Positions 1 through 64,000 of a DNA stretch of 64,000 bases are shown one piece after another. The position numbers and the translations under genes are program-made. How positions within the stretch are numbered: position 1 is the first letter of the stretch; every line of letters begins with the position of its first letter. Source of the DNA: Heteronotia binoei (Eukaryota); assembly GCF_032191835.1 (NCBI RefSeq), contig NC_083236.1, positions 46,438,001-46,502,000 on the forward strand, in the 5' to 3' direction. The notes below the pieces were generated by a model. The model worked only from the letters and a program-made list of their open reading frames with translations, searched no databases and was not told the origin of the DNA.

Positions 1-963
1 TGCTTGTCACACCCTTGTTCCTGGCTCCGCCCCCAGTGTCTCCTGGCTCCACTCTCAAAGTCCCCAGATATTTCTTGAATTGGACTTGGCAACCCTATGT
101 TGGGCCCGGCCATGTCAATCCAGACCATGTGTGTACCTATTTAAGATTAGGTAGTTATTATTATTATATTATTATTATTATTACCTTTAATTTATACTCC
201 ACCCTCTCTGCAAGCAGACTCAGGGCAGCTAACAATCAGTTCAAAATTTCAGACAATAAATACAATTAAATGACCAAACTTCAAACAATAAACACTATTA
301 AAACATTTTAAAACCATTTTACAGTGCTGTTAAATAACTACCTAGGCGGGACTGTCCTTTACTAACAATTAAACCTGTAGTAGTTCCATAGTAGCAGAGA
401 TATAAATTTTATAAAGGACACAGACAAACACAAAGATTAAAAAAAAAAAACTTTAAAACATGCTTGAAACATTAGCACTTGGTCTTAAAGGTGCTCTCTT
501 TGTATCTCTCCCATAGGATCCAGGGAACTGGACAAAGGAACCTCTGGCTCTTTCCTTCCTTCCCCAGGGGACCAGGAGGGGGAGGAGCCACAGCCAATTG
601 AAGGGAGAGGCTTAGCTCAGTAGCTCTGCTGTGCAATGGAGAGACCCTGGCAATAGAGGGAAGGCGGTCCCTTTAAAAGGGTGTGCGGTCCCTTTAAATG
701 TGATGACCAGAACTCCTTCTGGAGTTCAATTATGCTTGTCATAAACTTGCTCCTGGCTCCACCCCCAATTTCTTCTGGCTCCACCCCCAAAGTCCCCAGA
801 TATTTCTTGAATTGCGCAACCCTAGTTCCTATTAGCCAGTGTGTTGTTCCTCCAGAACTAAACTTATCTCCAGACGACAGAAATCAGTTTCCTAGGGAAA
901 ATGGATGCTTCAAAAGGTGGGTTCTAGGGCACTGTACCCCTCAGAGGTTCTTGTTCACTCCAG

Positions 964-1014
964 GACTTGAAGGACGTGGCTGCCAAACACCGGAAGTTAA
1001 AATAATCCTGCTGG
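964..1014 (+). pseudogene. Orphan, frameshifted exon 2 of a C-factor-like SDR paralogue
   Basis: ttcactccag|GACTTGAAGGACGTGGCTGCCAAACACCGGAAGTTAAAATAATCCTGCTGG|gtattt is nearly identical to exon 2 at 4801-4852 but is 51 nt, not 52. The 1-nt deletion splits DLKDVAAKH and PEVKIILL into different frames and brings in a TAA. The downstream intron is also homologous. No exon 3 lies between it and the next gene's ATG. Confidence 0.8.
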
Positions 1015-1423
1015 GTATTTGCTTATCTCCCCCAGTACCGATTCTGCAATGACTGAACCGTTCTACTTTGCCTCCACCCCCAAATCTCTAGGAGTTTCCC
1101 AGGCTGGATCTGCCAACCCTGCCCCCTCATTCTCTGCTGGTGGCCAGGGGGGACCTAGCACTCCTAGCCATAGAACTGGGCCAGCCACTGGGTCACCTTT
1201 GGGTGCTGGGTCTTTTACCAGATCATCAGCTGAACTGCAACCTCTATGGACTTGCGGAGATGGAGCAGGAGGACAAAAGAAGAGGTGGAGCTCAGGACCT
1301 GCCTTTCCCTCAAAGACAACCAGATGCCATCGAGGACTTGGGACCTTCCAGATGCTGCCTTATCTTTTTCTCTAGGGGACTCTTATCAGGAAGGGAACTG
1401 TAGCTGGGGTGACCTGAGGTCAG

Positions 1424-1765
1424 GGGTGGCCAGACTGGCTCGGGAGCCACATGTGGCTCTTTCACACATACTGTGTGGCTCTCTCACACATACTGTGTGG
1501 CTCTCGAAGCCCCCACTGCCCTGTTGACTGGCTTGGAGAAGGCATTTCTCTCCTTAAATCACTTTTTTGAGTCAAGCCAGCTGGCAGCTTGGAGAATGCA
1601 TTTAAAGTTAAAGTTGCTTTCTTCCCACCTCCATTTCACCTCCCCCATCTATTTGCCTGCCTTCCTTCCAGCTCTCAAACATCTGACGTTCATGTCTTGT
1701 GGCTCTCAAACATCTGACGTTTATTATATGTGGCTCTCACGTTAAGCAAGCTTGGCCACCTCTGC
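1424..1765. mobile_element. hAT-Charlie-like MITE (CAGGGGTGGCCA ends)
   Basis: Family copies also at 6660-6950, 36725-37010 and 53567-53815. Confidence 0.65.
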
Positions 1766-2948
1766 CCTAGGTGAATCCTGACCCATAGCCCTCAAAAGGA
1801 AGTGAATTAGGTCAAACAAACGTCTGCTCAAAGTGTGCTGAGATAAAAAGAACATTATCTTTCCTATCCACCAGATGGCTGCCATGGAAAACAACAGCTC
1901 TTGAGAAATGAATGGGGGTAGCCAGAAAATTTTAATTGGGGGAGGGGGGAATGATCACTGTGGTGATCAGCTCATCTATTTACTTTATTATTTTTTATAC
2001 TTTGTTCATTTACCAATTTTCTACTTGAAACTCAAAGTGGATTACATGGAATGGAACATTGTAATTAAACAGTATGAGAGATCTAATAATGCAATAGGAC
2101 TAGACATACAAAAATTACAAAAAATGCAAAAAAGTAATAAACATATTATGTCAAGCAATGCAGAAAATGGAATTACAGACAATGAAAGCAATGCTGTAAG
2201 AGCATGATAGAACACACAATAAACCAATCATATATAGCGTACACTGTGACATAGATTACAGTCCTGTTCTGTATAAGCTTTATAAAAATGCCTTCCCAAG
2301 CAGCTGTTTTACATAATTTACAGAATTCAAGATATATGAGAGCCTTCTTCCGGTTATTGAAACCTGAAACTGCCAATTTGGCCTTCTTTTCTGTGTCAAT
2401 CATTAACTTAAGGCTTCTAGCAGTGCTTCCCAACAGCACTGCAGGCTTTTAAAATCAGGACTCTTCAGCCCTGCTAACTGCTAATTGCCTAGAAGATTCA
2501 CTCTTGAAGATTTATGATAGGATTCACACTTTTCCCTTCAACTCCTTTTTTACAAAGAAAGCTTACCCTTGAAAGGTGTGTAACAGATTTCACACCAACC
2601 TGTGATGGGGATTGGAGGGGAATGTCAATTGGTTAGTGGGGCACCGCCCCCTTTGCTATGGGTGAGTTCCGATATGAGTTTGCTATGGGTGAGTTGCTGT
2701 GATTATGGGTGAGTTCCCAAGCATTTGCAAGGTAGTGCTTGTAGGAAAGCAACAAGAATCTCCAAGACCTTTGCCTTTGTGTTTTGTCCTGGGGAGCTGT
2801 GAGGCACTGGAATACAGCAAAGGGCAGAATCTGAACTGATGCAAGGGTTCCGTTTCTGCAAACTTGCGTGGAGGAGCTGTTGTCTACAGTTAGTTGGGCT
2901 GAGGCTGGTCTAGGACTTTGCTAGTTGGACAAAAGCAGACAAGAAGCC

Positions 2949-3095
2949 ATGGATAAACTGAAAGCACGCAGCGTCCTGGTGACAGGATCCAACCGAGGTA
3001 TTGGCTTAGAGCTTGTCAGGCAGCTGTCGGAGAAAAGGAATCATCCAGAATGGATCTTTGCCATGTGCCGTGACCCAGAGGGACCCTGTGCCCAG
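2949..3095 (+). CDS. SDR gene 1 exon 1 (MDKLKARSVLVTGSNRGIG...EGPCAQ)
   Basis: ATG at 2949, 49 codons, donor CAG|gtgagt. Confidence 0.93.
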
Positions 3096-6000
3096 GTGAG
3101 TCGTGAAGGAGGATCAGGTGTACCTGAGAATGGGAGCTGAAGTAAGGGGATTCCTCTTGATGCCAAAGATATTGTGTCCAGGAGGGTGGAGGTTTGAAGA
3201 TCTCTGTGAAGGGTCTTGAAGTTTCCTAGTTGCAGGGCAAGTTTGGTTCCATGGGAGATGTTCACAGGGACCCATAAACATAAAAATAGTTGCTCCGTTT
3301 CTTTGCAGAATCTGGAAGTGGACTGAAGATTCCCCATCCCCACCCCAAATTCATCCCATAACCTCTTTGAAAGAGGCCTGTTACATGTATGAGAACTTAG
3401 GGGAGTAACCCAAATGAAATATTCTGGAATGCGTTGATATTAAAACAGGGGGGCAGTTACTAAGCAGTGCATCCCAAGGAATTCAGGGATGTTTACTCTT
3501 AATTGGTTACTCCTTAAAAAGCAGGGGAGACCAAGATCAAAAGGTAGGAAATAGGCATGAACTGTCTGCGAGAGCATGACCTAAAGTACAAAGTGCCCGT
3601 TTTTATGTGTGTCTCCAAGTGGGTAGGTTTGGTGGTGGGTACTTGGCTTTTCCTAATTTCCTCCTCAGACTTCCCCCCCCCCCCCATGTTAAATACACAC
3701 TGAATAGCACCCACCATTCCCCTGGGACTTCCTATTCAAGTAGGGCTGTTCTGAAGACAAGCTATGTCCTGTAGCCTTCTTGCTGCCTCAGATGCAGCAG
3801 CCTTTGGTGATAAAACTAAGTTGAATTTAACCTCTTCCTGCCTTCCATTCCTAGTTCATAACAAAGAATCCAGCACTCACTAGGGCTGGGGTGTCAAACA
3901 TGCAGCCTAGGGGCTGAATCAGGCCTCTGGAGGGCTCCTATCAGGCCCCTTAGCAACTGGCTGTCACCTGCTTCCTGCTCCCTCTCTCTTGCTTCCTTCT
4001 GCATAACAACTTGCTTTGCAAGGCTTACTCAATCACACAGGAGCTACAGAGCAAAACCTCTGAGAGCCAGTGATTAAGTGTGTGGACTCTTATCTGGGAG
4101 AACCGGGTTTGATTCCCCACTCTTCCACCTGCACCTGCTGGAATGGCCTTGGGTTAGCCATAACTCTGGCAGAGGTTGTCCTTGAAAGAGCAGCTGATGT
4201 GAGAGCCCTCTCAGCTCACCCACCTCACAGGGTGTCTTTTGTGGGGGAGAAGGTATGAGAGATTGTAAGCCACTCTGAGCCTCTGATTCAGAGAGAAGGA
4301 CGGGGTATAAATCTGCAATTCTTCTCTATTTTCTCCATTGGCTGAGGCTCCTCCCTTGGGAAGGAAGTAGGGGAAGGAATAGCCTGCTTTGCCAGGCTCT
4401 CTTAATTGCACAGCTCAGCTACTGAGCCAAGACACTCTTCCCTCCACTAGCTGAGGCTGCTCCCACTCCTGGGGAAGGAAGGAAAAAGCCAGAGCTTCCT
4501 TTGCCTATTTCCCTGGATCCCATGGGAGAAATACAAAGTAAGCACCTTTAAGACTGAGCACTAATGTTTTAAGGATGTTTTAAGGTTTTTAGAAAAATCT
4601 TTGTGTTTTTCTTTGTTCTTTATAAAGTTTATATCTCTGCTACATAATCATAAATAGGTACACACATGGCTTGTCCCAACCCGACATGGCCTGGCCCGAC
4701 AAGGTCTCATTTATGTCTGATTTGGCCCTCATAACAAATGAGTTCAGCACAACACCCCTGCACTAGAGCATCACTAGTTTCTGCCTTTGATCTCTTTCAG
4801 GACTTGAAGGATGTGGCTGCCAAACACCCAGAAGTTAAAATCATCCTGCTGGGTATGTGCTTCTCTCCCCCAGCACAGATTCTGCAATGACTGGAGCAGA
4901 AGACTCTGGACCATTCTACTTTGGCTGCTTTCACATTTTAGTGTACTTCAGCCATTCAGCAGTCTGCTGCAAGCAGAATTTGTGGTTCTCTAGATCACTC
5001 AGTATAGTCATTTGTAGGTATCCTGTTTGCACATAGTATCCTGTTTTCACATGGGATTCTTATCTCACTACAGATCCTGTCTGCCCCTAAGCATTTTTCC
5101 ACTGCTCCATTCAAGCTGATTACATTTTGCATTGTACCTCTTCATTGTTTACAATAGCTCTCAAACCTTCTGACCGGGATATATAAGGACCCAGGGATCT
5201 CCATTCCTATTTGTATCTGATGAAGGGAGCTTTGACTACACCAGTTTGGTGTAGTGATTAAGTGTTCTTATCTGGAAGAACTGGGTTTGATTCCCCACTC
5301 CTCCACTTGCAGCTGCTGGAATGGCCTTGGTCAGCCATAGCTCTTGTAGGAGTTGTATGAATAATAATAGTTGTATTATTAATACAATTATTGTTGTATT
5401 ACAACTAATATTAGTTGTATTATTGTATTATTAATAGTTGCATTATTCACTGCATGAATAATATTTTTACACATTTTTAATAACTATTCTGCTATGGAAA
5501 ATTTGCAGCATAAAATGACTTTGTCACAGTAGTCATATTTACTAATTTATAAGAAAATCAAGAGAAAAGAAATCCAATAGTTATTACCAATAACTGGCAA
5601 GGAGCTCCAAGATTCACAGAAATCCTAAGGAAGTAATATGTGAGATCCAGGTTTGCTTATAAGGAGATTTTTAATAAAGCATCAAACTTACAGAGAATGC
5701 AGGCTAAGCTTCTATCAACCTGGCCTTGAGTGCCCCCCCCCCCAGCAAAAGTTACCAGAATCCAAGCCCCCATGCTACAGTTGCCAGCCTCCGGAGGGTG
5801 GGGAGACCTGGCAGCAAAGATTTAGAGCATGCGTTGATCCATGTCAGTAACATAATTACTGTGGCTCTGAAAAACACTGAGAAAAGAGGCTGATGAAGTG
5901 TGAGACGGGCGAAACCATGAGTGCTCCTTTCTATACGGTCCCTCCTTTTTCTCTCTATTGCAACATCACAGCGGAACGTTTAAGGACTCCACCCTAAAAC

Positions 6001-9000
6001 ACTTACTTATGGACTTGGTTAAGGCTGGTTCCTATGTAGAAACGTTTAAGTGTATAAATTGGGGGAGTACAAATACCTTATTGTTCCTTTGTTCTTCATT
6101 TTGTCTTATATTTGCACTAAATCAATAGCATGTACACACAATGAGAGTGTGAATATTTATTGTTGACCGGTGATTTGATTATTTTCCCCTGGAGAAAATG
6201 GCTGCTTTGAAGGGTGGGCTCTATGGCATTGTGCCCTGCTGGGGCTCCTCCCCTCCCCAAATCTCATCCTCTCCCAGCTTCACCCCCAAAGTCTTATTAA
6301 AAGTCATTACTAAACTAGGCATATTACATCTTTGGCTACCAGTCAAATAGTCATTAATTATGCTATCCTAAACATTTGGATGAGCCAGGTCATTTCTCAC
6401 CTCAGGTTTCAAATATAAGCTCTGCTAACAATTATGAGAGAGAAAAGTTCCCTTGGGAGTGACTGAACACCATTCTCTCACAAGACTCAGGAAAGCTAAG
6501 CACCAGCATGTAACAAAGATGGAGTCATGCAGGCTGTACACCATCTTGCAACAACTCAGAATTATAAATACAAACAGACATGACAAAGGGAATACCTTTG
6601 AAAATGGTAAGAGCAGTCTAACTTGAAAGATGAATTGAAGAAGGTCTTTTGCTCTAGGCCAGGGGTGACTAAACTGTGCCTCTTTCACAATATTATGTGG
6701 CTCTCAAAGCCCCACCGCCCCATTGGCTGGCTTGAAGAAGACATTTCTCTCTTTAAATCACTTCTCTAAGCCAAGCCAGTAGCTTGGAGAACACATTTAA
6801 AGTTAAAGTTGCTTTCTTTCCACCTCTCCCATCTATTTCCCTCCCTCTTTCCCTTCCTTCCTGCTCTCAGGGATCTGACATGTTGGCTCTCAAACATCTG
6901 ATGTTTATTCTACACGGCTGTTACTTTAAGCAAGTCTGGCCACCTCTGCTGTAGGCTCTAGCCTGGTCAATTGTAAATAAGCGAATAACATGTACAGCTG
7001 CCAGGTCCAATTCAAGAAATATCTGGGGATTTTGAGGGTGGAGCCAGGAGACATGGGGGGTGGAGCCAGGAGCAAGGATGTTGAACTTCAAAGAGAGTTC
7101 TGGCCATCATATTTAAAGGGACAGCACACCTTTTAAACGCCTTCCCTCGGTTGGAAGTAATGAAGGATAGGGACACCTTCTTTTGGGGCTCATAGAATTC
7201 GACTCCTGGCCCAATCTTTTTGAAGCTTGTAGGGTGTTTTGTGGAAAGGCATCGGATGCTGTGCTGCAAATTCGGTGCCTCTATCTCAAAACACAGCCCC
7301 CCCCAGAGCCCTAGATACCCATGGATCAATTCTCCATTATACCCTATGGGAATTGGTCTCTATAGGGAATTATGGAGTGCCCAGCAAATATTCCCCCCTC
7401 TGCTTTCTGAAGCGGGAGGACAGCCTCTAAACCAGGGGAACCCCTGCCCCTAACTGAGGATAGGTAACCCTAATAACATGGTTGAAGGGTCGCACCTCCA
7501 TCGCACCCTGTTGCCTCTTAGCATTTCCCCGAGGGCACTACCACCCAGTTTGGGAATAACATTTTTAAAGCCAACAAATGTTGGAAGCATTCCAGCAGCA
7601 AGAGTGTTTGCTAGTGTGCATTTACTTCATAGGAAGCCACAGCCACAGTTGCATTTCTGAGCAGGTGTGATGTTTATCTGTATATGTAAAACATTTTAAG
7701 AGCAAATAAGCAATGGCAAAGTGTGAAGTGATCCTTAGCTGTCTGTCCTTCAAGATGTAGAGAGGCTAAAGGGAAGAGAATCGCAGGGCTAACTTCTGGC
7801 ACGGTTGGCTCATCTTTTAATTACCTTAAAATGTTTCCATTTTCTGCTGCAGAAGTTACCGATTCTTCCAGCATCCAAGCTGCTGTGGCCAAAGTCACAG
7901 AGCACCTGCAAGGAGCCGGGCTGAATCTGCTCATCAACAATGCTGGGATTATAAGGCTCAGCACTCTGGAATCGGAGACAGGCAAGAACATGTCCGAAGT
8001 GTACAAAACCAACGTGATAGGGCCCATGATGGTAAGCCAGGTAAGGCCATCTGAGGTAAGGCCTTCTTCAAAGAAAATGTCATCTTTCCCAGCTTGGACC
8101 ATTTGGAGGCTTGGTGCCAGTGCTGCCAATGCCGAATTAAACCCTGCGGAAGCCGTTAGGCAGTCAAAATCTCAGGAGCCCCCTCGCATATTATTTGGAG
8201 TGTCCCCACTATCACCTGTGGCCCCCACTGCAGCCTGCAGGCACCTTTTCAAAAGCCCCTTTGACAAAGCCATGGGGAAGAGGCAGACTTGGCGACAACA
8301 CCAGCAGCACCTGCACAAGGCAAGCTGGGCAAAGAGTGGCTAAGTTGCTGGCTGCGTGTGCAGGCTGGGAGGGATGCAAGCAGGGGGGAAACAGGGAAAG
8401 CCGGCCCGGGGCCCCTAAAGGCGTGGGGGTCCATAGGCCAGTGCCTACTTGGCCTAATAGTTAATCCAGCCCTGAGCACTGCCTGGTGATGGGAGTTACA
8501 GGTTGCATTGCTGTCAAAAAGGAGGGACTGCAGCTCAGTGGCAGAGGATCTGCTTTGCATGCAGAGGGTCTCAGGTTCAATCCCTGGCAACAACCGTTGA
8601 AAGGTTCAGGTTGTAGGTAGAGGTGGTGGTGAAAAGTACCATCAAGCCACAGCCAACTTACGGTGACCCTGTAAGATTTTCATGGCAAAATGCAAACAGA
8701 GGTGGTTTGCCATTGACTGCATAGCAACCCTGGACTTCCTTGGTGGTCTCCAATCCAGGGCCTTTTTGGTAGAGAAGGCCCAGCAGGAACTCATTTGGAT
8801 GTTCTGCCACACTCCTTGATGTCGCCACTGTTTCACAGAGATTTTCTGTAGAAAAAGCCCAGCAGCAACTAATTTGCATATTAGGCCATGCCCCCTGATG
8901 CCAAGCCAGCCGGAACTGCGTTCCTGCTATTAAAAAACAAACAAACCCCTGCTCCCATCCAAGTACTAACCAGGACCGACCCTACTTAGCTTCCAAGATC

Positions 9001-12000
9001 TAATGGGATAGGGCTAGCCTGGACCATAGGTATCAGGAAAGGTCTCTACCTGAGACCCTGGAGAGCTGCAGCGCATCTTGGGCAGCTGCTCCGGGTCCTG
9101 GCTGGGAAGGCCCTAACCATCCACAGTCCTGTCCCTCTGACAGAATAAAGAACAAGAAGGCTCCTGCCACAACCTGTCCCCATCCCCTCTGGCACTCAGG
9201 CAGCAGACAGCTCAGCAATCCCCATGTACATTCCCCCCCCACACACACACACATCTTTCACCGGATATGGGCCACCACTTGCTTGAGCCAGGAGTGGCCC
9301 CAGTGCAGGGGGGTACAATTGAGCAAATGGAAATTAATATTTTTAAAAAATTATGTGATTATCCATGACAATGAGTAAGTGTCCAGTCTACCCTATGGAC
9401 CGTGTCTCTGTGCTTGATTGATGTCTTGAGTTGCCAGTTCTGTGTTGGAAAATACCTGGAAATTCAGGGGTGGAGCCTTGAGAGGGAGGGATTTGAGAAG
9501 GGTGTAAGCCAAAATGCCCTCAAAACGAGGTTGGGGAATTGACAGGTGGGCACCTGGCTTAAAAAGGATCTTTTAATCTATATATACAGGATACACGTCC
9601 AGAAATTATTGCTTAAAATTACCAGGGACACTAATTAAGTAAAAACAATTAAAATTTATTCCAGAAAAATATAGACACACATACAAGATAATAAACTCAT
9701 AAAGCATACATACAGTCCTAAGGAAAATAGAGAGAGATTCAGAGACAACACAAGGATGGACAAACAGGGTGATAATTACCGATCGTAGTCTTCAAGGAAG
9801 GCTCCAATGGCGACGAACGAGGACTAGGGGGAGGGGACCCTCAACTGGCCAAGAATCAGGGATGTATCTAGACAGCGGAACTGGGGTACTGCTAGATGCT
9901 CACCTGTGAGATGCACACCTGGGTCACAGGTTATAAAGACTACCTTAAGCCCTTAGGGGATGGGAGGTACAGGGGCGGATGACAGTGGTCAGCTGGTACA
10001 TGACCTCAGAAAAAGGGAAGTCCCTGCAATGACTATAAGGGCTGGACTTACACAGTAGCCAATAGCCAGTTGGCATTCCCTGATTGGATGCTCATAGCTA
10101 GCCAATGAGCAGGCTTGGCCTTAGTTACCTGATTGGACTTCCAGGTAACAATGGGTCAAGGAGGAGGCTCCAGGATAACCATGAAGGGAAAGAATGGAGA
10201 AAATTGTTAAGGTGGGAGGGGGACTTAATTCTATCACACTTATCTAAAAAGACAATAGATGGCCAAATTGCTACCTAGGCAACACCCGGTCTATACAATG
10301 AAACCTGGCTCTGGGTGAAGATGTTCTTCCTGCTCTTCGATCTTCCATTGGCACCAGTCTTTGTCTTGAGTTCCGTTGGACAAAGGCTTAGGTGGTCTGG
10401 CAGGATCCACTCCTTAGATAAGCTTGATGGCTTTATGCATGGGTGACATCTGTTGAGTACGTGAGCCTCTCGCTTCGCTGTTATGAAGTCTGGCACTGCA
10501 GAAAGATGACTGCTGGTGGTGTTAGCCTTCCAAGATGGATTCTCTGGTCAAGGCTGAAAACCGCTTGCCTGGACAGTTTCTGGCGGCACAGCTTCTTCCG
10601 CTCCACGGCCGAGATGGGTATCGCAAGGAGCGACTGGAAACCATCCGTTCTCCTGGTTAGCACTCCTCCAGAGGCACAGAGTGCTGCTGCAACGTTGTGG
10701 CTGTTAGTACTCATAAGTCCCTTCCAGTTTGGTAGACAAAACCCACGTTCTCCTGGCAGATGTGTGTGAGTTGAGCCTCCAGGCACCCTGGCAACCAGAC
10801 AGGTGACTACAATGTTCTGGAAATAGGGGCATTTTTCTCACAAGGGGAAGGACCTCAGCAGGGCCTAATGCCATAGAGTCTGCCCTTCTGAGCAGCCATT
10901 TTCTCCAGGGGAACTGATCTCTGCTAGGTCAATTTTAGGAGCAGGAGATCTTCTGGTCTCTTGGAGGCTGGCAACCCTAAATGTTGTCTCTTTCTCCAGG
11001 CGTTCCTGCCCTTGCTGAGGAAGGCATCTCAGGAAAGTCCCCAGCAAGGGATGAGTTGTAGCAAAGCTGCCATTATCAACATGACCAGCGCATCTGGCTC
11101 CATCACAGATCTCCCTCAATGGCATTTGGGGCAGATCATTAACTATCGTTGCAGTAAGGTATGCTATGGCATTTGGGGTTGGGCTAGAAGACCCTGGAGG
11201 TCCCTTCCAATTCTACGACTCTGTGATTCTCTATAGATTCTCTATTTGTGACGCAAGGGCAACAATCACAAAGTGACTTAAGCCAGTTACTCTCTCACAG
11301 TCTGCCTCACAGGGACATTGTGAGGATACAACGAAAATAGGGGGAATAAAGTATGCTCCCCTGAGCAACTTGGTGGAAGTGAAGACTTACATAGATGTCC
11401 CTTTGATATGCTGATTTACCATGGATCTGGCTGTATCGGTCATTTCTCTCTTTCTGGCATGTTTTCTTTTGAAGCAGTTTGGTGTAATGGTTAAGAGCAT
11501 GGACTCTAATCTGGGAGAACCGGGTTTGATTCCACACTCCTTCACATGTAGCTGCTGGGTGACCTTGGGCAAGCCAGTCAGCGAGCCTGCAGCAAACGTG
11601 GACTATTGCACCCTTCTTAAATCTTCGTTCGCGAAGCCAAGCCGAGAGAGAGAGAGTTCTTGAAGAGCTCTCTCAGCCACACCTACCTCACAGGGTGTCT
11701 GTTGTGGGGTGCGGAAGGAAAGGGGATTGTAAGCTGCTCTAAGACTCCAAGCGAATGGGGGGGTATAAATCCAGTCTCCTCCACCACCTCCTTCTCCTCT
11801 TTTATAGACAGCATTAAATATGCTTACCCGGTGCCAGTCCCTTAGATATGCTGAAGATGAGATCCTATGCATTGCATTGACCCCTGGATGGGTGAAGACA
11901 GACATGGGAGGCATGCAGGTAGGTGATTCCTTGTGAAAACTCATCCCCGGGCTGAGACTGTGTGGTGTAATGGTTAGTGTTGGACTAGGAACTGGGAGAG

Positions 12001-13551
12001 CCAGGTTTGAGTGGCCACTCCACCATGGAAGCTTGCTGGGTGGCCAGTCACACATTCTGAGCCTGGTCTTCCTGCCTCATGGGTGTCTTGTGACAATAAG
12101 ATGGAGAAGGGGAGCATGTTGTAAGCCACTTTGGGTGCCCATACCCGTGTGGGAAAAAGTGGGGTTTAAATGAGATACAAATCTAAATAAGGTTGTAGTA
12201 TAATCATAGAATCATAGAGTTGGAAGGGACCTCCAGGGTCATCTAGTCCTGTGGCTCCCGACCTTTTTGGCACCAGGGACCGGTTTCGTGGAAGACAATT
12301 TTTCCATGGACCGGGGTGGGGGGTGGGGAAAGACTGGGGTTTTTGCCTGCCCCCCCACCTTTCCCCTGCCATCCATGGAGGTCTTTAAATGAGGGGTAGG
12401 CAAAGGTCATTGCTACACTGCCCTTTTCACTGGGACCTGGGTGGATGAAAGAGGTGAAGCTTCGGAGCGAGGTCACGACCCTCACCTACCAGGTCCCGGG
12501 CAGGCAGAAGGGGCAGTGGAGCTGCTCTGCCTCACTCCAAGGCTGCCTCCCCTGCAAGGGGATCATATTTTATAAAATATAATATTTATATTATTTCATT
12601 TAAACCCCATTTTAAACCCAGTGACTGGCATTATAAATCGCTGAAAGTCTTCCTCTCCCAAACCCCACCATCCCCAGGCTCTGCCCTCCCCGAAATCTCC
12701 AGGAATTTCTCAAACCAAAGCTGGCAACCCTAGACTGATATTCCATGGAAATTCACAGTGTTTTTGTTTATTTAGTTAATTTATTTCTTAGCCACCCCTC
12801 CAGAAAACTGCTTGAAGTGGCTAGGAAGGTGTGATGATTCCCACATTTTGTGTGCAGCAGGTGTTCACACCTGCCTCCAGACAAGGAGGATCCACTTAGC
12901 ATTCCAAACCATCAACTGACCTGACAACCTGGACAATGGTGCTGGGGTAGGGTTGTCATCTCTAGGTTGAGGAATACCTGGATATTGGGGGGGAGGGGGA
13001 TAGAGCCTGGGAGGGGGGGGATTGGGAGGAAAGGGGTCGCAGCAGAGTACAGTGCCACAGAGTTCAACCTCTCGAGCAGCCATTTTCTCCAGCAGAACTG
13101 ATCCCTGTGGTCTGGAGACCAGATGTAACAGCAGGAGATCTCCACTCTCCACCTGGAGGTTGGCTGACTTCACTGGGGCCCTGTGGGGCTTGCCTGCTTT
13201 TTGTGCCCTCAGCTTCCCCACCCTCTGGTTTTCTAGGGCTAGGGCTGCTGAGTGGATTGGTGAACCTCTGGAGACTTGGATGGATCAGCTTATGAGAAAT
13301 GTTGGCTTTTGTTATCTGGATGTGGTAAATGAGTGCTGTTATTGACATATTTGGTCAATCATTCTCATTGACCTTTTGTTCACGATGCCAGTTCTCCTTG
13401 CATAACATACCTTTTCCCTCTCTTTTCATTGGTAAAGGCCCCAGTGACAGCAGACACAAGAGTGCGAGTGATTCTGAACACCCTCGGCCGTCTCTCTGAG
13501 AAAGACAATGGTGCTTTTTTGAACTGGGAGGGGATAGTCCTGCCTTGGTGA
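2949..13551 (+). CDS. C-factor/CsgA-like SDR gene 1, join(2949-3095,4801-4852,7853-8040,11000-11158,11808-11918,13438-13551), 256 aa
   Basis: Six GT-AG exons with matching phases (0,1,0,0,0) total 771 nt and are open to TGA. Motifs: TGSNRGIG (Rossmann), CR after beta2, LINNAG, catalytic Ser (NMTS), [15 protein letters not shown]-terminal NWEG..LPW typical of the CsgA/Sniffer SDR clade. Confidence 0.93.
3885..4757. mobile_element. hAT-like non-autonomous element (GGGGTGTCAAAC ends) interrupted by a SINE
   Basis: Ends ggggtgtcaaac ... acacccctg. A reverse-orientation relative lies at ~100-660. Confidence 0.6.
4062..4326 (+). mobile_element. Squam3/Ther1-like CORE SINE
   Basis: tRNA-like head (gagagccag...ggtttgattcccc), cctcacagggtgt core, ggggtataaat...(ctt)n tail. 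Confidence 0.75.
4801..4852 (+). CDS. SDR gene 1 exon 2 (DLKDVAAKHPEVKIILL)
   Basis: tctctttcag acceptor, 52 nt, G|gtatgt donor; same size as the paralogous exons 2. Confidence 0.9.
5879..5953 (+). ncRNA. Candidate type I hammerhead ribozyme (Penelope-type)
   Basis: Core CTGATGA 5890-5896, GAAAC 5911-5915, GTC cleavage triplet 5938-5940. Stem I: gagg/cctc plus gagaaaa/ttttctc around a 2-nt bulge. Stem III: ACC/GGT. Weak stem II. Paired by eye only. Confidence 0.55.
7853..8040 (+). CDS. SDR gene 1 exon 3 (EVTDSSSIQ...LINNAG...GPMMVSQ)
   Basis: 188 nt, ctgcag acceptor, CAG|gtaagg donor, NNAG motif. Confidence 0.93.
9503..10842 (-). mobile_element. Solo LTR (1340 bp) of an LTR retroelement/ERV in SDR gene 1 intron 3
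   Basis: TG...CA ends with imperfect terminal inverted repeats (tgtaagccaaaatgccc / tgtgagaaaaatgcccc) and a 4-bp TSD AGGG (9499-9502, 10843-10846). It splits a TAGGGTTGCCA-type MITE. Minus-strand order is CCAAT boxes (~10060-10140), TATA-like (~9935), AATAAA (9655-9660). Confidence 0.78.
11000..11158 (+). CDS. SDR gene 1 exon 4 (AFLPLLRKAS...INYRCSK)
   Basis: 159 nt, tttctccag acceptor, AAG|gtatgc donor, YxxSK catalytic motif. Confidence 0.93.
11474..11802 (+). mobile_element. Squam3/Ther1-like SINE abutting the SDR gene 1 exon 5 acceptor
   Basis: Family head and tail; the tail ends 5 nt before the exon. Confidence 0.75.
11808..11918 (+). CDS. SDR gene 1 exon 5 (TALNMLTRCQS...[13 protein letters not shown])
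   Basis: 111 nt, ttttatag acceptor, CAG|gtaggt donor. Confidence 0.92.
13438..13551 (+). CDS. SDR gene 1 exon 6 (APVTADT...NWEGIVLPW-stop)
   Basis: 114 nt including TGA, pyrimidine tract then aag acceptor; homologous to the last exons of the paralogues. Confidence 0.9.
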   Translation, partial: APVTADTRVRVILNTLGRLSEKDNGAFLNWEGIVLPW

Positions 13552-13594
13552 GGTCCAAACTGCCCGATGGTTGCCTTTCCAGAAGAATCTCTCA

Positions 13595-14087
13595 TAGGGT
13601 TGCCAAGTCTGACTAAGGAAATATCTGGGGACTTTTGGGGTGGAGCCAGGGGACTTTGGGGGTGAAACCAAGAGCAAGATTGTGACAAGCACGATTGAAC
13701 TCCGAAGGAAGTTTCGGCCATCACATTTAAAGGGACCACATTTCTTTTAAATGCCTTTCCTTCATTGGAAATAATGGAGTATGGGGGTACCTTCTATGGG
13801 GGTCATAGAATTGGACCACCGGTCCAATCTTTTTGAAACTTGGGGTGTTTTTCTGAGGAGAGGCACTAGATGCTATGCTGCAACTTTGCTGCCTCTACCT
13901 TAAAAAAAAACCCCAAGGCTCCAGATACCCACAGATTGATTCACTATTATACCCTATGGGGAACCAGTCTCCATAGGGTATAGTGGAGTGCCCATTTCCT
14001 CCCCCCTCCTGTTTCTGATATCCCTGAAGTGTGGGGGGAGGGCCTCCAAGCCAGGGAATCCCCTGCCCCCAACTGGTGATTGCCAAG
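13595..14087. mobile_element. TAGGGTTGCCA-type hAT MITE (most abundant family), 44 nt after the SDR gene 1 stop
   Basis: TIR start and family-diagnostic internal sequence. Related copies at 1-97, 672-824, 6998-7472, 14463-14925, 27079-28297, 30459-31219 and 50506-50878. Confidence 0.8.
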
Positions 14088-15972
14088 TGATACAAATCTA
14101 AATCAGAGCTACTCCAATGTGATTCAATAGAACTACAAAAATATTTATCAAATTCCTCAGTACAGAAGGAGTGCTTTCTTGTTGGAATTTTTTTTCCTTG
14201 TTGGAGAATGGTCATCATTTCAACGTCATTCTTCCATACCAACAGGGTGAAAACACCTCACAACACAGGTGTGAACATCCCTTGCAAGTGCAACAGACAG
14301 CCAACTTGATGCATCTGTTTCAATGTTAATTTCTTCAGGAAAGGGATTATCCACAATAGAATATTCAAAATAGGGAACAAAGTCTCCAAATCTCTGACAA
14401 TTCAAACTGGGACTAAAAGTCTACACAATGTACAAGTTAGCATTTGCTCACCAGGCTTCCAGCTAGGGTTACCAGGTCTGACTCAAGAAATATCTTGGGA
14501 CTTTGGGGGTGGAGCCAGGAGCAAAGTTGTGGCCAGGGGTCATTTTGTAGAAAAATAGGTGGTGGAGCTCATCCAGGGATTGTTATGCAGCTGCACATAC
14601 TATTCAATGGACAAGGAGGTGGAACTCTCAGAAAGAGGAGGCGGAACTCTCGGAAAGGTTCAGGAGCTGTGTTCCCGTGAGCTCCCACTGAATCTGAGGC
14701 CTGGTTGTGGCAAGCATAATTGAGTTTAGAAGGGAGTTCTGGCCCTCACATTTAAAAGGGACCACATGCCTTCTAAATGCCTTCCCTCCATTTGGAATAA
14801 CAAAGAATGGGGCACCTTCTTTTGGAGCTCATAGAATTGGACTCCCTGGTCCAATATTTTTGAAACCTGGGGAGTGTTTTGAGGAGAGGCACTGGATGCT
14901 ATGCTGAAATTTGGTGCCTCCAGCACATAATTTAGCTGAGTAATGTACTTATGTGCTATGAAGTTGCGACAAACTTACGTTGACCTCAGCAAGAGACTTT
15001 CAAGACAAGTAGGCAGCAGAGATGGTTTGCCATTGCTTTCCTCAGCAGTCTTCCTTGGTGGTCTCCCATATGAATATTGACCTTGCTTAGCTTCCAAAAC
15101 CTGATGGGATCTGGTTATACCATGCTGCCTTCCTTCTGATTACTTTTACCTACTCCTATTCAATTTATCAGCTTTTCAGGGACAGTATTTTTAAAACCAG
15201 ACATCCTCGGTTGCCATCAGGTTTGGAATAATTCAAGCTAAATCGATGGTTAATTATTTTGTTAAACTCATTTATTAATTTCAGTATTAATTAATAAACC
15301 ATTAAGTTAAAAGAAACTGGATATTTGTGGTTTCTCTGCTATGCAACAAGTAGATCTGTAAAACGTTTGAATTTCACTCAGCCAGAGGTCTATCCAGTAA
15401 GGCACACAGCTCTCCCCTGCTTTTTCTAATCATATTTCAAAGTCTTAAATCACAAGGATTGCCCTTCCGATTTCTCCGTGTCTGGAGCAAGGGAGGGGAG
15501 GATTTTGCATGCACTGCCCCACCGTCACTTTCAAGATGCTGCCAGGCCTTGCTTTGCATGTGACCTATAAAAGTCCTTCTAAGCCACTTATCCTCTCCAA
15601 CATTGCTATTTGAGCTGCTTGCCTTTGCTGTGTGTATCAGTTCACGGAAATCTTTTCATTCACAGTCCAAGGGTCACCGAAAAGTTTACAAAAATCAATA
15701 ATGTTCCAACAGCCACTCCACCACTCATACCTCTATCTCATTAACCCCCACCTCGAAATATAACAAGGCAGTGCTTTTAGGAAACCCTCTCATTCCCATC
15801 TTTAAAAAAAAAAATACAGTCCAGGTCAGCTGAGCAACCCTGGCATGCAGCCCAGTGCAGAATCCGAGTGGGCAAAGGACTCAAGTGGCTTACATTATAA
15901 CTGCGTTGAGGAACCAGAGGTTATAGTTAGCCGAATTGCAGCTGGCTTCTCAAATCAGGCCCAGCCAGCACA

Positions 15973-16113
15973 ATGCTGAATGCAAGAAGCGTCCTGGTAA
16001 CAGGATCCAACCGGGGCATTGGCTTGGAGCTGATCCGGCAGCTGCTGGGAAAAAGCAAGCGGCCAGAATGGGTCTTTGCTACCTGCAGGGACCCAGAGGG
16101 ACCACGTGGCCAG
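15973..16113 (+). CDS. SDR gene 2 exon 1 (MLNARSVLVTGSNRGIG...GPRGQ)
   Basis: 47 codons, CAG|gtgagt donor. Confidence 0.93.
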
Positions 16114-19100
16114 GTGAGTGTTAGAGCAGAGTCAGCTGTACTTTGGAAGGAGATGCCACAAGTAACAGAGAGCCAGTTTGGTGTAGTGGTTAAGTATGTG
16201 GACTTTTATCTGAGAGAACCAGGTTTGATTCCCCACTCCTCCACTTGCAGCTGCTGGAATGGCCTTAGATCAGCCATAGTTCTTGCAGGAGTTGTCCTTG
16301 AAAGGGCAGCTGCTGTGAGAGCCCCCTCAGCCCCACCCACCTCACAGGGTGTCTGTTGTGGGGGAAGAAAATATAGGCGATTGTAAGCCTCTCTGATTCA
16401 GAGAGAAGGACGGGGTATAAATCTGTAGTCTTCTTCTTAGGGGATGCCCAAGAGAGCTGAGTGGCTGTTTGGGGCACTAAACCTTGACAGTGGTGATATG
16501 GAATGTTGTCTCCTGTGTTGGTGCCATTGCAGTCTGGAGCCCATGGTGGACCAAAAGGGTATGGGAAGTGGGCAGAGCTCGAGTCAGGTCTCTGAGAGAT
16601 TCAAACAGATCGGGCAAGGTTTCTCAGTCTTCCTGCATGAGGGGCAGGTTGGGTAACATGAGGTATGTTCAGTGAACCCCCTAAACTCAAATTAGTTGAT
16701 ATGCTTTGATCAATTTTTTGTTTTGGGAATTAAGATTAGGGAGAGCATTAAAAGGCAAAATAATAATCTTATTGGGTGTTAGAAATTATAAGAATAAAAC
16801 AAACAAGTGGGAACCCAAAAGGACTTTGGGGGGGACATCTAATTTCCCCCTCTCCCACTATTTTGTCTTTCCCTTCCCTGAAAGCCCCCATAGCCTCTCC
16901 CCTTTTCCTGCTTCTTTCTCTCCTTCCCACCCAAGGGACAGCCTCCCTTTAACAGCCCTTCTGCCTTCAGCTTTCCCTTTGCTACCACCAATGGCCTCTG
17001 TTTTGGGGAACTTGTGTGGGAGAGAATCCACAAGGACTTGCAGGGAACACCGTGCTTCTCCCTGTATCTACCCTCCCCACACGATTTCCTTTTTCTTTCC
17101 TTCTGACAACTGTCATATCCTGTCCCCTTTCTCTGTCTCATTCTCGCCTGCTCAGTCGTTTACCTACCTTTTATTTACCTCCCATTTTATTTACCTCAGC
17201 TATATTTATTATTTATTTAACTTGCTGTTTATACCTCGCCTTTCTGCACAGCAGGAACCAAAGCTGCTTGTATCATTCTCCCCCCCTTCCTTTTTACTCT
17301 CACAACAACCCTATGAGGTAGGTTAGGCAGAAATAGGGTTGCCAGGTCCGACTCAGCAAATATCTAGGGACTTTGGGGGTGGAGCCAACAGCAAAGTTGT
17401 GACAAGCACAATTGAACTTTGAAGGAAGTTCTGGCCATCACATTTAAAGAGGCCACACTCATCTTAAACACTTTCCCTTCATTGGAAATAATGGAAGATG
17501 GGGGCATCTTCTTTTAGGTCCAATCATTTTGAAACTTGGGGAGTTTTTTTGAAGAGCGGCACCAGGTGCTATGCTGAAAATTTGGTGTCTCTATCTTAAA
17601 AAAAAAAACCAGTTCCCCAGGGTCCCAGATAGCCAAGGACTGATTCTCCATTATACCCTATGGGGACCAGTTTCCATAGGATATAATAGAGTGCCCAGTG
17701 GATATTCAACCCCCACCTCATTTTCTGATAACCCTGAAGTTGGGGGAAGGGTCTCCAAATCAGGGGATCCTCTGCCCCTAACTGGGGACTGGCAACCCTA
17801 GTGATGTGACCCAAAATCACCTCATGAGTTTCCATGGCGGACTGGTGATTTCAACATGGGTCTCCCAGGTTCTGTTATGAAACTCTAATTGCCAAACCTT
17901 CTGCAAAGGCCAAAACCACCTTGGAAAGACTCCTGTCCTTATTGCCTAGAATGCTGTAGTTGCTGAGCAATGGCCACTGAGAACTTTGTTTCTTAAAACT
18001 ACAGGCACCCCTTTATCATTTTAGGGCCCTTGAAACCCCAAGTTTATTTTTATTTTTTTAGATGTCAGAGGGGGGATTTTGTTTGTTTGTTTTTTGCAAA
18101 CATGGGGTTCTTCTCAGGTTTGTTGAAATATCCATCTTGGCCATATGGGCTCCGGTCACCAGATTTAAATACTCAGATTTGCCAACTGCTATTAGAATAG
18201 GGGGGGACCCCTGTGAGATGCAGGGGGAATTCCACCTCCTAAGGACACCCTGGGATTGGGAGTAAACCCTATTGACTGATTTGGGACTTCGGAATTGATC
18301 AGCTGCCTAAATAAAGAATCTAAATCACAGGGTTTGGTGAAAGGGTTTTGTTCGAGCAGGTTTTTCCTCCGAATTTTCTTCTCAACGAAATATTATTATT
18401 CACTCTTGAACGCTCCCCTTGAACTCCCCAATCAACATAGCTTGTTTTCGGTACAAGCCAAGAAACTGTCTACAGGGTTTTGTAAAAGCAAAACAGGACA
18501 GAGCAATAGATAGTTTTCCTCTCCTGCACCCCGAGAAACCAGAAATCAGATGGGATTTAACCTCTCCCTGCCCTTCTGCTCTGGTGGTGGCAGTGGAAAG
18601 TTCCATCAAGCAGGCACAGCCAACTTATGGCAACCAAGAGACATTCAGAGTTCATTGCTTGCCTCTGCCTAGTGACCTTGGACTTCCTTGGAGGTCTCCC
18701 ATCCAAATACGAAACCGGGCTGACCCTGCTTAGCTTCCAAGATCTGAAAAGGTCGGGCTAGCCTGACTCCCTATCTCATAGCAAACAAACCGGGACACTG
18801 GTTGTTACATCATAAATGTCTGGCTTTTTTTTCTTTCAGGAGCTGAAGGGTTTGGCTGCCAAGCACCATGAAATGAAGATCGTTCCCCTTGGTATGCGTT
18901 TGTGCCCCCCTACACCAATTCTCCAGTTTGGTGTAGTGGCTAAGTGTGCGGTCTCTTATCTGGGAGAACTGGGTTTGATTCCCCACTCCTCCACTTGCAG
19001 CTGCTGGAATGGCCTTGGGTCAGCCATCGCTCTTGCAGGAGTTGTCCTTGAAAGAGCAGCTTAGAATCAGCCTGGGCCCTGTCGAAACACATAGAGGCGA

Positions 19101-22100
19101 GCCTCATCGCCTGCCTGCCCCGCCCCCGGCATGATCAGAGGTGAGCCACAGTGAGGCTCGGGCTGCTTCAACAGGGCTCGGGGGGGGGGGGGGCTGTTTT
19201 CTTGTGGTAGATGCACCAAATTTGTAGCATCTGATGACTCTCTTCAGAACACCCTCCAAGTTTCAAAAAGATTGGACCAGGGGGTCCAATTCTATGAGCC
19301 ACCCAAAAGAAGGTGCCCCTATCCTTCATTATTTCCAATGGAGGGAAGGCATTTAAAAGGTGTGCAGTCCCTTTAAATGTGATGGCCAGAATTCCCTTTG
19401 GAGTTCAGTCATGCTTGTCACAACCTTGCTCTTGGTTCCACCCCCAAAGTATCCTGACTCCACTTAATTTGCACAACTGTTTTTTGCCAGAAACTATAAT
19501 AAATCTACATTCATTGATTGATCATCCCTGCAGTGACACCTTGTGGAATTGTTTCTCCTTTCTCATGCTGAAAATTAAGTTTCTTAAGATGATTTTTTTT
19601 AAATAGAGGAGAGGAGTTGTGCACCATGTTATTGCTGAAGCAAGGATAATGCAACACTTTGTGAAATGGCTAGAATGCAGTTTAGAAACACTTTAAATGA
19701 CCACGCAGAAAGGCCATTGGTCTTCTTGAGACTTCCATCCTTCTGAATGCTAAAATGTATTCTGTTGATGAAGCAGGAGAGTGCGCATAAAGGATATGAT
19801 GTCAGTCCCAGGACCACATTGAATTCTAGGCAAAGCAGAAGCCTAGTTGAGGCACATCAATTTGAAGTAATTGTGACTTCAGAGAGTGGTTTGAATTTCC
19901 TCAGTCCTTTCAGGCATAAGCAGGGCTTTACTGAGTAGCCTCTAGATTGGATCCTCCCCCACACACAGGATTCCACCCACCTCAGCCTGCCCTTTCCCAA
20001 AAGTCAGACTAAATGGTACCAGGTCTGCTCATTACCAGAGACAAACTTAACGATCAGGTACCCTATTCTCTCTCAGAGGCAGAGCTAAACCCATCTGCCC
20101 CACTACCAAGCGGAGCTACCCTTCACTCTGTCTGCTCTTTTTCTGAGCCAGACCTGAGCTTTCCCTTATCTCTCTCTGAGGCAGACCCAAACTGATCTCT
20201 CGCCTCCTGTGCTTCCCTCCAGCATAACATCCCCCTTCTCAGGGCTCTTTTTGTAGCAGGAGTTCCTCTGCATATTAGGCCACACACCCCTGATGTAGCC
20301 AATCATCCTGGAGCTTACAGTAGGCTCTGTATTAACAGCCCCCTAAGCTCCTGGAGGATTGGCTACATCAGAGGGTGTGGCCTAATATGCAGAGAAGCTC
20401 CTGCTAGAAAAAGAGTCCTGTCCCTTCTGACGATTGGATGCCGGAGCAGGACTCCCACTGACTCAGCTGAGTGGTGGTTTTTTCCCCTTCAGAGGCAAGA
20501 CAGCCTCCTGTCCACAGGGCCGGCCTTGCCATTAGGGCGCTGGCCATCTGGGGGCACCAAACTGATCACCCCCATGTGACTCGATGACATTATCAGTGCG
20601 GGGGGGGGGGGGCTAGGGTGGCAGACAGTCTAGGGCTGGCCCTGCCTGTCCATCACATGCCTATGGAACATGCACCATCCACAGGGCTGCATTTAAAAGA
20701 GGGTGAAAAGAAACCAATGAAGACCTATGGCCTGAGGAGAAAGGCAATAAGGAGAAAGGACATAAGAAGGACCTGGGTAACAGAACTCACTCTCGCTTCC
20801 AAGGACAAGGGAGTGTGTGGGAACACCCCCATGGGCAGGAATGAGTAGGGCACACAACAGTTTATTGTAACAAAATAAAACAGAAGTCCAGTGATCCTGC
20901 TTTGTATGTTGGAATTCACTTCTTCAGATGCAATGGGGAAAAGAAAATCATTTTCCTCATTTTGATTTAGCAAATTACCAAAAGGGAGAGGGAAAAGGGA
21001 GGAGATGAGCAAAGAGAGTCCTGGTTCTCTAGGTTAAAGACCAGCAGTTTTTAGTGAGGACAGGAATGTGAACCAAGTCCCCAAAATCCTAGTCCAACAC
21101 TCTGGCCGCTACACTACATCAACTACAGCACACCGACTCTCAGGAATAGATACTGGCCAAAATGCTCCATCTTTGATGACCTTTCAAACCTTCTGTTTGC
21201 TGCTGCAGAGGCCACAGATCCATCCAGCATCCAGGCTGCTGCCACTGAAGTAACTGAAACGCTGCAAGGAGCTGGGCTGAACCTCCTGATCAACAATGCA
21301 GCGATTGCAAGGCTGAGCACTCTGGAATCGGAGACGCCAGAGGACATGTCTGAGCTTTACAAAAACAACACAATAGGGCCCATGCTGGTGACCAAGGTAA
21401 GGACGTCCAAGGGCCACATCTTCACAAAAACGTCTTGTGTTTCACAGCCCTTAACACCTGCAGAATTTGGTGGCTTGATTATGGGATTGCAAGGTGCCCT
21501 TTGTTTTATAGGCAAAAGTGTTTTGCCTAATGGATAGCTGGGAAACAGAAATCCAAGTAGTGTGAAAAAGAACAAGAGTCCAGTAGCACCTTAAAGGCTC
21601 ACAACATTTGTGGTAGGGTAGGAGCTTTTGGGAGTCACTGCTCAGTTCTTCAGTAGTGCACAACTTTTCATTTTTGGATGGGGACATGAATTACATCTAT
21701 TGAAACTAGGGTTGCCAATCCCCAGGTGGGGGCAGAGAATCCCTCGATTTGCCCCCCCCCCCGCTTCAGGGTCATCAGAAAGTGGGGGGAGAGGAGGGAA
21801 ATGTCTGCTGGGAACTCTTATTATTCCCTATGAAAACTGATTTCCATAGAGTATAATGGAGAATTGTTCTGCAGGTATCTAGGGCTCTGGGGGGCTTTTA
21901 TTTGAGGTAGAGATACCAAATTTTCAGCATAGCATCTAGTGCCTCTCCTCAACGCAACCTCCAAGTTTCAAAATGATCGGACCAGGGGGTCCAATTCTAT
22001 GAGTCCCCAAAAAGGTGCCCCTATCCTTCATTATTCCCAATGGAAGGAAAGCATTTAAATGTGATGGCCAGAACTCTCTTTGGAGTTCAATTATGCTTGT

Positions 22101-25100
22101 CACAACCTTGCTCCTGGCTCCATCCCTAAAGTGTCCTGGCTCCACCTCCAAAGTCCCCAGATATTTCTTGAATTGGACTTGGCAACCCTAGTAGAAACAA
22201 GATTGCAAGTACCTCATTCTGGATAGTTTAAAAAAAATGAAACCTGCCATTTCAGAGGAGCTAGTAGATTGAGGCAGTACATGATCATAATATCATCAGG
22301 CTGTAGTAAACTAGCAATTGCTGATTCTTTTTTAAGCCTGAGAAAAAGAATGCAGTGACAGGGGTGATAGTGCTAGGGAAATGGCTGCTGACACAGAAAG
22401 CTGCACCTAAACTTTCTATGGGGTTGTTCTGCTGCCGGTGACAACGTCTCTGCATTCATGGTGGCGATGACAGGGAGACTCTTGGCCCTGGAGATGCAGG
22501 TCACAAAGGAGTAGGGGGAATCAGATTTCTATTGCAATTAGGGTTGCCAGGTTCCCTTGCTGCTTCAGCAGGGGGATATGGGGAGTGTTCTGGGGGTGGG
22601 CAGGGACGCTCTGGTTTTTGGTCAAACTCTATGGTTAAATTGGGCTTAAATGGGTCGTTTTGTAGAAAAATAGGTGGTGGAGCTCATTAGCATAACTCAT
22701 TGGCATATCCCCCAGCTAAAAAGAACCCAATGCAAGAAAGGAGAGCTCCGGGCCAGCGAGGCCTGCTTAGGCTGGCTAAAGATCCAGCCAGCCCAAGCAG
22801 GCCTCACTCGTCTGGGGCTCTTCTGGACCGCCCCCCCAGTCAAAAGGCCAGCAAGCCACCCATCATCCAGAATCACATGAAAAGTGGAGAAAGGGTGGCA
22901 CAGGTTTTTCCAGGGGTTAATGAGGGCTGCTGGGGGCATGGCTGAGCTCCTGGTGGCTGGCTGGCTGCCCGCTCTCCTAATCCAGGGATGGTTATGCGGC
23001 TGCACTTACTATTCAATGGACAAGGCAGGTGGTAGGCTTCCCAACCCTCCCGCCCTGGCGGGGGACCCCAGGATTTCCAGCCTCTTCCCCTGCTCCCCCA
23101 AAAAAACGGAAGCGGGGGGAGAGGGGAAACGGCGCCAAGGAGCATGGTGAGCCGCCCCATCCCAGAGCGGGCGACGACGACGCGCCGCTGCCGCCCCTCC
23201 CCGCCCACCGCAGCTGCTCCTCCAAGATGGGCCCAGGCTGAGCCTATCTCGGAGGAGCAGCCACGGCAAGCGGAGAAGAGACAGCAGCTGCGCAGCATCG
23301 CCTGCCCCGCCTCCGAGGCAAAACCAGAGAAGGGGAGGGCGGAGGCAGGCCAGGAGCATGGTGAGCCGCGAATCCAGGCTCTTCTAGGACCCGGACTCGT
23401 GGCTCGCCACGCCCTCAGCCCGCCTCCACCCCCCCCTCCGATTCCACCGCAGCTGCTCCTCCGAGATGGGCCCAGCCTGAGCCCATCTCGGAGGAGCAGC
23501 CACGACGAGCGGAGAAGAGGCGGCAGCTGCGCAGCGGCATCGCCCGCTCCGAGACGGGGTGGCTCGCCATGCTCCCCGGCGCCGTTTCCCCCCTCCCCCC
23601 TAGCTCCACCCCAGTGTCTCCTAGCTCCACCCCCAAAGTCCCCAGATATTTCTGGAGTTGGACTTGGCAACCCTAGTAGGTGGGGAGGAAGAGGGAGAAC
23701 CCTCAGATTCAGGAACTGCACCCCTGTGAGCTTCTGCTGAACCTGAGGCCTGGGTTTAAACCAGTTTGCCCAAAACCCAGCGCATCCCCCGCATAATGTC
23801 CCCAACATGATGATGTCACTTCCGGGTGATGTTGTCATGTTGACAATGTAGCTGTTTGGGGGAGGGGTTTCCCTTGCTGGCTAGCTGGTCCGCAGTAGGA
23901 AGAAGCCCCAGAAACCAGGGGAATCCCCTGCTGGCACCTGGGGGCCGACAATCCTAGGTGATAGAAAGGTACTAAAGCAAGAGTCCCCAACCTTTTGAGT
24001 CTGCAGACGCCTCTGTAATTTTGAAAGAGTGTGGTGGGCACAGCCACAAAACATCAGGGAGTGAGGTTTATGCCCAGGGCTTTTTTTGTAGCAGGAATTC
24101 CTTTGCCTATTAGGCCACACACCCCTGATGTAGTCAATCCTCCAAGAGCTTACAGTGTAGCAGGTAAATAATGAAGCCCCACACCTTGCTTGGTTTGAAG
24201 CAAGGTATTTTACTTTGACATCAAAGTAGAACTTGTCAGCATAAGCTCAAGATGACTAAGTTAAAATCATCAGCCTTCTGACCATTTTTATTCATCTCCA
24301 AAACAAGCAGACAAGCCCCCTCTTATCTAATTCAAATGCTCCACCTCCTGCTTTCCTTCCAGTAATTTCTTGTAGTTTTCCCCTGCTCTGTCCCTCTGTT
24401 ATCAGCAAGAAGCTCCTTCTCTGCGGCGCCCCTGTTATCTTGGATTCACACCCTTAGCCTGTCTGGTTTTAACAGTTTAGCAGAAGCTCCTCTGAGGGGC
24501 CTCTTAACAGTCACTCTAAATGTTGCATCAGACATTATCTTTTGAAGGCACAACTGTATTTTCCATTATTATTATTACTGAGGTATTCATTAATTATTCA
24601 GGGGTCCCTCTTCAACAGTAGACCCTATACTAAGAGCCCTGTAAGCTTCAGGAGGATTGGCTACATCAGGGGTGTGTGGCCTAATATTCAAAGGAGTTCC
24701 TGCTACAAAAAAAGCCCTGGGCATAACTCATATAGCTTTCAAGTGTCAAAGTTCCCTTTGGGAGCTTGTTGATCTCTAAGGTGCTACTGGACTTCATGCT
24801 AGCTGTTCTACTGCAGACCAGCATGGCTACCCTCTGAAACAATTGAATGCAATGGCAACTCTTCAACATTTCTGCCAGAAGCTCTGGTTAACAGGGTGCC
24901 TTTTAATCCGCACAGCCAAACTGATCTCCAGTGGCCAATTAGAAGCCTTGCTGGGCAAGAACCCCCTTAGACCGATCAACTTTTCAAAAACGCTTAGCAA
25001 GCACCAGGATATATGTGGGCACAGTTTGGTGTAGTGATTAAGTGTGCGGACTCTAATCTGGGAGAACCGGGTCTGATTTCCCACTTCTCCACTTGCAGCT

Positions 25101-28100
25101 GCTGGAATGGCCTTGGGTCAGCCATAGCTCTCACAGAGCTGTCCTTGAAAGGGCAGCTTCTGGGAGAGCTGTCTCAGTCCCACCTACCTCACTGGATGTC
25201 TGTTGTGGGCGGTGGGGGAAGTAAAGGAGATTGTAGGCTACTCCGAGACTCTGAGATTTAGAGTATAGGGCAGGGTATAAATCCAATATATTCTTATAGT
25301 GCCCACAGGCAACTATAAGATTTTGGCAACCCATGATTTAAAGCATGAAAACTGATGTCAATTAGTTACAAGGATATTAAGTAACATTAACAGCTTGCTC
25401 TAGATGGAAAGACATGAGAAAAGTGGGTAAATGTTGGTCCAGTTTGGTGTAGTGGTTAAGTGTGCGGACTCTTATCTGGGAGAACCGGGTTTGATTCCCC
25501 ACTCCTCCACTTGCACCTGCTAGCATGGCCTTGGGTCAGCCATAGCTCTGGCAGAGGTTGTCCTTGAAAGGGCAGCTGCTGTGAGAGCCCTCTCCAGCCC
25601 CACCCACCTCACAGGGTGTCTGTTGTGGAGGAGGAAGGTAAAGGAGATTGTGAGCCGCTCTGAGACTCTTCGGAGTGGAGGGCGGGATATAAATCCAATA
25701 TCTTCTTCTTCTTCTTCTTCTCTGTATTGCAATAGATAGAGATGGAAAAGGAAATAAGTAGTCTAGGAATGCCAGCCTCCAGGTGGCACCTGGGGATCCC
25801 CTGGAACGACAGGTCATCTCCAGATTACAGAGATCAGTTCCTCTGGAGAAAATGAATGCTTTGAGAAAGTGAACTCAATGGCACTGTATCTCACGGAGGT
25901 CCCTATCCTCCCCAGGTTTCATCCCCAAATCTCCAGGAGTTTCCCAACCTGGATTTGGTCACCCTACCCACCCAGGGGAGACCTCGCAACCCTAACTGGT
26001 ATTCTGTTTATAGTATGTATCTATCATATATGTATTATACTGGTCTGCAAACCTGTAAGCGTTTCTATGTATTTTGCAATTTAAAAAGAAGAGATGACTA
26101 AAACAGGAAGGGAAACAAACAAAACAAACTAAAATATGCTCATATTCTGCATGCATCCCTACTTGGGAAGAGCTGTCTGGGCCTCCCTGTAGACTGCTGC
26201 ATTGCTGTCCTTGATCCTTCCCTCTCCTTCTCCAGGCATTCCTGCCTTTGCTGAGGAAGGCGTCCCAGAAAAGCCCCCAGAAAGGGATGAGCTGCAGCAA
26301 AGCTGCCATTGTCAACGTCTCCAGTGAAGGAGGTTCCATCACTAATGTCCTCATGTGGGATCTTGGGCATTTCATCAGTTACCGCTGTAGTAAGGTAGGG
26401 ACATGACAGCAGCAGTGGCTCATTATATAGGGCAAGAAGAGTGTAGAAGCCATGAAAAGCTATGTTCAGACCTGTTTACACGACAAATAAATAAAATCTA
26501 TGCCCAGGGAGAACACGAAAGAACGTTGCTTAGATTCTTAAGAAATAGGGTTGCTAGCAACTGGGGCTGAGAGGATCAGGGGGCAAAGACTTATGTGTTT
26601 GACATCATGCTGACCGCTTTGAGTGACCTGAAGTGATGTCATTGTGCTATGGCAGCACTGCAACATTCCCCCAGAACTCTGTGGTTTGACCTGGTGTCCC
26701 TATCAAGTAGACTTGCCAATCCTCAGGTCCCAATGGGGGTTCTCCTGCTTTCCCAGGCTCCTTCCCGCTCTCAGTCAGCTGGCCGGTGGGGGGAAGCCCC
26801 GCCCCCACAGCCACCATGTGCCTTTCCACCTCTGGAGGCTTCAGACTCCACTTGGAAAGGCTTCCTCTTGGGATGATGTGTCTGTGTCTTTAAGGCTGAA
26901 TGGGGGCGGGGAGGGAGCAGGCAGAAGAACATGGCTGCTCCCAGTGGCTGTGAAAGCAGCCCTGACCCTCTTTTGGTGGCACAATCTTTTCAGAGGTCGT
27001 TTGCATAGGAAAGGTAAACTTGAACCTTTGGTTGCTCTGTGTTACTTTGAAAAAGTTGGAAGTTCAGCAACTCGTGAGTAGAGATGCCAATCTCCAGGTG
27101 GGCAAAAAAATCAAAGGTACGGTACATAACCCACCATGAAAACCAGCTTCTTTTATTAAATTATACAAGGTCAACAAAAATAAACAAAAATTCCACCATC
27201 ATAAATTACAAAACAACCATAGCTTTTAGTCCTTAATAGAAAAGGAAGCAATAGCACCAAGAGTCTTTCTTTTCATCCTATGGTAAAACTTCCCATCTTA
27301 TTCCATGCAATCCTGGTGTAGTACTCCAGATGTTTAATGTCTGTCCAAAGATGCAGCCAATAATCCAAGTTTCCAAGGACAAGGTCGTACTGAACCCTTG
27401 TTTCGCGTGAGCTTCTTCAAGCTGCAACAATCCTCTTAGCAATTTCTCTTAAGCGTTAGGCCAAACAGCCAGCATATTTGAAGGTGTTCCTTCAAATGTT
27501 CCTTCAGTACGACCTTGTCCTTGGAAACTTGGCTTATTGGCTGCATCTTTGGACAGACATTAAACATCTGGAGTACTACACCAGGATTGCATGGAATAAG
27601 ATGGGAAGTTTTACCATAGGATGAAAAGAAAGACTCTTGGTGCTATTGCTTCCTTTTCTATTAAGGTCTAAAAGTTATGGTTGTTTTGTAATTTATGATG
27701 GTGGAATTTGTGTTTATTTTTGTTGACCTTGTATAATTGAATAATAGAAGCTGGTTTTCACGGTGGGTTATGCATCTTTGATTTTTTTTTGTCCTTTTGC
27801 CGTGTTACTCTATGTGTGTTGTAGAATCTCCAGGTGGGAGCAGGCCCTCCCCCGCTTCAGAGTCGTCAGAAATGGGGGGGCGGGGGGAGGAGGGAAATGT
27901 CTGCTGGGCACTTCATTATTCCCGATGGAGATTGATTCCCATAGGGTATAATGGAGAATTGATTTGGGGTGCTGCAGCGGCTGTTTCTTGAGGGAGAGGC
28001 ACCACATTTTCAGCATAGCATCTGATGACTTTCCTCAAAATGCTCTCCAAGTTTCAAAACGAGTGGACCAGGGGGTCGAATTCTGTGAGCCCCAAAAGAA

Positions 28101-31100
28101 GGTGCCCCTATCTTTCATTATTTCTAATGTAGGGAAGGCATTTAAAAGGTGTGTGGTTCCTTTAAATGTGATGGCCAGAACTCCCTTTGGAATTCAGTTG
28201 TGCTTGTTACAACTTTGCTTATGGCTCCACCCCCAAAGTCTCCTGGCTCCACCCCCAAAGTCCCCAGATATTTCTTGAATTGGACTTGGCAACCCTAAAG
28301 AAACCTTGAAATATCTTAACATGAGATCCAGTTTGATGTAGTGGTTAAGTGCATGGACTCTTACCTGGGAGAACCGAGTTTGATTCTCCACTCCTCCACT
28401 TGCAGCTGCTGGAATGGCCTTGGGTCAGCCATAGCTCTTGCACAGCTGCCCTTGAAAGGGCAGCTTCTGAGAGAGCTCTTTCAGCCCCACCTACCTCGCA
28501 GAGTGTTTGTTGTGGGGGAGGAAGGTAAAGGAGACTGTAAGCCGCTCTGAGATTCAGATTGAAGAGTGGGGTATAAATCCAATATCTTCTTCGTCTTCTG
28601 TCTAAAACCTCAAATCAAACTGTATTTCCTGGATCAATGATACTCACTCAGTGACTCAGGAGGCACATTTGGCTCTCTGACATGCCACATGTGGTTCTTT
28701 TGACTGCTGTTCCTCAATGTGACCACATTTCAGGGAAGTGTGGAAAGCCCTTGCCAAATGGAGGAGGTGATTGGCAGGTGGTTTCCACCTTGAAACAGCC
28801 AGTGCTGTAGGAATGGATAACCACCAGCGAGCCTAGCTGGAATGTGAGCCTCCTGCCACAGATGGAAATAAATGTGGCTCTTTTGGTTGATGATCAAGGT
28901 GAATGTTGCTGTCTATGAGCTACAGAGTGACTTCCACTGTTCTAGATCTACAAAACATAGCTTTGACTTGCTGCCTTTTCATGGAACTGAATGCTTCTTG
29001 CTTCCTGTTTTCGGCATAGGCTGCTTTGAACATGCTCACGCGGTGCCAGTCACTGGGATATTCAGAAGATGAGATCCTGTGCATTGCATTGCACCCTGGA
29101 TGGGTGCAGACAGACATGGGAAGTTCAGAGGTTGGTGATTCCTGGAGTTAATTTCATCATCACACATTGACAATCCCAGATCAATGTCAATATTGTAGGT
29201 CTACATCCAAATAAGGTTCTGATTATTTTTTGTCTTTTTGTATTTCCAAGATATTTCAGACATCCTCACTGAAAAACTAAGAACTGCCTCTTGAACCAGA
29301 CCACAAATTATCTCTAGTTAAGAACATAACAGAAGCCATGTTGGATCAGGCCAATGGCCCATCCAGTCCAACACTCTGTGCCACAAAGTGGCCAAAAAAC
29401 CCAGGTGCCATCAGGAGGTTCATCTGTGGGGCCAGGACACTAGAAGCCCTCCCACTATGCCCCCCCCCAAACACCAAGAATACAGAGGTGCTTCCATTTT
29501 CCCCCTGAATTCTATGCTGGATTATGACTGGAATTTCAGCAGTTGCCAACTCTGAGTTTGGGAATTCTTGGAGCTTTGTGGATGAAGCCTGTAGAGACTT
29601 TGGAGAGGGGATAGGGTTGCCATTTGCCCGGCGGGGGCAGAGGATCTCCCAATTTTATGGGCTCCCCCACTCCCAAACAAATGGAGAGCCAGTTTGGTGT
29701 AGTGGTTAAGTGTGCGGACTCTTATCTGGGAGAGCCGGGTTTGATTCCCCACTCCTCCATTTGCACCTGCTAGCATGGCCTTGGGTCAGCCATAGCTCTG
29801 GCAGAGGTTGTCCTTGAAAGGGCAGCTGCTGTGAGAGCCCTCTCCAGCCCCACCCACCTCACAGGGTGTCTGTTGTGGGGGAGGAAGGTAAAGGAGATTG
29901 TGAGCCGCTCTGAGACTCTTTGGAGTGGAGGGCGGGATATAAATCCAATATCTTCTTCTTCTTCTAAATGTCCCTGCACAGTGCTGGCAACACACTGACA
30001 TCACTTCCAGAGTGACATCATCACATTGGCAATGTTGGAGCTGATGCTCTACTTTGGGGGCAAAACTCTATGGTTGGACCCATTTTTACCATAGGGTTTT
30101 GCCTCAAAAGTAGACCATTGCCCCAGAGTCACCAATGTGATGACATCTGGAAGTGATGTCAGCACATCACTGATGTCCCTGCCCATCTCTAGAATGCCTC
30201 CCAAATCCCATTGCCAGCAGGAAGAAGACTCCTGGCAACCCAGAGAGGAGAGGGACCTCAGCAGAGTGTAATGCAATAGACCTCCCCTTCCAAAGCAGCC
30301 ATTTTCTCCAGAGTATCTAATCTCTGGCATCTTGAAATGAGCTGTAATTATGGGAGATCTTCAGGCCTCACCTGGTGGCTGGAAACTCTGGCTAAGGATT
30401 CTTCTATTTCTTAGCAGCATTCACTCGCCTACCACCCCAGTAGAAGATGGGAGTAGTGTTGCCAGGTCCGATTCAAGAATTATCTGGGGACTCTGGGGGT
30501 GGAGCCAGGAGACTTTGGGGGTGAAGCAAGGAGCAAGGTTGTGACAAGCATAACTGAACTCCAAAGGAAGTTCTAGCCACCACATTTTCGGGACCGCACA
30601 CCTTGTGAGTGCCAGTTTGGTGTAGTGGTTAAGTGTGCAAACTCTTATCTGGGAGAACCAGGTTTGATTCCCCACTCCTCCACTTGCAGCTGCTGGAATG
30701 GCCTTGGGTCAGCCATAGCACTCACAGGAGTTGTCCTTGAAAGGGGCTCTCTCAGCCCCACCTCCCTCACAGGGTGTCTTTTGTGGGGGGTGGGAGGTAA
30801 AGAATATTGTGACTGTTCTGAGACTCTGAGATCCAGAGTATAGGACAGGATATAAATCCAGTATCTTCTTCTTTTAAATGCCTTCCCTGCATTGGAAATA
30901 ATGAAGGATAGGGGCACCTTCTTGTAGGGCTCATAGAATTGGACTGCCTGGCCCAATCTTTTTGAAACTTGGAGGGTGTTTTGAGGAGAGGCACTGGATA
31001 CTATGTTGCAAATGTGGTGCCTCTACCTCAAAAAACAGCCCCCCCCCAGATCCCCATGGATTAATTCTCCATTATACCCTATGGGAATCAGTCTCCATAG

Positions 31101-31460
31101 GGAATAATGGAGTGCCCAGCAGACATTTCTCTTTCCCCGCTTTCTGATGACCCTGAAGTGGGGGGAGGGCCTCCAAACCAGGGGATCCCCTGCTCCCACC
31201 TGGGGATTGGCAACCCTAGATGGGAGTCCCTTTTTTTCTTTGTACCAGACTTACCACTTACTTTCACCCGACAGTCCATCTTACTAATTCATCATTTATT
31301 ATGCACAGTGCAAGTCTTTATGTACTCTCTCTTTTCAAATGCGCAGGCCCCTCTGACAGTGGATGCAAGTGTGAGAGCCATACTGAAAACCCTTGGCCAT
31401 CTCTCTGAGAAAGACAACGGCACTTTTGTGAACTGGGAGGGGTCAGCCGTGCCTTGGTGA
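15973..31460 (+). CDS. C-factor/CsgA-like SDR gene 2, join(15973-16113,18840-18891,21209-21396,26236-26394,29020-29130,31347-31460), 254 aa
   Basis: Six GT-AG exons total 765 nt, same internal exon sizes as gene 1 (52/188/159/111/114). TGSNRGIG, LINNAA, NVSS, YRCSK, HPGWVQTDMG, NWEGSAVPW. Confidence 0.94.
16168..16438 (+). mobile_element. Squam3/Ther1-like SINE
   Basis: Full-length copy of the family. Confidence 0.8.
17334..17800. mobile_element. TAGGGTTGCCA-type hAT MITE, complete
   Basis: Both TIRs are present (tagggttgcca ... tggcaacccta). Confidence 0.82.
18840..18891 (+). CDS. SDR gene 2 exon 2 (ELKGLAAKHHEMKIVPL)
   Basis: 52 nt, tttctttcag acceptor, G|gtatgc donor. Confidence 0.9.
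20239..20420. mobile_element. Palindromic CAGGGCTTTTTT MITE
   Basis: Fold-back element. Relatives at 8757-8945, 24073-24720, 34495-34607, 37468-37800, 46218-46400 and 57768-58300. Confidence 0.7.
21209..21396 (+). CDS. SDR gene 2 exon 3 (EATDPSSIQ...LINNAA...GPMLVTK)
   Basis: 188 nt, ctgcag acceptor, AAG|gtaagg donor. Confidence 0.93.
21575..21655 (-). mobile_element. Short Penelope-derived remnant with decayed hammerhead core
   Basis: Minus strand CTGAAGAACTGAGCAGTGACTCCCAAAAGCTC...TAAGGTGCTACTGGACTC. Relatives at 5161-5240, 24730-24840, 62790-62870 and 63020-63230. Confidence 0.6.
21707..22190. mobile_element. TAGGGTTGCCA-type hAT MITE, complete
   Basis: Both TIRs, degenerate TSD attgaaac/gtagaaac. 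Confidence 0.82.
23033..23675. mobile_element. GC-rich fold-back hAT MITE nested in another hAT-like element (22652-23752)
   Basis: Degenerate TAGGGTTGCCA TIRs, TSD gcaggtgg/gtaggtgg (7 of 8 match), internal nested inverted repeats. Confidence 0.7.
24156..24614. mobile_element. Probable solo LTR (459 bp) inserted in the centre of a CAGGGCTTTTTT MITE
   Basis: TG...CA ends, 4-bp TSD ACAG (24152-24155, 24615-24618); the host MITE halves rejoin cleanly. Confidence 0.55.
25439..25722 (+). mobile_element. Squam3/Ther1-like SINE, young copy
   Basis: Nearly identical to 29684-29964. Further copies at 5240-5356, 18923-19061, 25021-25296, 28326-28597, 30612-30873, 33718-33975 (-) and 62692-62790 (-). 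Confidence 0.82.
26236..26394 (+). CDS. SDR gene 2 exon 4 (AFLPLLRKASQKSP...ISYRCSK)
   Basis: 159 nt, ttctccag acceptor, AAG|gtaggg donor. Confidence 0.93.
27103..27824. mobile_element. Penelope-like retroelement fragment with inverted duplication, inserted into a hAT MITE
   Basis: 14-bp TSD AATCTCCAGGTGGG (27089-27102, 27825-27838). 270-bp inverted arms at 27125-27394 and 27503-27772. Hammerhead-like core and AATAAA on the minus-strand copy. Confidence 0.7.
27371..27427 (-). ncRNA. Degenerate hammerhead-like motif in a Penelope-like insert
   Basis: Minus strand reads cTTGAAGA-A-GC-TCAC-GC-GAAAC-AAGG...CCTT-GTC, giving a 6-bp stem III, a GUC triplet and a 2-bp stem II. Core C3 is altered and stem I is poor. 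Confidence 0.45.
29020..29130 (+). CDS. SDR gene 2 exon 5 (AALNMLTRCQSLG...HPGWVQTDMGSSE)
   Basis: 111 nt, ggcatag acceptor, GAG|gttggt donor. Confidence 0.92.
29319..29525 (-). mobile_element. CR1/L2-clade LINE 3' end with (TTATGTTC)-type tail
   Basis: Reverse complement of gtgttggactggatgggccattggcctgatccaacatggcttct..ttatgttctta. Confidence 0.7.
29684..29964 (+). mobile_element. Squam3/Ther1-like SINE, young copy
   Basis: Full head, core and tail; nearly identical to 25439-25722. Confidence 0.82.
31347..31460 (+). CDS. SDR gene 2 exon 6 (APLTVDASV...NWEGSAVPW-stop)
   Basis: 114 nt including TGA, gcgcag acceptor. Confidence 0.93.
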   Translation, partial: APLTVDASVRAILKTLGHLSEKDNGTFVNWEGSAVPW

Positions 31461-31471
31461 CAAGACAGGGC

Positions 31472-31477
31472 AATAAA
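31472..31477 (+). terminator. Polyadenylation signal of SDR gene 2
   Basis: AATAAA 11 nt after the stop codon. Confidence 0.55.
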
Positions 31478-33242
31478 AATGTGAAACTTATAGAAGGGCC
31501 ATCTTCCTTTACTTCATACAGGAGAGGAATGTGGCTGCAAGAGGCAAACTGCTTTACCTATTCCTTCATCTTTTCCCATCATGTTCTAGTAATTTAATAC
31601 TAATGATTGCCAGTCTGTTTAACGGCACTATCTATTAAGAGGTGAGACTTTGTCCTTGTATTTCTACTGAGTTGGACTCCTGGTCCGATTTACAACAAAT
31701 CAATTTTTTATCAGCAGAAGGGCAGGTTGGTCATGGCAAAGGCAGCCTCTTTGGCACTAGCAGCTGAAAGATGTTTTTACAAGCAGTCATGGGATGGATT
31801 GTTCTAAGGAGCCGTGGCTCTTTGTCGCTTGACATCTTTTATCTTTAATTATGCTGTGCACATGGATTTTGTTGCAACTGTACTTACTTGTAAATATGTT
31901 CAAGACGATTAAAATCATTAATTATTCAACTTGCTAGGAGTACAATCCCGTAGCCCTTTAAATACTGCAGCATTTGTTATGGTAAGCTTTTGTACATGTG
32001 ACATCTTTAGAGACAGCAAATGCTGTAGTTCTTGGGTCTTGCATACTCATTTGTTAGGTGTGAACAGAGACTAGATTTATCAGGAAAGCACAGGCTTGCA
32101 CGAATCTCTGGCATCTTCAATGAACAGGAATCTTAGGTACCAGATGTTGTGGGGGGGAATTATTTCTATTCTGCTGCCAGTATAAGTAAACAATAATGAG
32201 AGAGATGGATCACTGGTTTGTCCTGGTATAAGAGTGGCATTGTCAGCTTGGAGCGTTCTTGCAGATTTGGGGGTGGAGTCTGGAGGACAGCAGCGTTTGG
32301 GGAGAGGAAGTGGCTCAGTGGGGATATAATGTCACTCTAGGAGTAATGCTTCTCCTAAACTCCATGGTATACGATGCAGTCCACCCTCTAAAGCTGCCAT
32401 TTCCTCCAGGGAAACATCTACCTTGAAGAGCTCAGTCTTGAGGTGGGCAACTCTAAGGGAAGCTTCATTTGTCCATATGCTTAGTTTTGACTGGATCTTG
32501 CCCATTCTCTTTGTCATTGCGGAACGGATAAGGTGAGTTTCATGTTCTTGACAAACAAAGGGGAAATAATTTCTGCAACTAATCCAAACCAGAAAAGGAA
32601 ACTAAACAAAAACAGAGAGAGAATCTCAACAGAAAATGCAACAAACCATAAAAAGACAACCAGCTGATTAAGAAACATTGAGGGCTTTAAACTTTTATCA
32701 TACAACAAAACAAAAGGTCTTCATGTGTGATAGTACTGTACGTTGCAATACATAAATTCCAGATTCTGAAAAAACACACAATCCAACTGTCCAAAAGGCT
32801 GTGAGCTACAAGCATAACAGCATGATGAAATATGAACTCAAAGCTCTTTGTAAAACCACAAATGGCCCACATCTAGCAACAGATTCATAAAAAGCATACC
32901 TAGCAAATTACAGAACAATATCATGGCTGTTAAAAATAAGTCTCATAACTTTATCAGAAATTGTATTTCCAGAGGTTCAGACAGTCAGGAAGGAAGTCAC
33001 TTGGGAGTCCTTTCAGGCAAGAACAAAAATCAAACCTATACCAAAAGTTATGATTCACTTCAGCAAAGACTTTGATCCAATCATACCACTTTTTTAGTTC
33101 CATCCTAGTATAAATTTGTTGGTTTGTATTTTTTCCCAAGTGTTTGAGGAACAAAATCATGTTCTCTGGAGTCTTCTGTCTGCAGGGGCTACTGAGGGCT
33201 GGAGGAGTTGAGGTCAGCCCTGGATTTCTGACCAGAATCCCC

Positions 33243-33356
33243 TCACCATGGGAGCCTCTTCCCTTCCCAATCCAGAAAAGCTCCTGTTTCTGATGAGGAT
33301 ACATTAGCAAGGACTTGGAGGATGCCTTGAACACTGCACTCTACAGCCAAAGGTGC
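33243..33356 (-). CDS. SDR gene 3 exon 6 ([11 protein letters not shown]...DWEGKRLPW-stop)
   Basis: 114 nt including TGA, cttccctcaag acceptor. Confidence 0.92.
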   Translation of the reverse strand, partial: APLAVECSVQGILQVLANVSSSETGAFLDWEGKRLPW

Positions 33357-36300
33357 CTTGAGGGAAGAAAAGGAAGAGTTAATGTCCTGAGGGGAAATTT
33401 TAAGGCTGGTCCAGCCTGTTCAATGAATGTAATGTAGAGGGTGCTTATTTGCCTCATTTATGGTCTACTTTTATCATTGAGACTCAAGATGGATTACAAA
33501 ACTTTTAACGCATTGATGAAAAAAATGCAAGAAGAATGCTATGCTACATTCAATAAACTATTGAATAAAATGTCTAAAAAATTCACAGATATTAAAACTA
33601 CAATCCTCTTCCCTTGACAAGAATGACCTGTGCAATTCTGTCACTGCAGGTGGGGGCTTTCCTGAATGAATGCTTTGCCAGATTTTTAAAAATCTGCCTA
33701 GAAAAAATGTAGATGTCAGAGGAGGAGGAAGAGGAAGAGGATTTATACCCCACCCTTCACTCTGAGTCTCATAACAGCTTACAGTCAACTTCCCTTCCTC
33801 TCCCCACAACAGACACCCTATGAGGTAGCTGGGGTTGAGAGAGAGAGCTCTTGAGAGAACAGCTCTGAGAGAACTGTGACTGACCCAAAGTTACCCAGCT
33901 GGCTGCATGTGAAGAAGTGGGGAATCAAACCCAGCTCTCCAGATTAGAGTCCGTTGCTCCTAACCAGTACACCAAAGTGTAGGTGGAGGTTTTGAGGATG
34001 TTGCATCACTTATAGGAATCTCTACATCTTAACCATAGAGACAGAGGAATTTCCTATAATGTCTCCACCAATCCTATTTTCTGCCTCATTTTTTTCTCCC
34101 ATTCCTCAAATCATCAAGGGAAGACAGCGGGGTTGAGGGATTAATGAGCATATGGCGAATCTACCCTCATGGGCTTTCTAGGGTTATAGCACCCCTCCTC
34201 ATAGCCGACATACCTTTTCTGTTCCCATGTCTGTTTTCACCCAGCCAGGATGGATGGTAGTGCACAAGATCCCGTCTCCTTTCAGTTCCTTTGCCATGCA
34301 TACAGTAATCATATTCAATGCAGCCTGTAAAATGAAACCAGCCTTTGAAGAAGCACTTTTGTTCAAGGCTTCCATTCAAGGTTTCCGAGTATCAAACTGA
34401 TCAAAAGGTACTAGCACTGAGAACTGGCAGGTTGCTTGGTTGGGTAAGTCCTGGGCTTTCACACAATGACGGAATGCCTGTTTCTTCCAAAGACCAGGGC
34501 TTTTTTGAGAAGGAATGCACAGGAACACCGGGAGTGGGGGGGGGGGGGGCCTAATAAGCAAAAGAGTTCCTGCTGGGCTTTTTCTAAAAAAAAAAAAAAA
34601 AAGCCCTGCCAAAGACTTACCTTGCTTGCACGGTATGCCAACATAGGATCCAACATAACCTCAAAGCCCCTTTCAATGGAGCCCAGTTTGGAAGTTATAT
34701 TGATGATGGCTGCCTTCTGGCAGCTCATTCCCTCTGCTGCTGTCTCTCTGGCTGCCTTCTTCAGTAATGGCAGGCATTCCTATACGACAGATAAAGTAGC
34801 AGACCATAGAAATCAGGAATCTGAGTTTGGATCATTCATATACCTCCTGGCCAATGCTCCCTCTAAGCTGCAGAGCCTTCGGCCTTGTGAGCAAAAATTC
34901 TACTTTTTGAGCTGCTGGTGTAAAAGATGTGGCTACTGCATATATTAGTTTGCTCTGGGGCTATTTTTCCTGAGCTAAGACAAAAATGTGTGAACTGGAG
35001 GCTAAAAAACTGTGAGCTAGCTCACACTAACTCAGCTTAAAGGAAACACTGCTCCCGGCTATTAGTGGTGCATACGTTTGTAATGCAAAGCCATATATCA
35101 TCCCTGCCACTGTTTTTGCAGACTGAAGCATGACTTTATGCACTTTTTTTTTTTTTGCTTTCTTGCTAGTTGGCTGGCTTTCTCATTGGGAGCAAGAACC
35201 AAATTTCCCTGCCACACCTACACAGCCATACCATGCAGCTTAGCATACTGACCTACACACACCACATGCTTGGAGGTCCATACAAGACTACATCTCCCTG
35301 CCCTGATATGATCATAGAATCATAGAGTTGGAAGGGACCTCCAGGGTCATCTAGTCCAACCCCCTGCACAATGCAGGAAACTCACAAATACTTCTCCCTA
35401 AATTCACAGGATCCACATTGCTGCCAGATGGCCATCTAGCCTCTGTTTAAAAATCTCCAAGGAAAGAGAGCCCGCCGCCACCTCCTGAGGAAGCCTGTTC
35501 CACTGAGGAACTACTCTAACGGTCAGGAAGTTCTTCCTAATCTTGAGCTGAAACTCTTTTGATTTAATTTCAAAATGATGCACACTTAGAACATGCACAG
35601 GGGGACTTGTGATAAGAACTTAAGAGAAAGGGTATGTTGAACACACAAGAAGGTCAAGAATTATATTCAAAAAATGATGGCAGCATATTGCTAACACTGC
35701 ACTCCTCAGAACCTTATAGGTTCTTCACTTCAGGATGCAAACTCCAGCTTTCATCTTACATTTCTCCAAATGGAAGATGTCTGTACGATTCATTCTGTAC
35801 AGGTCAGGAAGAGTCAGGGATGCCCTCTTTCCTGGACTGCTGTGCTTGGGCTTATGCTACCTTGCCATCTAAAAAGGATGGGGGAAAGTTGAAAATAGAC
35901 TCACAGATATTATGGCGAAAAAGAAAAAGAAAAGTATATTATTTGGAGAGTGTAACAGGCATAGCAGCATATTTGGATATCAAGATAAACTTCAAAAACT
36001 GAAAAAAACCAAAAATTTCAGTAATACATTATTGTCATACACACTATAACCAGTATTCCCTCCAAGATGAGTTAGTGTGAGATAACTCACAATTTTATAG
36101 CCTCTGGCTCACACATTTTTGTCTTCGCTCAGAAAAAAATGATCCCAAAACAAACTAATTCATGCAGTAGCCAAATCACTCGCTCACACGACTTTAATGC
36201 CAGTAGCTCATTAAGTAGATTTTTTGCTCACAAGACTCCACAGCTTAGAGGGAACAATGATTATAACGTATTAACACTGGACCAAATCAGACACATTTAA

Positions 36301-39300
36301 ACAATAAATAATGCTCTGCAACACAGAGGAAGAAATTCTTCTCACCTTAACCACAAGAATGGGCCCTACGACATTGGTGTTGAACACGGATAGCATTTCT
36401 TCCGGTTGCACAGTTTCTAAGGAGCCATAAGAGTTTACTCCAGCATTGTTGATGAGAACATTCAGGCCTCTGCCATTTAGAAGGGACTCCACCACCGCCA
36501 CAGAAGCCTTCACACTGGTCTGGTCTTCCACCTCTGTTGGGCAGACAGGCAAGCAGATGAGATGGGAATCAGGCAGGAAGTGAAAAGCTCAGTGTGGCAT
36601 AGTGCTCACAGTGCTGACTTTGGATAGCTGCCTATGTAAGAAACCCACGTTCAGCTGACACGTATGTTACAATCTGAATTTTGGTGCAAATGCATTTTCC
36701 TATAAATGGCAAAGTATACATCTAGAGCACGGGTGGCCAAAATGTGGCTAGGGAGCCACGTGTGCCTCTTTCACACATATTATGTGGCTCTTAAAACCAA
36801 CCACCACGTCAGCTGGCTTGAAAAAGGCATTTTTATCTTTAAATCATCTCCAAACCAGCTGGCAGCTTGGAGAATGCATTTAAAGTTGCTTTCTTACCAC
36901 CTCCACCTCCCCCATCTATTTAATTTCTTTCCACCTTCCCTTCCTCCCTTTCTGTCTTGAAGATCTCATTCTATGTGGCTCTTACATTTAGCAAATTTGG
37001 CCACCCCTGATCTAGAGCAAGAGTGTCCAACAGGAACGTTCTGCGCTACCAATAGATCATTGGCTGCTGCAGAGTAGCTCTTACACCTTCTAGAAGATCC
37101 CAGAAAAGATTGTCAAAAGATTTGCTCTAGGATTTTTTGAAAGCTTTTATTTGTTAGGCTTTTTCTCTGTGCTGCTTAACCCATGGCTACATTTCTGGTA
37201 TTCCTCATGTCCTGTTTCCAAGATGGAACAATGCCTGGTAATGTTCTTGGGAGGGGCGACACAACTCAGTGGTAGAGCACCTGCTTGGCATGCAGAAGGT
37301 CCCAGGTTCAATCCCCGGCATCTCTAGTTAAAAGATTTGTTAACATGCACATATCCTCTGTTAGGATATGAAAGCCCTCTGCCTGAGACCCTGGAGAGCT
37401 GCTGTCAATCTGAGTAGATACTGACTTTGATGGACTGATGGTCTGATTCAGTATATGGCTACTTCCAGGGCTTTTTCCCCATATAAAAAAAAGCCCAGCA
37501 GGAACTCATTTGCATATTAGGCCACACACTCAGGGGCTTTTTGAGCAGGAACGCAGTTCCAGCTTGCCTGGCACCAGGGGGTGTGGCCTAATATGCAAAT
37601 GAGTTCCTGTTGGACTTTTTCTACAAAAAAGCCCTGTGTGAAACAATGCTGATGTCAAAGGGCGTGGCCTAATAAGCAAATGAGTTCCTGCTGGACCTTT
37701 TCTACAAAAAAAAGCCCTGCACACCCCATGATGCCAAGTCAGCCGGAACTGCGTTCCTTTGTGTTCCTGCTCAGAAAAAGCCTTGGCTACTTCATGTGTT
37801 CATGCTGAGGGATGAGTAGCTTTGGATATTTTATCATTATACAGATTTAGCTCTCACTAAAGAAAAAGGATGGCAACCCCTGACCTAGAGCCATCAAAGC
37901 CCATTTGTCCTGCAATAGACAGGGTCACATTTTGGACTGTGTCCCTTCTGGAAAACGATGGGAAGCGAGATATTCCATACCTAACTGAACCACATGAATC
38001 CTGGAGTGTTTATCAGCCAGATCACGCAGGGCCTGGAATTGGAGACAAAAAGGTGACTGAGACAAGACTAGTATATCAAATGGACACAAATTACTTGCGA
38101 TTGTTGTAGGACCAAGAAGTTTGCTTGCTCCTGTTCCATGTTATGGCCCTTGGGGGTAGGGTGGCCAGACCGTCCCGGTCTCCCGGGACATTCCCGGATC
38201 TGGCCACCCAATCCCGGATCCCGGGCTGCCTATACCGGGACCATTAAAGGTCCCGGTTTAGGCAGCCCCGGAGCCGGTGGGCCGCGGGCGCGGGCGGGGA
38301 AGGCGGGGAGTGAGGGAGGGAGCGTCCCTGCGCCTGCGCAGGGCCCCTGCGCACGCGCAGGGACGCTCCCACCCTCACTCCCCGCCTTCCCCGCCCGCGC
38401 GCGGGGCCCGGCGGCAGTGGTGGAGGCCTCTCCATGGCCTCCGCTGGTCGCTGGAAGCTCTCCAGAGACTCTGGAGGGCCTCCAGCGACCAGCGGAGGCC
38501 GCGGAGAGGCCGCGGGGCACCCGGCGCTGGTCCCGGAAGGCCTTCCAGAGCCTCTGGAAGGCCTTCGGGGACCAGCGCCGGCCAGCGAAGGCTTCCCCGC
38601 GGCCTCCGCTGGTCCCTGGAGGCCCTCCAGAGTCTCTGGAGGGCCTCCAGGGACCAGCGGAGGCCGCGGGGAAGCCGCGGGGCACCCGGCGCTGGTCCCG
38701 GAAGGCCTTCCAGAGGCTCTGGAAGGCCTTCCGGGACCAGCGCCGGCCAGCGAAGGCTTCCCCGCGGCCTCCGCTGGTCCGTGGAGGCCCTCCAGAGTCT
38801 CTGGAGGGCCTCCAGGGACCAGCGGAGGCCGCGGGGAAGCCGCGGGGCACCCGGCGCTGGTCCCGGAAGGCCTTCCAGAGCCTCTGGAAGGCCTTCAGGG
38901 ACCAGCGCCGGCCAGCGAAGGCTTCCCCGCGGCCTCCGCTGGTCCCTGGAGGCCCTCCAGAGTCTCTGGAGGGCCTCCAGGGACCAGCGGAGGCCGCGGG
39001 GAAGCCGCGGGGCACCCGGCGCTGGTCCCGGAAGGCCTTCCAGAGGCTCTGGAAGGCCTTCCGGGACCAGCGCCGGCCAGCGAAGGCTTCCCCGCAGCCT
39101 CCGCTGGTCCCTGGAGGCCCTCCAGAGTCTCTGGAGGGCCTCCAGGGACCAGCGGAGGCCGCGGGGAAGCCGCGGGGCACCCGGCGCTGGTCCCGGAAGG
39201 CCTTCCAGAGCCTCTGGAAGGCCTTCCGGGACCAGCGCCGGCCAGCGAAGGCTTCCCCGCGGCCTCCGCTGGTCCCTGGAGGCCCTCCAGAGTCTCTGGA

Positions 39301-42300
39301 GGGCCTCCAGGGACCAGCGGAGGCCGCAGGGAAGCCGCGGAGCAGCCGGCGCTGGTCCCTGGAGGCCTCCAGAGGCCAGCGCCGGTAGCGGAGAGGCCCG
39401 GCGCTGGTCCCTGGAGGCCTCCAGAGGCCAGCCCCGGCAGCTCCCTCCCTCCCTCGTCGCGAGGGCCGCCGCCGCCGCTGGATCCGCCGCCCTGGAATAA
39501 GGTAAGGGGGCCGAAAGCGGGGGGGGGGCGGGGGGNNNNNNNNNNNNNNNNNNNNNNNNNNNNNNNNNNNNNNNNNNNNNNNNNNNNNNNNNNNNNNNNN
39601 NNNNNNNNNNNNNNNNNNNNNNNNNNNNNNNNNNNNNNNNNNNNNNNNNNNNNNNNNNNNNNNNNNNNNNNNNNNNNNNNNNNNNNNNNNNNNNNNNNNN
39701 NNNNNNNNNNNNNNNNNNNNNNNNNNNNNNNNNNNNNNNNNNNNNNNNNNNNNNNNNNNNNNNNNNNNNNNNNNNNNNNNNNNNNNNNNNNNNNNNNNNN
39801 NNNNNNNNNNNNNNNNNNNNNNNNNNNNNNNNNNNNNNNNNNNNNNNNNNNNNNNNNNNNNNNNNNNNNNNNNNNNNNNNNNNNNNNNNNNNNNNNNNNN
39901 NNNNNNNNNNNNNNNNNNNNNNNNNNNNNNNNNNNNNNNNNNNNNNNNNNNNNNNNNNNNNNNNNNNNNNNNNNNNNNNNNNNNNNNNNNNNNNNNNNNN
40001 NNNNNNNNNNNNNNNNNNNNNNNNNNNNNNNNNNNNNNNNNNNNNNNNNNNNNNNNNNNNNNNNNNNTGCAGAGTGTTGGACTGGATGGGCCACTGGCCT
40101 GATCCAACAGGGCTTCTCTTATGTTCTTATGTGACGCAGAGTGTTGGACTGGATGGGCCACTGGCCTGATCCAACAGGGCTTCTCTTATGTTCTTATGTG
40201 ATGCAGAGTGTTGGACTGGATGGGCCACTGGCCTGATCCAACAGGGCTTCTCTTATGTTCTTATGTGACGCAGAGTGTTGGACTGGATGGGCCACTGGCC
40301 TGATCCAACAGGGCTTCTCTTATGTTCTTATGTGACGCAGAGTGTTGGACTGGATGGGCCACTGGCCTGATCCAACAGGGCTTCTCTTATGTTGTTATGT
40401 GATGCAGAGTGTTGGACTGGATGGGCCACTGGCCTGATCCAACAGGGCTTCTCTTATGTTGTTATGTGACGCAGAGTGTTGGACTGGATGGGCCACTGGC
40501 CTGATCCAACAGGGCTTCTCTTATGTTGTTATGTGATGCAGAGTGTTGGACTGGATGGGCCACTGGCCTGATCCAACAGGGCTTCTCTTATGTTGTTATG
40601 TGATGCAGAGTGTTGGACTGGATGGGCCACTGGCCTGATCCAACAGGGCTTCTCTTATGTTATTATGTGACGCAGAGTGTTGGACTGGAGGGGCCACTGG
40701 CCTGATCCAACAGGGCTTCTCTTATGTGACAATACTGACTTTGGTGGACCCAAGCACTGATTCAGTGTAAGGGAGCTTTGTGTTTGTGTCTTCTAGTGCA
40801 ATTTTGTTCTCAGATCCTGTATTTACTTCATCAGTATATGGGATAAGGCACTTTCTCAACTGTGCTGCATAATGCAGCCTATTTATTTTGTCCTGTTGGC
40901 TCTATCTGCGCCACCTTCATCACTTTCGGGGTGTGGATCCCCCAGTGGAGTGGTCTCCCGACTCCCTCCGCCGGCTGTTTCTGATAGCCCTGCGCCCCCT
41001 CTTTCATTTGATATGTGTCCCGTGCGGGTGCCACCCTCCCGCCGGGAGATGCCGCAAAATGAGCCCCCTTGAGGCTTATGGCGGCAGGGCTCGGGGGAAG
41101 CGAGCTAGACTGCTGTTCTTTTGAGGGGTTATAGAGTGTTTCGAGCCCGTCCCTGTGGCATCGGTCCCATCATTGTGGGGCCCAGGGGGCCGGCGCAGCG
41201 GCACGCTGAAGCAGCCTGTCGGTCACTTCCAGGTTCCTGTCCTGCATCTTGACCGGTGTTATTAGTGACAGGCTGCTTCGGCGTGCCGCTGCGCCGGCCC
41301 CCTTGGTCCCACAACGATGGGACCGATGCCACAGGGACGGGCTCGAAACACTCTATAACCCCTCAAAAGAACAGCAGTCTAGCTCGCTTCCCCCGAGCCC
41401 TGCCGCCATAAGCCTCAAGGGGGCTCATTTTGCGGCATCTCCCGGCGGGAGGGTGGCACCCGCACGGGACACATATCAAATGAAAGAGGGGGCGCAGGGC
41501 TATCAGAAACAGTCAGCGGAGGGAGTCGGGAGACCACCCCACTGGGGGATCCACACCCCGAAAGTGATGAAGGTGGCGCAGATAGAGCCAACAGAGCCAA
41601 CAGGACAAAATAAATAGGCTGCATTATGCAGCACAGTTGAGAAAGTGCCTTATCCCATATACTGATGAAGTATATACAGGATTTGAGAACAAAATTGTTT
41701 CCGGCGGTGATATTTGGGGGATTTTTGGGGACGTCACAGGAAGTGCTGTGAAGTCACTTCCTGTTTCCGGCAGGTGACGCGGGGGAAATGATGTCACAGG
41801 AAGTGATGCCACTTCCTGTTTCCGGTGGTGGCATGACATCACCGGAAGTGACGTCACCGGAAGTGACGTCACTTCCTGTTTCCGGCGGCGCGCGCGCTTT
41901 GCGCGCGCACACCCCCCCCCCCCCACCCACCCCCCAGTGTCCCTGGCTGGCCTTCAGACATTATGGTCACCCTACTTGGGGGACTGTATTCCCAAAAGCA
42001 AAAACGTCAGGTTGGGTTTTTTTTAATTTCATATTGTTTAATGTAGTAATTGCCCTGACCTGGATGTCCCAGTCTCATCAGACAAGGGTAGCCCAATCTC
42101 ATCAGACCTCAGAAGCTAAGTAGAGTCAGCTCTGGTTTGTATTTGGATGAGAGACAACCAAGGAAGACCAGGGTCACTATGCAGAGGCAGGCAATGGCAA
42201 ACCACCTCTGAATGCCCCTTGCCTTGAAAAAAGGGTTACCATAAGTCAGCTGTGACTTGGCAGCACTTTTCCACCATCAATGTAATTAGGTGGCCATCAG

Positions 42301-43941
42301 GGTTGCCAACTCCTGGTTGAGAAATACCTCATCTTGGGGGTAGAACCTGGGGAGGGTGGGCTTTGGAGAGGGGAGGGGCCTCAGTGCTGTATAATGCCAT
42401 ACAGTCTATCCTCCAAACTGTCAGTTTTCTCCAGTGAAGCTGATCTGTGTAGTCTGGCTGTCAGAATTTTGAGAGATCTCTAGGTCGCACCTAGAGGTTG
42501 GCAACCCAACATTCCCTCTTGCAACCCTTCTCTTCTGTTAGGATGAAATTTTCTCATCTTCATCCTTCTTCCCCAATTTGAACCAACAGAAGAAAGCCTC
42601 CCTGCACTAGAAGGTATGAAAGGCAATACATATTTCTATTTCTAATGTTCCTCTGCCCTATACAATTGGGCTACAATTCTTGGGGACTGTACCCCATAGA
42701 AAGACTGCCTTTTTGATGGTCCATTATAATTCTCCCTTACATAAATGGCACACAGAGATGTAGTAATGTTTCCTTTTTAAAATCTGTTCACATACATGAA
42801 CTCTGTGTGACATTACTTTGTTTTATTTATTACAGCCAACACCAAACTTACTTCCTGGTATCCAGTGAAAAGCTAAAGGATTGCCTGAGAAAACTTAAAG
42901 GCTTCAGACAGCAAATCACAATTTGCCCACCTATATTATTCTTATAAAAGAATGTATCTGGCTAACGCCCAGAAGCTGGAAGATTTCCAACAAAAAACAC
43001 TCCAAACCCGTAAGCCAATATGACTGGGGAAAACACAGTGCACAAAAATGCTAATCAGGGATGAACCACTGCTGTGTGAACATGGGCTAAATGTTTTGGT
43101 TGGACAGTGCGCCTGTCAGGCACATAAATGCTGATCCAGTCACTCCCCTTTGATGTCCCGCTATTACCCCTTGCCTTCTAGAGAAAATGGACCCCTACAG
43201 ATAGCACAGGGGAAATGCCAACTGAAAGCACAGTGCAAACATAGACATTGGGGCACCAAGGAAACCACAGCTGGATCAAGTTTGGGCCTGCAAATGGGAG
43301 GTGATTTGTTTGCTTTATATAACATTCTGAGCTTAATGAATGGATGTATTTGGGTTTAAAATAGTTACATCTGAATACATACCCTTAAACCAATCCATTT
43401 TCCCCCAGTTGCCAATGAAATTGCACACAATGCAGACAACATGACCAGGTTTCCCCTCTTCCTGGAGGGGAAAAAGCAATCATGATGCTCTGAAACACTT
43501 CCTTTTGCTGTTCCAGCCAGACATACGCTGTCAGCCGGCGGAGCCATCCTTTCACGGTGCTCTCTCTCTCCCAGATTAACTGGACTTTGAGCCCTGACTG
43601 GGTAAATATGAATCAGTGACGCTGTAAGTTCAAACCTGCAGATTCTGAGCATCATCATAGTAACCAGAGACTTTGTTTTGTGACTAAATGAAGCCTAAAA
43701 GGGCTTACAGGGTCACTGAGGAACTCTGACTGCACCAGAATACATTGACCAAGATACCCTATGCACTCCCCACTTGCACCATTCCCTTTCTACAGACCTT
43801 TCCTTGGGGTCCAGCAGGATTCCGGCAAGTTGCAAAGATGTGCTTCGGAGGATCTGTCATCTCCAAAAGCTGCCGCACCATTTCTAGCCCAATTCCCCGG
43901 CTGGATCCTGTCAGCAGGACGCTGTCAGCCAGCGGAGCCAT
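33243..43941 (-). CDS. C-factor/CsgA-like SDR gene 3, complement(join exons 43798-43941, 37981-38032, 36346-36533, 34621-34779, 34214-34324, 33243-33356), 255 aa
   Basis: Six GT-AG exons on the minus strand total 768 nt with the same exon sizes and phases. [42 protein letters not shown]. More divergent from genes 1 and 2 than they are from each other. Confidence 0.94.
34214..34324 (-). CDS. SDR gene 3 exon 5 ([37 protein letters not shown])
   Basis: 111 nt, ttttacag acceptor, AAG|gtatgt donor. Confidence 0.93.
34621..34779 (-). CDS. SDR gene 3 exon 4 ([10 protein letters not shown]...LAYRASK)
   Basis: 159 nt, cgtatag acceptor, AAG|gtaagt donor. Confidence 0.93.
35309..35575 (-). mobile_element. 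CR1 LINE 3' fragment
   Basis: Encodes the CR1 ORF2 C-terminus ([21 protein letters not shown]...LEIFKQRLD) and ends in the ATTCTATG tail. Shorter CR1 tails at ~12200-12250, 48680-48740 and 59470-59520. Confidence 0.88.
36346..36533 (-). CDS. SDR gene 3 exon 3 (EVEDQTSVK...LINNAG...GPILVVK)
   Basis: 188 nt, ccaacag acceptor, AAG|gtgaga donor. Confidence 0.93.
37249..37466 (+). mobile_element. tRNA-derived SINE (second family)
   Basis: A box (ctcagtggtagagc) and B box (ggttcaatccc) followed by a non-tRNA body. A split relative lies at 8520-8620 and 9035-9085. Confidence 0.72.
37981..38032 (-). CDS. SDR gene 3 exon 2 ([17 protein letters not shown])
   Basis: 52 nt, ctccaattccag acceptor, G|gtatgg donor. 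Too short to appear in the ORF track. Confidence 0.88.
38436..39430. repeat. GC-rich 165-bp tandem array made of paired palindromes (about 5.5 units)
   Basis: The same motif recurs at 38536, 38701, 38866, 39031 and 39196. Unit = 61-bp palindrome + 8 nt + 87-bp palindrome + 9 nt. Confidence 0.93.
39536..40067. other. Assembly gap (532 N)
   Basis: Run of N between a G-run and a tandem array. Confidence 1.
40068..40729 (+). repeat. 67-bp tandem array (10 visible units) derived from a LINE 3' end
   Basis: Unit (t/c)gcagagtgttggactggatgggccactggcctgatccaacagggcttctcttatgtt(c/g/a)ttatgtga repeats every 67 nt. It matches the dispersed LINE tail seen on the minus strand at ~29320-29400. Confidence 0.92.
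40799..41697. repeat. Long inverted repeat: arms 40799-41220 and 41267-41697, 46-nt spacer
   Basis: The arms are reverse complements apart from about 9 substitutions and one 9-nt duplication (counted by eye). Confidence 0.92.
43798..43941 (-). CDS. SDR gene 3 exon 1 ([18 protein letters not shown]...GPQGK)
   Basis: 48 codons, AAG|gtctgt donor. Confidence 0.92.
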
Positions 43942-44035
43942 CCTTTCACGGTGCTCTCTCTCTCCCAGATTAACTGGACTTTGAGCCCTGACTGGGTAAA
44001 TATGAATCAGTGACGCTCAATCAGAAGGGTGTGCC

Positions 44036-44045
44036 CTTTTAAATA
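44036..44045 (-). promoter_or_regulatory. Candidate TATA box of SDR gene 3
   Basis: TATTTAAAAG on the minus strand about 100 nt upstream of the ATG at 43941. Confidence 0.4.
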
Positions 44046-46572
44046 CACCTGTTTGCAGCTTTGCCTCCTCTGGTTCTTACACCAGCACCTTGCACACTGG
44101 AGAGCTGGGCTAGCCCAACGATTTATGTGAATTTGCTATAAGAGGAAATGTTGTTCCTGGTATGGTGAAACTGAAGAGAGGGAGGGAAGACAGGAGGCCC
44201 TGACATTCATGTTGTATGCATAAAGTTCATTCTCTGGCCATCTGGGTAAGAAGAACTTGGATCTGCTTCAGATTCTGGAGAGTGATTGCCAGGCAAAGGA
44301 GACAGTGCTGGCCAGGGCTACGTGGCATATCGCCCGAGTTGGCATAACGCAGCTCTGAACTCGACAAGACACTGTTTTCTTAATTAGTGAACAAATGAAA
44401 TGAATATTCAGTAAGAAGTCATCAGATCTGAAGAGGACCTGGAAACAATTTTTTTACCTCAGGGAAGTGTAGCTGACAAGCTGCCACTCCATTCTGGGCT
44501 CTCTCCTGCACCAATCAAAAGTGCTAATTCTGAATTTCTCACATTTTCTCCCTTCTTGGCAATTAATGATTATCATGGCTTGTGTATATGTCGATCCATG
44601 TTACCAGCATTTATGTATTTCTATTTTGTATAACGGTGGATTTTTCAGAACACACATGGTTCCTTTTATTTTCTGTCATAAAACACTTCTCTTTAATGAG
44701 ATGACAGCATATGCTCTGTGCTGTGTTGTCAAGATCCATATGCGTCCATTTCATTGGCATCACTCCCTTCCATCTTGGTTAGCCTCTGGAAAAACTGCCT
44801 TTGCCAGATCCACAGTGGTCAGCAAGAATTTACAGAATTTCTAGGGAGAAAACAGAGGTGGGCTGGTCAACGGAATAAGACTAACCACTCAGCATGAGGG
44901 AATCAGCCCTCTGAGACAAATGGGTGGCTCGTCAAGGAAAGACCTCAGGAATGCAGGGCCTTTAGAAAGAGTTCAGTTAGTAGACCTTGCCCATCACACT
45001 TGAGGCAGTATGGCCAGTATTACATATATTTTGACATAATCAAGGCTATAGTCCAAGCAACAGCTGCCTTTATTCCCTTTGAACTAAACTTTTATTTTGC
45101 ACCAGCTTTCATTTAAACAGGCTGACCAGATTCTTCTCAGTTAAAAGCCTCCTTCACATCCCCAGTTCCTCCCCTCCATCTCTGAATGGAAGACTGATAA
45201 GCTGCCACTCCATTCTGGGTTCCCTCCTGCACCAATCAAAAGTACTAATTCTGAATTTCTCACATTTTCTCCCTCCTCCTGGCATGCCTGCTAAAGTCAG
45301 TTTGGCTATTGTGCTCCACCCCCTACAAGAACTAAGACTCTCTCCCAGTGCCAAAGTGCACTGCTATCCTGTCATGCGGACCTCCTAGCCAGGACTTGCC
45401 AGCCAAGAGCTCCATCCTGGTTTCCATGATCTTCCTGACTCGAATGAAGCTCCAATACCAGGCAGCATCTCCCTAGTCAAAATGGAAACAGGGCAACAAG
45501 ACACTAATCCCCACGCAGATGGATAGGGTTTCTCCTCCAAAGTAATGGACCATTGGCTTAGCACCATCCGGCACAGGAAAAGAGCATCTATCCATGCAAG
45601 AGTGTGTGTTTGTAACAAGACTGATAACTCCTCCTGGGCTGGGAGTTAAGGATGGGTTTTCTATAAGCAAACAAGGGAAGAGCAGGGCTTTTGGGCGGCA
45701 GGAACACACAGGAGCGGAACTCCACTTGGGCTGGCCAGGGCTCCGGCTGGCACACTAGGGAAAGTGCAAGGAGGCATCTTTAAATGCATCCCCAATGGTT
45801 TCAGCCTTCCCCAGTGTGCCTGCCTCAGCAGACATGCTGGGGGAGGCAGGAGGGAGCTTCTGCGGGGCTTTTCTCAACAACAACAACAACAAAAAGCCCT
45901 ATAGAAGAGTATAAGGGTCACCCTATGTCTGGTCAACATGGCTCAAAATCTATGAAGAGCTGTAAGCCGTTAAGCTAGGAAACCAGTTTGGCTGGGCTAT
46001 ATCATCTTACTGTGCTATTTTAACTCTGTTTTGTATCCTCCATTGCATCTGAAATCCTTCCTTGCTCTCTTTTGTCTATGCAAGTGGTTTTATGCAACTT
46101 TCCCCTTCCTTTGTTGTCAAAATAAAATTAATCCCCAGATGGCTTGGGTACAAAAGGTCTGGGTTCTCCAGTTGAGCCAGGTTGTGTGTCTAGCAGAATG
46201 AGGGGTGGGTATGTACAGGGCTTTCTTTGTAGTAAAAGCCCAGCAGGAACTCATTTTCATATTAGGCCACACCCCTGACATCACCATTGTTTTACATAGG
46301 GTTTTTTATAGAAAAAGCTCAGTAGGACCTCATTTGCATATTAAGCCACATCCCCTGGCACCCTGCGTTCCTTTGTGTTCCTGTTAAAAAGAAAAGCCCT
46401 GGGTATGTATAATAGAGGCAAGAGATCTTTGAGACAGGCAAAGCTAACCACCACTGAGAATGTGGGTCTATTGTGTCAAGGTAAGCAATAGCCAAACAAC
46501 TCCAAGGAAGCTGGGGGAACACGTCTGTCTGGTTTTCCTTTGCCTGTCCCCCTGAACCACCATGACATTTCC

Positions 46573-47074
46573 CAGGGCCAGCCCTCGGGCACGTGGCGCC
46601 CCAGGCAGACTTACTGCCCATGCACCCCTGGGCCGTCCCCCTCCTCTCTTCTCTGAGGCACCACAATGTGGCGACGCGCTCCGCTCCACTCTGCCTGTCT
46701 CCTTCGGCGCACTCAGAGGAGCTACGCCAGTCTCCTGCTTACCCGCTTTGGCGGGCATAAGTAAAACGCTCTCTCTTAATAGAGACCAGAACGAGGCTTT
46801 GCTCCCCTCTCCCTTCCTGTTCCAGAAGGGAGGAGTGAGCGAAGCCTCTTCTTGCTCTCTATTAAGAGAAGGGTCTATTGTGATGCCCGCCAAAGTTGGT
46901 AAGGATGAGACTAGCGTTGGTCCTCTGAGCACACCGGAGGGGGGGAGGTGGCCTGCCTGCCACTGCCAAGTTAGGCATTTGTCTTGGATGCCGGGGCGGG
47001 GGGGAGGGCTAAATTTGGTGCACCCTCCCTCCCGGTACCCTAGGCTAATTTGCCTAGTGGGCGAGCCAGCCCTG
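46573..47074. mobile_element. hAT MITE (CAGGGC-type TIR) with a central ~220-bp hairpin
   Basis: TIRs CAGGGCCAGC / GCCAGCCCTG, perfect 8-bp TSD ACATTTCC (46565-46572, 47075-47082), imperfect palindrome 46712-46929. Confidence 0.85.
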
Positions 47075-49169
47075 ACATTTCCACTAAGGTCCTAACTACA
47101 CGATCCACAGGTTTTCTGTTTACTCATGATCCTCCTTGGGCATCAAGATAGCTAGAGAGAAGAGAGGCATCCTATTATATTTGCATTAAGAGGCTGATAC
47201 GAACAGGGAGATCACCCTATTATTTCCTCCCAGCTGATAAGGAACTTGCCAAGCCAGAGCCAAAAGAGGAAAACATTAAGTAGGCAGGTTTTTAGCAGCA
47301 GATGTAGAGATACATAGAGATCACATACAGATATTTTTAAAAATATAAAACGTTTTGATGGAAGATAATGTTTTGAGTCCAAAAAATAAGCCCTCTGGCA
47401 GGCAAACAGGATCAGGATGATAAAACACCATAGCAAGAAGTCCTTTCAATGACTCTAATTGCCATGTAATCTACTGGTAGTGAAAGCATGATGTCAGGTC
47501 ACTAGCAACTCATAGTGAATCCATGATGTTCCACTTAATGGGGTTTTCAAGACAAGAGGTGAACAAAGGTGATTTGCCATCCATTGCAAAGCTGCTACAG
47601 TCTTCTTTGATGGTCCCCCATCCTACCACTAAGGTAGGGTTACTAACCTCCAGGTGGGGCCTGGAGATCCCCTCGGATTAAAATTGATCTCCATAAAGCA
47701 GAGGCCCGTTTGCCCGGAGAAAATGACTGCCTTGGAGGGCAAACTAAATGGCATTGCAATCTACTGAGGTCCCTCCCCTCCCCAAATCCATCCCCCAAAT
47801 CTCCAGGAATTGTTGACAACCCTATCACCAAAGCTGTTTCGCTTCCAAGCTCTGACAAACTTAGCATAGTGTGGGCTATTCATGCTGCTAACTGGTAATT
47901 AGAGAGCCCCAACTGGTAATTAGAGAGGAGCTAACATGATGACACCACCAACTGGCTAACATTGAACAGCAGAAAAAACATGAGTTGGATACGTTCGACC
48001 ATCCATTATACTTCAAAACACAAAGCCAGATACAGCCCCTGGAATAGTCACAGAGTTGCAAAGGATAAGGTCTGTAGAACATGTGTAATGAGACCTTAAG
48101 GCCTAGCTTCTGTTCAAGGCACAATTTCTATTTTAATTCTCTATAAAAGCTATTTCATGCTATACAGCAGTGTTTTTTGTAAATGACAGAGAATATTCGG
48201 CTGTCTTGTCTACGTTGGTTTCTTTTCCCTCCAGGGAAGACCAAACAACCTTAGCTGTGCCTTGATGTGGGCAGCAGGACTTTTCCTTGGGCATTTTTCC
48301 ATTTGCACTACACTATTAACACTAATTCCAGGGAAGCATTAGAAATGATCAGGAACTATGGAAATCTGCCCATTGTGGCTTTTGGAGGTAAGGAAATATA
48401 TTTTGTTAGTGTTGAAACCACAGCACAGAAAGTTTACCGTGCTCTCGATCAAGGGCATTCGCATTTTAATGGAAGGAGCCTATGGGCTACTGTGCCTCAT
48501 AAACTATTTTCATCCAGCATGTGAGGAGAAAATTTATTAAGTGACCAAATCAGGGACTATCAAGGTAAACACCATGCCTCCGGAGGTAAACATGGGTCCA
48601 TCTGATTTGCAGCCAGTGACACAGATATCCCAGATATATCCCAGATATCCCACAGATATCTGTCTGTAATGGGGAGACTCAGAATCATAGAGCTGGAAGG
48701 GAACTCCAGGGTCATCTAGTCCAACCCCCTGCACAATTACCCTATCACCCTGTATGTACATAAGTGCCATCAAGTCGCAACCAACTTATGGTGACCCCAG
48801 CAAGGGGCTTTCAAGGCAACTGAGAAGCAGAGGTGGTTTTCTATTGCCTTCCTCTATAGAGCCTTTCTTGGTGTCTCTCATCCAAGTAATGACCATGCTA
48901 AGCCTCTGAGATCTGGCTATATTATGCTGCCTTCCCTCTTATATCACCATTTACCAGTCCTTACAAGATGGGGCAGTTCCTGACCCAGCCCAGGCTTAGT
49001 CCCCCAGTTTTTATATCTCAGTAAGATCCTTCAACTAAAAAGTCTGGACAACCCTTCTCCAGAGACCATTGCAAAGCACCAGGAGGTGTTGAATGCAGTT
49101 AAAGGAAGGAGAGATCGAGAGATAAGTTCCCTTGATAAATGTTTCCTGATGGTCCTGTTGGACATAAGA

Positions 49170-49445
49170 TGAGAACAGAAAGAACTGCTTCTGTTTCTTA
49201 CAATAAAAGAACCTGGAGTTTCTCAATGGAGATGATGGACAATAGGTTCAAGACAGCAAAAAGAAAATTACCCCATGTTTGATTAACTAATGTGATTCAT
49301 TGCCACAAAAGTGGCATGAAGACCACAATCTTACATGGCTTTAAAGAAGGCCCTGATGTCAATGGTGATGTTAATTAATGGCTCTTAGGTATGGTAGCCA
49401 ATTGAAATCTCCATGTTCAGAGGTAATATACTTTTTGAACAACAG
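49170..49445 (+). mobile_element. Degenerate CR1-like ORF2 C-terminal fragment
   Basis: Interrupted translation resembling ...MDNRFKTAKRK...GFKEG.D. Confidence 0.5.
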
Positions 49446-51943
49446 TTTAGGAAGACTAGCTTTTTATGCTGAGCTTGTGGGGCTGGGGGGGGGACCTCAG
49501 TGGGGTACAATACCATAGAGATTACCCTCTAAAGTAGCCATTTTCTCCAGGGAACTATGGTTTGGAGATCAGTTGATATTCCAGGAGATCTCCAGGCCCC
49601 AAGCATAGATTGGCAGTCCTATTATTCTGCCTCTTCCCTTTGTAATAAGCCTCTTTGGATTTGCAAGTTTGCTGGAGACTATTCTCTGTGCAAAGGGCAA
49701 GATGGGATAATGAAAGGTTTATGATGACCAAGAGCAGGCACCCCCAGTCTCCTAAGCGCACATATATAAGTGTGCCTTAATTATAATTTTTGCATGGCTT
49801 TGCATATGTGTAAACAGACTTAGAACATCTAAGCTTGGATAAACAAAATAAGCTTTGACTCAACAAATACATAAGCAAATAATTTGTCTCCCAGCTGTTG
49901 CTGAATATTTACTACTTCTTCCGTTACTCCTATTTCTTCTACCAAATATTTAATATCAAGCTTTGTCAGACAGGTTGAAAACCATGACCAAGGATGTGTT
50001 GGCATATAAGGGCCTTGACAATTACTTGCTTTCTCTGCTGATTTCTTGTTTTGCTAATTTTACTTTTAGGCTCAAGATAACGTTTGACACTACATTCCCT
50101 ATCATTCCACTTTTACAGATTTCCTCATTCGATGGTAATCTTAAACATTCTTTTCAGCAAGAAACTCGTTACCTTTTGGAGCTAACCATTTCTGATGTGC
50201 AATGCTGCATTAAACATGCATACAAGAAAAAAGGTAGAGGTAAAGGTAGTCCCCTGAGCAAGCACCAGTCGTTTTCAACTCTGGGGTCATGTTGCATCAC
50301 AACGTTTTCACGGCAGACTTTTTACGGGGTGGTTTGTCATTGCCTTCCCCAGTCATCTACACAAGAACATCATACATTGTACATCATACAAGAACAACTG
50401 ACTAATTAGGATTGTCAGATCTTTAACTAGTTCTCTCTAGCTGTACTTCTAATGTCAGTTTGAGCTGTAGCTATTATCAGTTGATATTATGTCATGGCTC
50501 CAAGTAGGGCTGCTAATCTCCAGGTGGCGGTAGGGGATCCCTCGGTTTGGAGGCCCTCCCTCCACTTCAAGGTCATCAGAAAGCAGAGGGGGGGGCAGAT
50601 AAGGGAAATATCTGCAAGGCACTCCATTATTCCCTATGAAGACCAATTCCCATAGGGTATAATGGAGAATTGATCCACAGGTATTTGGGGCTGGGGGGGC
50701 CTGTTTTTTGAGGTAGAGGCACCAAATTTGCTGCATAGCATCTGGTGCCTCTCCTCAAAACACTCTCCAAGTTTCAAAAGGGTTGGATCAGGGGGTCCAA
50801 AAGCAGCCATTTTTTCCCAGGAGAACTGATCTTGGTTATAGCAGGAGATGCTCAGGAGCCATGTGAGGTTGGCAGCCATCCATGAAAACCTTCAACTGCC
50901 TTTCTGCTGTATTAATGGACTCGCCAACTGGCAACCTAGTAGGCTCAACTGCTGACGGCACTCTTACTGCATAATTTTGTAAAACTGTTACAGTAGGCAA
51001 GTGTGGCTCTATTTACTAAAATTTTATTTAGCCCCACCCTGCAAAAGGCGGGAGGTAACATGCATGGCTCTCACTACTCCATCTTATCCTCAAAACAACC
51101 TAGTGTATGTTAGGCTGAGTGTGTATCACGGGCCCAGCACTTCTGGAAGGATTCTAACTAAACAGAAAGTCCTTCTGGGATTTTCTTTCTAGTGTCTTTT
51201 GGTTTGCAAAATCCTCTAACAATCCCCTCATCGCAGATACAGTTGAAAGGTATTCCCACCCCACTCCCTTCTCCACTGTTTAAATGCAAGAATGCTTATG
51301 GGAGAAGACATGGGAATTATAACCAATGTTCCCTCTAAGCTGAAGAGTCTTGTGAGCAAAAATTCTACTTTGTGAGCTACTAGCAGGCGTCAGATTCAGC
51401 GGGAGCTCATAGGAGTGGAGCTCCTGAACCTTTCTGAGGGTTCCCCCTCTTCCTCCCCACCTACCTTGTCCATTGAATAGTAGCTGCAGCTGTATAACAA
51501 TCCCTGGATTAGGAGAGTGGCCAGCCAGTCAGCCAGCAGTGGCTTTGCCATGCCCCCAGCAGCCCTTATTAACCCCTGGAGAAGCCCACGCCACCCTTTC
51601 TCCACTTATGTGATTTTGGGTGGTTTGTTGGCCTTTTGACTGTGGAGGGGGTGGCCCAGGACAGAGAGGCCTTCTTGGAATGGCTGGATCTCTAGCCAGC
51701 CCAAGCAGACCTCGCTTGCCCAGGGCTCTCCTTTCTTGCATCGGGTTGCTTTTGGCTGGGGTGGTGGTGGCATATGTTAATAAATTATGCTAATGAGTTC
51801 CACCACCTATTTTTCTACAAAACGACCCCTGGCTACTGGCATTAAAGTTGTGACCTACTGCATAAATTATTGTGCTCTGCAGCCATTTTTCCTGAGCGAA
51901 GACAAAAATGTGTGAGCTGGAGGTTAAAAATCTGTGAGCTACA

Positions 51944-52456
51944 TAGGGTTGCCAAGTCCAATTCAAGAAATATCTGAGGACTTTGGGTGCGGAGCCAGGA
52001 GATTTTGGGGGTAGAGCCAGGAGACATTAGGGGTGGAGCCAAGATCAAGGCTGTGACAAGCATAATTGAACTCCAAAGGGAGTTCTGGCCATCACATTTG
52101 AAGGGACGGCACACCTTTTCAATGCCTTCCTTCCATAGGAAATAATGAAGGATAGGGGCACCTTCTTTTGGGGCTCATAGAATTGGACCCCCTGGTCCAA
52201 TCTTTTTGAAACTTGGGGGGTATTTTGGGGAGAGGCACTAGATGCTATACTGAAACTTTGGTGCCTCTACCTCAAAAAACAGCCCCCCCAGAGCCCCAGA
52301 TACCCGCTGATCAATTCTCTATTATTTTCTATGGGAATAAATCTCCCTAGGGAATAATAGTTCCCAGCAGACATTTCCCTCTCCTCCCCCCTGAAGCAGG
52401 GGGAGGGCCTCCAAACCAGGGGATCCCCTGCCCCCAACTGGGGATTGGCAACCCTA
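51944..52456. mobile_element. TAGGGTTGCCA-type hAT MITE nested in a CAATGTTCCCTCTAAGCTG-type element (51322-52493)
   Basis: Both TIRs, TSD gagctaca/gagctagc. The host element also carries a second insertion at 51384-51830 (TSD gctactag/gctactgg). Confidence 0.8.
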
Positions 52457-52689
52457 GAGCTAGCTCACACTAGCTCAGCTTAGAGTGAACACTGATTATA
52501 ACTCATTTGAAACGAAAAGTTGCCATTATTCCACATTAGCTGAAGTCTTGCCCTTATGAACATCACGGCTCACTTACACAATGACTCCTTGTATGACTTC
52601 CAATAATAAAAGCCCAAACGAGGAAGTAAACGATACATTTAAAAATAAAATAAAAAACCAATTCTCCTCAGAGAACAACTTTTCCCACA

Positions 52690-52965
52690 CTGGCGGCCCC
52701 CATCTCGCCCTCAGCCCTTTCAAAGGCCACGTGACAACTTTTTCAAAGCAGTTGCATCAGCCGCTCTAAAGTCCCTGTTTCACGATGACGTTTGCAATTT
52801 GGCGAATCATGGGAGGGGGGACGATGACAAGTAGAGCTTTCGCCCAGTAATAAGCCCAAACTCAGAGCTGGTGATGATGCGATAGGCGGGACAATTCCGT
52901 AGCAGGTTTGGGTGCACGGTGGCAGCATTGCAGCAGCCGGTGGAGGAAAGGCTGCTAGGAGACAG
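52690..52965 (+). promoter_or_regulatory. AARS1: AARS1 CpG-rich promoter and probable non-coding exon 1 (donor CAG|gtaggg after 52965)
   Basis: Local CpG enrichment, E-box CACGTG 52728-52733, C/EBP-ATF element GTTGCATCA (reverse complement TGATGCAAC) 52751-52759, TGACG-TTTGCAAT 52786-52798, a GC box and a donor site, 2.7 kb upstream of the acceptor at 55707. Vertebrate AARS1 has a non-coding first exon. Confidence 0.6.
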
Positions 52966-55727
52966 GTAGGGCTGGGAAGTGGGGTGTGGTTGTGTTGGGG
53001 GGGAGAAGAATGAATGAAAGAATGCAAGAAGTTCTGCTAAAGTAAACTTGGGAATTCTTGCCCAGCCCTTCAAAATAAAAGCGATTCTCAGCTTCTTCTA
53101 TAAGCTCTGCATTAGGGCCATAGTTGCAGAGGATGCTGGGAGTGTGGTTCATGCCAAGGGGGTGTGATATGAGTGTGTGTGTCGCTATTCCTTACAAAGC
53201 ATACTAGTGTGATCCGGGCGACGAATTGCCGGGGGCGGGGGGGGGGGGGAAAGGCTAAAGCCAGCTGGGTACACTGGTAGTTTGAGTTGACTGTGGTAGA
53301 AATGAATGACCCTGCGTGCATGGCTGAATAAATATGACACTTTGCCACGTGGGAGCTTGTCATGGTGTCTGTGGCAGTGCTTGGTAAATTGGGCGTCTGT
53401 ATTTGCCTGCCAAGCTGTGGTGGGGATCTTGCTGCACTCATGAATCCTGGGAAGAAGCAGAGTTGTAACTTCCACCACTATATATAGATTAGATGTGGTG
53501 TGTGTATACGTAATGCATGAAACTACTTGGGAAACAGATCATACATATATGGTGTATTTCTCTAGTGCAGGGGTGGCCAAACTTGCTTAACGTAAGAGCG
53601 ACATCGAATAAACATCAGATGTCTGAGAGCCACAAGACATGAACATTAGATGTTTGAGAGGTGCAAGGCAAGGAAGAAAAATAGGTTGGGGAGGGAGGGT
53701 GGAAAGAAAGCAACTTCAACTTTAAATACTTTCTCCAAGCCAGCCGACAGGGCAGTGCGGGCTTTGAGAGCCACACAATATGTGTGAAAGAGCCACAGTT
53801 TAGCCACCCCTGCTCTGGAGGTTTCATCCAACTGTGATTAACATATAACTTATCATTTTGTCCTTATGACAAGTCTCTTGAGGTAGTTTTAGCTGAGAGA
53901 CAGAGTGACTGCCTCAAGATCACTCAGTGAGCTTCCATGGGAGATTTGAACCTGGGCCTTACGTAGCCTGCACTCTGTTCACTAAATCACACCACTGCTT
54001 TGCTGGATTTTTGATTATCCTTCCAAAGTTACATAGTGTAGTGCCATTTTTGTTCTGGTGCCTTGGATGTGACTAAATGGAGTCAGGGACCTGGGATTTT
54101 TATGTTAATTATAGTTTGCTGGTTACAGATTTATATTTCCCCCTCTTGCCTTTTAAATAGTACTCATAATTTTATTGCACCTCCCATTTAACCCTTTTTG
54201 TAGCAATTTCTTCCTTCCCACTTTCTTCTGCCCTGTGGGGAATCAAGGATAATAGTGCCATAGTAATGGCACAGAATTGTACGAATTAAAATTTTATATT
54301 AGCAGCGGTTGCTAAGTGGCATCTAAGAGGAAATGGTAGTGATTTTGGGAAACTTTTGCTGAGACACGGCCATGCTGGCTACATTGAGACATTTGGAGAG
54401 ATGTGAGTTCTACAGATGTCATGTGCAATATTCTCTCTAAGCTGTGGAGTCTATTGAGCAAAAATTCTACTTTGTGAGCTACTGGCATTAAAGTTGTTAG
54501 CTATTGCATAAATTACTGTGCTCTGGGTCCATTCTTCATGAGCTAAGACAAAAATGTGTGAGCTGGAGGCTAAAAATCTGTGAGCTAGCTCACACTAACT
54601 TAGCTTAGAGGGAACATTGGTCATGTGGGTATCACTTGGAAGATTGCTGCCTTGGTGTTTGGCTTTGGGAGGCTGCTGGCTTGGGCAGCATCTGTTCAGG
54701 AAGTAAGGGTCAGATCTTTCTATCTGCTCATTGTGTCCTTGATAGCAGGTGCACGTATATCAGTGGTGCAGTATTGTGTGTGTCCACAGAAAGTAGAGAG
54801 CTGCCGCTGATACCCACAAGGAGATGGCTTGCTGTCCAGATTCTGCATCTACTGCGAGGGACAGACTTTTTCTGCATGTGCATTCGTTTCCCCCTCCCAT
54901 ACTATTCCTTTTTAATTTTGTAAAAGAAAACTGGATGTATACTATGTTTATACTACATTTATACTACATACTTCCAGCATGAGAACAAGTGTGGTGTAGT
55001 AGTCAGAATGTTTGGAAGACATTGGTTCGAATCCTCACTCTGCCATGGGAGCACACCTGGTGACTTTGCACCATAGTCTTACACTCTCAGCCTAACTTCT
55101 CTTATAGGATTGTTGTGAGGATAAAATGGAGGAGAGGGGAATGTTGTAAGCCATTTTGGGTCTCCTTTCAGGAGAAGAGTGTGGTATAAATGAAGTAAGT
55201 GAAGTTTAAAACAAACCCGCAGATCTCTACAATGTCACTTACAATTTTTTGCATTCTCATAAACAAAAATTATTTGTTACCAGGATTGCTTCTGCTACTA
55301 AAAACCAGCCTCAGATGAATAATATGACAGTGCTTTGGGAAAACTTGTTGGTAATTCTGCAAGTAGTGAAATTCAGAATGGCAGAAATTATGTTGAGAAC
55401 ATCTTCTCATATCGATTTCATTCACAAACAGCACTGCTCAGAGGGTGGTTTGGTTAACTTTGGGGAACCCCGTTCCTTTTATATTGGCACCAGGTACATG
55501 GGGGCGAGACTGTTGTGAGGTAGATTGTCATTAGGCCTCAGTTTTACAGTGTTCTCAGCCTCTTAACATATACACCAACTGCATCATATAACAGTTAATG
55601 CTGCAGCCTGAAATTCCATTTCTGATTACGGCAGCTTGTACTTACACGGAAATTTAGCATTGCCTTCAAATCTTGTGTTTGCTCTTTTCTGTTTTTCCGC
55701 TGACCAGCGCTGAGTGTCGCTCTGAAG

Positions 55728-61843
<6,116 letters not shown>

Positions 61844-64000
61844 TAATTCAAGCTCATTAGGGAGCGTCAAGTGAATGTGTCGATCCATAGGTTGGTTGGT
61901 TTTAAAACTTGTGTGACTCACTTTCTGCGCACTGCATGAAGGCAGTTTACAGCCGGAACTCTTGCATGGCCAAAGGTGTGAGCCTTGAGAGTGAGACGAA
62001 GGACAAAGAACCCTTAACCCATAGCTCACAGCTTGTGCCTTCGGAGGAGTCAGCTCAGAATCCAGGAGGGGAGCAAGGCACAATTTTGCTTTGAGTTTAG
62101 CGATGTTGCATTTCTTATTGGTGCAAGCTCCTCTGCGCCCATTTGAGGAGAAAAGCATAGTGCATATATTTAAATCAATAAATAACACTGTAAAAAGAAA
62201 TGCAGAATTTTTTTCCCCAAAAGTGCTAAATGTACTCAAAAACAACCAGTGGCACAATGGAAAGCAGAACAGTCACCTCTCTTTCATGTATTATTCCCTG
62301 AAGATAACACTTTATTCTCCTAATGATATAGCCCAAAATTGAATTTGCCTTTTTAGCCACCGCATAACATTGCTGACTCATGTTCAGCATATGGTCCTCT
62401 AAGACCCCTAGATCCTAATAGATATTGTTATTGACTGTTTCAGAGGTTAGCCAGATAGAACAGCTATATATATATATATATATAATCTTCCTTCCCACAG
62501 CAGACCCCCTGTGAGGTGGGTGGGGCTGAGAGAGCTCTCACAGAAGCTGGCCTGCCCTGTTGTTTTAATTGTAGACTATTAATTTATTGTTGGATTTTAA
62601 TTGTTTTTATTATGTTTGTAATCCCCCCTAAGCCCGTATGGGAAAGGGCAGAATATAAATCTGCCAAATAAAATAAAAAATAAAAATACCTATGGCTGAC
62701 CCAAGGTCATTCCAGCAGGTGCAAGTAGAGGAGTGGGGAATCAAACCTGGTTCTCCCAGATAAGAGTTTGCACACTTAACCACTACACCAAGCTGTAGCA
62801 ATTTAAGAGACCCACAAGATTTGCAGGGTATAAACTTTTGAGAGTCAAGGCTTCCCTTTGTTGGATGTTGTTGGATGTGTGTGTATTTACATTCATAGTG
62901 CATGGTTCACAAAAACCAGAAACAGGAAAAAACAAGAATGGATGTAGAAAGGGCACAAGGAAGGAAAAATAAGCAACAGTTCAATTCTAACTTCCAACTA
63001 AGGATGCCTAGAGAAAGTAGTGGAACACATTTTGAGTCCAGTGACATCTTTAAGACCAACAAAAGTTTTTTTCAAGGAATGAGCTTCAGTGTACAGGCAC
63101 ACTTTCTCTGATACTGGCTCTCACGACCCCTTTTGTTAACAGAAAAGCAAATCCCTTTCATTAAAAAATTATTATATCTGACTCTGGACTCAGAATTTGT
63201 TCTGCTGCTTCACACCGACATGGTTGCCTACCTGGAGAAAATACTATTATCAACATAATTTAGTAGGCATAAAATGCACCTTGACTTTCATTTGAGCAAA
63301 GATGAATGAATGCATTGAGAGTCGTTGCAGTCTGAGTAGCCAAATGCCTATGGGAAAGAGTTTAGTTTCTTTGTTGTGCATCAGCATGTCTCTCTTTCTG
63401 CTAGCATGCAGGAACCTGCACTCTTACAAAAAGGCAGAGCTTTTTAAAGATCTGGCCATTGACTGCTTTACATCTTGCCTTCTGTAGAGCTGCAACTCTC
63501 CCACCCTGGAAGAGCTTTCTGTTTAGAAATTAAATTGGATTCAGCCTTGCTGGCCTGACCTGAATAGCCCGGGCTAGCCCAATCTCATCCAATCTCAGAA
63601 GCTAAGCAGGGTCAGCCCTGGTCATTATTTGAATGGGAGAACACCAATGAAGTCCAGGGTTGCAATGCAGGGGCAGGCAATGGCAAACCCACCCTTGAAC
63701 ATCTCTTGTTTTGAAAACCCCACTGGGTTGCCATAAGTTGGCTGCAACTGGATAGCACTTTCCACTACCACAGCCTTGCTGGTCTTTTTATCCCACAGTC
63801 CTAAACGCAGGCGCAAAATCCTAGTAAGTGTGCTTTGGATGGCAGCCTTTTTTCCTGGTGATGGCTGGAAAGCTTGCTCGGACAATCTGTAAACATATAA
63901 CAGAGTTCAAAATTAGTTTCATTAGTTGATCTGCCCCATCTGGTCCAGTGCTGTTTTGTAGCCTCTAGGGAGGATGGCCAAGGGCACTGCTGATGTACTC

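What the first reader, a model, noticed from the sequence alone, without database searches (positions are those of the whole stretch)
5879..5953. Hammerhead-ribozyme fold on the sense strand of SDR gene 1 intron 2
Seen: gagaaaagagg-CUGAUGA-A-GUGUG aga CGGGC-GAAAC-C-(20 nt)-G-GUC-ccuc(cu)uuuucuc. The complete catalytic core and a GUC triplet are present. Stem I is 4+7 bp, stem III is 3 bp, and stem II forms 4 of 5 pairs. The stem III loop holds a self-complementary octamer GAGUGCUC (5919-5926). Established: Penelope-like elements carry minimal type I hammerheads that work as dimers through palindromic stem III. Inference: it could cut the host pre-mRNA after C5940 during transcription and so affect splicing or expression of gene 1.
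Basis: partly seen in the sequence, partly recalled or inferred. Interest (0 to 1): 0.75.

Follow-up and report, generated by a model that had tools for sequence, protein, structure and literature searches.

The report
Hammerhead-like relic inside a gecko repeat
The hammerhead-ribozyme letters are really there, but they ride on a 375-base mobile-element fragment that landed in this gecko intron, two of the three helices are too weak to fold, and nothing suggests that it cuts the host gene's RNA, so the find is ordinary.

Summary
The string at 5879-5953 (+) is as described: complete hammerhead core, C17 at 5940, an 11-pair helix I with a CU bulge. It lies on the sense strand of intron 2 of a C-signal-like SDR gene of Heteronotia binoei. 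Helix II has only two G-C pairs, two G.U and a G/G mismatch (0.0 kcal/mol alone). Helix III is 3 bp, an A.C mismatch, then 2 bp. The hammerhead fold is 11-13 kcal/mol worse than the predicted fold.

The motif is not host intron sequence. It sits in a 375-bp insert (5809-6183) that interrupts a MITE copy. The whole block is absent from the orthologous Gekko japonicus intron. About 92-94% identical sister copies appear in RNA contigs.

A fitted descriptor hits 0.006 times per 64-kb window by chance, which means hundreds per genome. Rfam finds no hammerhead, but it also misses a textbook Penelope-type hammerhead in Gekko, so that negative carries no weight.

Best reading (about 0.55): a relic or atypical hammerhead-type motif carried by a retroelement tail, probably Penelope-like and inactive here. 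Chance look-alike: about 0.33. Active cutter of the host pre-mRNA: about 0.06.

The scan has already reported many Penelope hammerheads elsewhere in this genome.

The parts
5879..5953 (+). Hammerhead-like type I motif. Helix I 5879-5889 / 5941-5953; core CUGAUGA 5890-5896; unpaired A 5897; helix II 5898-5910; GAAA 5911-5914; helix III 5914-5919 / 5934-5939; C17 5940.
   Evidence: Sequence read. It is the only hit of the descriptor in the window. Hammerhead fold -7.2 to -8.8 kcal/mol against an MFE of -20.3.
5809..6183 (+). 375-bp foreign insert that carries the motif, read as a fragment of a low-copy mobile element, probably a retroelement tail. Orientation is inferred from its T-rich end.
   Evidence: It interrupts a MITE copy: left-end-to-right-tag spacing is 409 nt against 67-75 nt in seven intact copies. 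RNA contigs about 91-94% identical match only 5802-6121 and 5974-6187 and then run on unlike sequence, whereas the true orthologous intron contig is 98.5% identical. No counterpart in the Gekko intron.
5771..5808 (+). Left end of the interrupted MITE copy, up to the first CCTGG tag.
   Evidence: Alignment A2 with six other copies in the window.
6184..6293 (+). Right part of the same MITE copy, starting at the second tag (TTCCCCTGGAGAAAATGG).
   Evidence: BLAST to other copies, alignment A2, tag scan.
4798..4848 (+). Exon 2 of the C-signal-like SDR gene (approximate ends).
   Evidence: tblastn with P0001.
7852..8041 (+). Exon 3 of the same gene.
   Evidence: tblastn; adh_short match at 8.9e-10; spliced RNA contigs end at 7852 and 8041.

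Best explanation
The motif is a passenger. A fragment of a retroelement landed inside a MITE copy in intron 2 of the SDR gene in the Heteronotia lineage. The fragment is most likely the 3' tail of a Penelope-like element, whose terminal repeats normally carry a small type I hammerhead. It brought a hammerhead-type motif with it.

In this copy the catalytic core letters are intact. Helix II is almost absent and helix III is interrupted, so the RNA is predicted to fold differently. The motif is most likely transcribed as part of the intron, spliced out and degraded without cutting anything.

Shown: the motif, the nested insertion, its absence from the Gekko orthologue, the existence of sister copies, and the weak helices. 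Inferred: the Penelope class of the insert, descent of the motif from a working ribozyme, and its inactivity.
For: - Motif and core are present.
- An unpaired base between A9 and G10.1, a G10.1-C11.1 pair and a short 4-bp helix I with a closing stem are traits listed for Penelope hammerheads (PMC4209133).
- The insert at 5809-6183 replaces about 41-45 nt of a MITE between two CCTGGAGA tags.
- Window 5776-6332 has no counterpart in the colinear Gekko japonicus intron.
- Sister copies at about 91-94% identity stop at the insert's borders. They carry G at 5917, which would pair with C5936 and give a 6-bp helix III.
- Exact core plus C17 is expected by chance only 0.0004 times per window.
- Earlier scan notes say Penelope elements are very abundant in this gecko, that one family lands at a fixed spot in a MITE, and that one carries a hammerhead with an almost absent helix II (leads only).
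- Inactivity: helix II hairpin 0.0 kcal/mol, pair probabilities of helices II and III about 0, hammerhead fold 11-13 kcal/mol above the MFE. No partner copy for a dimer was found in the window plus 77 kb more of this genome.
Against: - The insert has no reverse transcriptase or GIY-YIG remnant.
- It has no significant similarity to the Penelope-like insert at 27103-27824 (score equals the shuffle mean) or to the Gekko element.
- Only the last 12 nt resemble that element's end (p about 0.05-0.1).
- Helix II (expected 6-8 bp) and helix III (expected minimal and palindromic) do not fit the metazoan Penelope pattern.
- No compensatory change is seen in the sister copies, and two of their changes weaken helix II further.
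- The list of differences from the reads tool is truncated, so an intact core in the sister copies is not proven.
- Chance hits are expected somewhere in a genome this size.
Confidence: 0.55

Rival explanations
1. Chance look-alike. The core words and short complementary runs arose by accident in repeat-derived intron sequence, helped by a purine tract facing a pyrimidine tract that makes helix I. No ribozyme was ever there.
For: - The fitted descriptor gives 0.006 type-I hits and 0.026 hits of any topology per window, so hundreds are expected per genome and about 5-20 in the 757 windows already read here.
- The z-score of the fold is -0.89.
- Helices II and III are marginal.
- There is no family resemblance to known gecko Penelope hammerheads.
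- No covariation is seen.
Against: - With exact CUGAUGA and C17 the rate falls to 0.0004 per window, and the 7-bp closing stem lowers it further.
- The extra base after A9 and the G10.1-C11.1 pair match the Penelope pattern.
- It sits in a mobile insert in a genome rich in such elements.
Confidence: 0.33
2. Active intronic ribozyme. The RNA self-cleaves after C5940, alone or as a dimer, during transcription, and so lowers or redirects expression of the SDR gene.
For: - The core is complete and on the sense strand, with a long helix I.
- Conserved intronic type I hammerheads exist in amniotes (PMC6155905).
- An extra base after A9 is tolerated in natural hammerheads (cited in PMC4209133).
Against: - The motif is absent from the orthologous Gekko intron.
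- Helix II is nearly absent, and the competing fold is 11-13 kcal/mol better.
- There is no partner copy, and the octamer is off-centre and not conserved.
- Even well-formed Penelope hammerheads cleave poorly in vitro, and not at all as monomers (PMC4209133).
- RNA contigs of sister copies run uncut through the site, which is weak evidence.
Confidence: 0.06
3. Unit of a retrozyme-like non-autonomous element that makes small circular RNAs through its hammerhead.
For: The unit size of about 375-385 nt and a type I motif with a longer helix III resemble animal retrozymes (PMC7229834 abstract). The insert region is deeper in RNA contigs than the neighbouring unique intron.
Against: - There is a single copy with no tandem repeat in the window or in 77 kb more.
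- No back-joined contig piece was reported.
- Helix II is weak.
Confidence: 0.04

Closest known systems
Minimal hammerheads of Penelope-like retroelements (Cervera and de la Pena 2014, PMC4209133)
   Same: Type I topology, a short 4-bp helix I followed by a loop and a closing stem, an unpaired base between A9 and G10.1, a G10.1-C11.1 pair, carriage on a mobile insert, and likely negligible activity as a monomer.
   Different: Helix II is 5 positions with only two G-C pairs, instead of 6-8 bp. Helix III is a 26-nt domain instead of a minimal palindrome. No Penelope coding remnant or sequence similarity was found. A real gecko example (L001:1775-1816) is 42 nt with an ACGCGU palindrome.
Conserved intronic hammerheads of amniotes (RECK, CTCL, DTNB introns; PMC6155905)
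   Same: Type I motif on the sense strand of an intron of a protein-coding gene.
   Different: Those are conserved across amniote groups and have stable helices and loop-loop contacts. This one is lineage-specific, absent from the Gekko orthologue, and matches no Rfam hammerhead family.
Animal retrozymes (Cervera and de la Pena 2020, PMC7229834)
   Same: Type I hammerhead in a non-coding unit of a few hundred bases.
   Different: Retrozymes occur as tandem repeats that give circular RNAs. Here there is one isolated copy.

Membership tests
Hammerhead ribozyme (general) | Conserved core: C3 U4 G5 A6 N7 G8 A9, G12 A13 A14, A15.1-U16.1, H17 | tested here: met
   CUGAUGA 5890-5896, GAAA 5911-5914, U5939, C5940.
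Hammerhead ribozyme (general) | Three helices around the core | tested here: inconclusive
   Helix I is good, with pair probability 0.7-0.8. Helix II has two G-C, two G.U and one G/G, and is 0.0 kcal/mol alone. Helix III is 3 bp, an A.C mismatch and 2 bp. Pair probabilities of helices II and III are about 0.
Hammerhead ribozyme (general) | Match to a curated Rfam hammerhead model | tested here: inconclusive
   No hammerhead family at E<=10 on 271 nt. The same search also misses a textbook Penelope hammerhead in Gekko, so the test has no power for this class.
Hammerhead ribozyme (general) | Self-cleavage 3' of H17 | not testable with these tools
   Only assembled contigs were on hand, with no raw reads, so RNA ends cannot be seen.
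Penelope-like element minimal hammerhead | Unpaired base between A9 and G10.1, and a G10.1-C11.1 pair | tested here: met
   A5897; G5898-C5910. The criterion is from PMC4209133.
Penelope-like element minimal hammerhead | Long helix II (6-8 bp) | tested here: not met
   Five positions, two Watson-Crick pairs. Sister copies are weaker still, with 5906 C>T and 5909 G>T.
Penelope-like element minimal hammerhead | Minimal or small palindromic helix III that allows a dimer | tested here: not met
   The helix III domain is 26 nt. The octamer at 5919-5926 is off-centre, needs two G.U pairs, and is lost in sister copies through 5922 T>G. The predicted dimer is not a double hammerhead.
Penelope-like element minimal hammerhead | Location in the terminal repeat of a Penelope-like element | tested here: inconclusive
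   It lies in a nested 375-bp insert with sister copies. There is no coding remnant and no similarity to the window's Penelope-like insert. Only a 12-nt end resemblance was found.
Conserved amniote intronic hammerhead | Conservation at the orthologous intron position in other species | tested here: not met
   Gekko japonicus intron 2 aligns on both sides but lacks window 5776-6332.
Animal retrozyme | Tandem repeats, each with a hammerhead | tested here: not met
   No second copy in the window or in L003-L005.

The most novel reading that the evidence does not exclude
The insert belongs to an undescribed gecko retroelement family. Its hammerhead variant would have an almost absent helix II and a long helix III, would still cleave in vivo, and this sense-strand intronic copy would trim SDR pre-mRNA.
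Probability: 0.05. Interest if true: 0.6.

Novelty: new member of a known kind. Interest (0 to 1): 0.2.

Why it matters
It matters little for the host gene. The motif is a lineage-specific passenger that most likely does nothing.

The practical lessons are for the scan:
- Hammerhead-like strings in this gecko should first be checked for sitting in a repeat insert.
- Rfam's hammerhead models do not see Penelope-type minimal hammerheads, so a blank there cannot dismiss them.
- Read contigs that look like orthologues may be sister copies of a repeat.

If the family turned out to keep a hammerhead with almost no helix II, that would be of some interest for how little structure the ribozyme needs.

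Tried and rejected
- Rfam at gathering score on the whole window and at E<=10 on 271 nt found no hammerhead. I set this aside as evidence after the Gekko control also failed.
- I first read the 92% identical RNA contigs as orthologues showing neutral drift. I rejected that because the true orthologous intron contig is 98.5% identical and these contigs stop at the insert's borders.
- An 8-bp direct repeat AAAACACT flanking 5879-5995 looked like a target-site duplication. I rejected it: about 3 such repeats are expected by chance in 600 nt, and it is not kept in sister copies.
- A second copy or partner was sought by self-BLAST, a minimal-hammerhead descriptor, a three-topology descriptor and a relaxed scan that includes the U3-A8 core. 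Only the candidate turned up in H. binoei DNA.
- Similarity to the Penelope-like insert at 27103-27824 was not significant.
- An exact-pattern scan of metagenome contigs gave no hit.
- Earlier findings by sequence and by long word lists came back blank.
- The Eublepharis protein P0006 is not on record as a gene. The Paroedura locus L002 gave no alignable intron.
Exon 3 alone was searched by reference, inside its open reading frame.

Full report
**What is in the sequence**

- Helix I is an 11-nt purine run (5879-5889) that pairs with 5941-5944 and, after a CU bulge, with 5947-5953.
- CUGAUGA is at 5890-5896, followed by an extra A at 5897.
- Helix II is GUGUG / AGA / CGGGC at 5898-5910.
- GAAA is at 5911-5914.
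- Helix III is ACC ... GGU around a 20-nt loop.
- C17 is 5940.

Three details need correcting.
- Helix II has only two Watson-Crick pairs, plus two G.U and a G/G mismatch.
- The octamer at 5919-5926 is self-complementary only through two central G.U pairs, and it is off-centre in the loop.
- Helix III can continue past an A5917.C5936 mismatch with two more pairs.

**Gene context**

Exon 3, searched alone by reference inside its open reading frame, is 100% identical to a 256-aa C-signal-like short-chain dehydrogenase of Heteronotia binoei (P0001). tblastn with P0001 places its six exons on the + strand. Exon 2 is at about 4798-4848 and exon 3 at 7852-8041. Pfam adh_short matches are colinear with this model. 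The motif is therefore in intron 2, on the sense strand, as stated. From the locus coordinates the window is CM063338.1 at about 46,438,001-46,502,000.

**Is it more than chance?**

A descriptor fitted to the candidate finds only this site in the window. In 4792 simulated 64-kb windows (order-3 Markov, both strands) it hits:
- 0.0063 times per window as type I;
- 0.026 times per window in any topology;
- 0.0004 times per window with exact CUGAUGA and C17.

So it is uncommon per window. Even so, tens to hundreds of such strings are expected in a gecko-sized genome, and several in the 757 windows of this genome already read.

**Models and folding**

Rfam reports no hammerhead family at gathering score or at E<=10 on a 271-nt stretch. 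I tested this against a control. The Gekko japonicus locus fetched for comparison holds a textbook Penelope-type minimal hammerhead at L001:1775-1816. It has a 6-bp helix I, CUGAAGA, an unpaired A, a 4-bp helix II, an ACGCGU palindrome and C17. Rfam misses that one too. The Rfam blank therefore says nothing about this class.

| Measure | Value |
|---|---|
| Hammerhead fold energy | -7.2 to -8.8 kcal/mol |
| MFE fold energy | -20.3 kcal/mol |
| Pair probability, helices II and III | about 0 |
| Helix II hairpin alone | 0.0 kcal/mol |
| Gekko control helix II alone | -1.7 kcal/mol |
| Fold z-score against shuffles | -0.89 |

The MFE fold pairs 5898-5911 with 5922-5936. The control is not cleanly predicted as a hammerhead either, so energy alone is not decisive. 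The gap for the candidate is nevertheless large.

**Where the motif sits**

This was the informative step. The G. japonicus orthologue (L001) aligns colinearly with intron 2 up to window 5775 and again from about 6333. It has nothing like 5776-6332, and holds what looks like a SINE there instead.

Within that block, 5771-5808 and 6184-6293 are the two parts of one copy of a common MITE (alignment A2). Seven intact copies have 67-75 nt between the left end and a right-hand tag. This copy has 409 nt. So a 375-bp foreign piece (5809-6183) replaces about 41-45 nt of the MITE, between two CCTGGAGA tags.

Contigs from RNA libraries match 5802-6121 and 5974-6187 at about 91-94% identity and then run on unlike sequence. 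In the same run, the contig over the neighbouring unique intron is 98.5% identical. Those contigs are therefore sister copies of a repeat and not orthologues. No further copy lies in the window or in 77 kb more of the same chromosome.

**What the sister copies say**

The listed differences inside the motif are:
- 5879 G>A, which loses the end pair of helix I;
- 5906 C>T, which turns a G-C into G.U in helix II;
- 5909 G>T, which breaks a helix II pair;
- 5917 A>G, which would pair with C5936 and give a 6-bp helix III;
- 5922 T>G, which destroys the octamer's self-complementarity.

No listed difference hits a core letter. The list is truncated, though, so an intact core in those copies is not proven. 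No change is compensatory.

**Class of the insert**

Cervera and de la Pena 2014 (PMC4209133) describe Penelope-element hammerheads with these traits:
- type I topology with a short helix I;
- a conserved unpaired base between A9 and G10.1;
- a conserved G10.1-C11.1 pair;
- a long helix II;
- a minimal palindromic helix III;
- poor cleavage in vitro, and none as monomers.

The candidate shows the topology, the short helix I, the unpaired base and the G10.1-C11.1 pair. It fails on the long helix II and the minimal palindromic helix III. Cleavage could not be tested here.

Earlier notes of this scan are unchecked leads. They say such elements are very abundant in this gecko, that one family lands between two tags in a MITE, and that one old family has a hammerhead with an almost absent second helix. 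The placement between two tags is what I see here.

Against the Penelope class:
- The insert has no coding remnant.
- It is not similar to the Penelope-like fold-back insert at 27103-27824.
- It shares only a 12-nt end motif with that insert (p about 0.05-0.1).

**Verdict**

The most likely reading (0.55) is a hammerhead-type relic carried by a retroelement fragment, probably Penelope-like, that is inactive in this copy and irrelevant to the host gene. A pure chance look-alike remains a serious rival (0.33). An active ribozyme that cuts the SDR pre-mRNA is unlikely (0.06), and a retrozyme unit less likely still (0.04).

The kind is known, and the scan has already found many examples in this genome. 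Interest is low.

Noticed in passing
L001:1775-1816 (Gekko japonicus, upstream of the orthologous SDR gene): A textbook Penelope-type minimal hammerhead: 6-bp helix I, CUGAAGA, unpaired A, 4-bp helix II with a CGUG loop, ACGCGU palindrome, C17. Rfam does not report it at E<=10, which shows a blind spot of the curated models.
   Followed up: partly
window 5771-6293, and copies at 10843-10975, 13007-13167, 25768-25924, 30233-30400, 47639-47793: A common MITE family with a fixed spacing of 67-75 nt between its left end and a CTGGAGAAAATGG tag. The insert at 5809-6183 replaces the stretch between two CCTGGAGA tags, the kind of landing spot an earlier scan note ascribes to a Penelope family.
   Followed up: partly
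window 27089-27838: A fold-back Penelope-like insert (arms 27107-27394 and 27503-27790, 95% complementary). It is flanked by a 14-nt direct repeat AATCTCCAGGTGGG at 27089-27102 and 27825-27838, inside the end of another MITE. Its hammerhead region looks decayed (CUUGAAGA in place of CUGAAGA), and Rfam finds nothing there.
   Followed up: partly
window 2949-44000: A tandem array of C-signal-like SDR genes. The first two genes lie on the + strand (from 2949 and 15976), and further exon matches follow on the + strand up to about 31.5 kb. Weaker exon matches lie on the - strand between about 33.2 and 43.9 kb. Gekko, Paroedura and Eublepharis also have many paralogues.
   Followed up: no
window 8529-8589 and 37255-37326: Rfam tRNA hits just above the gathering score. 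They were not compared with the SINE copies listed and may be tRNA-derived repeat heads, not tRNA genes.
   Followed up: no
window 38424-39383 and 40001-40836: Two satellite arrays (165-nt and 67-nt units) on either side of an N gap at 39536-40067, next to a 328-nt inverted repeat at 40893-41594.
   Followed up: no
L001:6465-6793: At the place where Heteronotia has the MITE plus insert, Gekko japonicus carries an unrelated sequence of about 330 bp that looks like a tRNA-derived SINE. The same intron spot was hit independently in both lineages, or one of them lost sequence there.
   Followed up: no

Follow-up and report, generated by a model that had tools for sequence, protein, structure and literature searches.

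A transposon-borne array of near-perfect palindromes with an alternating central base in an intron of the gecko Heteronotia binoei

The array described here raises the question of how a 165-bp unit that is almost entirely self-complementary was built and multiplied, and of what is recorded by the single base at the centre of one of its palindromes, which alternates from unit to unit. We analysed a window of 64,000 nucleotides (NC_083236.1, positions 46,438,001 to 46,502,000), and all coordinates refer to this window. TRF reports one tandem array at 38436-39374, with a period of 165, 5.7 copies, 96% matches and no indels, which amounts to 939 bp. Its parts are as follows.

38436 to 39374, no strand: 165-bp array, unit order P2 (87 nt), 9-nt spacer, P1 (61 nt), 8-nt spacer (TRF and unit table)
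38425 to 38511, no strand: first, diverged copy of palindrome P2, with A at its centre (38468)
38590 to 38676, no strand: reference copy of palindrome P2, 43-nt arms, T at its centre (38633)
38686 to 38746, no strand: reference copy of palindrome P1, 30-nt arms, G at its centre (38716)
39340 to 39432, no strand: two short (about 40-nt) quasi-palindromes at a 52-nt period, with P1-type outer arms and a P2-type inner core

An earlier sequence-only reading had described the unit as two perfect palindromes with a common core, and the anatomy bears this out. The segments 38686-38746 (61 nt) and 38590-38676 (87 nt) are their own reverse complements save for a single central base, so that 148 of the 165 nt (61 + 87) are self-complementary, and the inner 30-nt arms of P1 and P2 are identical at 25 of 30 positions. 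Smaller palindromes are nested within these arms: each P1 arm holds TCCCGGAA plus a 12-nt palindrome, GGAAGGCCTTCC, and each P2 arm holds a 15-nt palindrome, CTGGAGG-C/G-CCTCCAG, which TRF reports in its period-20 rows. Units 2 and 4 alone have both palindromes in perfect form, and unit 5 has a perfect P1, while the remaining copies carry at least one one-sided arm mismatch (38567, 38781, 38897, 39096, 39328, and several in the first P2). In that first P2 copy, three double changes are compensated (38450/38486, 38431/38505 and 38428/38508) and two changes are one-sided (38456 and 38459). Past about 39340 the sixth unit decays into the two short quasi-palindromes listed above; these are what is left of a degenerate array end, or else the form from which the array arose. 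The P1 and P2 core patterns do not occur outside the array in the 64-kb window (0 expected by chance), and a scan of metagenome contigs with the same patterns, with N at the centre, gave no matches. We also considered the array as a series of alternately inverted segments of about 82 nt, a reading that we rejected because the spacers GCGGGGCAC and CCAGCGAA do not mirror each other as reverse complements, and neither changes its orientation from unit to unit.

The array does not stand by itself in the chromosome but lies between the ends of a transposon, within an intron, and the surrounding features are the following.

37981 to 38032, minus strand: exon 2 of an SDR-type gene, acceptor CAG|G, donor AG|GTATGG, in reading frame
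38149 to 38156, no strand: left copy of the target-site duplication, CTTGGGGG, with an identical 8-mer at 41975-41982
38157 to 41974, plus strand: non-autonomous hAT-like composite transposon, with terminal inverted repeats (TIRs) TAGGGTGGCCA... and ...TGGTCACCCTA and an 8-bp target-site duplication
38157 to 38270, plus strand: 5' subterminal region, TCCCGG/CCGGGA present 8 times, two hairpins (one terminal, pairing 38161-38170 with 38199-38208, the other at about 38224-38269)
38273 to 38415, no strand: 143-nt quasi-palindrome, 71-nt arms around a 1-nt centre at 38344, 92% complementary
39536 to 40067, no strand: 532 N in a row, within the element, beginning 106 nt past 39430
40069 to 40727, plus strand: second cargo array, 67-bp unit, 9.8 copies, 98% alike, non-palindromic (TRF)
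40799 to 41697, no strand: large inverted repeat, inner arms of 328 nt (98%) with a 46-nt spacer, outer arms of 129 nt (91%)
41690 to 41974, plus strand: 3' subterminal region, 6 copies of CCGGAA/TTCCGG in small hairpins, with the 3' TIR at its end
43759 to 43941, minus strand: open reading frame of exon 1 of the SDR-type gene, with a TGxxxGIG motif

Short TIRs that begin with YARNG are the rule in hAT elements. The ends of this 3.8-kb element start in that way, are alike at 10 of 11 positions (TAGGGTGGCCA at the 5' end and TAGGGTGACCA, the reverse complement, at the 3' end) and are flanked on both sides by the 8-bp duplication CTTGGGGG, as is characteristic of hAT insertions. In addition, contigs of the sequencing runs X2 and X5 match from 38157 inward and continue outward into two different sequences, so the family is present at several loci with unlike flanks. 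A related transposase gene is not expected inside a 3.8-kb element made of repeats. The 165-bp array is thus internal cargo, 939 bp or 5.7 units between transposon ends, and the label 'satellite' given to it by the sequence-only reading is a misnomer for this reason; the array does not extend over many kilobases as a genomic block of its own, and it is TE-borne and of minisatellite size. Within the same element, the 143-nt quasi-palindrome has 6 mismatched arm pairs (12 positions) and again carries a smaller palindrome nested in each arm.

Comparable cargo is known from the Pacific oyster, where Helentron-borne arrays likewise consist of a handful of monomers between transposon ends and are dispersed with the element to several loci (PMC7492417). 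The two cases differ in the carrier, which is hAT-like with an 8-bp target-site duplication in the gecko and a rolling-circle element in the oyster, and in the monomer, of which 148 of 165 nt are self-complementary in the gecko and which has hexamers in common with the subterminal regions of its element.

The earlier statement that the array is intronic holds: splice sites, reading frame and the exon-1 open reading frame place it in intron 1 of the minus-strand SDR-type gene, with about 125 nt of intron between exon 2 and the start of the element. An RNA-library contig of 1,633 nt matches the window only at 37981-38034 and is unlike it on both sides. We saw no evidence for a function of the array in the host.

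We verified in the assembly sequence the central bases from which the flipping proposal had started: P1 reads C, G, C, G, C at 38551, 38716, 38881, 39046 and 39211, and P2 reads A at 38468 and T at 38633, 38798, 38963, 39128 and 39293. From these the sequence-only reading had derived a 330-nt higher-order repeat, a claim of which only part stands, as the P1 centre does alternate but odd and even units are set apart at no further site. The probability that such alternation arises by chance is about 1/16 (2/32), or 1/10 given three C and two G. With the P1 centre column excluded, neighbouring units differ by distances of 2, 2 and 1 and units two apart by 0 and 3, so that the latter are no closer to each other than the former. 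Units 2 and 4 are identical across all 165 nt, which counts for a dimer register, while the centre C is the sole trait common to units 1, 3 and 5. The non-palindromic 67-bp array of the same element, which serves as an internal control for variant patterns, has a quasi-alternating binary site of its own (C,T,C,C,T,C,T,T,C). In higher-order repeats of the alpha-satellite type a variant also recurs at twice the monomer period, but there many diagnostic sites do so, and the identity of repeat copies far exceeds that of neighbouring monomers; in the present array one site, the P1 centre column, follows the double period in 5.7 monomers, without such a contrast. Amplification of a dimer is the most parsimonious route to C,G,C,G,C, although no second site backs the 330-bp register.

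A stronger signal than the centres is found in the arms, and it fits replication template switching. The P1 arm departs from the P2 arm at five positions, and in all five cases the partner arm carries the matching change. Across the array, 98.1% of cells are paired, 6 pairs have changed on both sides, and the covariation score was reached in none of 500 shuffles. The five private changes of the single units (38567 to 39328, listed above) are in turn all one-sided, and the lack of mirroring fits episodic homogenisation rather than constant selection for pairing. Template switching has been described to homogenise the arms of inverted repeats, and its intermolecular form to invert spacers, reversibly and mostly on repeats that are already perfect (PMC8604942); a further effect is the origin and maintenance of perfect hairpins and of loop inversions (PMC8794818). 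The palindromes nested in the arms of P1, P2 and the 143-nt quasi-palindrome would likewise fit repeated inverted copying.

As to how the mirrored differences are to be counted, those between P1 and P2 amount to one inherited event. They could also reflect two independent palindrome-forming events on half-units that had already diverged.

The account that we consider probable is that of a non-coding array built in the transposon lineage, and not at its present locus, which would have entered intron 1 of the SDR-type gene with the element as one piece. Replication template switching, a process in which the growing strand is for a short while copied from the other arm or strand, would first have enlarged a short GC-rich palindrome and preserved its symmetry. 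This palindrome may then have been duplicated and have diverged into the P1 and P2 types, each of which was re-symmetrised, after which the 165-bp P2+P1 unit would have been multiplied via ordinary tandem duplication or unequal exchange. One P1 centre would subsequently have changed from C to G or the reverse, by a template-switch spacer flip or a plain transversion, and one or two duplications in the 330-bp register would finally have given C,G,C,G,C. That template switching was at work, that the steps followed one another in this order and that a dimer was duplicated is what we infer from the sequence of the array.

The loop flipping proposed earlier is compatible with the step in which the centre changes, since centre variants that are reverse complements are the expected product of a flip, but transversion would give the same result: with a 1-nt centre, an inversion is indistinguishable from a C<->G or A<->T transversion. 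Its proposed cause, 'arm-to-arm recombination or cruciform resolution', is the weaker mechanism compared with replication template switching, because cruciform resolution yields hairpin-capped breaks and not inversions. Palindromes in two forms that are mutual reverse complements are also known from the flip/flop hairpin termini of parvoviruses and poxviruses. Those termini have an internal bubble of several bases, lie at the end of a linear genome and arise by hairpin transfer in rolling-hairpin replication, whereas the gecko array is internal to a chromosome, has spacers in direct orientation and shows a single-base asymmetry.

In the reference copies, perfect arms of 30 and 43 nt stand on either side of the central base; perfect arms around a central spacer in two reverse-complement forms are likewise found in the spacer flips of yeast (PMC8604942) and of RNA hairpins (PMC8794818), and in both studies, as here, related hairpins differ by changes that have a counterpart on the opposite arm. 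The arms are about 10-16 nt in the yeast cases (PMC8604942) against 30-43 nt in the array. The spacers of documented flips measure 2-5 nt, which makes the inversion recognisable, as opposed to 1 nt in the array (or 3 nt with self-complementary outer bases). Moreover, documented flips were placed on phylogenies, while a flip in the array is read from the pattern of one locus and from short contigs.

These short contigs come from six sequencing runs, five of which contain 0.08 to 0.23 of the words of the stretch and one next to none, and no contig record among the six spans a full 165-bp unit. At the P1 centre of unit 1, 38551, which is C in the window, a short contig of run X1 reads G. Its best fit is unit 1, the letters that it has in common with the window include the unit-1-private G at 38567, and its orientation is given by the asymmetric spacer and the neighbouring sequence. 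Run X5 shows only C at 38551, at a depth of 78. The P1 centre therefore varies between copies. The X1 contig has no listed difference at 38535 or 38567, so any inversion would be confined to 15 nt on either side of the centre. Inversion of the whole palindrome in this contig is unsupported, no difference being listed at the mismatch 16 nt from the centre.

Such variation could mean that the P1 and P2 centres are recurrent, reversible hot spots at which each unit flips on its own, through template switching or an inversion mediated by hairpins, instead of descending from an amplified 330-bp dimer. We regard this as rather unlikely. It would agree with the G of the X1 contig, with the reversible flips documented on perfect inverted repeats (PMC8604942) and with the fact that both centres vary by the exact complement (C/G at P1, A/T at P2), neither by the usual transitions nor in a CpG. 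The events number only two or three, however, and strict alternation requires more independent flips than the dimer model does. In units 1-5, 9 of the 10 non-centre changes fall on C or G sites, and 4 of these 9 are C<->G; as this exchange is also frequent off-centre, complementarity at the centre is weak evidence.

We find it improbable that the array is functional, either as a set of extra putative transposase-binding sites or as an intronic hairpin RNA from which small RNAs are derived. In hAT elements such as Ac, the transposase binds to short subterminal repeats. The 114 nt of the 5' subterminal region contain TCCCGG/CCGGGA 8 times, a count that none of 2000 shuffles reached, and the 38 kb upstream contain it 5 times. 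TCCCGG occurs 8 times in the array as well, CCGGAA occurs 8 times in the array and 6 times in the 3' subterminal region, and the two hexamers are fused as TCCCGGAA in every P1 arm. This sharing of motifs may, however, reflect no more than an origin of the palindrome in subterminal sequence, and the array is dispensable for the transposon family, because related contigs appear, from their joints, to lack P1 or the array as a whole. With regard to RNA, the strong hairpin tendency expected by the sequence-only reading is indeed extreme: the 330-nt dimer folds as single-stranded DNA at -224 kcal/mol, compared with -91 ± 4 for shuffles (z = -32), and the perfect stems of 30 and 43 bp are, in the predicted RNA fold, substrates of Dicer size. 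RNA-library contigs cover parts of the array, but they are short and of low depth and may derive from other copies or from DNA. Rfam gave only sub-threshold matches, the best at 56.3 bits against a gathering score of 74. We rejected a known RNA family or miRNA precursor, as these matches are those of a generic hairpin, on both strands and to many unrelated miRNA models.

Equally improbable, in our view, is a combined reading in which the palindromes would be modules of the transposon's own subterminal, putatively transposase-binding hexamers, kept symmetrical by frequent template switching with flipping of the centres as a by-product, and would form a self-renewing block of hairpins and binding sites that affects the mobilisation or silencing of the element. 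Even less probable is an artefact of assembly or polishing as the source of the alternating centres and perhaps of the number of copies: misoriented reads on a perfect palindrome differ only at its centre and could randomise the consensus letter, and the 532-N run begins about 100 nt past the end of the array, but random orientation errors would not give the uniform P2 centres (T in 5 of 6), nor identical units 2 and 4 alongside clean private variants elsewhere, and the unit-1-like P1 centre is read as G in X1 and only as C in X5.

Set against these alternatives, the array, built by template switching and tandem duplication in a transposon lineage as we propose, is a well-preserved, ordinary product of known processes and not of a new one. 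The alternating centre is truly in the assembly; it consists of five letters and is compatible with copying errors of a known kind. If the centres do flip, the transposon family would be a natural multi-copy reporter of the rate of template-switch inversion in a vertebrate germ line, with ten or more perfect palindromes in each genomic copy, each carrying a one-letter mark of its orientation, and with arm mismatches that could show the extent of each event. The array illustrates how the cargo of a transposon can seed hairpin-rich tandem DNA inside genes.

One tandem array, of 165-bp period and 5.7 copies, is placed at 38436-39374 by Tandem Repeats Finder, with 96% matches and 0 indels. Its unit consists of an 87-nt palindrome (P2), a 9-nt spacer, a 61-nt palindrome (P1) and an 8-nt spacer, so that 148 of the 165 nt are self-complementary, in agreement with the sequence-only reading of this DNA. 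The reference copies, P1 at 38686-38746 and P2 at 38590-38676, are each their own reverse complement except for the middle base (the centre), and the centre letters were read exactly as that reading had reported them:

P1 centres: 38551 C, 38716 G, 38881 C, 39046 G, 39211 C
P2 centres: 38468 A, followed by five T

The two palindromes had been described as perfect in each unit, which holds for units 2 and 4 and for the P1 of unit 5, whereas the other copies carry one-sided arm mismatches. The 165-bp units do not persist to the end of the array either, since the last one degenerates into two shorter quasi-palindromes (39340-39432). A smaller palindrome is nested inside each arm. The core patterns of P1 and P2 find no match in the rest of the window (0 expected by chance). 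As single-stranded DNA, the 330-nt dimer has a predicted folding energy of −224 kcal/mol, compared with −91 ± 4 in shuffles. For the minus-strand RNA of the whole array the predicted value is −1102 kcal/mol, with a centroid that is mostly undefined because each palindrome pairs equally well with its neighbours.

The array is enclosed in a 3,818-bp element (38157-41974), with the terminal inverted repeats (TIRs) TAGGGTGGCCA and TAGGGTGACCA (3′ end given as reverse complement) and a perfect 8-bp duplication, CTTGGGGG, on both sides (38149-38156 and 41975-41982). TIRs and a duplication of this kind characterise non-autonomous transposons of the hAT type. In other public sequencing runs, contigs match the element inward from 38157 and continue outward in two different sequences, which indicates that the element is present at other loci. 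The array, earlier taken for a satellite, is cargo within transposon ends and not free-standing, and is not satellite DNA. The rest of the element is likewise repeat and hairpin cargo:

38273-38415: quasi-palindrome of 143 nt, with 71-nt arms and a 1-nt centre
inside the element, about 100 nt after the array end: run of 532 N
40069-40727: second array, 67-bp unit, 9.8 copies, 98% alike, non-palindromic
40799-41697: large inverted repeat, its 328-nt arms 98% alike around a 46-nt spacer, and outer arms of 129 nt at 91%
3′ subterminal region of the element: small hairpins

Each arm of the quasi-palindrome at 38273-38415 contains a nested hairpin, CCCTGCGC-NN-GCGCAGGG, and the two 2-nt loops, CT and AC, are one base off being reverse-complementary. 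The 67-bp array has two variable columns, positions 67 and 58, the latter being C at first, G in units 5-8 and A thereafter. Over the GC-rich stretch that follows the 165-bp array (39330-39535), contig depth in two small DNA runs climbs from tens to 100-2,500, so the 165-bp units are greatly outnumbered by this stretch, or by its simple GCC/poly-G tracts. The terminal motif TAGGGTG.CCA has 7 matches in all in the window, against 0.9 expected; among them, further matches with 2 mismatches each, which may be the ends of other hAT-like elements, are:

10966-10979 (-)
17787-17800 (-)
25953-25966 (-)

The element is located in intron 1 of a minus-strand gene of the short-chain dehydrogenase (SDR) type, starting about 125 nt upstream of the exon 2 acceptor, and the array is therefore intronic, as had been proposed. 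This placement is given by two features:

43759-43941 (-): ORF with a TGxxxGIG motif
37981-38032 (-): exon 2, with good splice sites; a 1.6-kb contig from an RNA library matches just this exon

A second minus-strand ORF, at 43365-43658, begins like the one at 43759-43941 (MAPPADSV... for one of them). Within the same gene, about 650 nt past exon 2 on the side away from intron 1, 37255-37326 (+) matches the tRNA model with 32.9 bits (Rfam gathering score 29), and is probably a tRNA-derived SINE head and not a gene.

The arms of the palindromes carry a stronger signal than the alternation of their centres. P1 and P2 are homologous, with 25 of 30 positions identical in the inner 30-nt arms, and all five differences between them are mirrored on the partner arm; the first P2 copy, which is diverged, has a further three double changes mirrored in this way. 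When the eleven palindrome cores are aligned, 98.1% of cells are paired and six pairs have changed on both sides; none of 500 shuffles reaches the covariation score. The five young, unit-private changes, in contrast, are all one-sided. Old differences that are symmetrical and new ones that are not, together with the nested palindromes, are what is predicted if replication template switching had episodically restored arm symmetry. By template switching the arms of inverted repeats are homogenised, and in its intermolecular form their spacers become inverted, a reversible event seen mostly where the repeat is already perfect (PMC8604942); perfect hairpins are made and maintained by it, loop inversions included (PMC8794818). 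The mirrored differences between P1 and P2 count as one inherited event, and could also have come from two separate palindrome-forming events. Template switching, the probable cause of the arm pattern, is therefore inferred from sequence comparison.

The alternation C,G,C,G,C is real, but the 330-nt higher-order repeat derived from it reduces to one column: in units 1-5 the P1 centre is the sole position that splits odd from even units. With this column excluded, the site differences number 2, 2 and 1 for adjacent units and 0 and 3 for units separated by one other (units 2 and 4 are identical throughout), so there is no independent sign of a 330-bp register, and the array does not classify as a higher-order repeat. 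Five binary letters alternate by chance in 2/32 cases, or 1 in 10 given three C and two G. Moreover, position 67 of the non-palindromic 67-bp array reads C,T,C,C,T,C,T,T,C, which means that quasi-alternating variants arise in this element without any palindrome. Tentatively, the most parsimonious history would be a single change of the P1 centre, followed by duplication in dimer register.

Loop flipping followed by dimer amplification, as first proposed, is a known process and plausible here, but it gives the same sequence outcome as substitution plus dimer duplication. At a 1-nt centre, inversion and complementary base change yield the same sequence, and the reverse-complement variants therefore add no information. 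As flipping would produce, the alternative letters at each variable centre are complementary (C/G and A/T), and neither centre is in a CpG; however, C↔G is already frequent in the local spectrum, making up 4 of the 9 changes at C/G sites outside the centres in units 1-5. A contig from one public run (X1, record 3, 38465-38582), which fits unit 1 best, carries G at 38551, and the P1 centre thus differs between copies. This contig has no listed difference at either position of the G/G mismatch at ±16 (38535 and 38567), in a comparison that elsewhere lists differences as near as 4 letters to a piece's end, so any inverted segment would be confined to the 15 nt nearest the centre on either side, which excludes nothing important.

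An assembly artefact is an unlikely source of the alternation. No read crosses the full array, which lies close to the N run, and the sequencing-run evidence consists of short contigs, but three observations speak against an artefact: the uniformity of the P2 centres, the identity of units 2 and 4, and the X1 contig, which is oriented by asymmetric neighbouring sequence and has G at its unit-1-like P1 centre, in contrast to another run (X5), in which 38551 is C only. A miRNA or other known RNA family was rejected, since all Rfam matches are sub-threshold (best 56 bits, gathering score 74) and fall on many unrelated miRNA models on both strands, an unspecific outcome that any long hairpin would produce. 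The array is a transposon-borne tandem array with palindromes probably shaped by template switching, both of kinds already known.

Two joints occur in short contigs from another organism (X4). One, 38494>39483, omits the entire array and has 26 other letters in its place; the other, 38515>38570, omits most of the first P1 and has CGC instead. On their shorter sides these joints extend over only 24 and 51 letters. Family members with different array content thus exist, and the apparent absence of P1 or of the entire array from these contigs points to the array being dispensable. In addition, counts of the hexamer TCCCGG (either strand) are 8 in the 114-nt 5′ subterminal region and 8 in the array, but only 5 in the 38 kb upstream; for CCGGAA they are 6 in the 3′ subterminal region and 8 in the array. 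Every intact P1 arm joins the two hexamers as TCCCGGAA. The short subterminal repeats of hAT elements serve as binding sites for the transposase, as established for Ac. Given this precedent, P1 may have arisen from putative transposase-binding sites or may itself function as such.
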